This document shows, piece after piece, positions 1 through 64,000 of a DNA stretch of 64,000 nucleotides (its first letter is position 1; each line of letters opens with the position of its first letter). The stretch is from Trichosphaerium sp. ATCC 40318 (taxonomy: Eukaryota; Protista; Tubulinea). The notes beneath the pieces were generated by a model. It was not told the DNA's origin and searched no databases. It was given only the letters and a program-made list of their open reading frames with translations. The stretch spans positions 62,001 to 126,000 of the forward strand of contig JALMLS010000204.1 in NCBI GenBank assembly GCA_038496445.1, written 5' to 3'. Position numbers and translations under genes: made by a program.

Positions 1-501
1 TTTTTCACAAACAATTCTGGTTTTTCCCTTCTTTTTTTTATGTAAATCGTTTTGGTGGTTTTGCAACTGACGTACGTTTTCATAGCAAAGTGGTTCTCGC
101 GGACGCCTTCTAAAAAATTGCTGGCTAATATTGTGGCGTCGGATATGTGCTTTACAACTAAAGATCAGCTTATTGTAGCGACAGTAACTGCGACAAAGAG
201 TACTATCCAGGCTGTAGCTTTGAATGGTGCTTTAGAAGAAACCCTGCTGACACTCGGCGGTAAGAAACATATCGCATTGAGTTACGCTAGTAAGAGGCAA
301 GTCCTTTACGCGGTTGTCCAAAACACAGACGAAGTGTATTGTATTCACATGGCAACAAAGGCGGTGCTCAGAATTAAGCTACCAGAGAACTTTAAAACCC
401 TGACCGCTATCGTTACCTTTGGGAATAACGTTTATCTCTTCAGTGGATCTACACTGCTACAATTTGGCCAAGACCCTATCGTGGCCGCTCTGATGCAATG
501 A
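1..501 (+). CDS. 3' part of an unknown protein (possible beta-propeller), gene begins before the window
   Basis: Open frame to TGA at 499-501 with alternating beta-strand-like segments; no ATG start in window. Confidence 0.45.
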
Positions 502-791
502 TTTGGGAGTGGTTATGGGTAAAAACAAAAAGCTGTGTTAGTTGGTACTTTTTAATATAAATAGATTCTATAGTTGTACTCCTTAGCACGTTTAGCTCGT
601 AGCTAGTAAAAACCAGCGTATACTGCACTCAAAAAGTGATTTTTTTCCTTGTTTTGCAAAACAAATGTGCGACAAGTACTACCGCTTTGTAATATGACGT
701 AACAATGCAACCGCGGCTGCGGCCGTTACTTTAAAACTTAGTAAATAAAGTCAGATCAATTCTATTAACCTTATTCGGCTACTCTCGCACC

Positions 792-2443
792 ATGACAGAC
801 ATTGACACGGTCAATACTACCTTAGACGGCCCTATTCGCGATGACCACGAAGACATAGACTTATCGGACAATGCTACCACGTCGAGCTCAGAAGTGACAC
901 CAGACTCTTCAACACCAGCTCTTAAGCCTGCTACTGCAGAAGACGAGCACCACGACTATTTAGTGCGCACTTATCATAAAGTGCGCACCGGTGTCCCACT
1001 AGCGATGTTAATTCACGGTATTATCGCAGTAACCGTTTGTGTCGTTTGTTTCTTTAGTGCGTATTTCCAAACCTATAAAAATGCAGCATTTTAACTCCTT
1101 TCGTTCTAGTTTGGCATTGGGTCAGCACACCTGACGTAAACGTATGTTTTCAACCGCAACAATTTCAAACAAACCCCAAAACTTTTGCTTTATGCTTTGC
1201 CGCCAATAACTGCTTTTTGTTTACACTCATAATAGGGCTCAGTATGGTGGTGGCTCATTCCAATATTTGTATTTATTACAAGCATCTTTTCGCATCAATA
1301 CGTGCGTCGAACTGGTTTTCTAAATCAAATACGCTTTACTGACGCCATACTAAGTTCTTTTTGGATAAAAAATACTTTGAAGGCGTTGTTGGCGTTATAA
1401 TAATCGTAAACGTTGCTGTAGTGCTCTCATGGCAACTACTATTTAGTGCGTATACTAGCAATCAACTAAAACTGCAATTCCAGCCCCTCATGCACTACAC
1501 GTGGTGACCCGAAACGATTTTTTCAAATTCTGTTTTTGTAACTTTTCTCGTATTCTAACCCAATCTTTTTATAGATAGCCATCACCCATGGTTTCTTTAC
1601 ATTAACTTTGCAAGTGCTATGGGATCAACAGTTGCTTATTACATGATCTACAAGAGAGAACAACCAGCAATGGTTTTACTCATGTGTGAGCACTTGTTCT
1701 GGCAAATTAACCTCCTTCTCTTCCTTGTTTGGGCGAACACAGGCCATAAGCACCCATGGTACGCATATTCAATGCGTATTACGTTTCCTTGTCTTACTTT
1801 TTGCAATTAAGGTTCATCTACCCTCTTTTCGTCATGGTTCTTCCAATCGGCCTTGCTCGCTTTTACATTATTGCCAAGGACAGACGTAAATGGGTTTACT
1901 CTGGATTAGCTGGTTTGTGGGTTTGCTTATTGACTTTCTTTGTCTGGGGATTCACTGGATCCAACTGGCCTTGGTTTGTTTTCGTTTGGGCATGTCACAT
2001 TTTTTGTTTTTTTCTTTGTCTTTTAGTCCATGCATTACTAGTGTATTTTTCCGGCATGGTTCCCTTTCGGATGGGTGTGTTCGTGGTGGCTGCACTCGCC
2101 AAACAATGCTGACAATTTCTGTTACCATTTTTTTTGTATTTTTGTTGACATTTTGTTTAGTTCGTTGTAGCGATTGTCTGTGGTGCTCTATTTTGGGTTT
2201 ATAGACACGAAGAGGCTCCTGTAGCTACTGTTGCAGATGATGTCCCAATTGATCGCCAAGCACTTGTTAGTAAGTGACGTACTTTTCTTGAATAGATTGT
2301 CAGTCTATTCCAGGTTTTCACGTTTTTTGTTCGTACTACGAGGTCTCTTACGCGTTTTAGCTGATGACGAAATAAAACAGTCAGAAGATGAGACTTTAGA
2401 ATTGGCTACGCCTTTGTATCCTACAATAGCACCAACTAATTAA
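792..2443 (+). CDS. Multi-pass membrane protein with repeated 2TM-like units, multi-exon
   Basis: Acidic N-terminus then repeats such as INLLLFLVWANTGHKHPW-FIYPLF and LTFFVWGFTGSNWPWFVFVW; short GT-AG introns; stop at 2441-2443. Confidence 0.65.
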
Positions 2444-2806
2444 ATAAGGGCATGTAGGCTAAACCGGTTTTTTGGAAAAACAAACAATAAAGCTGTTTAT
2501 ATGCCTTTTTGCATTATAAATGCTACCAATATACTAGATAAGCGTAGTAAGGTTGACTTCTTAGTGTAATGCGCCATTTTGGTATAGAGTTGTAAATCTT
2601 CACTCCGTATTTGTGCTTCTCTTTGATGATAGCACGGCAGCAAGGAGGGATAGCGGATAAATCAATGGAAAATTGTGGTGTCAACAATTATCCCAAAGTG
2701 AAACTTGATGAATTCGTAGTTTTCGTTCAGTGCACAGCGGACAAAATAATTTATCCCCCTCTTCAAATATTACAAATTACACGCAAGTAAGCAACTCAAC
2801 AGTAAA

Positions 2807-3449
2807 ATGAATCGCGTATTCTTAGTAAATGGACATCAAGTTAGTGGTTTCGCTAAAGGACAAGCAAATAAAACGATTGTAGATGCAGCAAAAGCTCATT
2901 TTGTTTCAAAAGGGTTTAAAATTAAAGAAACATCTATAGAAAACGGGTGGGACGCAAAAGAAGAGGTTGAGAAGTTTTTATGGGCAGATATTATATTTTT
3001 CCAGTCGCCTACGTATTGGATGGGCGTACCTTGGCTGTTTAAGAAGTATATGGATGAGGTTTATAGTGTTGGGCATGGTAAAATGTATACAGGTGATGGT
3101 AGACATAAAGAGACACCTCAAGATGGTTATGGTACTGGTGGTCTCCTAAAAGGGAAGTATATGCTTTCTCTTACATTTAATGCACCTCCTGGTGCCTTTA
3201 AAAGGCCAGAGCAGTACTTGTTTAAGGTATGTTTTGTTCACTTTGTTGATCTTTTTTTTTTCTGATTTTTTTTCTTACTAGGGAGCGAGTGTTGATGATT
3301 TATGGATGCCTTTTCATTGTAATCAAGCGTTTTGTGGTCTAGAGAAAATACCTGAATCTACTTTTGTATGTCATGATGTAATGAAGAACGCTAAAATAGA
3401 AGACAATCTTGTAGAATTTAAACAACACATGGATAAATTTTTTCCATAA
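2807..3449 (+). CDS. mdaB: NAD(P)H:quinone oxidoreductase, MdaB / flavodoxin-2 family (one intron, 3227-3281)
   Basis: EEVEKFLWADIIFFQSPTYWMGVPWLFKKYMDEV, GDGR, YGTGGLLKGKYMLSLTFNAP; exon 2 reads GASVDDLWMPFHCNQAFCGL...FVCHDVMKN. Confidence 0.9.
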
Positions 3450-3482
3450 ATAAAAAACAATATACAATTAATACATCGATAA

Positions 3483-3614
3483 CAAGGTTACTATGTAAAT
3501 AGCAACTGTCACAGAGAGTGGCTAACCTGGTGGAAAAGTGGTATTCAATCTTCAACAGGTACTTATGTCAATGGCAAGCGACAGACAAAGAACACAGTGG
3601 ACAAGCGATTGTAA
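3483..3614 (+). pseudogene. Relic of MORN2-type repeat gene
   Basis: Translates QGYYVNSNCHREWLTWWKSGIQSSTGTYVNGKR, matching the YVNGKxxGxxxxW repeats of the genes at 6312, 31082 and 61072; no start or F-box. Confidence 0.6.
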
Positions 3615-3890
3615 AGTTAGACAATAGACAGTCTAGCTATCGCATTGTATAGCTACATCTGCTGTTACAAATAAATGAAGTATTTTCATGTACAAATTAG
3701 TTTTGTTGATGCAAATACCATCGCTCGAGAGGACTGCAAATCTATAGTTATAATGGTCAGTGGCATAAATCTCTCACTGATTCGCAGCTGAATAAACTCT
3801 AATATTGCTCTTATTATCTTTTGCCAAAAGTATATATGTTTTACAACATCATCAGCAGTATTTCCTTAAGAAACAAAGCCCATTCATTAG

Positions 3891-5396
3891 CTACAGGTAT
3901 GGTATACCTGTGTGATACTGACCCAAAGAGTATTCAATAAAATAGTCTAAGTAATCAACACAATAAGCATGAACACAACCGTTGGCAGTCTCATAATCAT
4001 CAAAAGGAGGACTCCTATCTTTTTCCACAGCATGAAGGCCTTTTAATGATAGAATAGCTTCATCTGTAATTTGGTCACAGTTTTTGAGACCTATTGTATG
4101 AACACCTGATAATGCTTTGACACCTTCATCTGTCACTGAGGTATTGTCAAGATTAATAGCATGGACACCTGCAAGTGCTTTAATACCTTCATCTGTCACT
4201 AAAGTATGAGCAAGATCAATTGCATGGACACCTGCAAGTACTTTGACTCCTTTGTCTGTCACTGATGTACCACTAAGGTGAACAACATGAACACCCGCAA
4301 GTGCTTTGATTCCTTTGTCCGTTACATTTGTGCCTTGAAGAAAAACAGTGTGAGCACCTTTTAATGCTTTGATACCTTCATTTGTCACTGCAGTTCTATC
4401 AAGATAAATAGTATGAACTCCTCCAAGTCCTTTCACACCTTCATCTGCCACAGGAGTATCAGTGAGATTGATAGTATGAACACCCTTTAACGACTTGATA
4501 CCTTCATCAGTAATATTCACACAATTGCCTAGGTCAATAGTATGAACACCTGCGAGTGCTTTGAGTCCGTTATCAGCCACCAATGTGTATGTAAGATCAA
4601 TTTTATGTACACCTTTCAATGCTTTGATACCTTCATCTGTGATTGAAGTACAACGATAAAGACAAATAGAATGTACTCCTGCAAGTGATTTCAGATCACG
4701 ATCGTTAATAACTCCATATTTTACATGGTATAGCTTTGGGTTTCTTTTGAATGAAGTATCAAGGTATCTACAACCAGACAACAATGAATACAAAGTATTA
4801 TTTTGAACATTCATAACAATGACACTGTTGTTCATGATACCATTGTACTGTCTGATCTTTAGAATATCTGGAATATCATAAATGTACACTCTTTGATATC
4901 CAACAACGTCGTGGATGATATCGGCCATCAAACGACATGATTGAGCAACAGCGAATCTTGATTTCGCTTCTGTATGACTTAGAATTGTGGATATTACTTC
5001 TGGTGGGAAATTAATGATGTTAACTACCTTGTGTGGACTCAACTCTGTCCTGTGTTATTGTTAATAAACTCATCTATTACTTTATTGGACGTACTTTCTC
5101 ATTTGCTTGTGTTTTGGAAGCGATATGTCCTCAGGTTGCGTCATGGGCTTGTTGGATGAATCTACTGTAATAGAATTTATTGTGGGCTGTTTTGTTGAGC
5201 TAGAGCCAGTCCCAGTGCTTTTGAAGAGGTATTGGTCGAGTTGTTGTAAAAGGTTCTTGTTTGCAACGTTTAAGATATTTTGAAGTTGGTTTATGAACAC
5301 TTGGCGTTGTTTTGTACTTATTCTACTGAACTCTTCTTTGTGGCTGTTGCGATAGTACCTGACTGCTTGTTCGACCGAAACACCTGGTAGATTCAT
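3891..5396 (-). CDS. F-box-like + short (21/22-aa) LRR protein, copy A (intron 5050-5094)
   Basis: ORFs 5082..5396 and 3891..5042 join in frame via a 45-nt GTACGT...CAG intron; IINFPPEVISTIL F-box-like motif; ~10 GVHTIxLxxTxVTDEGIKAL repeats. Confidence 0.85.
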
Positions 5397-5670
5397 TGTT
5401 TGAAGCGTTTGATTGCTAAAAAGACAATAGAAATCATTGTTAAGCTAGTGTCGTAGGTTGTCCTTTGTTTTCAAGCACCTAATATTCGTGACAAATGCTG
5501 TGTATTCCTGTTCCAATTATACGAGTTTATAAATTTGTTCACTAAGATAGCTTTGCATTGTTCTCTGAATGTAGCTGTAATTTAAGTCTACGTTGACTTA
5601 CAATTATGTTTATTTTTACCATATTCTACTAAGCTTACACTAACTCAGACCTTGTTTACACCTTCGAAAT

Positions 5671-6084
5671 ATGTTCAATATTGTACTTCTTTGTTTGGCT
5701 ACCATATCAGGCTTCTCGCACGGTGTAGTCATCTTCTACTCATTTATTCAAAGTGTTCTCCTTTCGCTCTTTCTTGGTAGTGCCAGCGGGTGTGCTGCGC
5801 TTTGGGCATTGGTATATTTGGCTACGTTGCAGGTTCCATGTTTTTCTGAAATGGCAGTTGGGTACATTATTGGTTCTTTCCCTCTTAGCTTGTTATTAGC
5901 AATACACATAGTTGTTGGTAACCCCAGTTACATACCAAAGTACAACAACTTACACACAACACTGCTTGAAATAGTTGCGGATGGTATGATGCAAGTGATA
6001 TTACCGCTAACTGGTATAATTGGTGCTGTTTTTGGCATGGTGTATTATTTTGTTGTAATAACTATAATGTGGGTACCTGCTTGA
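5671..6084 (+). CDS. Small hydrophobic multi-TM protein, unknown function
   Basis: 137-aa ATG-initiated uninterrupted ORF with ~4 hydrophobic segments. Confidence 0.55.
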   Translation: MFNIVLLCLATISGFSHGVVIFYSFIQSVLLSLFLGSASGCAALWALVYLATLQVPCFSEMAVGYIIGSFPLSLLLAIHIVVGNPSYIPKYNNLHTTLLEIVADGMMQVILPLTGIIGAVFGMVYYFVVITIMWVPA

Positions 6085-6311
6085 CCGCTACTGTAAAAAA
6101 CCTAACATACTGAATAAATGTCTGTGACGTTTTGTTTTACCTTATCTCTGTTCGTGAACGATGCCTAACATCGTAATATTCATATTATTGGCAATGTATG
6201 CGATGTACTTACAACATTTCACTGACCGAATTTCACAAATCACGTGATAAAGAGGAAAACCGTTTACCAAAATAAACGCCAGAAAAAGCATTGCAATTGT
6301 AGTCAGTCGTT

Positions 6312-6815
6312 ATGAATGTAAAAAAAGACCTCAAGGTAGTTCCAAAGTGCTACAAGCACTTACTAGAGTTGCCTCAGGAGCTTCAGTACATGTTATATAT
6401 GTATGACACTGAAATATACCTACTTTGGCCGCTGTTATGCTTACAAACAGCAAAAACCAGTCGTTTTAATGATGATCTAGAGAAACACGGTAAATTTGTT
6501 AAATGGCATTACAATAATGTGCTTGTAAAGAGGTCAGAGTATTTTTATGTAAATGGTAAGAAGCACGGTAATTGTACAAGGTGGTGGGATGAAGGACAAG
6601 TTTTAGAAATATCGCATTTTGTAAATGATAAGAAAGATGGTGTTTGCAAGAAATGGTATGATAATGGACAGCTATGTTTATCAGCAAATTACATCGGAGG
6701 AAAACGTGATGGAGTGTGTATATGGTGGTATAGGGATGGTGTTACAATGAAGCAAATGGTGTTTTCTAATGGAGAGGAGATAAGAAACTACTTAGAACTA
6801 GACGACTATTTGTGA
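6312..6815 (+). CDS. F-box-like + MORN2 (YwqK-like) repeat protein, copy A
   Basis: LLELPQELQYML N-terminal motif; repeats YVNGKKHGNCTRWWDEG, FVNDKKDGVCKKWYDNG. Confidence 0.8.
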   Translation: MNVKKDLKVVPKCYKHLLELPQELQYMLYMYDTEIYLLWPLLCLQTAKTSRFNDDLEKHGKFVKWHYNNVLVKRSEYFYVNGKKHGNCTRWWDEGQVLEISHFVNDKKDGVCKKWYDNGQLCLSANYIGGKRDGVCIWWYRDGVTMKQMVFSNGEEIRNYLELDDYL

Positions 6816-7022
6816 GGTTAGCTATCATTGATATACCCTTGCTGTCAAGCACAACTTGTGTAAGAGTGCCCATTCACATTTTACTTTAGTTGAAGCTCAT
6901 CCACCGGTTCTTCAATAGACTAATATATTCACTTTTAATCGCAAAACAACCTATAACCGATTTACACCATTGCTTGCCTAAAGTAGTAATTTGCTATCTC
7001 CTAGTTCAATAAATTATAACAT

Positions 7023-10000
7023 TTAGGTAAGTGCTACATTAAGCGCTTTTGAGTTTATTGCAGAGTCAAAAACATGTGTAATATCAGAATTATTGATGCC
7101 ATGAATGAATGTATTTTCAGCTGTGTTCTGTAGTTTAGACAAACACAACAATTCTTGCAAGAGTACTTTGAGTCAACAAAGAATTTTATTGCTACTGTAT
7201 CTCTTCATACTGTATTATCAAGTAAGCGAATATTAAAACAAGATAACTCGTACCTTCTTGTGAGTGCAACATTTTTTTTGCACAAACGGTTTTGCTTTCT
7301 TATAAAGCAAATTAATTACGCCACCAACATTGTATATAACTGTAAACATGAACAATATAGCTCCAATCACACCAAATTGTGTAAACGGAGGTTCTTCATA
7401 CTCAGTAAATAGCTCTGAGTTACTTTGTAGGTTGATAGTAAGCCTGCGAAAAAAAAGTTACACACAGTGCTCCAAAACGCTTAATACATACTTTGGAGGT
7501 GGTAATATATATGCGTCTGTATCATTGCAACATGTTTTTGGTTTTCCAATAACACGTGGATTTGCTGCAGTAATACCAAGGTATCCTAAAAGTTTTTAAT
7601 AGAAATTGGATTGAATTGTATGTGGGAGTTAGGGATCATATTACCATCTATAAGCGACTTTCCAGATATGTCCTTGGTACTACGCACAACACCTGTAGCA
7701 GTAATAGATACTTCATGGTCCGCTGATGGCATGTATTTGTCGTTTTCAGCATAAACATGAACAGATATTGAAGTATCTAAAAAATCTTGATAAGCACCAA
7801 GCTGAAACTACAAATAACAAGACAGGTCGTATGTACTATGTTTCTGAATCACTTTTATATCTATTTGAACGTGGTTGTAGAATGCACTACAGCCATGAAG
7901 TATAATACTATCAGCAGATCCATCAACAGTTGCAACAAAGGTAAAACTTAACAAGAGAGTTATTATTTGCATTTTATAGTCACGTGATCGGAAGATACAG
8001 CATCACAAAATTGTTCATTAAGCATATGTGCATGGATTTTGGCTTACCTTGAAGTTGTTTTGTTGAATATACTTGCCTCTATGATGTTGTCTCTTGTATG
8101 TACTACTTCAGGGTTGCAAGCAGGAACAAAGAAAAAAAGATCATGCCTGTATTACACTAAGTCATATCGACCATGGAGGTAAAAATAGATGTACCATTTA
8201 ACTGTAACTTCTATCTTGGCGACACTAGTTAATAAGTAAGTACCACTGACTAGTCCCTATTTTTTTAAAAGTGTCACATACTTTTTTAAGTGTTTGTAGA
8301 AAACATCAATGTCATCGTTTGTGAAAAACGCTTCAGCATTTCTGGATGAGCGTGTACGTTTAGCATTTTGAGATATTGATATGTGCGATTGAGAAAAAGG
8401 TATTGGTTTATACTTAGCAAAAAGTTGAACCTCTGAAACGATAACTAAAACACATAAACCGATCATAGAAATAGTTATCAAACCACCAACAATATCACCT
8501 TGCCAAGTGTGAGGTTTGTCTTTATGCCACACTATTTGCTTGTTTATATCAAGGATGTGTATAGTTCTAATAAACCAACAATCTTTGTATCCACAGAATG
8601 TCAGGATAACCGCCACAATGCTTATGAAAGCGATGAATATGCATAGAATTAAGAGGAAGCTAAACAAAAGAGGAGAATGTGGTGTTGTAATACCATTAAG
8701 AAACTGTTGTTGTAATGACTCAACAATAGTCTGTTCAAAAGGATAAAATGATGATGGTATAGCTGTCACATTGGGTAAAGTTTCATACAAGCGTGTACCA
8801 CCTCTACAAGCTTGATTTTTGTCACATGGTAAACAAGTTGAAGATCCAACATTTGGTTGCCAAGTTCCAGGATTACATAACAGGCAAATGTCAATACCAG
8901 GCTTACTCTTGAATGTCCCAGGAGGACATTGTATTTTCTTGCCTTTATCTGCATATGTAGTACCCTCTGGAAGGTTCAAGTCCCATGATGTGAGTACATA
9001 ATCGTTGTCATAGAAGTAAAGTTTATCATTAGCTATTTGTACCATTACGAATTCATCAGTTGGTGCAAAGACAGTTGGCGAGATTATTTCAGGTTTTGTG
9101 GTAAAAATATTAGTATCTACTCTTACTATTACTCTAGGTGATTCTGAATCGTCTGTCATGTTTTGTATATAATATAAACACTCTAGATGACCTGGGACAG
9201 CTGTACCACAACTACCAACAGAAAAAGATTGGTGAAAGTTAAGCCTGTGTTCAGGGTGGTAAAGAGCATATCCGTTCGTTGTTATATCATATGCCCACAA
9301 GTTTCCAACTAATACCAGTCTGTTTTGTCGCCTTTCAAAGGAAATCAATACTTCACCATGCATGGCGCTAATGTAAGCAGCTCCACCTATAGGTTTATCT
9401 AAGCCAAGCAGATTTCTGGAGTCAGGTATGTTGGTTATGGCATTGTATATACTTTTCTTATAAGATATCTACAGGTGGTATTAGCAAGCAAAAAATGTAC
9501 AAATGAGGTCACATACACATGCGTTGTTGCCATTCATTATGGCTGTTATTGGAGGACTAGTGGGTCTATAAAAATAAACGTTAAAACTGAAAAAGCTGTG
9601 TGTTATAGGAGATTCTGTCATGTTGTATGTGAGAACCCCTTCTGTAGTTGTGGCAACTATATATTGTTCATTACTTATAACAACACCATTGAAGTGTCCT
9701 TGTATGTTCTAAATAAAATATCAGCAAAGATAAGTCTTATAAAAACAGTTGTACTTGATCGTGTATGGATATAAACGATGTCTTATTAGTCTGCCGGTTG
9801 AATAATGCGATGGTTACATTGTCTAAAATCATTACAGATAATGAACCACTCACTGAAACACCAAGATGGTATAAAGGTACTAGTCTGTCTGCGAGATTAT
9901 ATTCTGAGCATGACTCGCTTTCCATTTTCCTTGGATTGTTATGTTAGTATTCTTTGATACATGCTTAGAAAGTAACTATAGTTCCCAAAAATTTGAAAAC

Positions 10001-10310
10001 AAATCTGCTTTTTTTGCCACCTAGAAATACCTAACCCTACGCGGAAAAACCCTAGAACGATTTGAAGGAAAACCCTATGTAACAGCGTTGCTAGTATTAA
10101 ATAAACGTACCCATAAGACAATACAGGGATGGTATCTAGATAACCAAAGCCTAGAGCATTATATGTTCCATCGCTTGCTATATCAAAAAAGGGACCTAAT
10201 TTACCCTCCACCCTTGATACTATAGAAATTTGTGCAGGGTACGAACACCCAAGGCAAGCGCAAAACATTGTAATAACAATAATTAACGGTGCTGCGTGAT
10301 ATAAAAGCAT
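7023..10310 (-). CDS. Large cell-surface membrane protein with Cys-rich (GCC2/ephrin-receptor-like) repeats, multi-exon
   Basis: Signal-peptide-like N-terminus; QCPPGTFKSKPGIDICLLCNPGTWQPNVGSSTCLPC; TM helices; ends approximate. Confidence 0.6.
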
Positions 10311-10577
10311 TCTTTTTATAACATCTGTCGTTTGTGTAGAGTTGAAGACAAAAAATGACTTTCAGCGACTTCTAACTTTACATTTAATTCTCGCGAGAAA
10401 TGACTTGATACCGAAGTTGACCGATATTGTTTTGTTGAAATTGTCACATCTTTGCACTTGAATAACCTATTTTGACATGAATACGAGTTCTGCAGCCGGA
10501 ACATTCAAGTTTTGTCCACCTTGATGAAATGTTATTTTTATGCAACAATGTTTGACAAAGTACATTACTTTTTATTT

Positions 10578-13500
10578 TTAATTCTGAGCTTTACCAATGT
10601 CCTCCATATCTACAGGTTTTGTTTGCTTCCAAAGGACATAAGATAGTCCAGGTACATTATTTACATGTGACAGATGTGGTTGTAGTTCCATACTATCATC
10701 ACTTGGGTCGTGGAGGTGGAAACCTGCCAATTCATTTTCATCCAACTTATCAACCGTATCACAAGTTGTACGATGATTATAGGAAAAAATATCTTTAAGT
10801 TCCTCTTGTGTGAACTGTTGTTTACCACAACCAGCACTACTCAGTATAGATGAACCTAAAGCCTCTTTACTAAGTTGCCTTTGATAAATCTTTTCATCAA
10901 TGGTTCCTGTTGATAGTATTCTGTACAAAAATACCTTAACGGTAATTAGTTAAAGAGTTGTACGTTCAAAAAAAACGTCACAAATGCTATGATTGATGCC
11001 GTATCCATTACCATAGATGGTAATGGACGTGGCTAGTAAAAAACAACATCAAGGGCTGCACCAGCGCCCCTAGACGTTGTATTCTTACTCCCAATCGTGT
11101 ATTGTTAAGATGAGTAGGAGTAATGGAACGCTAGAGGTTCTAACTTGCGGTAAAATCTTGTGTTGTTCCGTACTGGTTTGGTTTGTCCATCTCTCCACAC
11201 CCGTGCTTGAGCTTGTCTATCATGGACAGGGTTCCAATCAATATCGTAGAGTATCAATCTGTTTGCACCAATCAAGTTGAGACCCTAATACTTGCGTTTT
11301 AGGAGAAAAAAAAAGTGGTATTGCACAAAAGGCGTCACGTACTTGACCGCCTGCTTTTGTTGATAGAAAAAAGATCTTAAAATCTTCATTTGTATTAAAG
11401 CGTTTAACAAGTTTCTGTCTCTTTGCTTTCACTGTTGATCCATCCAACCTACAAGTAAAAGTAAGACCACGCAACAAGAAATGCAAAAAAGTTTTGAATT
11501 GAAGTTTGCTTTGTGCACGTGCCTTAGATGTCCAATATCTTCAGATTTTGTCCATTCTTGTAGTAGATCCAAAGTAGACGTGAAGTGTGATACTAAAATA
11601 TTTGTTAATGTGGACAGCACACAAGAATGTTGATTAGGTTTACCTACTACTGTCCTATCTCCAATACTTATGAAATGTTTTAATAAATGTACAAGCGCTG
11701 CCATCTTTGCTAAGGGAAAATATGAGCAGCTGAGCTTGTTCCAAATAAATTATTGCATACCAGAGTGCTCTGGATCATGACTAAGATCTTCTGGGCTGTT
11801 CTTGGATAATGCGGGGTGATTAGATATTTTCCTAAGCTCCAAAATCCCAGAAAGTGCATCACAAGTTCCTTCAACAAATAAGCAAGATAGGACTTTAAAC
11901 AAAGAAACACATACCATCTGGGTCTGATATAAAGTTTTTGTAAAGCTTTGCTTGTGGTTCTTGGCATTTTACAAATAGAACTGTTGCCACTGAAGTAGCG
12001 TTAGAATGTCAACTTAATTTTTTTGTCAAAAAAAAGGTTTTTACCTCGTGGTGGCAGAAACTCTTCCAGAGCGTTTTGAGTACGCCGTAGAATAAATTTA
12101 TCAATTGTTGTTGTAAGTTCTTTCTCTCTTTTTGCACCCAAATCACGTTGTTCCTGTGTTGCATTCGGTGCTTGACCAGCGACTAATAAAAACTTAGAAG
12201 TTGAAGAAAATGAGATTTGAGGATTTTGCAAGCGCTTCTTGTTGTGTTCTAGTTAGTTTTTTTTGAGCCATACCTATGACCTTTGAGAAAAGGTTTGTAA
12301 ATACTTCTTGGGATACGAGGATTCCAGGATTTACGATATCAACTAGAGTGAAAAACTCTTTGAGATTATTCTGGTAAGGTGTTCCAGAGAGTATAATACG
12401 ACGGTCACAGCGTAAGCTGAGTACCGCTCTTGTTGTTTTTGATTCTTTATTTTTCAATTGGTGACCCTAAACGGAAACCATAAGATGACAAAACCAACTA
12501 GGAAGAATAATTTTGATAAATGGCACTTGTCACGTGTACGAGCGCAATAATAGTTTTCACAGCTCTAGTCACTCGCATATGCAATGAAATCAAAGATAAG
12601 TGAATGATGTTTTTTTTATCGTAAAATGTTATGAACAGTTTTTACCGTAAACTGTTTTAGTAAAATAAAGTACTACAGTAGCACTACCAAAAGAAATATT
12701 GTAGGCCATTAAAAAGTTCGTTTGTTGGTCGCAGGACATAAAATACAGAATATAATGTCTCAAAAAAGAAATTAGTACCTCGTCAGCTATAATTAGTCCA
12801 ATAGGTATACTCTCTATCTGCTTCATGATGCGCAATAGGGTATCATAAGATACCTAAAAGGGGTTTAGAGCTCTACGAGCCACATGCCTTTTAGACCAAG
12901 AGATGTTCGTACAACAAGAACTGGATTTACTGATCCGTGTTTGAAGAAATCTAGACGCTGGCTCACTTCTGTCTTATTCTTTGCATTTAAAAGATTTACT
13001 GGCTGTAATCTCTCGTTTCCTAGCCATTTATTTATCTCATCACACCAATTCTACGTAGACATAAGCAAAAGATTTTTCCTTCTTTTTTCTTCTTTTTTTT
13101 CTTTTTTCGTACCTCCACTAACGAAGCTGGTGCTACAATGAGAACCTTGCGAGCTGTAGGTTGGTGTATAGGTTGTTTTAATAGCGTCCATAACAAAGCA
13201 ATTGATTGTAACGTTTTACCTATCCATAGTAAGCAATATTGTCCTCTATCAGCATTAACTGAGTTGTACCTAAACCCTTAACGATAACTATTAGAATTAA
13301 ATTGCAAGAACAATGCGTACCATTTCGTCTGCTAGAATACAACCAAATCCAGCACATTTATATCCCATAACACAGTCAAACCTATCAACGATTACAAAAG
13401 CAACCAAAAACAAAAACAACTAAGACGTACATGAACTTCACTCCCTCTCTTTGATGTGGTCTCATCTTCCTGTTAAACAATTTAAGCGCATCATAGTCAA

Positions 13501-14476
13501 TGTGTGTTCCGAAAGAGTACCTGGAGAGTAAAGGATCAACGACAATAGCCGGACATTCGTCATCACCTTTAGACAACACTAAAGCGCCTTATGTATGTTA
13601 ATACAGCCTTATGTTTACGTGAGGAACCTACCTTCAGCTTCTGGGTCGTGTCGAGGCCGCCTAACGATCTGTCTAGTTGATTACGTTAATTGTTGCTTAT
13701 GGTTTGTTGTATGTACTTCTTGACTGGTATTGATGATTTGTCTGCAAGAGGGCTCTTAAAACTAGAAAATTGTATTCTCTTTTTTTTCACTTTGCTTGTT
13801 GCTGCAGCCGGTGCTGCAACCGCCATGAATATCTGGCCAGTCTCAAAGAGTTCCTTGTCAATCTGTGATTGCATCTACGCGGGTTATACAAACGTGTAAA
13901 AGTGATATCTACCTCTATGAGTTTGCTTGAAAAGGTAAGTGTGGATTCCACAACGAGTTCTGAGAGTGTCTTTGCAGAGTAGCTGTCACACGTAAATGTC
14001 ACAAAAAAAATAGCACTTTCAGTACCTGACTGTCTTACCGATCATCTTTCCTTCCATATCCAGCAGCTCACAACGCGCTTTATAATTCTTGAGCCAGAAT
14101 CGATCAATAATAGCTGAATCCGCGTTTTGACGCGTTTACGTACCTCCGCGCACTACAAGTATGCCTATGATAAAGGTTACAGACAACGAAGTAATTATTA
14201 TTCTTTACCATCTTCCCATGACTTCTTTTTCTTCTTGAGGTGTTTTGTATACATCACAGACCAGTAAACAGCCTCAGTGGCGGCAGTTGGATCTGTACCA
14301 CCATTATTGGCTGTTAACTTGGGTGTATGCATTACTTTCGCCTTTTTCTTTGGTTGAGCGGCTCTTGGCGTTACAAATTTCCTTTTCTTGGTAACGGGCG
14401 TAGTCTTATCTGAAGTATCGCCTATTTTCCTCGGTACAACGAATTTACGCCGTGAGGGAGCCCTGGACTTTCTCAT
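10578..14476 (-). CDS. RAD54B: RAD54B/Rdh54-type SNF2 DNA translocase, multi-exon
   Basis: [71 protein letters not shown]; N-terminal [20 protein letters not shown] resembles RAD54B. Confidence 0.9.
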
Positions 14477-14602
14477 TTAGCGCTTGAAGCAGAATGAAGC
14501 GTGAGTGAAAATCAATTAAGTCAGTTACTTCAAGTCATAATAAATTCATGTTTACAAGTTTTAATTATCACGTGCTATGCTTTCGAATCATTTTTTTTGT
14601 TT

Positions 14603-15818
14603 TCAAAGGTGCGATTGTTCACTTACATCGAGCTTTACCTCACTCGTAGTACTTTCACATAGTGTACTGTCAAAGCCTTCTGTTTCAGTATTTTCGATTT
14701 CTATTTGAACACCATCACTATCTTCCTCTGGATTTTCTGCCATTTCACTTTCTACTTGTTGTTCATTTCTCTTTTTAATTAGTTAGCAACCCATTTGTGG
14801 TTGTGATTGGTTTGCTTGCCTTAAAGTCTTCTTTTGTGTCTCTATACACAAACCATACTATACCAACAAACATAACAGCAACGACAACAACCGCGATAAC
14901 AACGCTAATTACTACAATGGCTGTAGATTGTTCGTGTATTGGTGCTTTGGTAGGCGCAAAAGGGGATCTGGTAGTTTCCGTATATGGAGATGCTGGTGTC
15001 TGACGTTTGGTGTACGCCAAGATGTCTTGCTTTTCTAATTGAAAATATGAAAAAAATATTCACTGCCAACTAAGTCGATGTACCCTCCTCAGTATTAATA
15101 GGTCCATAAAATTCGCTACCCCATTCTTTTATCCATCTAATAACGTATTAGTTACTTTTATTATTTTCGGGGCGTACTTTTCGGATGCAAGTTTTTCGTT
15201 TTTATTCGGATGCTTTAACCACTCTCTACTGTCTTGTCTCGAGGACGTCAAGTATAACATACCCTTAAATAAAAACCTATAAAACGTTATAATTAATTAT
15301 CAACGCATTTAATTCGCATACCAGCCTTCACGTGGATCAACAACAAAGGTTTCCAGATGCCTAGAATCCGTTCATGATAAAATTATAAAACGAACTTACC
15401 CAATCAGGTCTTCATGAGACTGTGAGATGTGCCAAGCGGAGAAACCACCATACCTAAAGTTATTTAATGAATTACAATGAGCTTAATTTGTGTAGGTACC
15501 GTGGCATGTACGCAGAAGGGTTTGCTAAGAACAAATCCCTGTTTTCCTTTGTTTTGAACCAAAACTCGGTAGCTCTATTGAAGGATAAACTATTTACGTT
15601 ACAAACGTAGTTTACCTGTTAATACACGTGATGTTTGGCGAACCGACGCGTCCTATCCCGTTTGGCTCTAGATTGAAGTATTCTACTACATCAAAGCTAA
15701 AGCAGCGTCATTAGATACTCTATGTTTGATTTTGGTTTAAATACCCTCGGAGCGCTGGTTTACTACTATACACGATACAAAAACATGTTACAAACGCAAA
15801 AAATAATGACCAAACCAT
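14603..15818 (-). CDS. Secreted/TM-anchored YHS-domain-like protein, multi-exon
   Basis: Signal peptide MVWSLFFAFVTCFCIV; FDVVEYF, FWFKTKENRDLFLANPSAYMPR-YGGFSAW, VDPREGW, GMLYL; C-terminal TM and acidic tail. Confidence 0.65.
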
Positions 15819-16186
15819 TGCCACGCCAACACAACAAGTTATTTTTTTCGAAACTCGAACACAAATAAAATAAATAAACTATTTTCTGACAAAACACGTG
15901 GTGACATAAATCGATTTGCGTTTAATGGAACAACAAAAAAACGAACTGGATATTTTTCGTATTCTTCTAGACTCAGGTGAGCGCGTCATGACGTGGTATT
16001 TGGCGCAAACTTTTTTTTGAATAACTTGAGAAAAACGGTAATACTCTGAAGTCTGTCAGTTTCCATACACGCTAAAAGGTGGTAAAAAACCGTTGTTTTA
16101 AAGACAATAAAGTCATAATGCGTTTATTTTTTATTACAGTTCGCTGGTTTGTGTGGAAAACTTTTCGTTTTTCAATACCTTTTTTT

Positions 16187-18636
16187 TTATCCTTGCATAC
16201 CAATAACGTGCTTGATAAGCATAAATTGTACCGGGTTATTCTCGCTGTACGCTGTTAAATCACCTAGAATAAGAAGTGAGAAGATATGCTGAGATGTTAT
16301 CGTTGTGACGCACTTGAACAAACAGCGTCATCTTTGTTAACATCCATGTTGGTAAACAATACAGAAGCCTGTGCTTCGCTCAAACCTTCGAAAAGGTGTT
16401 TGAAATATACTTTATAACCTGCCTCTGAGTTGGCTTTGTTATTCTCGAATGCACTCAAAATTTGTTTGATAAACTCCTCACGTTCGTTTGTTATTTCTTT
16501 TGTGCATGTTGTAGATACATCAATGTATTTCTCGAAATCTATTTGCATCGTCAATCAAGTGTACGAAAGTATGTCCAAAAAAACAGGGAATATTTTTAAC
16601 GTACTTATGCCTTCTAGGCCTTTGCCTTGGTTTCTGAAAAAAGATTCGACTTCCTTTGTTTTTGGTACACCCAATAATTCCGCAAACTCTGTAACATTAA
16701 GCTCGGCATCGTAATCCTTGTCGGCCGTTGCAAATTGCCTTGAAAGTAAAGTTAATAAGAGTGCAATGTTCTTTAATTTTAGTACGCACTTCAATAGCTT
16801 CTTGACCTTGCGTACACGAATACCGTAATCCTTTGTTATTTGTTCCATGTAAAATCCAGGTACAGACTCTTCAATACCGTATTTGAGCAAGTCTCCATAC
16901 AAAAGTGCATCCTCTATTCAAAAAATTAGAAACAGCCACGCTTTTTCAAAATGACTGAACTGTATGCTGATTTGCCATTGCAAAGTTAGCTACACTCATG
17001 TAATAAACATTTCGGCAACTAACATTTGATTGCTAGGTTACTGTAATATAAAAAAAAAACAAAACCGAGCGTTTTATTTGCTTACCCATTGAATAATTTG
17101 TGAGCTCTCTTCCAAGCTCCTTTGCCATAAGGTTGCGAACATTAGATGCATAAAGTTTAGCATCCTTTTTCTCTTCTTCGTTTGGTATGTACGGATCAAG
17201 AATATTGACTTGCATGTAGTTTATATATTCGCCCATCATTGTACCAGCAATCTGAGGAAAGGTGCGGTCACATGTCCATGAAATATCCCCATACTTGAAT
17301 GGGTAATTCACGCACACAGGTTGGACAGGTAGACCTGATTAACGACGTCAAAAAAAATCAACATTGCTGTGAGAATACATACCAGGTATGAACGCGCCAA
17401 GTTTAAATTTCAGCAATGTACTACCATTTGTAGTTGTTCCTTCTACAATCAACAAGTTAGTTGAGTAACTTTAAGGGATATCGACAAACCTGGGAACATA
17501 AAAAATCCTGGTACTTTAGGGTTGCTCATGGCGAGCTCTGCTCTTGCTTTGATTCTTTGTAGCGCTTTCTAAACACAAAAATGATTAACACAAAGAAAAT
17601 GTCTCTTAATTTCTACCTTCTTCGAGTCCTTGCTTGTACGTTCCAATAGAACTGCCTGAGATACTTTGAGCATAGTGCCAATTACAGGGTACTGTAAATT
17701 TTCCTTTGCTGATACACTAGCTGCAGGATAAAATAACCTAAGAACCCATAAATAAATATGACAATGTTTTGGTCTTTTTTATTGATACTAGCTAAATAAG
17801 AAACGTACCAAAACATGAGGAGTGCGTCTACAAGGGATGTATGATTGGCAACAATTATAGGAGCCTAAGCAAAAAGTGAGTTCAAGCACTAATTTTTAAC
17901 AGGAGTGTTACTTCAATTTTTCCAAAAACAAAAAACTTACAGCTTTGCTTGGCGATCTTTTGCCTTTTACATCAATCCAGAAGAAGCCCCACATGAATAG
18001 TACAAGACGTGCATGAAAAGTAACGATTTTTGTTAAAACTTTACGCCACGTGGCTAATGGTGCATCTTTGGAAGGATCTATACCAATACTGGCAATCTAT
18101 AGTATTGGTTTAGAACAGTATGAAGATTAACAGAAGAAAACGCTTCCGCAAATGGCGAAATGTCGGATATTTTGATAGACCGCCCTTTGCAAGTCAAAAG
18201 TCTTGGATTTGTAGTTTTAACGCGTACCCATGCGTATACAGAAGCGGATGTAAATATCATCACGCATAGTACGAAACGAACGGGAACAAGTAGTCCATAG
18301 CCAATTATAGTCTGGGGGTGTCAGTACGTACGTTTTTGAACAGATTTGTACCTTTATGAGAGAAAAGAGGAAAAATTGCTTCTGAGGGGGTTTGTACACG
18401 AAAGGACTGTCCTAGGATGCGTTAGACATTGTTATTGCGCTGTAAAATCCTACTTCTTTTTTATAGCCTCTTGTTCCCTTGAACTTGGGCGTGCGCGTCT
18501 TGCGCTTGTTGCTCTTGGCTCCGCCACTCATTAAAGTGAACCACACAACACCACACGACATAAATGCAACTAAGAGAGGCACTGCAACGCCAGGTAGATT
18601 GAAATCAGGAATAAACGCTGCGTTCAACTCGTTCAT
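16187..18636 (-). CDS. LPCAT: Lysophosphatidylcholine acyltransferase (LPCAT1/2-like) with EF-hands, multi-exon
   Basis: IIVANHTSLVDA, FPEGTTTNG, FKLGAFIPGLPVQPV acyltransferase motifs; C-terminal EF-hand-like DKDYDAELNVTEF. Confidence 0.85.
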
Positions 18637-18916
18637 GCCGCCGTAGTTATCTTAAGTCTTTTTGGCAGTCTGTTGACTAATCAAGCGTTGCGTATGTAGC
18701 ACTATCACTTGAGTGATGAATTAAGTGAAAGGTAGGTAAACAAGTGAGTTTTGAGCCACTTCACTGATGAAAAAACAATTAACAACTTTAACGGAAATCG
18801 CCACTATGTTGATCCTTTTGTATCAACTTGCCAGAGTATGCATACATACATAGTGTAGTTGCCATGTTAAGGTCTTATTGAACACTCTTAAGTACGCCAT
18901 TGTAGCGTAATAAAAC

Positions 18917-19620
18917 ATGATACACAGTATACTGGTGGTAAATTCAGAAGGTGGTATACTATTTTCGAAGTACTACGATGATACTATGGACGAGGAAGAT
19001 ATTTTTGAGTCACAACAAACGCTATACAAGCTCACAAGCGCTGAATGGCCATCAGCGAAGAATGGTGTTCAAGTAGCCGCTTACGAGTGAGAACGCGAAA
19101 ACGCAAGTTTAAACGGCTAATTTCCCTTCGTAGCAAATACTACATTGTATATACTGCAGTAGACGAGTTATACGTGTTTATTCAGGGCAGCGACGTAGAT
19201 GACGAGCTAGGATGTACGAACACGCTTTCAATACACTGTTAGCGTATACTGCGCTACTTTCGGTTTTATTCATCAATTCTGACGCACAGTAGTAGCTGGC
19301 TTACTAGAGGATGTGGTAGGCATACTAAAGGCAATGGCAAAGAGAGGACCAGTACGAATACTTATATTTCTGTAGTTTCGTTGCATAATCAGTTCTCTAG
19401 GTAACTGAGGTGGCTGTTATGGATGAATACACAAAACTATGCTTATGTTTAGATCAAATGGTGTCAAATGGCATTGCAAACCAAAGTAACAGGTACATAC
19501 AGTACAGTGTTTTGTCGCATGGTATTTACACGTGCAAGGGATTACATTGAGTCATTGGTTGAGATGCGTCCAAGAACGCAAAAGGAAGGAGGTTCATTGT
19601 TACCACATCTTAAAATATGA
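18917..19620 (+). CDS. TSPOON: TSET/TPLATE complex sigma-like subunit (TSPOON/LOLITA), multi-exon
   Basis: MIHSILVVNSEGGILFSKYY...YIVYTAVDELYVFIQGSDVDDELG...VTEVAVMDEYTKLCLCLDQMVSNG; the VYT..GxDxxDEL and LCLD motifs match LOLITA/TSPOON-type longin subunits. Confidence 0.75.
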
Positions 19621-19884
19621 GGCAAATCTATGAGCACGTGCCAGTGTTTGTTCACAACCTCAGCAGACGAAAAATACTGACAATAGGTATTTAATGTTTG
19701 TAATTGTATTTTGTGTGGGTGTGGCGGTGTCTTACATGTGCAATAAATTGATAGTGTAATTTTAAAAAATGCTTGCAATTTTTTTTTGGTTTTTTTTGTG
19801 TTTATTGTTTTTGTTTGTAATCGTGTATTTGTTATAAAATCGTGCTGTAGCAGTAGGGATCAGAGCGTCTAAAACATAACAAGC

Positions 19885-19938
19885 GCGCCGGTGGTGTAGG
19901 GGTTATTAATGTCGTTTCCGTGGATGTGCGCCCGGTAC
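19885..19938 (+). pseudogene. T-arm-deleted tRNA-Gly-like relic (TCC at anticodon position)
   Basis: GCGCCGG TGGTGTAGGGGTTATTA ATGTCG TTTCCGT GGATG TGCGC CCGGTAC aligns with the neighbouring tRNA-Gly but lacks the T arm/B box. Confidence 0.7.
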
Positions 19939-20708
19939 CACACGACTCACTGCGACTGACTTAACGACCAGTAAAGCGCCCTTGTGTGATAACGTTTACT
20001 GGTCGTAAGCAACGTTTTGGCTGTCTGAACCACGGTACGTCATTTTTTGGGTGCGCAGTAATTATTTAACGGGTTTGAGGGTTGTTTACGCCACTTTAAG
20101 CGCCTGTTTGTTACAGTGCCGTTTATTATGTCGTACCTCCCTTGCTACGCCGTTTGTTTTAAATTACGCAGCAATTTTTAAACGCCGTTTTGCTAACTGC
20201 CTTGTAGAACACGCTATTCGTGCCTAATTCACACCACGCAGCATTACGCGTTACTCAATAGGTACTACAAAAATATTTTTTTTCACAAGTTTTTTTATTT
20301 TTGCAGCGCAAAACGGCCGGTTCAGAGTAATGCGCTCTAGCCACTTCCCTACGCAGTGCGCACCTGCTACCGGAATATAGCCCAAGCAAAAAACGAAATC
20401 TTCTCCCATTTTTCATCTTCTCCAAAGCGCTCAAATCACTGTAAAAACCACAACTACACGTATTCTGAATCGCGCCAATTATTTAAACCCATTTTTACAC
20501 CCATTTTTTAGGAAAACGCGTAACTGGCCAACAACTTGTGTACTCACGCCCTGTTAACACCGTACGGGTCAGTGGAGCAAAGATATGACATGGTACGCCA
20601 CCTTAGCTATGTGTGTTTCATCTGAAGCTAGCAGTAACGCTCCGCCTAAACGTATAGTTGAAAGTAGTGTACTGAGTCATATCCTTCTTGTAATCTAATA
20701 AATCATCT

Positions 20709-20779
20709 GCGCTGGTGGTGTAGGGGTATCATACTACCTTGCCATGGTAGTGACCCGGGTTCAAATCCCGGCCGGTGCA
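20709..20779 (+). tRNA. tRNA-Gly(GCC)
   Basis: 71-nt cloverleaf: acceptor GCGCTGG/CCGGTGC, anticodon arm CTACC-TTGCCAT-GGTAG, T arm CCGGG-TTCAAAT-CCCGG, followed by TTTTT at 20786. Confidence 0.9.
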
Positions 20780-20864
20780 AATATCTTTTTACAACCATTT
20801 AAGTTTACTTAACATTGTTTTTCTGGGCCAACATAAATGCGACATATTCCTGCGGAGGTCTGGT

Positions 20865-20960
20865 GCACCGGGCTCATATCCACGGAAACAACAATGCTTT
20901 GTAGGGGTATCATATGTCCTTGCCATGGATGTGACCCGGGTTCAAATCCCGGCCGGTGCA
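20865..20960 (+). pseudogene. Second tRNA-Gly(GCC) copy whose 5' end is replaced by an inverted T-armless relic
   Basis: 20900-20960 matches the first tRNA except in the anticodon stem (TGTCC/GGATG); 20864-20899 is the reverse complement of a relic similar to 19905-19938. Confidence 0.7.
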
Positions 20961-21109
20961 ACTCAACTTTTGGCCCTTCTAAGGCCATCCTTTTTGCCAT
21001 GAACATGCTCACCATGTAGTTTACATCTGTGGCAAGGCGCACAATGTTTAGTTTTACATTTTGGAAATGGTGGCATTGTGCTAGACACCCACCAAAAAGT
21101 GCCATTTTT

Positions 21110-21170
21110 CTAGGGTTAGGGTTATAAACATCAACCCTAACCCTAACCCTATGTTCTTGAACCCTAATCC
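21110..21170. repeat. Interstitial telomere-type repeats, G-strand then C-strand; mirrored at ~24160-24218
   Basis: TAGGGTTAGGGTTA-TAAACATC-AACCCTAACCCTAACCCTA. Confidence 0.75.
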
Positions 21171-21418
21171 ATATTGGGTTTTCTTTTTGAATGTTAATTA
21201 TTAATTTCCATACTAAGCACAACATTCATTATCATTGACTGGTTTAAAATCACACAATGCAACTATGCCTTTATTTTGATTAACATTCATTGGTATACTT
21301 TGTTTGAAGTTGTTAGGTTTGCCAAATTGTGTTTATTGCAAGGCTTGTTGCTATGTATTGAATAAGCTTCAAAACAACACTTACAAGTTGGTTATAAATA
21401 TGAATGTAAAAATCTAAG

Positions 21419-23909
21419 GCCATTTAATAGACAACATAGTTTGTTGTAGCATCAGAATTTGCTTTAAGAAATATTTTATAAAAAGATAATGACTATGATG
21501 TATTCAAACAATTTTTTGGTCTGCAATTGTAGTTTTATTGTGCAAGACTACAACTGGCGTTGGCATTTGAGCAAATGTCTACTAAATGCTTGTATAAATG
21601 CCTGTTTTTAAGGCCAAATGCCTGTTAGATGCTTGAATCCAGTACACAACTATTTCAGGCATAAACAAGGCATTTAACCCTCCAAATGCTGGACATAAAT
21701 CAAGCATTATTCAAATATAATGCAGGCATAAAATAGGCATTCATAAGGCATCAAACTTGTATTTATTTGTGCTACAACAATGTACAATTACAAAAAAAAG
21801 TTTCTAAGTATTGTTATAATTTTTATCGCCTTTGTATTACATGTAATTTATCTTTGCCATGTTCATAGGTGTACTTGGATGCTGTGGTTCTAATGAGCTA
21901 AGTTTCGTTAGAATTGATGAAATACTAAGAGCGCTACATGCTGTTTAATAGAGGATCACCATTTTCATTCAGTGTTTTTTTTGCTGTTGATGTATTGGAG
22001 ATTATACTTTTTTTATACCTGCCTTAAAAGTATACAAACATGAACAATCAAACATCTTTTCATTGAGTAAAAAGGGTTTTGGCATTGTCTACATATGCCA
22101 AGGGTAGCATGTTTTGAAATACTTGATTAATGTCATGCCAGTAAAATGCTGGCATTTTATAAGCAGTTGTTACTTGTGTTCCATTAACAATAGTAAAATA
22201 GAAATGGGAATTTTTAAGTAATCCACCCTGTTTTTCTATGGGAAAAGTAGACGGAAAAACTCTTCCTTCATTCCCATTGAATTTATATGAAATTCCATAA
22301 GTATTACCCATAGAATTCTTAGAGTATTACTTTTGGAATTGCGTATGTATTTTATATAGAATTCTCTATGTATTCTTTATAGCATTTCTTAATGTATTTT
22401 TTGTAGATTTCAATAAAAAATACTTTATAAATTAACAAAATATTATTCGATACTTTGGTTCAGATTTAACGCAAAGTCATTTTATTTATTGATCATTACA
22501 AATACAAACATCCTAAATAACACGTACAAGTTAAATACATCGTGTCTTCATAAACGAAAGAAGTAATTTGATTGCATTTGGTTTTGAGAGCCTGAACAAT
22601 AATTAATGTGTTTGTAAATGCTAAATTAAGAACATGTAGGGTTTTTTGATAAATTAAGTGGAAATAAGCTTTAAAAACAACGTACTTGGAATTAATGCTT
22701 TAAATACATTCTTTAATGGTGTAATAAGGCTGTTGCAATGCTTTAATCATCCTAAAACAGATAAGTAAGAGATATTTATGTTTAAGTGATTTTCCAAACC
22801 ACCTAAAATGCGTTCTCCATTACTTTTTGGATTAATGCACTTTAACCTGTACCATTGGTTTTTTCACCTTTAATAATAGCATGTGGATATTGTTTGTTAG
22901 AAAAACCTATGTACCTAAGGTGTTGATGGTTTTTTGCAAATATAAAACTAACCCTAACCCTAACTTAATTTGTACTTTCATAAACCTCAACCCTAGCCCT
23001 AACCCTAACCCTAACTAAATTAGTACATTAATTGGTGGATTTTGTACAATAATTCTGAAAATTCCGTATTTAAGGGAATATTATGGTAATTCTATCAAAA
23101 ATCCTGCCATAAAAAAAAATAAAAATAAGAATTCTTCACAAATTACCTTAAAAATCCCTAAAACAAAGGAATTTAGTGGGATTTATATCCAAAATCCCGT
23201 TTTCATTTTACCACTGAAATGCCTATTTTATGCTTCATAATGCCTGATTTTAACCAAATGCCAGCATTTGATAGGTAATGCCAACTTCAGTTTCAGCCCT
23301 GCATCAGTGTTTTTGAATAAAACAAAGATTTCAGGCTTTGTGTTCAAGCAATCAAGCCTAAAATACTATCAAACATCTTTAATTAAGGGAATGCTAAATA
23401 TGTTAATATTTTTGCAATGAATTGATAAAAGTGGCTACAAAAGCCTAAACAATACTCAAATCAAAAAAAACAATTGTGTTAATCTCAGCCCAACAAACTA
23501 TCCTGTTAATCAAATGAAGTATCAATAGGTTTGCTTCCAACACTCAAACCTACATTAAAAAGGCTGATTCAATTACAAAATGTCTAAGAGAATGTCCATC
23601 ACAGACAACATCTATCTTAAAATTGTGGCAACTGTGATAAAGCATTAGCTGCTGCTTCAATGGTATGCTCGACTACATTGTTTTCAATAGATGTTGTAGA
23701 TTCTTGATATGTATAGTTCAAAGTTTCTTTGTTGGGTTTTTTATTCAGAGTTAACAAGTTGCAAGTTACAAATGAGCAAGCTCAGAATTGTAAGCTTTGC
23801 TATTACACAATTATCTTGCATGTGCATAGCAACTTTAGCTTTTTTGACATAGTAATGTACATAAAATGTTTTAGCAGTATTACTTGAAAGTGTATTGAAA
23901 ATAACAGCT
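21419..23909. other. Unique central core between the inverted arms: AT-rich, CpG-depleted, no credible gene
   Basis: Very few CpG, abundant TG/CA (ATGCC/GGCAT motifs), degenerate internal inverted repeats, CCCTAA runs. Confidence 0.8.
22948..23015. repeat. Interstitial (CCCTAA)n runs in the core
   Basis: CTAACCCTAACCCTAAC and AACCCTAGCCCTAACCCTAACCCTAAC. Confidence 0.75.
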
Positions 23910-24367
23910 CTTAGATTTTTACATTCATATTTATAACCAACTTGTAAGTGTTGTTTTGAAGCTTATTCAATACATAGCAACAAGCCTTGCAATAAACACA
24001 ATTTGGCAAACCTAACAACTTCAAACAAAGTATACCAATGAATGTTAATCAAAATAAAGGCATAGTTGCATTGTGTGATTTTAAACCAGTCAATGATAAT
24101 GAATGTTGTGCTTAGTATGGAAATTAATAATTAACATTCAAAAAGAAAACCCAATATGGATTAGGGTTCAAGAACATAGGGTTAGGGTTAGGGTTGATGT
24201 TTATAACCCTAACCCTAGAAAAATGGCACTTTTTGGTGGGTGTCTAGCACAATGCCACCATTTCCAAAATGTAAAACTAAACATTGTGCGCCTTGCCACA
24301 GATGTAAACTACATGGTGAGCATGTTCATGGCAAAAAGGATGGCCTTAGAAGGGCCAAAAGTTGAGT

Positions 24368-24438
24368 TGCACCGGCCGGGATTTGAACCCGGGTCACATC
24401 CATGGCAAGGTAGTATGATACCCCTACACCACCAGCGC
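24368..24438 (-). tRNA. Chimeric tRNA-Gly(GCC), probably pseudo (mismatched anticodon stem)
   Basis: 5' half of the 20709 copy joined to the 3' half of the 20900 copy; stem CTACC/GGATG has T.T and A.A mismatches. Confidence 0.7.
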
Positions 24439-25209
24439 AGATGATTTATTAGATTACAAGAAGGATATGACTCAGTACACTACTTTCAACTATACGTTTA
24501 GGCGGAGCGTTACTGCTAGCTTCAGATGAAACACACATAGCTAAGGTGGCGTACCATGTCATATCTTTGCTCCACTGACCCGTACGGTGTTAACAGGGCG
24601 TGAGTACACAAGTTGTTGGCCAGTTACGCGTTTTCCTAAAAAATGGGTGTAAAAATGGGTTTAAATAATTGGCGCGATTCAGAATACGTGTAGTTGTGGT
24701 TTTTACAGTGATTTGAGCGCTTTGGAGAAGATGAAAAATGGGAGAAGATTTCGTTTTTTGCTTGGGCTATATTCCGGTAGCAGGTGCGCACTGCGTAGGG
24801 AAGTGGCTAGAGCGCATTACTCTGAACCGGCCGTTTTGCGCTGCAAAAATAAAAAAAACTTGTGAAAAAAAATATTTTTGTAGTACCTATTGAGTAACGC
24901 GTAATGCTGCGTGGTGTGAATTAGGCACGAATAGCGTGTTCTACAAGGCAGTTAGCAAAACGGCGTTTAAAAATTGCTGCGTAATTTAAAACAAACGGCG
25001 TAGCAAGGGAGGTACGACATAATAAACGGCACTGTAACAAACAGGCGCTTAAAGTGGCGTAAACAACCCTCAAACCCGTTAAATAATTACTGCGCACCCA
25101 AAAAATGACGTACCGTGGTTCAGACAGCCAAAACGTTGCTTACGACCAGTAAACGTTATCACACAAGGGCGCTTTACTGGTCGTTAAGTCAGTCGCAGTG
25201 AGTCGTGTG

Positions 25210-25263
25210 GTACCGGGCGCACATCCACGGAAACGACATTAATAACCCCTACACCACCGGCGC
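25210..25263 (-). pseudogene. T-arm-deleted tRNA-Gly-like relic (mirror of 19885-19938)
   Basis: Exact reverse complement within the right arm. Confidence 0.7.
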
Positions 25264-25388
25264 GCTTGTTATGTTTTAGACGCTCTGATCCCTACTGCTA
25301 CAGCACGATTTTATAACAAATACACGATTACAAACAAAAACAATAAACACAAAAAAAACCAAAAAAAAATTGCAAGCATTTTTTAAAA

Positions 25389-28300
25389 TTACACTATCAA
25401 TTTATTGCACATGTAAGACACCGCCACACCCACACAAAATACAATTACAAACATTAAATACCTATTGTCAGTATTTTTCGTCTTTTCTAACACTGTTGGC
25501 GGTGCTGTACTGTTGGAATTACTTTTGGCCAACGCGTTTTCCAACTTTTCTTTTTCATTGATAGCGTTTTCTGCTTTTGCAGAAGCGGCTTTCTCAGCTT
25601 GCTTCAAATCATAGATTTGTTGTTCCAGTGTAAGTATTTGCTCGTTGAATGTGTGCTCTCGTATCAGTGCCTCGTTTAGTGCCTTTTCAACCTCTGCAAA
25701 CTCGTCTGCACTAACCATCGGTATTGAAGATTCTGGTTCTGTAGCAGGTACGCTAGGTTCTGATACAGGACTGGTCCCAAGTGTAATATGCTCTGTGGTA
25801 GTTTGCACAGACTCCAAGCGCCCATTATCAACGATAGTAGGTTTACTGACATCATGCTAAACAAATGTTACAAACAAGAAGGATAGGAAATTTTGTACCT
25901 CAATAGCTTTGTCGGCTTCAATGCTATCAACCGCTACAGGTTCTGTACTATCTTCTGGTTCTAGGGTATCCACTGACGTTTCTTCTGGTTCTTCAGATGG
26001 ATCGATATCCTCACTACCTTCTTGTGTTTCTTCATGTTGATTGGCTTCACTGCTTTCAGCTTCTCTATCTTCCAATTCTGCGTTTTCTGTATTTGAAGTT
26101 TCAACGGCGATTTGATGTTCATTATCTGCACTGTCAGCTTTGGCTTCTTTAACAATGTTGTCTTTAGCATTGGCATCATTAGATTCTCCTTTAATGTCCT
26201 CTTCAGTCTCTTTGGATACTTCAACACCAGGTGAACTTGGTGGCTCTTCTATGACGTCTGAATTCAATCTGTGGCTAGCAACTAAAGCCATTCTGCTCCG
26301 TGGTGTTGGTGGTTGCCGTTTGGGTTTTGGTACTGTCTCAATATCACGGCTTAACTCAAGCAGTTGTATTAAATTCTCTGTCTCTTCTTCTGAAAGCGGT
26401 GGTGTCACAACACCAGTTTGAAAACGTGGTGAGAGCGGTGAAGTATCTCCTGAAGCAGCTTCTACTAATGGAACTGATGTACGCAAGCCTATCTCGAGCC
26501 TTTTCGCAGGTTTTTCGTTTTCGTTCTTGCCAGTATGCCAAACAGCCTCTGTAGATAACTGTTCGCTTTCGTGTGAGGATACTTCAATTTCTGGTATGGT
26601 TGTTGGCTCTTCTTCTGTTTCTTCTTCTTTGTCTTCTGTCGTTAGTATCTTATCTGCCTTCTCTCGATCTTCTGCAGTGGTTTCTTCTTCTTCTTCATCT
26701 TCCATTGGGTGCACTGGAGTGTCTGTTTGTGCTTTCTTTTCGTTTCGTGTCGCGGCTGCTACAACTTCTGCAATCTCTTCAGGGGTGCGACTGTACGATA
26801 GCGATGTCACACGTGGTCTTCTTTGCATGCGACTACTTGACATCTCAGATACTTCTGACTCTTCTTCAAATTCTAGTTTATTCCTTCTTTCTGTCTCTGC
26901 ACGATATCTTTCACTTCCAGCCAAAGATATTGTATTACTCTTTGTGAAAGCACGCCTATTTAATGAAATAGTTGCAATGCTCAAAGATCTGTTTGTTTGT
27001 GCTCTCTTCGATGCCGTTTCTGTTCTTCCAAACTTGGTTGACATGACTCGTAATTTCTTATCAACAAACAGGTCACGAGCATGCATGATAAGCTCACGGA
27101 CAACCTCACATTGAGTGTCAACTACCTCAAAGCTATCTTGACCAAAAAAGGATCCTTGGAATACACGTGCAAGATTGCCGATGTCCATTTTGTTTTTGTT
27201 GGAGTGAGCTGCAATGTCCGTGAAAAATGCCATCAAATGACAAAGTACTTTAAAATTTGCACGTGGAACACGAGCAATTAAACCCTTGTACTTTGTAATC
27301 CGCACACCAACCTCACGTATATCTACAAAAACATAAGTAAACAATTACACTTGCTCTAACGTACTTATTACGTCAAGGAAAAGAGGGCGAAGGCGAACTG
27401 TCAACAAAGGCTCAGGAAGTGTTCCTAAAAAATGATGTCAGAACCAAATAAGGGCAACCTTTTTTATGGCAGTACGCACTTAAAAACAGTGTAAGAAGTC
27501 CACACCTAACATAAGGTTAGAATAACAAAAATGTTAAAAATAATACAAATGTACCAGTCGTATATTTCCTGTATGGCACCCTCTACCAAGTCAAGTTGTT
27601 TGGCCTCAACTAAATCTTTTGCTTTTTCGATTTGTAGCTTGAAAAAAAACGATATTAGTCGCCACCACGTGCTCATGCATGTAGATTGGTACCTTTCTAC
27701 CTGGTACGCGAAATATTCCCTCTTCATCTATCCCTTTTTCACGTATTTTATCGGTACATAATTGAAGGACAAGAGGAATGCCATTAGGTTGCTCTGTTAA
27801 ACGAAAAGATTAGAGGCAAATTACACCCGAGTAAAATGATTAAAAAAACTGCAGTTAACACGTGTATTTACTAACCTGGATGCATAATAGATAGCTGTGT
27901 AGGATCTATACCAAACTGAGGGTACTCTGGCCCTTTTTTGCACTTTTTCCTGGCGATTGGTCGTTTTAATAAAAATACCACACTAAAACATTATAAACGT
28001 ACTCTTTTCGCGGTGTAGAAACGATTTAACAGCACGATTCTTTGTATGGCTTTTCTTTTTAGTACTTTTTTGGCTACCTCTTCCCAAACAATAAGCACAT
28101 CTATTTTTACGCTATATTTATCCGTACCGAGACGATTTAGTGGATCCTAGGGACTTTTCTTCTGTTCTTTTCTCCTCTGATTTTTCTTGAGTTTTTGGTA
28201 CAGCGTGAACCGTTTCAACGCGGCTACCGTTCCTACTATGCTTCTTTTTACCTAAATATGGTCACGAATAAGATCACTATCGATAAAAAGCCTTTTTTAA

Positions 28301-28503
28301 AGTACCAGTAACTTTTTTTGTTAGTTTACGAAAGCCACTCTTAACCTTATGCTTCTTACTTGCTAGATATTAAATTAATAAACCCGCGTATTGTAGTTTT
28401 TGTTTTATTTTGTTTTGAATTCAATCAATTGTTGTTCTAGTATACCCCTTAGCTTTGAACCATTGTGTGATGGCGTTGGCGAAGGTTGTGCCTCTTCTTG
28501 CAT
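25389..28503 (-). CDS. RhoGAP-domain protein with acidic linker, coiled coil and C-terminal TM anchor, multi-exon
   Basis: EEGIFRVPG, LPEPLLT, VPRANFKVLCHLMAFFTDIAAHSNKNKMDIGNLARVF; C-terminal YLMFVIVFCVGVAVSYM; start approximate. Confidence 0.85.
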
Positions 28504-29035
28504 TGTGTTTTATTTTTACTTTCGAAACAAATGGCGTCAACTGCCTTAACAAATTATTATTATCGGTGATTTTGAAGCTACTATATCACGCTATTTTATT
28601 TTATCACTTCTGTTCGCTGTTTCACAGTGTTGCAGTATGAGCAGTGTTGAAATACGAAAACAAGTTTACACTCATGTTTCTATATCACGTGATGTACGTA
28701 ACGTCGGGTAGGCAAAAGGCACGTAAGGATTTAGAACCTTAGCGTTTCAAACATAAACCTTTGTGACCAAGAAACCTACTGGGACGGTATAGTATATTCT
28801 CTTGACTGGAATTCTGTATTGTCAATCATTAAAGCGTTGTATGTACTATGGGAAGCTAATAGAAATTCTGTTAAATAAAATTGTTTATTAACATAGCTTG
28901 GCGTCACCTAAAGAAATCTTAGTCTCCCAAAAGTGCGTGTAGACAAACAAATGGGTATGAAGTTTAAGAAGTATGGATCTTCCTTTGTTACTGCAGTATG
29001 AAGAAGGTAGAGGGTATGAACGTTTTTTAAAGATG

Positions 29036-29200
29036 TGATACCTTCATTTGTTTTAGAGATGTGCTTGAAAGGCCCATGTGAACATTTGACAGCACCTTGA
29101 TTCCTTCATTCGTAGCTGTAGTCCCCTGTAGAATATGGTAAGAACACGTTTTAGCACTTTGATTTCCTCATCCTACCTGAACTACACTATGAATACCTTT
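29036..29200 (-). pseudogene. Degraded LRR repeats of the same family
   Basis: Frame-broken KGIHS, DEEIKVLKRV, ILQGTTATNEGIKVL, TNEGI. Confidence 0.55.
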
Positions 29201-29374
29201 TAATATTACTTTGGCCATTTTCATCCCACAGTTTTATCACGTACCCACAACATTTATTTCGCAGTCTATGAAGATACATAACCAAACGCCAAATGACTTA
29301 TACACGCCAAACAATTTGCTTTATGTTAAGTAGTGGAGTTGTTTATTACTAACACAGTCCACTTTTCATATGTA

Positions 29375-30805
29375 TTACGACATGCCTTTCCAGTTTTTGT
29401 GGTGTAAGACAATTTTACAATTTGTATTAGCATCTTCGAGGGCTTTTATACCTTCTGTTGTAACTGCAGTATTCTCAAGGTTGATGTTATGAACTCCTGT
29501 TAATCCTTTGATACCTTTATCTGTCACTTGTCTGCAACCAGTAAGGTTAAGAGTGTGTACATCTTTTAATGCTGTAAGCCCATCATCTGTAACATTAGTA
29601 AAACTAAGTGAAATAGTAGGAACGTCTTTTAATGCTTTAATGCCCTCATTAGTAACTTTGTGACAGCTGGAAAGGCTAATTTTATCAACACCTTTTAGTG
29701 CCTTTACACCTTCATCTGTGATTGAAGTGCTGTCAAGGAGAATAGTATGAACTCCATGTAATGCTTTGAGACCTTCGTCTGTCACTCTTGTACAAGTAAG
29801 GTTGATTGCATGAACATCTTTAAGCGCTTTAACACCTTCATCTGTGACTCTTGTACAACTAAGGTCAATTGTATGAACATCTTTTAGAACTTTAACACCT
29901 TCATCTGTAACAGAAGTTCCATAAAGGCAAATGCTATGAACGTCTTGCAATGCTTTGATACCTTCATCAGTAACTCGTTTACATCTAGTAATATCTATAG
30001 TATGAACACCTTTTAGTGCTTTGATACATTCATCAGTGACTTGTTCACAGTCACTAAGGTTAATAGTATGCACATCTTTTAATGCTTTGATGTATTCAAT
30101 GTTAACAGATGGACACTCAGATAAATCAATTGTATGAACACCTGTAATTGCTTTCATATCATCTTGGGTGATATCAAGCCTGCCAGATACATTTATTTTG
30201 CGGCATCCATCAAGTAGAGAGATCAATGTCTGTGTGTGATCCAGGGTGATCATAGTGTTGTTTTTGATACCATTGTACTCTCTAATCCTCAAAATATCTT
30301 TTACTGAAGAGAGACACACCTCCTCATATCCAACAATATCATGAATGATATCGGCCATCATACGACATGACTGAGCAACAGCGAACCTTGAAATTTCACA
30401 TGTTTGATTTAAAATACTTGAAATTATTTTCTCTGGCAGTCTAAGAATATTTGGTTCGTTGTATGCTGTCTTTGGTGCTCTATATAATTGTGGTAAGTAA
30501 TAACAATGTAACAAAACAAAGTGTTTTAGAAAAACGTACTGTCTTTTTTGTTTGCGATTTGGCAAAGCGATGCTTGAAGGAGAACGTCTCGAACTCTCGT
30601 TTGATTCTTCAGCGATCATATCTGTTGGTTTCAGAATAAAATCATCAAGTTGTTGTACAAGACGCGTATTTGAGAGATCTAGAATCCTTTTCACGTGTTT
30701 TACGAATAATTGAGGTTGTTCAACAACAAGGTTATTGTAAGCTTCTTTGTGGTTCTCACGATAGTATTTAATTGCTTGTTCAATTGAAACGCCACAGAAA
30801 TTCAT
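29375..30805 (-). CDS. F-box-like + short LRR protein, copy B (in-frame 60-nt intron, 30480-30539)
   Basis: Paralog of copy A (MNFCGVSIEQAIKYYR; SRFAVAQSCRMMADIIHD); 11 LRRs; GTACGT...TAG intron at the same position and phase as in copy A. Confidence 0.85.
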   Translation of the reverse strand: MNFCGVSIEQAIKYYRENHKEAYNNLVVEQPQLFVKHVKRILDLSNTRLVQQLDDFILKPTDMIAEESNESSRRSPSSIALPNRKQKRQYVFLKHFVLLHCYYLPQLYRAPKTAYNEPNILRLPEKIISSILNQTCEISRFAVAQSCRMMADIIHDIVGYEEVCLSSVKDILRIREYNGIKNNTMITLDHTQTLISLLDGCRKINVSGRLDITQDDMKAITGVHTIDLSECPSVNIEYIKALKDVHTINLSDCEQVTDECIKALKGVHTIDITRCKRVTDEGIKALQDVHSICLYGTSVTDEGVKVLKDVHTIDLSCTRVTDEGVKALKDVHAINLTCTRVTDEGLKALHGVHTILLDSTSITDEGVKALKGVDKISLSSCHKVTNEGIKALKDVPTISLSFTNVTDDGLTALKDVHTLNLTGCRQVTDKGIKGLTGVHNINLENTAVTTEGIKALEDANTNCKIVLHHKNWKGMS

Positions 30806-31081
30806 GATTTGAGTGCAGCAGGAGCACTGATGGAATTTATGATATAAATTTGTCTTTTCTATCTTTTAAAAATCACGTGGTCAAACAGTTTAGCACTACT
30901 TTTTACTTTTAGTTTTTATTCTTTGCTCGGTAGCTACTGTTTTTATGCCATGTGATTTATTCTTATGAACGGGAAGGATCCATCATAAAGTCAAGTCTTA
31001 GGAGGGGGATATTAAGTCTTAGGATCTCCGCAGTTCAGTCGGTTTATTAGTACACTAAAATAAGCTCCGCAATACCATTGA

Positions 31082-31687
31082 ATGACTAATTCTTCTAATT
31101 GTCTCCTTTTACGCCTTCCACTGGAGCTACAACTTGTGCTAGTCGAGTATGACCGTGAAGTTTATGTAAAGTGGCCTTGTTTATCAAAAAACACGGCTGT
31201 TACAACAAGGTTTGATTGCAAGTTTAAAAAACACAGGAAATGGATAAAACACGTCAACAGAAAAAAAACCGTTGAACATCTGTACTGGAGGCATGGATTA
31301 CGTCATGGGGAGCTTAAGAGGTGGTGTAGTAATGGTAAATTACTGGCACATTGCCATTACGTCAATGGTAAGCCTGCTGGAGAGCACAAATATTATTTTA
31401 GCAGTGGTCAACTGCGTAGAGCTTATCACTTCGTCAATGGCAAACATGAAGGAGAATACAAGAGTTGGTTTCAGGATGGAACACTATCGAAGCAGGGAAA
31501 TTATATTGGAGGTAAACTAGAAGGCGAGTACAAGATTTGGTATGAGACTGGTCAATTATGGCAGTGTGTTACTTATGTGAACAATTTAAAAGAAGGAGAG
31601 TATAGTGAGTGGAATAGGAATGGTGTTTTGGTCAATCACTATATCTATTCTAAAGGTGAAAGAAAACATCTGAAGGGAAATAATTAA
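31082..31687 (+). CDS. F-box-like + MORN2 repeat protein, copy B
   Basis: LLRLPLELQLVL, YVKWP, TRFD motifs shared with copies A and C; ~5 YVNGKxEGEYKxW repeats. Confidence 0.85.
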   Translation: MTNSSNCLLLRLPLELQLVLVEYDREVYVKWPCLSKNTAVTTRFDCKFKKHRKWIKHVNRKKTVEHLYWRHGLRHGELKRWCSNGKLLAHCHYVNGKPAGEHKYYFSSGQLRRAYHFVNGKHEGEYKSWFQDGTLSKQGNYIGGKLEGEYKIWYETGQLWQCVTYVNNLKEGEYSEWNRNGVLVNHYIYSKGERKHLKGNN

Positions 31688-32174
31688 GAAAGTTGTTGGC
31701 TTTCTGGAATCACTGTTAAATCATAAATAGCGTCTGTAATGGTTTAGTCTTGGATTCACCTTAAAACAAATATTCTTTTCCATTATGTAACGTGTCAAAG
31801 CCCTTTTACTCTCTTTCAATGACTAGTATTAACCACATTGTTATAAAATGGCATTAAATAAAATAGGTAGCTATCTATTTACTACACAAGTGGTCGCTTC
31901 TCTTTACTTTACTCGACCTTGTTACCTTTGCTACGTTTCAGAGAAAAGTAAGCGAAAACAACTGCAAAGTTGTTGGTATTTGCATAGGTGCTGTAGAGTA
32001 GTGAACGGTAATTTATGATTTATCAACTTTATTTCAAAAAATCACGTGGTCAAAGTTCAACTTTGATTGTTGATTCGTGTAAGAATTGCTTTACAAATCA
32101 TATCTGGAATATTTCATGTACTATTTTCAAATATCAAAGATATCAAGAGAGAGTGAGTAATTTAAGCGCTGTAT

Positions 32175-33810
32175 TTACTTTTTGTTTTTTGTTCTTTTCT
32201 TCTTTGGTGTATTCTCAGTGTTCATTATACAAGTTGTACCATAACTTGACGAATATACAACCTGTTCAAGGTTGCTATTTTGCCAAAGACTTTTGATGCT
32301 TTCTGCTGTTACCAACTTACAAGCCACAGCATTTAATGTCCTTAAATTAGGTAATAACTCGAGGGAACCCATTCCTACATACTGTAAGAATCATTGAATA
32401 AAAACAATGTAATTTGACTTGCCTCTATCCGTTATACTTGCGCAATACGACATTTCAAGTCTCTGTAGTGATCTCATGCTTGATATAGCTTCAATAAATG
32501 CGCTATCCTTTATAGGTGTGAAAGATACAACTTAACATTTAGAGGTTAGTTTGAATTCATGTAGCGTGGGTAGTAACTTACTGAGTGTACGTAGAGGCAA
32601 GTTTTTTAGTTCTTTAATAGCGCTGCTAAACACACATGACATGCAAGTAGCTATAGAAAGCCATTCCAACTTCTAAAAATACAACAATGAGAAACTGAAA
32701 AATCAATAAAAACAATTACCTTAAAGTATTTGCAGTGCTTCAATCCGTTTCCGCTAATTCTAGTAGCATCAAGACAAAGATATTTTAACCTCAACAGTGG
32801 TGTCAAACATCGCATTCCAGTATCAGATATATTGGCTCCGCTCTACAGAAGAAATAGACTTAACACAAAAGCAAAGATATCCACAATACGAACCAAATCT
32901 AAATGTTCGAGTGTTTTAATTTCAGCAATAGACTTTAGGTGCGCATCCTGCATCTTTGTTATTCTGGAATCTTAAGTATATGCTTACTGTTATGGTAGGA
33001 CATTGTCCAATGTCAAAACTAACCAACTTATTGCAATGCTGCGAAAGGGACGCCATTGCCTAAGTACAAAATCAACCTGATATGTAAAAAAAAAACAATA
33101 AAAGAGATCAAAGTGATTGATATACACTTACTGTACTACTAATGCTTACGAGTGCTAGGTCAAGTGTCTTAACACAAGTCATATACTTGACAAAGGACCC
33201 TTCGAACTATTAATGACATTAGTTATTAATGACAGATGTATTAATAAAATTTATCAATTCTTTGTACTTTAGCACGGAAGTTTCTCAGATTTATACGTTT
33301 AATCTTTCCACCACAGACCTATCAAACGAAGTAAGAATACTGTATTCGTAATGTACAGTATATTGCGTACCTTTAAGAGCTTGTACACAACGTCAGGTCG
33401 TACTCTAGGCCTAAAAAACCACTTTTCAGAAAATACAGATAATTTATTATCATTTTTGTTGTACCAGTCGGAAAAATCCAAGTGACGCATGCCATGTGGT
33501 AGAAAGGTGCTGAACATTTTTGATACGGTCAACAATCTTGAAAAAGGTCAGGTTGAACGGTTTTTGTCAAAACTTACGATTGACAGATGCTCTTAGTTGT
33601 CCTATGCGCCAACAGTAAGTAAAAATGGCGTACAGAGGAATTAGTAAGCTGTACGTACAGGCTCTGTATTATTTTGGACCATATTTCCCAAGGGAGTGGT
33701 ACTAGCGCTTGGACTTTCGTTTTAGCCTATAGTAGTTTAAAATATAAACTTAGAAGCATACGCACTTCAGGATTACTTCTAAGCTTCTTGGTTGGCGACT
33801 TACAATTCAT
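32175..33810 (-). CDS. F-box/LRR (FBXL-type) protein, multi-exon
   Basis: LVPLPWEIWSKIIQSL F-box; LRRs LVSFDIGQCPTIT, LKYLCLDATRISG, LQRLEMSYCASITD. Confidence 0.7.
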
Positions 33811-33980
33811 TATAGACGTGAACGTTCAGCAGATGCAGTTTTGTTCAATCAAGCAAACTGCTTTCCATTTTCAAGCATTTTCAAAACTTAGGCCTCATTA
33901 AAAAAAAAATCGCGCGAGGTTCGAAGTGGAGTGCTAATCAAGAAAAAACAAGCTAAAAAATTACATTGTTGGTATTTATT

Positions 33981-35847
33981 TTACATCTGTGGATGTTCAG
34001 CAAAAGACTTCTGAACAAACTTATTAATACAACCCTGTATGCTATTTAATTCGCTCAATAATATTGCATACTTCTTATCAAGCCGTTTTATAACCTACAA
34101 AGAGAAAAATCAAAAAAATAGAAAAAAAATCAGAAATGTTTTGAAAAGGACGTTTCTCGTGATGTGTACCGAAATCCGCTTATTATACATGTCACGTATG
34201 AAGTTCCCAAGTGCAGCCCTGACCTTTGGATCTGGTTCTTTCTTATAATAATTGTCTAAAGCACTAGAAAAGTGATAACCATTGTCCATCAGATTTTTCC
34301 TTATCTTCCTCGCTAAATCATATTTGCGTTCATACACCCTCTTACTCTCATATAGTCCATCCATATCTTCAATAGGTTTCGCCAATTCTAAGTTTTCTCA
34401 AAAGGTAAGCAACCAGTTGACAACAAGTGAAAAATCACGTGCCTGGTTTGTTGCTCTCTTCAAACTTTACAGGGAAGAAAGGTGGTAGGCTGAGCTTAAG
34501 AGTAACTTCTCCATACTCTTGAGTAACCTCTTCAGTATTTCCACGCTTACTTGATACCCTGGATGGTTCGACTTTCTGCCTAGTACCAAAAATGTTTAGA
34601 AACCAAAAAGTGCAACTCTGCAATTTTTTATGTACTTTTTTATGGCATGTCCAGAAGTAGTTGGTGGCGCTTTGCGTTTCCTTTCGTTCTTGATTCCAGT
34701 TGTGCTTGAATTCTTGCTCTCTGTCTTAGGCTTCGGCCTTATAATGATAAGAAAACATCACATTAAAGAAACGTTTGGTGTACATACCTCCTTGTAGGTG
34801 CCTTTGATTGAGGCCTTGATGGCTTCTGTGCTTTCTTTGCATTAGATACAAAACTCTTTATGATATTCTTTTTACTGCCCATAGGTTTCATTGCTGATTT
34901 TTTTGCAGGTGTTATCAATGATGTCACAGACATTCTAGAACTTCTTGATTGTTTAGCAGTTGTAGGACGCTCAATCCTTTTTGGCTTTACAGTTCCAGTA
35001 CCAATAGCCCCAGAGAAATGAGGTATCTGATCTGGTCTTCCACCACGCGACTGTGACGGACGTGAACCCACTAGGTTTGTCAGTACAAACTTCGTCGTTT
35101 ATTGCATAGAGGACAAAACAGATAGCTGCTCCTCTATTCATACCTGAAACTCGCCTCGATTCCCTACGTTTCCTGACACTCGTGATATCTATGGTAGCAG
35201 TCCGATGCTTGCTTGCTAGATCTCTGGCGGCCTGTCTAGTCTTCTCGCCAATCCGCTTACAAACGCTCTCAGTCAAACGAGGTTGTACCGATAGTTTGGA
35301 GGTAACAATACCTTCGGAAAGGTTACAAACAACCCGTAACAAAGTTATCTCTGACAAATTAAAAAAAAAGTTTCCGAGTTTGAGGAATATCTATCAGTGA
35401 AACAATCAAACTTTTATCAACTGACCTGCTCTGGAAAACCCTGAATCATCGTTTAAGAATAGATGATGTGGTTTTTCTTCCTTCTTGACATGTATCTTGT
35501 ACGTATCTCCGTCTTGTATAGTGAGCGTCTAACGTTAGAGTAAGTTGTAGTTTTTAAATCGATAATTGCTTGAAGCAATGTACCGATTCGTCTCCTGTTC
35601 CAAGTCTTAGCTTCGGTATACCATCTGGTGTATCTAAGAGCGCTTCTTGAAGGCTGGTTGGTAACTTTATATGGTACACAAGCCTAAAACGCGTTTATTT
35701 ATTAACACAGACACCATAATAATAATAAACCGGCGAAATACGCCGTTTTAATAACCACAAAACTCAAACGTCATTTGTTCAACATTAATACTATCGCACG
35801 TACCTTTGTGCATCATACGAGTCAGCATTTAAGTAGAACTCCTGCAT
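33981..35847 (-). CDS. Hypothetical basic low-complexity protein, multi-exon
   Basis: Chain of minus-strand ORFs linked by short GT-AG introns; no recognised domain. Confidence 0.5.
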
Positions 35848-36002
35848 GCCTCACGTGCCGCAAGAAAGACCAAAAAAGAAAAATAACGTTTGACTCAAAC
35901 GAGAACTTTCTTTATCGTTTCTGGCTACAACTAAAATAAAAAAAACACCTTTTGGTGGCTATAGTACAAGTGGGGGAAGTATATAAGCTTATTGCTCGTT
36001 CA

Positions 36003-37496
36003 TCATTGCCTAAACTGCTGTTGCAATTGCTTTAAACGTTGCTGTTCGTGCTCGATCTGTTGTCGCTTTAGACGTGCTCTCTCCCTATTTCTCTCTATTA
36101 CAACTAGATCTTCAGGCGATAGACCCTTTAAGTCATTGTTTCTACGTTTTTGTTCATGTTCCACTTCTGGAGGCCAAACCAACCAGCTTCTGTAATAAAA
36201 CATAAGATTTAACCGCAAATACAGCTTGTGACGCACGTAGGATCAGTTTCCTTCATTAGATAAAAGATGGGTACAAGAGCTATTGACATAAAGTCTCTAA
36301 TAGGTCTATCACACAAAGGCGTCCAAAGTTTTGTTTGTTTATCCCAATACCACATTCCGTATGCTTTGCAATCTTTTGAAACAAGAGTAGTATGTTGATT
36401 AGATAATAGCCAAGGTTTCAGTTTCTCTGGAGTTGGGTTCCTGTATTTTACTATGGTAGGCCTCGCTGGAATGTTTTCCCAGCTACCATCTGGACCAGTC
36501 TGCTCTAAAATACCCTGAAGACAAAAAAGATTAGTGACAAATTTGTTGAAAACTTTCCAAAAAAAATACAACGCACGTGGTAGGCGAATGTGACAACTGG
36601 TGAGAGATTCACTTGCTCTTCTTGAGAATATAATACTTGCTGTGGGGATGCAACAGGTGATGATCCTGCTGAAGGAAGTCGTAAATCAGATGGAGAAGAA
36701 CAAGGAGTACTGAGCGTGAAAGATTGTGTTGGGTTTGGTTGTGAGGGTGTTGAATTAAGTGGTTCTTGGAATACTGCTCCGAATTGAGAGGATTGAGTAG
36801 GAGGCGTTGCTGGACTGAAATATTCACAAGGGTCATATGGTTTACAAGGTGACTGGCTTGCGTGTGTTGTTGAGTGAGTTGCAATAAAGTTTGACGAAGG
36901 AGAAAAATTTTGGCTTCGTTCGATACTGATGTTAGAGAATATCCCATGCGATTGAAAGTTCAGCTGAGGGCTATTAGATGTACTAGCACCAACTGGAGAA
37001 AAGTCAGACTATAATTGAGATGCAGACTTTCGAGGAAGTGAAGGAGAAATCTAAAGTTTCTTGGTAACTTCAGTTTTTGGGTTTTTTGTCGTTTTATTAA
37101 CGCGGGAAACATCAATGTACGTACACACGTTGTTCTGGTTGAATGAGTGTGAGCCAGATTTAAATAATAGGCTGTTTGAGGATTCCTGTTGGCTAGTTAC
37201 AAACAAATCCTTTGCAGAGTCGCTAAGACATGAGGCGCTAGCGTCTGGTGTCCGTAGAGATGATCGTTTGGCTGGTGTATAGTCATCAACGCCAATTTGG
37301 CTAAATAACGTCAACAACCGAAAATAACGTTGTGTGTTAACCTCAGCTCGCAACTAGTTTCGAATATCACAGCTTCAAGCTCACTTCCATCGCCCTGGCC
37401 AATGTCTGTATTATCGAAAAGCTCTCGCTGACTCTCGCTGCAAAAAGAGCCTTCTGTACTACTTGACCTTACTGAACACCCTGATGATTGCGACAT
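36003..37496 (-). CDS. Hypothetical Ser/Pro-rich protein with C-terminal coiled coil, multi-exon
   Basis: MSQSSGCSV start; exons linked by short introns; ERNRERARLKRQQIEHEQQRL. Confidence 0.5.
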
Positions 37497-37690
37497 GGCA
37501 TTTTAAATAACTGTACATTTTTAAGTGCACGAATAAGTCAGAAAATGTGACAGAAAATACCTAATAGCGTGCTACGCGCGTAGACCTGATACGAGTTACT
37601 ATTACACATACTTTTTTGGTTTTTTCATGAAACAGTGCGGAACAATTTGCAAAAAAACAAGAATTAAAACAAATCTGTAGGATTTTTTAT

Positions 37691-38384
37691 TTACCACATC
37701 CAAAGTTAATATCAATGGTATATGGCAAGTCGAGAGACTTTACAAGTGTGATAATATTCCAGTAGTTTTGTCCAAAATCGCAGTACGCTCCAGAGATTTG
37801 GGAGATAGAGAACGCGTCAGCACGTGTGCCAACCTTGTCTTCAATTGGATATAATGCGATATTAATTGTATCTTAAAGGTAGTGTAAGAGTACTGTACTG
37901 CTTCATGTAAGCGTTTGTACCGTGGTAAGGAACTGGTTCAGTAGTGTGCCATACTTGTCCAAGAGTCAGAACGCCAGTGGAGAGGTTATAAGGCACAAGG
38001 TCAATGAACCCTTTTACAAATAGATCAGTACGAAGTACATCCGCTGTTGCGTACCTAGGCCACCGCCATCTTTTTGAGCAGTAGTTTGAAGCGCATAACT
38101 ACATGGCAGGTTAATTACAGCTGGCAAATTCCAAAAAAGTTACCGTGTATCTGGTCCTCCAGTGGCAAGCGATTTTCTAATGGCAGCAACAACTTCGGCT
38201 GCTGTAGATTTCATAAATATTACTGTAGTGCTACAGCAAGCTAATAACACGTGAGTCTGTATGTTCCATGCATTAGTCATGCTAAAACGTACGTTCCACA
38301 ATCTACATTTTCGCAGTCCTTTTGCCCTTCTTTACAACAAAGAGCACACGCAACAACACTCAAAATCAAGACAAGCTTCAACAT
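37691..38384 (-). CDS. Small secreted protein, multi-exon
   Basis: Signal peptide MLKLVLILSVVACSLC; C-terminal AFSISQISGAYCDFGQNYWNI...FGCGK. Confidence 0.6.
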
Positions 38385-38665
38385 TATGGTTACTTTCGCA
38401 AAACTGAAAATTGTCGGAAGCTCATTCAACAATTCGTTCTTACCAAAACAAATTGTGTCCGAGGGTACTTAACCAAATAAAGAAGGTGAGTCTCTTCAAA
38501 CTGTTCAACCCATTATTTATCTCTACAAGAGCACCCAACTAGAACATTAAAGTAAGGCCATTGACGATTTTCTTTGGGGTTCTGTCAGATACTATTCTTT
38601 GGGGTTATGGAATACTTAACGAGATCTTTTGTGTTACAAAAAAAATTGTTTTTATTTTACATTTA

Positions 38666-40986
38666 CTAACTTTCCGAATCGTCTCCGTCTCCTCTTGGAG
38701 ATCCAATGGATCCTTCTGATCCTTCCAACCCTTCTTCTCCAGTTTCAGCAGTCAATTCTATAAACGTGAGGAGGTCCTTGTGACCTACAAAACAAAAGGG
38801 TTAACAAACCTAACTAAAGCAAAAAACGAACCTGCTGCAACTTGTTTGACTTTTTCAGTTGATGAGAGATTGTAAATATGAGATACATTATTCGTTAACT
38901 AACAAACCGTGTAAATATTCATCAAAAAAGCAAACCTAGCTCCTGAAAAAACAGGAAAAAAAAAAGATCCAAAAAAAACTGCGAAAAAACTAAGAACGTA
39001 CTCTTGCAGTTTGTGCGCGTTGTTCAAGGTCCGTTCTGAAGAAAAAATAAAATATTAGTATGCAAATAATAACAAACAAGAGTCAGTACGTTGGTCCATT
39101 ATCATCCATATGTTCAGTCGTCCAAAACTTTGGTGCTAGATGCTGGGACGTAACACGACCACCAACACAAGTCACTTGATATTCTCTTCCATCTTTAAAT
39201 AAAATACCACATCCTTTATGATCACTCCATCGACCGACAATCTTAGAACCATCTGGAAGAGTAACCTCCTAACAACAAGTCAAAACCAAAAAAAAAAAAA
39301 AAAAGAAAATCATTTATCCAAAAAGCAGGCTAGTTGTTCGAACAACGTACTCCGAGACCGTGACATTTACATGCTGATACGTTACCAACGTATACACTAC
39401 CATCAGCGAATTTATAAGTACCATTACCTTCAATCATACCATTCTCCCATTGACCAGTATAACTCTGTCCTGTCCACCTTGATTTTTCGCCACAAGTAAT
39501 AGTACCAATACCATGTCTCTTACCATAACGAAATTCACCTTCATAAACACTTCCAGAAGTATAAATCATAATACCCTTACCATGACACTCACTATTCTGC
39601 CATTGACCCTTATACTGTCTACCATCAGCCCAAGTCTTTTCACCATAACCATGTCTTGTATTATTATAATATTCTCCTGTATAAGTGCTATTATCTTTCC
39701 AAATGTAAACACCTTTTCCATTTATCATATCATCCTTCCACATGCCATCATAATAGTGTCCCGCATATTTTGACTTTTCTCCCCATTTCTTTATTCCTTT
39801 ACCATCTCTCTTACCATTAACGAATTGACCAGTATATGTGCTTCCGTTTAACCACTTAAACGTTCCTAACCCATGACACTTGTTATTTTCCCAATTCCCT
39901 TCGTATACTCGTCCGTTTGCCCAGTGTTTTACACCGTATCCGCTTCTATTACCATTAGCGTAGTTACCTTCATAATACGCTCCGTCAGGCCATGTGTAAC
40001 GCCCGTAACCATGAACCTTACTCGCTTTCCATTCTCCGGCATAGAACTCGCCGTTAGCCCAAGTTTTTTCGCCGTAACCTTCACGACAACCACGCACGTA
40101 GTTGCCGACATAAGTGCTTCCGTCGGCCCATGTATACGTCCCTCTTCCGTGTCTTATGCCTTCACAACAATATCCAGTGAATCTGTCAAGAGCATACCTG
40201 AAAACAAAGAAGAAATGAGAAAATGGTACAAACTTTTTTTTGCTTTTCGAATATTCTCACCTTGACTTTTTACCCCACGTTTTTGTTCCCTTATTATGTT
40301 GTTTTCCGTTTATCCACATACCAGTGTATATAGTTCCCGAAGGCCATACACAAACACCAAACCCATGAGGTATACCACTAACGTGGTCACCAGTGTATAA
40401 ACCGCTGTTGAACCGTATATTTTTAATGTACTTAGGAATTGGAATAGGCCTAATAAAGTTAGAAAATACGTAAATAACAAACCGTAAAATCACGAAAAGT
40501 ACAAAAAAAAAATACAAACTCAGAAAATGAATCCGCGTAGTGTAAGTAGCGAGTATTGTCACTACGCGGATTCAAGCAACTACGAAGTTTTGTTATTAAC
40601 TCCCTGAAAAAGGATAGAGCCTCCATTTTTTTTGAAGCGTTTTTACGCGTGTAGTGAAAATGTGATGTTTGGTTTACATACTAAAAATGTACATTTGATT
40701 ATATTCTCAGGATAAGTTGTTTTATTAAAGAAAGAATAAATTGCGTTGGTTTTAACGTTTTTGTAGTTTGTAAACAAATAAAAATTCGTTCTTACCTTAT
40801 TAAATACCAACACAGCTTACATGTAGTTCTCACGCCTAATAACGCGCTTTTATACCCATCTAGGTTACGTACGATCATTTCTAACATTTCCGGCGGAAGT
40901 CGGCCTAAATGAGACTCTGCGAGCGCGTTTTCATCTTCTAGGGTGACAGAACCATCGTGAAGTGTATTACCAAGGACTAGATTCAT
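38666..40986 (-). CDS. F-box + canonical MORN repeat protein, multi-exon
   Basis: LGRLPPEMLEMIVRNL F-box; many YxGxWxxxxxHGxGxxxW MORN repeats. Confidence 0.85.
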
Positions 40987-41620
40987 CTCGGCGAATTTAC
41001 CTTTCGCTGTTACGTGTTACTCCCAACCGAGAGCACGCCAGGTGGTTTGTTCCGTGTATTTAAAAAAAAAGTAATCACTTTCTAACTTAACGCGAGTTAT
41101 TACGCAAGAATTGTACTTCCGTAACACCCAGTGCTAAGCAGCGGATTCTCATATCTTATTCTAGTGCAGCAAATTGTACAGAATTTAAAACACACTTTGT
41201 TGTAGCTATCCTATCACGTGGTTGTTAGAATTTCTTTTTTAAGATCTCGCGAGGTTTTAATCACAATACTTCACAAATTCCTTTCTAGACCAAGGTTCGA
41301 GAAGTACTACATGAGTGATAGAATGTCGTCTCAGCTTATCAGGTGAGGCATGGCGAGTGAGACTGCACAAGGTTGAAAACCCATAACACGTGAAAAACTA
41401 GCTTGGCACTGAATACTAGAAATGACGTAACAAATACAACCTAAACCTTACCCTTCTGTTCTATTGACTACTGCGGATACTATCACTGCAATGTACTTAC
41501 ATTTGAGAAGCGCAAAATATTGCTTAGACACAAATGACGCTTAGACTCAATCAAGTTTAAGTGATACCTGATCAACAGCTTCGCGCCTTTTCATTCAAAC
41601 CAACAAGGCGAAACGTCGCA

Positions 41621-42151
41621 ATGAAGTGTTTAAAAAAGCTTGTTTCAAGCATGACAAAACATTTTGGACAACAATCACCACGCATCAACCGACACTACAA
41701 GCAAATGCCAAAAAAAGCAGAACCTCCCAAACGACGCTCATCTGTATGCCTTGGAGCACTCTCACAACCTCGTAAAATTCAAGAGCAACTCCTAAATACA
41801 GAAAACCAATTTAAATACTCTAAAAAGCTCAATAGAGCTTCAAGCGACAGAATGCTGCGACAAGATGGTAACAATCCTAAAAAAGAATACAACGGAGTTG
41901 CAAATTTTTCGTTTACCCCAAAAAGTTCCGTTTGCAGCCCTACGTCATCAATTGGCGATGTATCAACGCAAAAGGATCATATTGCTGCAATTGCTTTCGA
42001 TCAATCCGAGAATAGTTACGAAAGTAGTTCAAACCCACCAATTATCGCCTTCGTTACTGAAGTGCCTCACGAAGAAACAAACGTGCGTATGGATACACAC
42101 TTGTCGAGGTTCACACGTGCACGTATGCACAGAAGAATGATCACAACATAG
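41621..42151 (+). CDS. Hypothetical low-complexity protein
   Basis: Single uninterrupted ORF, first ATG at 41621. Confidence 0.45.
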   Translation: MKCLKKLVSSMTKHFGQQSPRINRHYKQMPKKAEPPKRRSSVCLGALSQPRKIQEQLLNTENQFKYSKKLNRASSDRMLRQDGNNPKKEYNGVANFSFTPKSSVCSPTSSIGDVSTQKDHIAAIAFDQSENSYESSSNPPIIAFVTEVPHEETNVRMDTHLSRFTRARMHRRMITT

Positions 42152-42369
42152 AAGAACGTCACACTACACTTGCAAGTACAGAGTCAGTATGTAGAAGTGT
42201 CAACAATCAAAAAAGAAAAAACTTGTGTATTCTCTAGCAAATAATAAATTATCTCCTTACGAAGTTATGCATTCAAGGATTTACTTACTATTACATTTTA
42301 TTTTTTAACACATGACTCTTTGAAAGGCCAACAAAGGATTAAAAAAAGCATTACAATTAAAGCAAACTA

Positions 42370-43928
42370 TACTTGTTTTCCGCCAAATTGTTTTTTGAAC
42401 AAAAAAACCAGAATACGCAGTATTGTTCGTTGTAATCACTGTATGTGACTCTTCTTAGGTACTATATATAAATAGCACTAAGGTGTACTATGTTGGCAAC
42501 GTATAGGAATCACTCTAAGGAAAAAGTAAGAAAATGACTGAAAACGAAGGAAATGGTTTTGTTTCGCTTACCGTCTTCAGTGATGCCGAAAGGATTGTCA
42601 TTAATGGAGAGCTGGCTTGTCTTTAAGACAATGTCTCCTGGTAATTCACCTGAGAGTTCTAGCTTCTTTGGTTTGACATCTTCTGCTGTCTCTTTTGCAT
42701 CTTCCGTTTCTTTTGCAGCTTCTGCCTTGTTATTATCAGGCTCGTCATCGTCAGTAGTAAATTCGATTGCACGAGGTAAAGCTGCTGGAACTTTCTTAGA
42801 AGCAACCATAGGGCTACATAGGCGTCCATTTGCGTCAGTAATTCTAAATCTACGCTCAGGAGTTGCTTTAATATCATCAATACTATCCTCCTCAGTGCGA
42901 GTAAAAGAAAAGCTGTCCTCTATAAAAATTGTTAACTACAGACCTACCAATTACAAAGCGTCTTACCTTCATCAGTAGTGAGCATACTTTCGCTGAATGA
43001 ACCAGTATCAGAATCGGCGCAAGACATACTCCAGATGTCTCCTTCACCTCCTCGTGAACCAGGAGTGATAACAGGGAATCCTTCGCCTTGTCTAATAGTA
43101 TTTAAGTAAGGACATTCGCGCCAGCGTTAAAAAAAGAAAGATTCACTGTACCCAATTGATTTTGGCCTGTTTTCGTCTCTGGCTTGATTTATCACTTCAA
43201 TCCACTCTCTGGCTACTTCAAGGCTCTCTGCGCATAGAAGAAAGTCGCGTGTGTCTGTTAACAGTTGGAAAATGCAGTTTCCGTTTGTCTGACCGAAATG
43301 TAAGCAAAAAATAGGTGTACCGAAAAAGCCAAGTAATAAGCATAAACAATTATCTAGTACGTACGCTTAGTACAGTTTTAATATTAGCTGCAACAATTCT
43401 AGCGTTAGGAATACTTCCACGCATTACTGTGTCCTTTCGGTCTCTTGATCGAGAGTATTTGTAGTAGCATACTGCGCGGTTGGTGACTTGAAACCAACGA
43501 ATGTTCCATTTTTTAATCCATTCGCTCTTTAGCTTCAATGGACCTTCTTTTACAATCCTAATTGGTTTGCTGCGCGCACCAATACTCCTAACAGTTGCGT
43601 AAGGTTTTAAATTAGAGTGAAAAACGGTTTGCTGGACTAAGATACGGCGCACTGCGAGCGTATAGAGTACGCCAGAGTATTTGGGAGTGACAAATGAGAA
43701 AAACTAGGAAACTACAGTTCCGGTACTCAACGCGCTCACAGTGGCCGCGAATACGTCTCGGGAAGTAACCAGTAAAAGAAAGTGTTAACAAAACTTACCC
43801 TTTTCTTACTACACCACTTGATAATCGTCTACCATTGCGTTAGTATAACATAAACAAAGCGTTCGTGTTTGAAGAAGTCTTGTACTTCAACTTCCATAAC
43901 ATAGGTAAAATACTAACCTTCCGTGCAT
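42370..43928 (-). CDS. PH-domain protein, multi-exon
   Basis: IVKEGPLKLKSEWIKKWNIRWFQV...RGSI...FQLLTDTRDFLLCAESLEVAREWIEVI; both ends approximate. Confidence 0.75.
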
Positions 43929-44095
43929 TGTTGAGATGTTACAGAGTTGTATCGGAGTGAGTACAGATCGAAAAGGCTTAAATTGTACCGATTAAGCAAG
44001 CCATCAAAAAATCGTCAAAGCAAAACTTGATAGTGATGTAAAACTTTTTATTATTATCTACAGCTGCCCAATTGCGGAAAAATAGTACTTTGGTT

Positions 44096-46721
<2,626 letters not shown>

Positions 46722-47952
46722 CGTCAGTGGACGTGGAAGCCAATCTATGAATAAAAAAAATAAACGACTTAGACACAGCTTGTTAAGGAACCACTAATTT
46801 GGTCTTAGACGCTACATCAGAACTGTTTAGCGTGCAAATAGTTGTCCTAGTAGACTAGGTACGAATACTGTTTCCTATGAAGTGCACGTGACTTTTCTTT
46901 GTTTTACACCAAGCGTCATGCATGTAGTTTTGATAAGTCGCTGTCTATTGTCGTACCAGTGTATTGTCTGGTACCTTTGAGGGTCTAAAACTTCGTACTT
47001 TCAAAGTCAAGCTGTTTATTTTTAACTTATCTGAAAGTACATCTGGTTGAGGTCACGACCCGAAAACAACGCTGCATGCAGAAGCTATTAAAGCCATCAT
47101 CTAGGAATGCCTTCAGAGGTCCGATATGAAGGGCATGGTATTAACGTAGCGTAAATCTCGTGGTAAGGATTTACATCAAAAAATAGATTTAAACCTAAGT
47201 ACAGTTAGGTATAATACTCTGTGCGGATGAGAAGGAGAAAAAATGTAAGTACGGAAGAATTGAAGGTACTAAACGACCTCCCGAAAACAAACGTAAACAT
47301 AACATCTATAGAGATTCCACAAGTTACAAGATGAAAGTCAGCAAAGGTTTAACTTGTCAATTCAAATAGGCACGCTACTTTTTTCAAAACAATGCAACCA
47401 AGGGCTCGCTTTAACATTGTCTAATGTTGAAGCTTGCTGTACAAAGCCCGTTGAGTATTCTTTGGGTGCTGTTATGTAAACAGCTTTGTATATCGTTGCG
47501 TTAGTGTGGTATTGTTCGAGCTTTCTTGGTACACCAAAAGTAACATAAAATTCGGCTACGGAAAGTCGACCGTAATTTAGTTATTTGGTGCTATTGCAGG
47601 GCAAACCGACCTTAGAAGAACGTAGTTAGAGCAAAGCATCTGCGGGTGGAACGTTCGTAGCAACAACAGTACCGGATAGCACGACCACAACAGCTTGATC
47701 TAATTTTTTGAAGAAATTGCTTGTGCCATCTCCTGACAGTGTTTAGAAGCTTTTGTAACATCGTGCCAGATGCAACCTTCGTTGTAGAAAACATACGAGG
47801 AGTTTTTGCGAACGGAGCAAACCGTTATGTCAAGCAATGTATACGTTAAACATTCTATTGTCAGAACAACTTTTTCATTGTACCAACAGCTTGTACATCA
47901 ATAAACGACGGAGTCGTAGTACAATTCTTGTGTATCTGTACTTTTTGTTTTG

Positions 47953-48169
47953 GGAATTGACCCGGATTATCGACAAAAAAGATTAATGATAATCACGTTT
48001 TCAGTTCGTCGTTAGTCATAACCTGAACAATTTCTATGCCTCAATAATTGATAAAGTGGATGCCATGGCGAATCAAATATTTGTTGTTTTTACAATGTTC
48101 TCATAGTGATTAGAAAATTAGGCATAAAAATGAGAACGATACTTTTTTGTAGATAATCCGGTCAATTCC
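47953..48169. mobile_element. MITE (~217 bp), PIF/Harbinger-like ends
   Basis: ~29-bp imperfect TIR GGAATTGACC(C)GGATTATC(G/T)ACAAAAAAG; TTG on both flanks (47950-47952, 48170-48172). Confidence 0.7.
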
Positions 48170-48364
48170 TTGCGGATTCTAAAATGTTCACAAGATAACT
48201 CACCCGCATGAAAGAATGAAAACATGCTGGATGGCTTCAAAACTGGTAATGGAAGGCTAGTTTTGTAGGAAAAAAACAGGAATAGTATTTGATACAAAGT
48301 CACGAATTAGTAACTTGAAGTGAAAGGTGAAAAGCTCTCACTCACTGAGTGAAAGGTTGCATAT

Positions 48365-50761
48365 TTATTCAACAAAAGGACCCCAGTATCCGTTATACTT
48401 GCCAAGAGCATCTTCACATGCTTTTGGTGATACCTTACCTCTGCGAGGGCTAAATACTGATGCTTGAGCTGTTTTTAGGTGGGTATGCATTTCAGCAAGT
48501 ACTGCAGGTTCCTGACTTGCCAGATTAACGTGTTCAGTTGGATCTTTAAAACAAGTCAGTCAAAATTGATACTTGAACGAATTGTCGTTTACCATTCTTA
48601 ATATTGAAGAGGCAACCGCCGGTTCCACATGGCAGATGGTGGGCTTCTGATTGCCAGTCTGTAGTAATGTTAGGGTACTGTGGACCCGTCCAAGAATCTT
48701 GACTTATTGCACCAACAAGGAGCTATAAAATTTAGTTCATTACTTTACTAAAGTAACTGTTACCTTCCATTCTCCAACTATTATGCCGTTAACTATTGTA
48801 GGTGTCATACTACCAACATGCGAGGGAGGATCTGGACTTCCCAGGGGAATTATATTACGTGGACTTGTCGTAGTTTGTCCGGATAAAAGAGGCCACATGT
48901 TGAAGGAGTCGATTGGAGGTAATTTTGCTATACAAAGCTTAGAAAAGACTAATGACTTACTGTTACAGTTACCTTTAGCAGCTTTTTCATCCGTAGGATC
49001 AACACCTGCTATAGCACAGAATGTAGCGTACCAATCCCATCCACATATGTATCCTTCTTCCTTAGTTCCTCTTCGTTCTTTTGGAATCTACTTTGTTTAA
49101 ACAATAGTACAGAATCTCGCGAATTTGATTTTGTATGCGTACTAGACCTCCAGATACAAAGGCGTTGACTCTTACGCCTCCTTCAAAATTACTCAACTTT
49201 CCTCCTCTGAGTGGCCAATTATTACCTCCAGCAGAACCTTACAAGGTGTTAAAATCAAGCTAGAAATAAAGACCATTTTGTTGTTTTTACCATTGTTATA
49301 GATTGGTCCTCCGTTATCTGATGACATTACAATCAATGTATCTTCAAACATTCCTTTTTCTTTTAGCTTATCTACTATCATACCAATACGGGAATCAATA
49401 AAGTTTACCATAGCCTGTTTAAATGTCACAATACGAAACTACAGGGAAGAGAAAGATCGCGCACGTGGTACATTTGTCTTGGTTTTTTGTCGATAAACGA
49501 GAACTTGTCGACGTACTCTTGAGGTACCTTTGAGTATATTGGTGAATAAGGGCATTCTTAAATCATGGTATCTTACCTGTAGAGGTTCGTGAATAGAGTG
49601 AGGTGCCCAGAATAGGAAGAGAGGGGTTGAAGGATCATGATTATCCACAACGTCAAAAACATATTGTTCAAATAACTGATCTTCGTAAACGCAATCGCTT
49701 GCTTGATTACTCTGACTGCATGTTTTTGGATTAGTAAGTGCACGTGCTGGCTCATCGGTATGCCACAAATCTACAATATCTTCGTTTGAACACCGACTAA
49801 TGTTATACCTGCAGTACCATTAGGAATAACACGTGTAACAAAGTTGCAAATATCTACTCAAAAAGCCGCCGACTCTTTTTTTTACACAAGAACGTACTTC
49901 CAGTAGTCGTTATCGTGGTGAAAGTAATGAAGACTTGTTTGATATCCTCTTCCACGAGGAGAATGATCAGGTGTTGCCTACATTGTAGAAGTTAAATTCA
50001 AAAGTTTGTACTTGTACGAAGCTATACCATGCCAGCGTCCCTAGGATCGTTTAACAGTTTGATACTTATGAACTATTCCGTACCATTTCCCCGCCATGTG
50101 AGTAGCATAACCGGCACTCTTCATCTTTTCAGCAATGCCCGTCATGTTCCTTGGAATGCCTTGAAAACCAGAAACAGGATCGGTAGCATTGTAGAAGGTT
50201 GGTGGGATATTTAACACATTGACGTGGATAGGATTTCTTCCTGATTGTATAGCAGAACGGGTTGGAGAGCAGTACTATGTCAATTGGTTTATCAAAAGCA
50301 AGAAGAAAAACATGTGCGCAAAAAAAAAGAAAAGCATCGGAAAAGTAGGGCGAAAAGTAACATACCTTGAACACGTAATGTCTATCTAATTCTATGCCTT
50401 CAGCAACTAATGCATCCATGTTAGGTGTCTGAACCTCTTTAGTGGGAGGGTCCCTATTAGTATGACGTTAGCGTTTGACATGATAAAGTGCTAGCTCGCT
50501 AGTAATAACAAATCTTTGTAAAAAACAGAAACTACGAAAAGTTGCCCAACGTTTGGTTTTGGAAAGGGTTTTTTGGAAAGGGTTTTTTGGAAAGGGTCAC
50601 AAGATAAAGTCCGTTTTGATAAAACACTGTACGTACCTGTGGTAACCAACATTGGCCCAACCGTAATCGTCTATTAAAATGAATACCACGTGTGGCTTTG
50701 GAGGCTTTTGCGCATAACTTGATAATACCAGTAGTGCTAATAGAACTAGTACGACACGCAT
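48365..50761 (-). CDS. Arylsulfatase (ARSB/I/J-like), secreted, multi-exon
   Basis: KPHVVFILIDDYGWANVG, CSPTRSAIQSGR (CxPxR), SSDNGGP, NNWPLRGGK, FEGGVRV. Confidence 0.9.
50557..50597. repeat. 14-bp tandem repeat x3 in sulfatase intron
   Basis: (TTTTTTGGAAAGGG) x ~3. Confidence 0.8.
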
Positions 50762-51413
50762 TTTTTTTTTGATTCCGCGATTGCTTGTGCTGTGTTCGAA
50801 AAGGTCAATTGATTTTCACGCTTAAGTCCAAGCTATTCAAAATCATTGGGTTTTATTTGCTGAATAACGGTAAGGTATATTGATCTACACATTTTCAAAT
50901 TATACTCACATGATAATCAATCTGGAGTTAGCGAAACGTTCTACAATAATTTTTACTGCTTAATATCAATCAAAAGCTAGGGATAAAAGTTCTATTTTTT
51001 TTAGTGATTGACCAGTTGGCACTTGAGGTGCAGTAGCACGCTGATTGATGCTTGATATACCCTCAAGTGTGTTCCTATGATTACATACTAGTTCTTATTA
51101 GACACAGCCTTGCTCTGGTAGCAAGGTTTGTCGTCAATCTACCTCACAGAATTAGGGGTAAACTATTCTACGTAATATTCCGCAACTTAAGGACATACAA
51201 TGTTAGGAATGTACGTACTGATTAGTGGTATTTATTTCTTGATGGGGATGCTCATATACACCGTTAACGTACTGTGCAAGGTAATGACATGTTGTTAATT
51301 ATCAAATACAGCATATAACAAAAAAATGTAGAGATCTAATGGCTCTATTCGCGGAAAGAAATGTAAGGCCTGAGTTACTTGGTGCAATAATGGATAATGG
51401 TAAAATTTACTAC

Positions 51414-51465
51414 TGGTACAACTTGCACTGAACACTGAGAATACACTGAAACAGAAAAGAATAAA
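51414..51465 (+). pseudogene. Relic of the 3' end of the FBXL gene (32175 region)
   Basis: TGGTACAACTTG...TGAACACTGAGAATACAC...AGAAAAGAA matches the reverse complement of ~32191-32242. Confidence 0.6.
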
Positions 51466-51661
51466 TTAAACAATATTGAGTAGATACTCTTGAAATCTCT
51501 TTGTTCCAGATATAATAGAATATCTACGCTTGATTTGAACCACAATTCTACTGCTGCAAAAGTCTCCGTTTAACTGGTATTGTCAGTTTCAGTCAAGCTA
51601 GGCATTAACATGTGATTTTTGAAATAAAGGAAATAAATTCTAAATCCTGACCACCCAAATC

Positions 51662-52957
51662 ATGAATTTCTATGGCGTTTCAATTGAGCAAGCGATTAAA
51701 TACTATAGTGAGAACCACAAAGAAGCTTACAATAACCTTGTTGTTGAACAACCTCAAATATTCGTAAAACACGTGAAAAGGATTCTAGATCTCAAATACG
51801 CGTCTTGTACAACAACTTGATGATTTTATTCTGAAATCAAAGGATACCATCGCTGATAGGACCACTAAAGCGACCAATGTAACTTCATCACAACGGCGTC
51901 TGAATTTTTCTTTCCCAAATCGCACAGTACGAAATGCCTAAACAGTGTTTGTTACTTACGGAAATTAAACAGGGCACTAGCAACAGCGCACAAAGAACAA
52001 ACAGATATTCTTGATCTCCCAGCCGAAGTAATTTCAAGCATTTTAAATCAAACACGTGGGATTTCAAGATTCGCTGTTGCTCAATCATGTCGTATGATGG
52101 CTGATATCATTCACGATATTGTTGGATAAGTGTCTCTCTTCAGCAAAAGATATTTTGAGGATTCGAGAGTACAACGGCATCAAGAAAAACAGTATGATAA
52201 GCCTGACACGCACACAGACACTGACCGCTCTTCTCAATGGCTGCCGCAAAGTTAGTTATCACGTACGCTTGATGTCACCCCAGCCGATATAGAAGCACTT
52301 GCAGGTGTTCATACAATTGATTTATCTGAGTGTCCACGTGTTAACAATAACCATATCAAAGCATTGAAAGGTGTTCATACTATAGATATTACTAGATGTA
52401 AACGAGTTACTGATGAAGGTATCAAAGCTTTGAAAGATGTTCATAGCATTTGCCTTTATGGAACTTTTGTTACAGATGAAGGCATTAAAGCGCTAAAAAA
52501 TGTTCATACAATCAACCTTGGTCGTACAAGCGTCACAGATGAGGGTGTCAGAGCATTAAGTGGAGTTCATACTATATTTCTTGAAGCTAATCCAGTGACA
52601 GATGAAGGTGTCAAAGCACTAAAAGATGTTCACAAAATTAGCCTTTTCAACTGTTGACTAGTTACTGATGAAGGCGTCAAAGCATTAAAAGATGTTCATA
52701 CTGTTTCACTACATTTTATTGATGTTACTGATGAAGGCGTCAAAGCACTAAAAGATGTCCATACTATTAATCTCAGAGGCTGTAAACATGTCACAGATGA
52801 AGGTATAGCAGGATTAACAGGTGTTCACATCATTAGCCTTGGCGGTATTGCAGTTACAGCAGAAGGTATCAGGGCTCTTGAAGATGCTAATACAAATTGC
52901 TCCATTCGCTTACTCCAATCATGTGAGGTATTCTGCTTGGCCTCAATACTAGACTAA
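51662..52957 (+). pseudogene. F-box + short LRR pseudogene, recent paralog of copy B
   Basis: Near-identical 5' end to 30805 (ATGAATTTCT..GGCGTTTCAATTGA); 2-bp deletion near 51790, further indels, in-frame TGA at 52655; 9 LRRs. Confidence 0.85.
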
Positions 52958-53428
52958 GTCTGCTATTAATACACGTGATAAATTGTACTTTTTTCGAAGT
53001 TAACCATGAAACAGTCTTTTACTTTTTTGTTCAAAGAAGTCATTCTTGTCCTACCACAAGTAACAATTATGATTGTTCATACGCAAAAGTATACTAAATA
53101 TCGTAATCTCCATGATTCACATAAATAGTAAACACGTGATACTAACACTGTGTAAGTTACACAAAAAAACAACATTCAAGGTATTGCACTAGTTACAGGT
53201 TAATTTAAGCGCTTAATTTGTTGTTAGTGAGCAACAGACAAGTTGCACAAAATAAAATCAGACTCCTTTTTTTTTGTGTAAAAATTTTTTTACACGCTGT
53301 ACATTCTTTTACAATTTTCTTTTGTACAAAAAAAAGTTTAGCATCGTGCTTTCAAGGGTTCAGTCAATCCGTTAATGACCGGTTTATGACCCTAAATACG
53401 CTGCCAAACACACACTAAACACTTGGTA

Positions 53429-56400
53429 CTAACTAGTAAACATAGCACCATCACGCCATGTTGAAGCACTACTACTGCCTTCATTTGAAGGTTGCTGATA
53501 AGAAAAAGCTTGAGTCAAACATTGTGTCAACTCTTTTAAACCATCCTCTCCTTGTAAAACCATTTGTAGTATCTCTATACCACTATCAGAATCTTCAAGT
53601 AGTTTTTCACAGTTTGATAATAACCAATCAAGACAGTATTTTTTTAGACCATCAGAGTTGTAAGCGCTAGCCAATTGAAAAATCTTTAACACCTGAAGAA
53701 AAAATAAGAAAGAAGAAAAAAATTTGAAAGTAAGGAGGTTCGCTTGTGCTTCTCGTACCGTTTCCTTAGTGATGGCTTTAGATAAGTAATCCTCTGCATG
53801 ACGTTTTATTTTCTCAAGCTGGTATCTATCAGCAGCCATAAGTAGATTAACAGCCTCGTCTCTTGACTGAATTTTGATGCCATTTGTATGTAAAAATTCC
53901 ATGAGTTTATAAAAGATCTCGTATTCAATATCTTGCACTGGAATCTCATGATCACGTGATTCTCTCATTCCGGTTAAAAACAGTTTTTTAAAGTATTCTG
54001 AACGAGCAACAAGAATAAATTTAGATGCGTATATGCTCTTCCCTTCAACAATGAACTTGACGTCTGACACCTTTTTTTACAATAAATAAAATAACTTTCA
54101 GGTTTCATTTACGGCGTACCTCTGGTTTATTAAACCATGATTTATATTCATCATTAATATGTGGTATTACTTGATTTGACAGGTTAGACATTGGAGACAT
54201 ATCTAATAGTGTAAATCAGCAAGGTTTGAAGAACACAAAAAACCATTGTCCGCATTATTGTGGATATTTATCCTTACCAACCATAAGGCAGTGTACTGAT
54301 TTTAAAGCCTTAACAAAATGGTCTGGTTCTTTTAAAAGGTCCATGAGGTATTGAATGCCTAAAATAAAGAGAAAAATTAACAAAACCTAAGGTACATTCC
54401 ATGTAAGCATTACCTTTCTTCTCAATAAACACAAAATATTTTTCTGCTTTAGAACTCTCTAAAATCAAGCATTAACAACTAACGTTCTATTTCTTTCTTA
54501 TAACATACTCTTCGTAAGATAGGGTAATGTAAGCGCAGCATTAACACGTAAGTTTTCATCTCTCATGTCCAAACAACAAGCAATCTGACGAACTTAACCG
54601 TGAATGTTAGTTGGACTGTTTTATATTTTAAACGAATAACTCACCTGCTTTCTCTAGACGTTCTAGAATATCTGTAGCTCTGCTACTAATAGTCTCATGC
54701 ATCATAGATTGTAGTGAAAATAATGTAGGTACTGCACCAGCTTTAACAAGCTCGAAAACAAAATAACCTGGACACCGTTCTAAAGAAAAAAATATGAGCT
54801 AATAAAAGAGCAATGTTAGTCTGTTACCATATTTACTGCAGCTGTTGAGTATTCCTGTCGCAAACTCAAGTATAGGTGACTTCTTTGTCTCTAAAGCTTG
54901 TATAATGTACGAAAGTCCAAGCTGCGCTACAAGGCCACAATACTTATCTAAAACAACGAATTAATAACCTGTAAGATTTTGAGCTTATTGAAAAATGACG
55001 TACTTATCACTGTAACGTTGTAAATCCCACGTAAAGCACGTTGTATTATTTTATCATTATCAGATCGTAGCAACATTAAAAATCGTAGTAGACCTCCATG
55101 TTCAACAATCAACTCCGCACATCTCGCTGTAAAAGACATTTAAAAAAAATGATCAAAAAAAAAAGTTCAAACTTACAGAAACAAGCAAGATTTGCGACAG
55201 AAGCAGCTGCATAAACGACTTGTTGGTCCATATCAGAGTTTAATAATTGTAACAGCCTAAGAAATAATAAATAAACTATGCAGCACAACCAAAAACACGT
55301 GCCTAGGCAAGGCACCACGATCCAAGTAAAAATTACAATTTTGCTCTAAAAACCAGGTAAGAAAGAAACAGGAGCGATAAGAACAAAAAAAAAAAGAACA
55401 AGTGTGATGTGACACGCTATAAAATAGCGAACCAAAAAAAAAAAAAAAACTGTACCGTGAAATAACATGTATAATAAAACACCACTAGCAGCACGGACAA
55501 CATCAGGGTTATCAGAATATAACCTAGATATTAACGGTGGCATTACACCCTCAGCTGTCATTTCATCTATTTTACCATCAAGTGCGCCTTCATTGCCTAT
55601 GTTTTAATTTGTGAAACTAAAGTACTTGGCAAAAGTCGTACCACTTCCGTAAAGACCATGTAATAATAAGTTTAGCGAGTTAGCAACAGTGATTACAATC
55701 TCTTCGCTAGGAGACTTTAACAGTGTTACTAATACAGGTAATACATCTCCTTCGACAATAGTAGATGCATGTGCCTCTTTAAAGAGAAAGTAAGAAAACT
55801 GTCGTAATAATAAAAACAAGGTTCTATCAAAGAAAGAACTTCCAAAAAAAAACCCAAGATAACGCCGAAAAATTAGTACCATCTTTAGCAAGCTTTCCAA
55901 GACATTGAGCCGCTTCTAGTACAACTTCATTGTTTGTAGAACGTAAGTGTAATGTAAGAAGCTGTAATCCACCACTTTTTATGATTGCTTCGCGTGTGAG
56001 TGCTGTTGGGAAGTGAGTTTAACAAATTAGGGTCAAATTGGAAATAAAAAATAAAAAAAGCAGTTTCTTTAAGTTGTACACCTTCCAAACGAACTAAAAA
56101 CTCTTTGTAAAATTATTGTCGAGGTCTATAAGTCGCTGGTATGGCTTTGTTAGGTATTTTAGGGTTTTTCTTTTAAAGACAAACCGAGATTATACTATTG
56201 GTGGTATAACGTTTTAGGCGTTTGCGTACGTGTTTTACAGATAGTATTGAGTGTTATGAGTGTAACGTGATTTAGTTCAGAGTTTGAAGCCCGTAATTGT
56301 GATAATACAAGTGGCAGCGCGTCGTGAGTAGCAAAGAACTCCAGTATTTTATCTTATGTGGTTTAGTTTGTTGTTTGTAAAAACGTTGCGTTTTGGTGAA

Positions 56401-56741
56401 GTATTAAACGCATTTATAGTATTATAGCGTACCGCTGGCTTGTTTGCAAAGCTGGTTGATATTTTGTAGCGCTTCGAGCTTAGCAGTAACACTGGCGTTC
56501 TCTAGTGTTAGTATATTATCCAAAAGACCTACAATGAACATTACTGGGCATTTATTTGCATGAATTGCAGTTTTAATTATTTGTCACCGTAGGAGTACGT
56601 ACTTGTGTTCAGGCGTGACTCATTTTGTCTCCTCATATTGTAGTCAGTTGCTGGTGGATCAACATCCTCATCCATTGCGCTAGGCGGTTGCGATTCGGCA
56701 CCGCAATGCTCCGCCACGCCACGGGACTTCGTTGTGTTCAT
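53429..56741 (-). CDS. Armadillo-repeat + C-terminal BTB/POZ protein (ARIA/ABAP1-like architecture), multi-exon
   Basis: ARM repeats (EGVMPPLISRL, EHGGLLRFLMLLRS); BTB SDVKFIVEGKSIYASKFILVARSEYFKKLF; start approximate. Confidence 0.8.
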
Positions 56742-56821
56742 TAAAAAGTGGTTGTAAGTGTCACTTGTGGTTGCCGACTTAACACATCCCTGTAGAGTCG
56801 CTAAGTCGTTAAACAATCGCC

Positions 56822-58857
56822 ATGCTACGGCGTGTGACTTGCTTTAGATCTAATAGCGCCGTAAAGAGAGGTATGTTCAGGTTTAAATTGTACCGAGGTT
56901 TTGTTGATTCCTGTAGGTGCTACAACTAATGTACGACGCGCCAAACGTGCGTATGCTAAAGCAGCACCTACAACATGTACGCAATACACTAAATTGCTTC
57001 TATTTACCCTCATAAAGATAAACATGCGCTCTATGCGATGGGTAGAGGCGATATGTATCAACTAGGCAATGAAGTTCAAATGGCGCAAACACACAAGCTT
57101 GAAAAAGTGTCAATGTGTGCGTATTGTTACAACTCTACCTCCTTGACATATACACCATTCTTAACTTAAAACACAGCCAACATAGAATCTGAACATCGAT
57201 TTATAAGCTTAAGCATAGCGTACCAACATGGTCTAGTGGTGACTCGTGCGTTTGTGACATTCTAAACAACACCACTCTAACAGATGCGTTTAGGTGATTT
57301 CAATATGTATGGATGGGGATCAAACAACCACGATCAAATAGGCAAGCTGCAAAGTATGTAGGTTATCAACGAACTAACTTGAGTTCACAGGGTTGCCTGA
57401 GATGCAATCTCTTCACGTGCCATATCCTACGAGATCCAGCATGTTAAAGGCAAGGGGAATAGAGCCACTTCGTGCACTTTGTGGAAGAAATCATACACTT
57501 GTTCTTGGGCGTAAGTTGCATAGTTTATCACGTGATTTTTTGTTTCAAACTTTTTTTTCCTTTTGTGCCTGTTCGGTTTGTTCACGTGAAAAAAACATAC
57601 CTCATAGTGTTTTATGTAACTTTATTGACAATAACACGTGGTACTTAGGTTATGGTGATTTATTCTCCTTTGGTAACACTGCTTTTGGACAACTTGGTAT
57701 TGGTATGTCACAGCACTGAGTACTGATTTTATGATTCTTATGAAGCCTTTTATCAATGCAGACAAACTTCAGAAAGAAGCTATTAATCGTGCGGAGAAGG
57801 TATTAATAGATGAACCTGTTATTGATTGTGATGTGGCACTAGATCATAATATTGCTCTTGGAGGTTAATTAAGAATATTTATTCATGTTTGTCATATTTA
57901 ACTTGTTTTGCAGCATCTGGTAAAGTTTACACTTGGGGTGTTAACTTTGAACAGAATCTGGGTCGTCATGTTGTTGACAAATGGGACGCAAAGCCAGGTG
58001 TGGTTAAGATTGGAAACGGAGATGATAAGGTAGTAAAAGTCAGAGTAGGCTATGATTCATCAGCTGTGATAACAGGTGACAAAGAAATAAGAATATCTCT
58101 CGTACCCTTTTCTTATATACTTATTAGAAAGTGGTGCCATGTGGGCATGGGGTATGGGCATGTTTTATAATTTGGGTAACAGTTATCGCGAGATACAAGA
58201 AATACCAGATAAAGTACGAGAATTGAGCCATAAAGTTATCAAAATTATTTTCAAAAAAAGTTGATTTTCTTTTACAGGTTGTTATCCCTGGTGAGCAACT
58301 TGTCGATGTTGGTTTCGGCGGAAGGCATGGTATTGGATTTACAAAATCAGGGAATGTGTATACTTGGGGAGATTGGGAAAACGGCAGATTAGGTTCAAAC
58401 ATTGCTCTTTCTCCTTTATCTTTGTGTTAATTTTGTATCAACAGGTCATGGAGATGATCATGCAGAGCCTGAACCAAGACTTGTAGAAGCACTAGAAGAT
58501 ATGGGTGTTGTAAAAGTTGTTGCTGGAGGTGCAAACAACTATGCTTTAACAAGTACGTCATAAACATCTGAATACATTCAAAAAAGAACAAAACAAAATA
58601 CGTTTGTTAACAATAATTGTAGAAAATGGTGAACTTTATGGTTGGGGAGATGCTGAAAGAGGTCAACAAGGTGCTGGATTTTATGACAGAGCACTACCAA
58701 CACGAATAAATGAAACAAGAGGTAGGAGAAAAGAACATCTTAATTTCACCCAAAAAAAAAAACAAATTATTTCTGACCATCTTTAGGAATGCGTGTACTT
58801 GATGTAGCTTGTTGTCAAGATACCGTACTTATTGCAGTTTACGAACCAGTATATTAG
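56822..58857 (+). CDS. RCC1-repeat protein with mitochondrial-type presequence (RCC1L-like), multi-exon
   Basis: MLRRVTCFRSN start; repeats LFSFGNTAFGQLG, VYTWGDWENGRLG, LYGWGDAERGQQG. Confidence 0.8.
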
Positions 58858-59312
58858 GGTTTTCTGTAACAATACACAATAGTCCGAACACCGTCCAAAG
58901 AAAGAGCTAATGCTTTTTTTTCAATACTGTCCTCATTTATAGGACCTCTCTCTTCTGAATGTTTATTACTTCTACGACAAGCTATCACCGGCTTTATCAT
59001 TTTTCAGTGCTAATAGAGACCTTGTCTTGTAACATACAGTATGTCATGGAAAGAATTTGAACAATACTTGAAATCTTCGTTTAGAATTTAAAGGCTAACA
59101 CTGGAGAGTCGGCAAGCCTGACATCTAACAATGTCACAGTACAAAACAAAACATTACTGTTGTAAACGCGTGTATTTTTAAGTGATGAGTACAAACCCAT
59201 TAGCAAGCACCTCGCACATTACCAACTACTATGTACACAAATATCATTGTTTAATGATTGATTTTGTTATTCATTGTTGAAATTATTGAATTAGCGTCAA
59301 ATTTAATTTAAT

Positions 59313-60418
59313 TTAAACTACCTCAATGAATGTGGCACCTTTTAAAGCGTCGATACCAACATTTGTTACTCTTGACATATCCTCCAGTGAAATAGTATGA
59401 ACACCTGCAAGAGCAGCAATACCTTTATCCGTTACAAAGGGGAGATTGGAGAGTAGTATGGTATGAACACCAGCCAAAGCGATTATAGCATCATCAGTGA
59501 TCTTGGCTTCATGTACCATGGAGAAAATATAGATGGTGTCAACACCTGCAAGTGCTTTTATACCTTCATCTGTTATTGAAGTACCTCCAAGGTATATTGT
59601 GTGAACACCTGAGAGATGTTTAACACCCATGTCTGTTATTTGAGAGCACATGTGAAGACTTATTTCGTGTACACCTGCAAATACTTTAAGGTCTTCATCC
59701 CTAATATTTGTTCTGGTGAAACGAATTGAGTGAGCGCCAGAGAGTGATTGAAAGTCACGTGGATCTTCAAGTCTAATACTTTCAAGATTGACAGTGTGAA
59801 CCCCAGCCAGTGATCTAACACCCTTCCCAGTAATTTGTCGGCAATTGGCAATGTTTATATTATGTACTCCAGCGAGTGCTTCAAGTGTAGAATCTTGTAT
59901 ATATAGCCTATAAAGATTGATTGTGTGCACACCAGCCAAACACTCAATATATCTGTGATTGACGCGTTTAGAAACCCCTGAAAGATCAATATGCTTAACA
60001 CCAGAAAGTTTGAGAAGATGTTTCTCTTGCCGTTTTAAATTGTATACTATCATAGTATATCTCATAACACCTTTATGTTGTGATACCATGTCAACATGCA
60101 AAGGATCTGATATTATGGATTTGACATATCCAACGTTGTTATGAATGATATCTGAGAAGAGACTATTTATTTGAACCATCTTGTATCGAGTATCATCTTG
60201 AGATATTTGGGCAATAAGCGTCAGTAATTCATTAGGAAGGTCCAATAATAATTCGCACGTGTTTGTGATGCTAGTAGAAGGTATTAGGGCTTTATTGTGT
60301 AGTTGTTTATTGTATTTTAAGATTGTTCTTGTATGCTTTCTATTGTAAGCCGGGAAGCTACACGAGAATAATCGTTTACTCAACAATTAATATGAGACTA
60401 AACGCACCAGTACTCCAT
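59313..60418 (-). CDS. F-box + short LRR protein, copy C (short first exon MEYC)
   Basis: LLDLPNELLTLIAQ F-box; ~10 GVHTIxL..ITDxGIxAL repeats; ATG at 60418 splices in frame via a GTGCGT...TAG intron. Confidence 0.8.
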
Positions 60419-60475
60419 CAGGCTAGATTGTAATGTTCGTTGTTTGTAAATCAGTTTTCGAACCTACGTTTGAGC

Positions 60476-60735
60476 CGGACCCACGTTTTTTCCGAATTTT
60501 TCGAAAGAAAAAATTCGAAAAAATAGAATTCGATACAAAAACCGAATGCCTATACCCACCAATGGATCACTATATGTGAGCGAAGGTCGGGTTCTAGTTC
60601 CGAGCACAGCGAGGACCCGACCGTAAGTGAACCAGGCGCTTTCTAGTTTAGTGGACTGCCCTAGCTATGCATCTTTCTACGAATTCTATTTTTTCGAATT
60701 TTTGTTTTCGGAAAATTCGGAAAAAACTATGGCCC
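60476..60735. mobile_element. MITE (~260 bp) with 9-bp TSD, Mutator-like
   Basis: ~50-bp TIR GTTTTTTCCGAATTTT..GAAA..AAAAATTCGAAAAAATAGAATTCG; CGTTTGAGC direct repeat at 60467-60475 and 60736-60744. Confidence 0.8.
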
Positions 60736-61071
60736 CGTTTGAGCGGCTTAGTGCTGTGTGGTTATAACTCAAAGCTTCTATCCGAATACAGTGAACGGAG
60801 AGGAAGCAAGTTGACTTGTTTATTGCGGAATTCTGAGCTATCTTCTGTGCTATTTTGAAAAAGGTTCAGTCACTTTCAATCATTCAACAACTTAACCTCA
60901 TTTCCAGTTCCATTCTCTGCTTTCACCAACGATTCGAGGTACCTGATTGTGTAGGCAGATAAACATACACACGTGAATTTTAGACGTGTACTTTTAACGT
61001 GTGCACGTACCATTACGAAAAAACTACTATTCACAAAGCATCTACAATCACAATATAACAGCATCAATCAA

Positions 61072-61856
61072 ATGACAGCAAAACGCAAGGTTAGTGCATA
61101 CATTGCTTATTACTTTCACATCTTTAACAATAAATCTAGTTGAATTCAGCGCCTGAACTTGATAGTAACAAGCATCATCTACTTAGTCTTCCAATTAGCA
61201 TACACGAAGAAATTGTCTTTACTGCGTATGAATTATATGTAAAGTGGCCTCTTTTATGTAAACGCACAGCAAAGATAACAAGATTTGATGATGACTTGAA
61301 AAAACATGGGAATTGGCAATTCTTAAAATATGGAACTAGATTCATGTTCGAGGAGAATTGGAGACATGGTAAGCTTCATGGAGACTATATTAGTTGGTAT
61401 GAAGGGTCCCAAATTACCCATAAACACTATTTGTACGTAGATGGCAAGCCAGAAGGCCTTTGTAGGGAGTGGTATGACGATCACTTCATTCAATTAAAGT
61501 GGGAAAGGACGTATGTGAATGGGAAACGAGAGGGAGAGTGTAGGTGGTGGTATGAAATTAATGGAAGGCTTTGGCAGTTGTTTAATTATGTTGATGATGA
61601 GAGACATGGTAAATTCGTTGAATGGTATCCCAATGGCAAAATAAAGAGGAAGTGCTTTTATGTTAATGGTATACGCCAAGGACAGTGCAAAGAGTGGTAT
61701 GAGTGTGGCAGAAAGCACTTGGAGTATAATTATGTTAATGATAAGATTAAAGGAAGGGTTAAGGTATGGGAACCAAATGGTTTGTTAAAAGCACTATACG
61801 AAAACGGAAGGAAAATAGATATTTCAAGGAGAAGAAAGAATAAAAGAAGAAGGTAA
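61072..61856 (+). CDS. F-box-like + MORN2 repeat protein, copy C (intron 61090-61139)
   Basis: MTAKRK exon spliced to LNSAPELD; LLSLPISIHEEI, YVKWPLLC, TRFDDDLKKHG; ~6 repeats. Confidence 0.85.
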
Positions 61857-62122
61857 AAAAAAGCACGTGAAATTATCATGCTTTTAATGTATCCATTCAA
61901 AGGCCTACCTACATTCTAATGCAAAATAAACACACTTCAAACCATAGTCTCTCGTAAATAATGAATGAGTAAAGTTTATACGAACCCAACTTGTCGCTAT
62001 TCAATAAATTGTTGACTTGTACAATTTTTAATGTTTTTTTTTTTATTTACTAATACAAACACACTACTTTTAAACTCAGGGTTACCGCAGTATAAACAAA
62101 AACGCTTTACAAGCGTAATTAA

Positions 62123-64000
62123 TTATACGTCATCAGTCAAGTCAGCTAGACCGAGATAAGCCATACGCTTGGCAAATATACGCCTGAATACAGTCTCTGT
62201 GATGACTCTGATATTCTCAGAGTTTACAGCAATAGTTGGGTGAGTTACCACCTTGTTTCTCAATTCCTCATTCTCTATCTTCATTAAGAACTTTGTTGCG
62301 AGGAACTCTATAGCTTCAGCAGGATCACTGAGTTTTCCTTTAAAGTCAGGGTAACGCTAATAAAAAATAAGAAGATATTCACAGATGAAACAAGAACAAA
62401 AATGGGTGAAAAAGAGGAAAAAGATGCTTTGGTGTTTGTGTTTGTTAGTGCGTTGACGTTACCTCTTTGAATATCTTTACATTCTCCTCATCTTCAAGCT
62501 TGTTACAAAATATGTCTGTTTTGTTCAAAAACAAAATCCAGTTACTACATACAGTAAGAATAATACGAACGGAGAAATTATAAAATAAAGATAAAATTAA
62601 TAAACTGATTTTAATATTCAGCGATACTCCAAAAATATTTTTTCTGCTACTAAACGTACCCCATATCTTCGCCGTATGTATTGACGAGCCCAGCCCAGGT
62701 ATCCAAAGAAGTTTCCAATCTAGTTTGCTTCTTACTACTCTCAACGTACCTGTCAATAGTATTGAACTCATTTATGGCGGCTACGAAGATGACAGCGCTT
62801 ATATTTTCTGTCAAGATACGTTCCCTGTTTGAAGAAAAATCAACAAAAACCGTTAATATCTCACTTTACTTACCACTTGCGACGTTCAACAGGTTGACCA
62901 CCAGCGTCAATAACCTCCCAGAAGAGTTTTTTACGCTTAAAGCGAGCCCTAATACATGTCAGACGCCAAAACAACGCTTTGAACAAAAAAAAAAGTAAAA
63001 AGAATAAAAAAAGCCGTAATTACCTTGTAATACCAAGAGTACGTTGTTTGCAGTTTAGGATATCTTCATCTGATGGCTGGTAATCCATAGAGAGTACTTC
63101 ATCACCTTTTTCAACAAACTTATGAAGAGTTGGTATTTCCTCGTGTGCGCCTGGTTGCATGCAAATCTGTTTAAATTGTTTGTCTTGTAGTAACTCAATC
63201 GCAGCTGTCAATAACTCTTGCTTCTCATCAACACCCTCTGAATCTGGTGTATCACGAACTCTAAAAAAGAGGTTTAGCTGATTGGACTGGTTTTGGTTTT
63301 TTTTTTGTTGGTTCGGAATAAAAATCGTAATAACAAGAGCGTAAAGGTAGTGATAACGTGTTGGGCAGTTTGTTGGGCAAAAGGACCAGAAAGATGCTTT
63401 GGCAAAATAGGAGTTCTTTCTATCGAATTTGCCAGTACAGAAAATGGAATATCGATGTATGCGGAAGTGTTGGAGCTTCTTGCCCGGAAGTGGTACATAA
63501 CGCCCAAAAATGGAGGTACACATAGGAGTAGTCAAATTATTGTACCTGAAGCCGCGAAACAACTTGTGGGCGTCGGTTTCCTTTTTACTTTCATAATTTT
63601 GCAGTAAATCGTCAAAGGCTATAGCATGAAAGGTTAATGGGTTATAAAAGTACTTAAAACTCGAAGTGATTGAGCCGAAAAGCAAAAAAAAGTTTGTAGC
63701 GCAATTGCTTGCCTGTGTACATATTCCGCCATATGATCTCCCTGAAATTAAGTATCTCGTCTTGCGAAAAAGCTCGTTGACCACTCTTTGGGTTATGCAA
63801 AAGACGCAATTGTTGGGTTACTGTTGATTTACCACTTCCACCAATACCTATCGTTTTATTAAAAGGATAAATTAGATGTGGATTAGTTTACCGAGCATAA
63901 CAATACGCATTGTCTTGTCCTCAACATTAGGTGAAGAAAAGCAAATGCCCATGATGATGTGCTATTGGTTCTTTCTGACGCTAGTTTTTTTTTGTCCAGA
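62123..64000 (-). CDS. Heterotrimeric G-protein alpha subunit, divergent; 5' end at or beyond window edge
   Basis: RIVML-GIGGSGKST, DYQPSDEDILNCKQRTLGI, DAGGQPVERRKW, LFLNKTDIF, HPTIAVNSENIR. Confidence 0.85.

Follow-up and report, generated by a model that had tools for sequence, protein, structure and literature searches.

The inverted repeat at 19665–25483 of the 64-kb window (the whole stretch of Trichosphaerium DNA that was analysed) is best explained, with a probability of about 0.72, as a tRNA-Gly cassette of 1.75 kb that has recently undergone inverted segmental duplication or, alternatively, as a pair of arms whose identity is maintained by gene conversion. The structure is without a dedicated function. 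It is an ordinary structural variant, and the idea that it marks a centromere, which was put forward in an earlier sequence-only reading, is attractive but unsupported.

The Arms of the Inverted Repeat

Both arms are present in the assembly, the left at 19665–21418 (+ strand, 1,754 nt) and the right at 23910–25483 (− strand, 1,574 nt, having lost 181 nt). A gapped alignment of the two revealed no substitutions in approximately 1,573 aligned nucleotides, which is far beyond chance. The arms differ only in the length of a T-run at 20289 (an indel of 1 nt) and in a segment of 181 nt that the right arm lacks (20737–20917), and the two near-identical inverted arms claimed from the sequence are thus confirmed. 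At all four arm ends, the identity drops abruptly to background. The absence of divergence and the sharp edges fit a simple recent inverted duplication, the outcome that the sequence-only reading had named as the refutation of its own proposal. Outside the tRNA sequences, the arms consist of host DNA that occurs at a single locus in the genome, and they lack transposon termini or target duplications. No microhomology or scar of a copying mechanism could be read at the arm junctions in the gapped alignment. Pfam searches on the open reading frames of the arms and core returned no family, and an Rfam search of the arms (E ≤ 1) found the tRNAs and one chance-level miRNA match, with no other RNA gene.

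It is unlikely that only one cassette is real and that the second, inverted arm was made by the assembler. A copied consensus would also yield perfect identity between the arms, and an assembly tangle exists at another tRNA inverted repeat, where contigs C27 and C36 overlap. However, the arms differ by a clean recombinational deletion of 181 nt in addition to the indel, and the four junctions open into different unique sequence in the middle of a 432-kb contig. Moreover, a non-palindromic spacer of 2.5 kb is unlike a fold-back read artefact, and assemblers usually collapse repeats and seldom invent them. Exact-product look-ups of an arm-specific open reading frame and of a junction-spanning exon, in a collection that may withhold records of this genome, gave no match, with no independent assembly on record. 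On the internal consistency of these features, both arms probably exist in the DNA of the organism.

Flanking Genes and the Direction of Copying

The neighbouring genes are convergent, and exons in the window are short. The left gene, a probable adaptor-small-chain/zeta-COP-like gene, lies on the + strand and ends at 19620, and the right gene, which encodes a RhoGAP/coiled-coil protein, lies on the − strand and ends at 25389. The left arm begins 45 nt past the stop of the left gene, and on the other side, the final 95 nt of coding sequence in the right gene lie within the right arm. Of the earlier statement that the structure lies between two convergent genes, the convergence therefore stands, but the locus is not wholly intergenic, as the right arm holds those 95 nt of coding sequence. 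The overlap (25389–25483, −) comprises the last 31 codons and the stop of the right gene, which specify a hydrophobic, tail-anchor-like end. An orphan copy of the 31 codons is found at 19665–19759 (+), preceded by a stop and in a different frame from the left gene.

The right-hand gene extends into the right arm, which can therefore be taken as the original locus. This points to an inverted duplication from right to left, either recent or with arms held identical by gene conversion. A search of the genome itself found no paralogue supporting the tail-anchor exon, the second match (query residues 110–142) being the orphan copy. As the 31-codon reading has no confirming paralogue, the argument for the direction of copying is one of parsimony. 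The left arm is thus the derived copy by position, yet it retains the ancestral arrangement of two tRNA sequences.

tRNA-Gly Sequences in the Arms

The left arm carries a full-length tRNA-Gly(GCC) isodecoder at 20708–20780 (+, 58.7 bits), in which every change in the anticodon stem relative to the canonical gene is compensated. No other intact copy of this isodecoder variant was found. Downstream, a 5'-truncated canonical tRNA-Gly(GCC) lies at 20900–20961 (+, 24.5 bits, model positions 10–63), identical to the tRNA-Gly genes of contigs C27 and C36, 3' trailer included. The truncated copy is abutted by an inverted tRNA-like fragment (20838–20899, −), and the left-only segment (20737–20917, +) is bounded by direct tRNA repeats of 62 nt. 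The right arm has a single chimeric tRNA-Gly(GCC) at 24366–24439 (−, 47.7 bits), of which the 5' part corresponds to the isodecoder and the 3' part to the canonical copy. It is an exact recombinant of the two left-arm copies, joined where they share 11 identical nucleotides. The middle of its anticodon stem is broken by two mismatches, and the tRNA is probably impaired. A tRNA-Gly in each arm, directed at the core, had been noted before, and the sequences at 20708–20780 (+) and 24366–24439 (−) bear this out. A decayed tRNA-Gly-like fragment is also present in the CpG-rich distal part of the left arm (19885–19940, +), with its mirror at about 25212–25272.

The Core and Its Transposons

The core has a GC content of 0.28–0.32 compared with 0.375 and is the lowest-GC stretch of the 64-kb window, so that its description as AT-rich was correct. 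The accompanying description as unique was not, since the core holds a multi-copy element within an older repeat family. A young non-autonomous DNA transposon with terminal inverted repeats (TIRs) occupies 22187–23216 (+), approximately 1,030 bp or 41% of the core. It has imperfect TIRs of about 27 nt, a 2-bp target duplication (AA), termini CAGTAG...CCACTG and internal CCCTAA tracts, and it contains no long or transposase open reading frame. At least 148 candidate copies were counted across the genome, and in the copy of the core, 22 of 1,032 positions deviate from the family consensus. With its TIRs, its target duplication and its many near-identical copies, the insert resembles MITE-like elements; however, classic MITEs are shorter than 1,030 bp, and the internal CCCTAA tracts set the insert apart. 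A preference of this element for tRNA genes was rejected, as a tRNA lies within about 1.5 kb of 0 of 29 other copies.

The element interrupts an older, decayed repeat that spans at least 21788–22186 and 23217–23301 and is colinear with four other loci at 70–78% identity. The left part of the core (21419–22186) is AT-rich, with a CpG observed/expected ratio of 0.21 and many GGCATT/AATGCC motifs. The right part (23217–23909) has a ratio of 0.06, and the old repeat extends over its first 85 nt. An older inverted symmetry within the core was considered and rejected, as the best local alignment covers a motif of 25 nt (z = 3.5 relative to shuffled sequence).

Other Inverted tRNA Pairs in the Genome

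The pattern recurs at other tRNA genes. Apart from the present locus, no fewer than six pairs of identical tRNA genes were found to be inverted. One lies on C27, and the others, on C104, C389, C12, C291 and C318, came from a sample of 63 scored tRNA candidates. In the assembly of 642 contigs, tRNA-bearing inverted repeats thus occur on seven contigs or more, their spacers measuring 0.5–11 kb. The majority of the sampled inverted pairs are convergent. Arms were measured for the C27 pair, and the other pairs are defined by their coordinates and identical scores. The tRNA-Gly repeat of C27 has one substitution in about 983 nt and a spacer of 8.9 kb, which contains housekeeping genes and is normal in CpG. 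This spacer was found in both orientations in the overlapping contigs C27 and C36, which suggests that such repeats do flip. That two independent repeats are nearly without divergence could reflect concerted evolution instead of recency.

CpG Loss Between the tRNA Genes

CpGs have been lost all the way from the 3' end of one tRNA to that of the other. In this inner domain (20962–24365), the CpG ratio is 0.06–0.21 and TpG/CpA are in excess, and the core is the lowest-CpG stretch of the window. The domain includes the proximal left arm (20962–21418, +, ratio 0.07), which has a palindromic TTAGGG/CCCTAA tract at 21110–21151, and the proximal right arm (23910–24365, −), with the mirror tract at 24177–24218. 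One TTAGGG-like tract matches an internal tract of the young element over 28 nt. A relation of the tracts to telomeres was discarded, as the assembly contains no (CCCTAA)6 array and the likeness is one of resemblance only.

Among copies of the TIR element, CpG sites mutate at 0.13 per site per copy, compared with 0.008–0.011 at other C/G positions. This approximately 13-fold faster decay implies a targeted CpG methylation, and C5-methyltransferase-like sequences are present in the genome. The transposon DNA in the core is probably CpG-methylated as well, judging from its CpG decay. The edge of the depleted domain is unusually sharp: on either side, the 3' end of the tRNA is the very point at which the CpG ratio falls from 1.2–1.6 to 0–0.2. 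This step is not predicted by a purely neutral account. It may, however, be the edge of the old transposon.

The step also raises the idea of a selected chromatin domain, in which tRNA genes (TFIIIC/Pol III type) would act as barriers that confine CpG methylation or heterochromatin, and in which the duplication would have added a shield for the left gene. In S. pombe, such a barrier role of tRNA genes is established at cen1. The position of the step, the methylation-type decay of transposons in this genome and the mostly convergent orientation of the sampled tRNA pairs are in line with this idea, and it would be of wider interest if convergent tRNA pairs were selected chromatin boundaries. It is nevertheless improbable. 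The proximal arms are identical, and the CpG depletion therefore predates the duplication; the relic earlier abutted the left gene without an intervening tRNA. In addition, the step has the simpler reading given above, the C27 pair encloses normal-CpG, gene-bearing DNA, and the tRNA of the right arm is damaged.

A Proposed History of the Locus

The history that we infer, including its copying mechanism, methylation, gene conversion and flipping, would begin with a single cassette between the convergent genes. This cassette would have comprised the 3' end of the right gene, approximately 1 kb of CpG-rich DNA, the tRNA-Gly isodecoder and the truncated canonical tRNA-Gly. Next to it would have been what was left of an old CpG-methylated transposon, later interrupted by insertion of the young 1-kb TIR element. 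The cassette would then have been copied in inverted orientation to the other side of this relic, 45 nt beyond the stop of the left gene, likely through replication template switching or break repair. Afterwards, the right arm would have lost its 181 nt via recombination between the tandem tRNA repeats, which would have left the chimeric, probably impaired tRNA. In 992 nt, the transposon copy of the core carries 6 non-CpG changes of its own, compared with none in the arms, so that the arms are either much younger than the TIR insertion or have been homogenised. With 1.6 kb of identity, the arms should exchange sequence and the core should occasionally flip. Flipping of the core by recombination between the arms is plausible, as a passive property of the repeat.

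Hairpin RNA, Centromere and Switch

A source of hairpin RNA, in which read-through from a gene would yield a transcript with a 1.6-kb stem and thereby direct RNAi against the relic or tune the right gene, is very unlikely. The convergent genes end within the arms or no more than 45 nt from them, and if transcribed, a perfect inverted repeat of 1.6 kb with a 2.5-kb loop would fold. However, each arm contains T-runs that are Pol III terminators, each gene probably carries a poly(A) site of its own, and no sign of selection for structure was seen.

The centromere proposal deserves a closer comparison. The centromere of S. pombe has a central core between imr inverted repeats, with tRNA genes as heterochromatin barriers. 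Those of K. phaffii and C. tropicalis are kb-scale inverted repeats with a short unique middle, which occur once per chromosome and are the sole gene-free sites; the K. phaffii type requires no sequence common to the chromosomes, and both orientations of its middle have been reported. The present locus resembles that of S. pombe in its tRNA-bearing inverted arms, which enclose a distinct core that is the AT-richest stretch of the window, and in its sharp, chromatin-type CpG boundary at tRNA genes. It resembles those of the two yeasts in its kb-scale repeats and short middle, and on the K. phaffii model, a lack of sequence shared between chromosomes would be no objection.

However, the locus is 3–10 times smaller than that of S. 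pombe, lacks outer dg/dh-type repeats, and has arms that touch ordinary, expressed-looking genes, one of them covering a coding end. A long-standing gene-free domain with outer heterochromatic repeats of the S. pombe type was not found. The core is only 2.5 kb of transposon debris, 1 kb of which is a young insertion. Rather than being specific to centromeres and present once per chromosome, the architecture is common and varied on the contigs surveyed and is not bound to gene-free DNA, with one spacer bearing genes and another of 0.5 kb. The arms look evolutionarily “days-old”, whereas a centromere should be long-standing. A small regional centromere modelled on those of S. pombe, K. phaffii or C. 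tropicalis, in which CenH3 would sit on the AT-rich core, is hence a highly improbable reading, and the recurrent repeats, the gene-bearing spacer, the transposon core and the arms overlapping genes do not bear it out. The same low standing applies to an amoebozoan mini-centromere, evolved in convergence with those of fission yeast and Komagataella, whose tRNA-bearing arms would shield a CpG-methylated core seeded by transposons. Among amoebozoan centromeres, those known best consist of large DIRS-1 clusters (PMC2665215).

The long identical inverted arms around a spacer also suggest a foldback-type (long-TIR) transposon or a programmed invertible switch, but this is the least probable reading. 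No recombinase or Pfam-recognisable gene lies in core or arms, and the core has no promoter-gene pair whose orientation could matter. The arms include sequence of a host gene and lack target duplications; like the non-transposon part of the core, they are single-copy, and no second copy of the entire unit was found.

Comparison with Known Systems

Flip-flop inversion between large inverted repeats is known from plastid genomes and the yeast 2-micron plasmid. As in those systems, long identical arms would permit gene conversion and inversion of the spacer, and the sister locus on C27 and C36 is seen in both orientations. In contrast to them, the present locus has no dedicated recombinase, and its orientation is of no functional consequence.

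A closer parallel to the duplicated cassette, with its same-anticodon tRNA genes in near-identical inverted flanks, comes from another amoeba. PMC8163159 describes paired or tripled same-anticodon tRNA genes in Dictyostelium discoideum, which were copied locally, flanks included, at numerous genomic sites. The likeness drawn here concerns anticodon and local duplication; the sampled Trichosphaerium pairs are mostly inverted and convergent, with arms of 1–1.75 kb, and one member has been damaged by recombination. The locus thus offers a dated example of how amoeba tRNA cassettes may spread as inverted copies, after which a recombinational deletion generates a chimeric tRNA.

Arms and tRNA genes of the inverted repeat

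The locus appears to be a recent or homogenised inverted duplication, in which copies of a tRNA-Gly cassette lie on either side of a probably methylated transposon relic. The window was drawn from a 432-kb contig (C30:62001-126000) of an assembly of 70.3 Mb in 642 contigs. A repeat finder run on the window returned three collinear inverted blocks between 19665-21418 (left arm, plus strand) and 23910-25483 (right arm, minus strand), and these merge into a single arm pair under gapped alignment. No substitution was found over approximately 1,573 aligned nt. The sole differences are a 1-nt indel, located in a T-run at 20289, and the absence from the right arm of a 181-nt segment (20737-20917). 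At each of the four arm ends, the similarity drops to background over the space of a few bases. The near-identical arms described in the sequence-only reading are thus borne out. The inward-pointing tRNA-Gly described for each arm was likewise confirmed, as ARAGORN and Infernal placed a tRNA-Gly(GCC) at 20708-20780 (+) and another at 24366-24439 (-).

In this genome, the canonical form of tRNA-Gly(GCC) was seen on two other contigs, C27 and C36. The first left-arm gene (copy 1, 20708-20780) is a full-length isodecoder, in whose anticodon stem three pairs are unlike those of the canonical gene. Each of these changes is compensated, which indicates that copy 1 has been under selection. Copy 2 (20900-20961) is the canonical tRNA-Gly minus its first ~10 nt and adjoins a short tRNA-like fragment in inverted orientation. 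The tRNA of the right arm matches copy 1 exactly as far as the anticodon loop and copy 2 exactly thereafter, which leaves two central mismatches in its anticodon stem; its Infernal score is 47.7 bits versus 58.7 bits for copy 1. This recombinant structure points to a loss of the 181 nt from the right arm via recombination between two 62-nt direct repeats, which would have taken place after or during the duplication. The older arrangement thus seems to be retained in the left arm, although the left arm is probably the copy (see below). Decayed tRNA-Gly-like fragments were also observed at 19885-19940 and at 20838-20899, the latter in inverted orientation and joined directly to the truncated tRNA. 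The tRNA cluster may thus have undergone small rearrangements more than once.

A young transposon inside an older repeat

The core (21419-23909) is the stretch with the lowest GC and the lowest CpG of the 64-kb window. Its AT-richness, as first described, was borne out (GC of 0.28-0.32 versus 0.375 window-wide). Its supposed uniqueness was not, as 22187-23216 is multi-copy and the neighbouring DNA is colinear with four other loci. A search of the amoeba's own genome gave at least 148 candidate places matching core positions 769-1799 (window 22187-23216), and the 40 places that were scored are 96-98% identical. In a comparison of 29 copies, the element was found to be ~1,030 bp long, starting with CAGTAGTAAAAT and ending with ATTTTACCACTG. 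It has imperfect terminal inverted repeats (TIRs) of ~27 nt, is bordered by 2-bp target duplications (AA at the core copy) and contains no open stretch longer than 73 codons. Together with the near identity of the copies, these features identify it as a young non-autonomous DNA transposon. Targeting of tRNA genes by the element was ruled out, since no tRNA lies within ~1.5 kb of any of the 29 other copies. Internal CCCTAA tracts are present in this family, and contig C501 carries two copies head to tail, the second of which lacks its first three bases at the junction.

When the young element was removed in silico, its flanks (at least 21788-22186 and 23217-23301) were colinear with the four other loci at 70-78% identity and with unchanged spacing. 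The element thus landed in a repeat that is older and decayed. The core shows no earlier layer of inverted symmetry.

CpG decay and probable methylation

With the young element excluded, the CpG observed/expected ratio is 0.06-0.21 across 20962-24365, that is, from one tRNA 3' end to the other. TpG/CpA is in excess over this domain and GpC is not depleted. The ratio in the distal arms is 1.2-1.6, and the step down coincides with the tRNA genes; this sharp boundary is one of two features that merit a further look. The 29 copies of the young element were also compared with their consensus. Its 40 CpG positions carry C>T or G>A changes at 0.13 per site per copy, versus 0.008-0.011 for other C and G, a ~13-fold faster rate. 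Such an excess would imply that this amoeba methylates its transposons at CpG sites. Exons resembling C5-methyltransferases, which may be either DNMT1/5-like or Dnmt2-like, occur at C7:645.5-646.7 kb and C59:71.5 kb. The inner domain 20962-24365 is best read as a transposon relic that was probably methylated for a long time. Since the CpG-poor proximal parts are identical in both arms, the decay predates the duplication.

Age of the arms and direction of copying

The core copy of the young element shows 12 non-CpG differences from the consensus in 992 nt, six of them private. Arms of the same age as this insertion would be expected to show ~18 differences; none was seen. This suggests that gene conversion has kept the arms identical, or else that they are much younger than the insertion. 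In another tRNA-Gly repeat, on C27, only one substitution was counted over ~983 nt, which makes concerted evolution a serious alternative to a recent origin.

The direction of copying is indicated by the flanking genes. The right-hand gene, with a RhoGAP domain upstream followed by a coiled-coil exon, crosses the arm boundary on the minus strand, and its last 31 codons, which lie in the right arm, encode a hydrophobic terminus resembling a tail anchor. An orphan copy of the same 31 codons lies in the left arm, preceded by a stop codon. It begins 45 nt past the stop of the left gene, which is probably adaptor-small-chain/zeta-COP-like, and is in a different frame from it. The gene end in the right arm and the orphan in the left arm make right-to-left copying the simplest history: the right-hand cassette would have been copied in inverted orientation into the DNA separating the left gene from the relic, possibly by template switching or break repair.

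Recurrence in the genome

The C27 repeat (arms 3245-4227 and 13159-14148) carries the canonical tRNA-Gly(GCC). Its 8.9-kb spacer is normal in GC and CpG and encodes a saccharopine dehydrogenase and a 2OG-Fe(II) oxygenase. Rfam was also used to search the genome for tRNAs; the 63 candidates that were scored, out of ~3,600, include inverted pairs of identical score at C104:117898-118521 (0.5 kb apart), C389:16209-21713 (5.4 kb), C12:217785-220204 (2.3 kb), C291:19757-31408 (11.4 kb, two tRNAs per arm) and C318:12187-16870 (4.4 kb). Four of the five are convergent, the C318 pair being divergent, and this preference is the other feature worth pursuing. Only two direct pairs of identical score (C81 and C87) were found among the same 63. 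This genome thus carries inverted tRNA cassettes repeatedly, with no tie to gene-free AT-rich DNA. The tRNA-Gly inverted duplication is a fresh case of an already known amoebozoan tRNA gene arrangement.

The starts of C27 and C36 (positions 1-20000 of each) overlap over ~14 kb at 94-99% identity. On C27, flank A is followed by arm, spacer, arm and flank B, in that order; C36, when reverse-complemented, runs from flank A and arm into the same spacer in the opposite orientation. A 1,976-nt transposon with 48-nt TIRs interrupts the C36 arm (C36:8932-10907) and is missing from C27; it belongs to a second family of DNA transposons, and its insertion is polymorphic. The two contigs, both of which end near the repeat, look like two haplotypes or paralogues differing by an arm-to-arm inversion, or else the opposite orientations reflect an assembly tangle at the repeat. 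At the window locus the core may also flip; the assembly holds no alternative contig for this repeat. A look-up for an independent assembly gave none. That the window's repeat is itself an assembly artefact is unlikely: the indel that sets the arms apart is clean and recombinational, all four junctions are distinct and the locus lies mid-contig, an internal consistency that supports its physical existence.

The centromere reading

The proposal of a small regional centromere of the inverted-repeat type has only the shape of the locus in its favour. Komagataella phaffii-type centromeres require no sequence in common, so this reading keeps a very slight probability. It is opposed by the common and varied occurrence of tRNA inverted repeats in this genome, by a tiny core of which 41% is a young insertion, and by arms that touch or overlap genes, lack outer repeats and bear no sign of age. 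Moreover, among amoebozoans, the centromeres that have been studied best consist of large DIRS-1 clusters (PMC2665215).

A run of six CCCTAA units is absent from all 642 contigs; either the assembly lacks the telomeres or their repeat unit is other than TTAGGG. Self-comparison of the window also revealed an LRR/F-box gene (29418-30815) with an inverted paralogue ~21 kb off (51652-52899), at 73-94% nucleotide identity.
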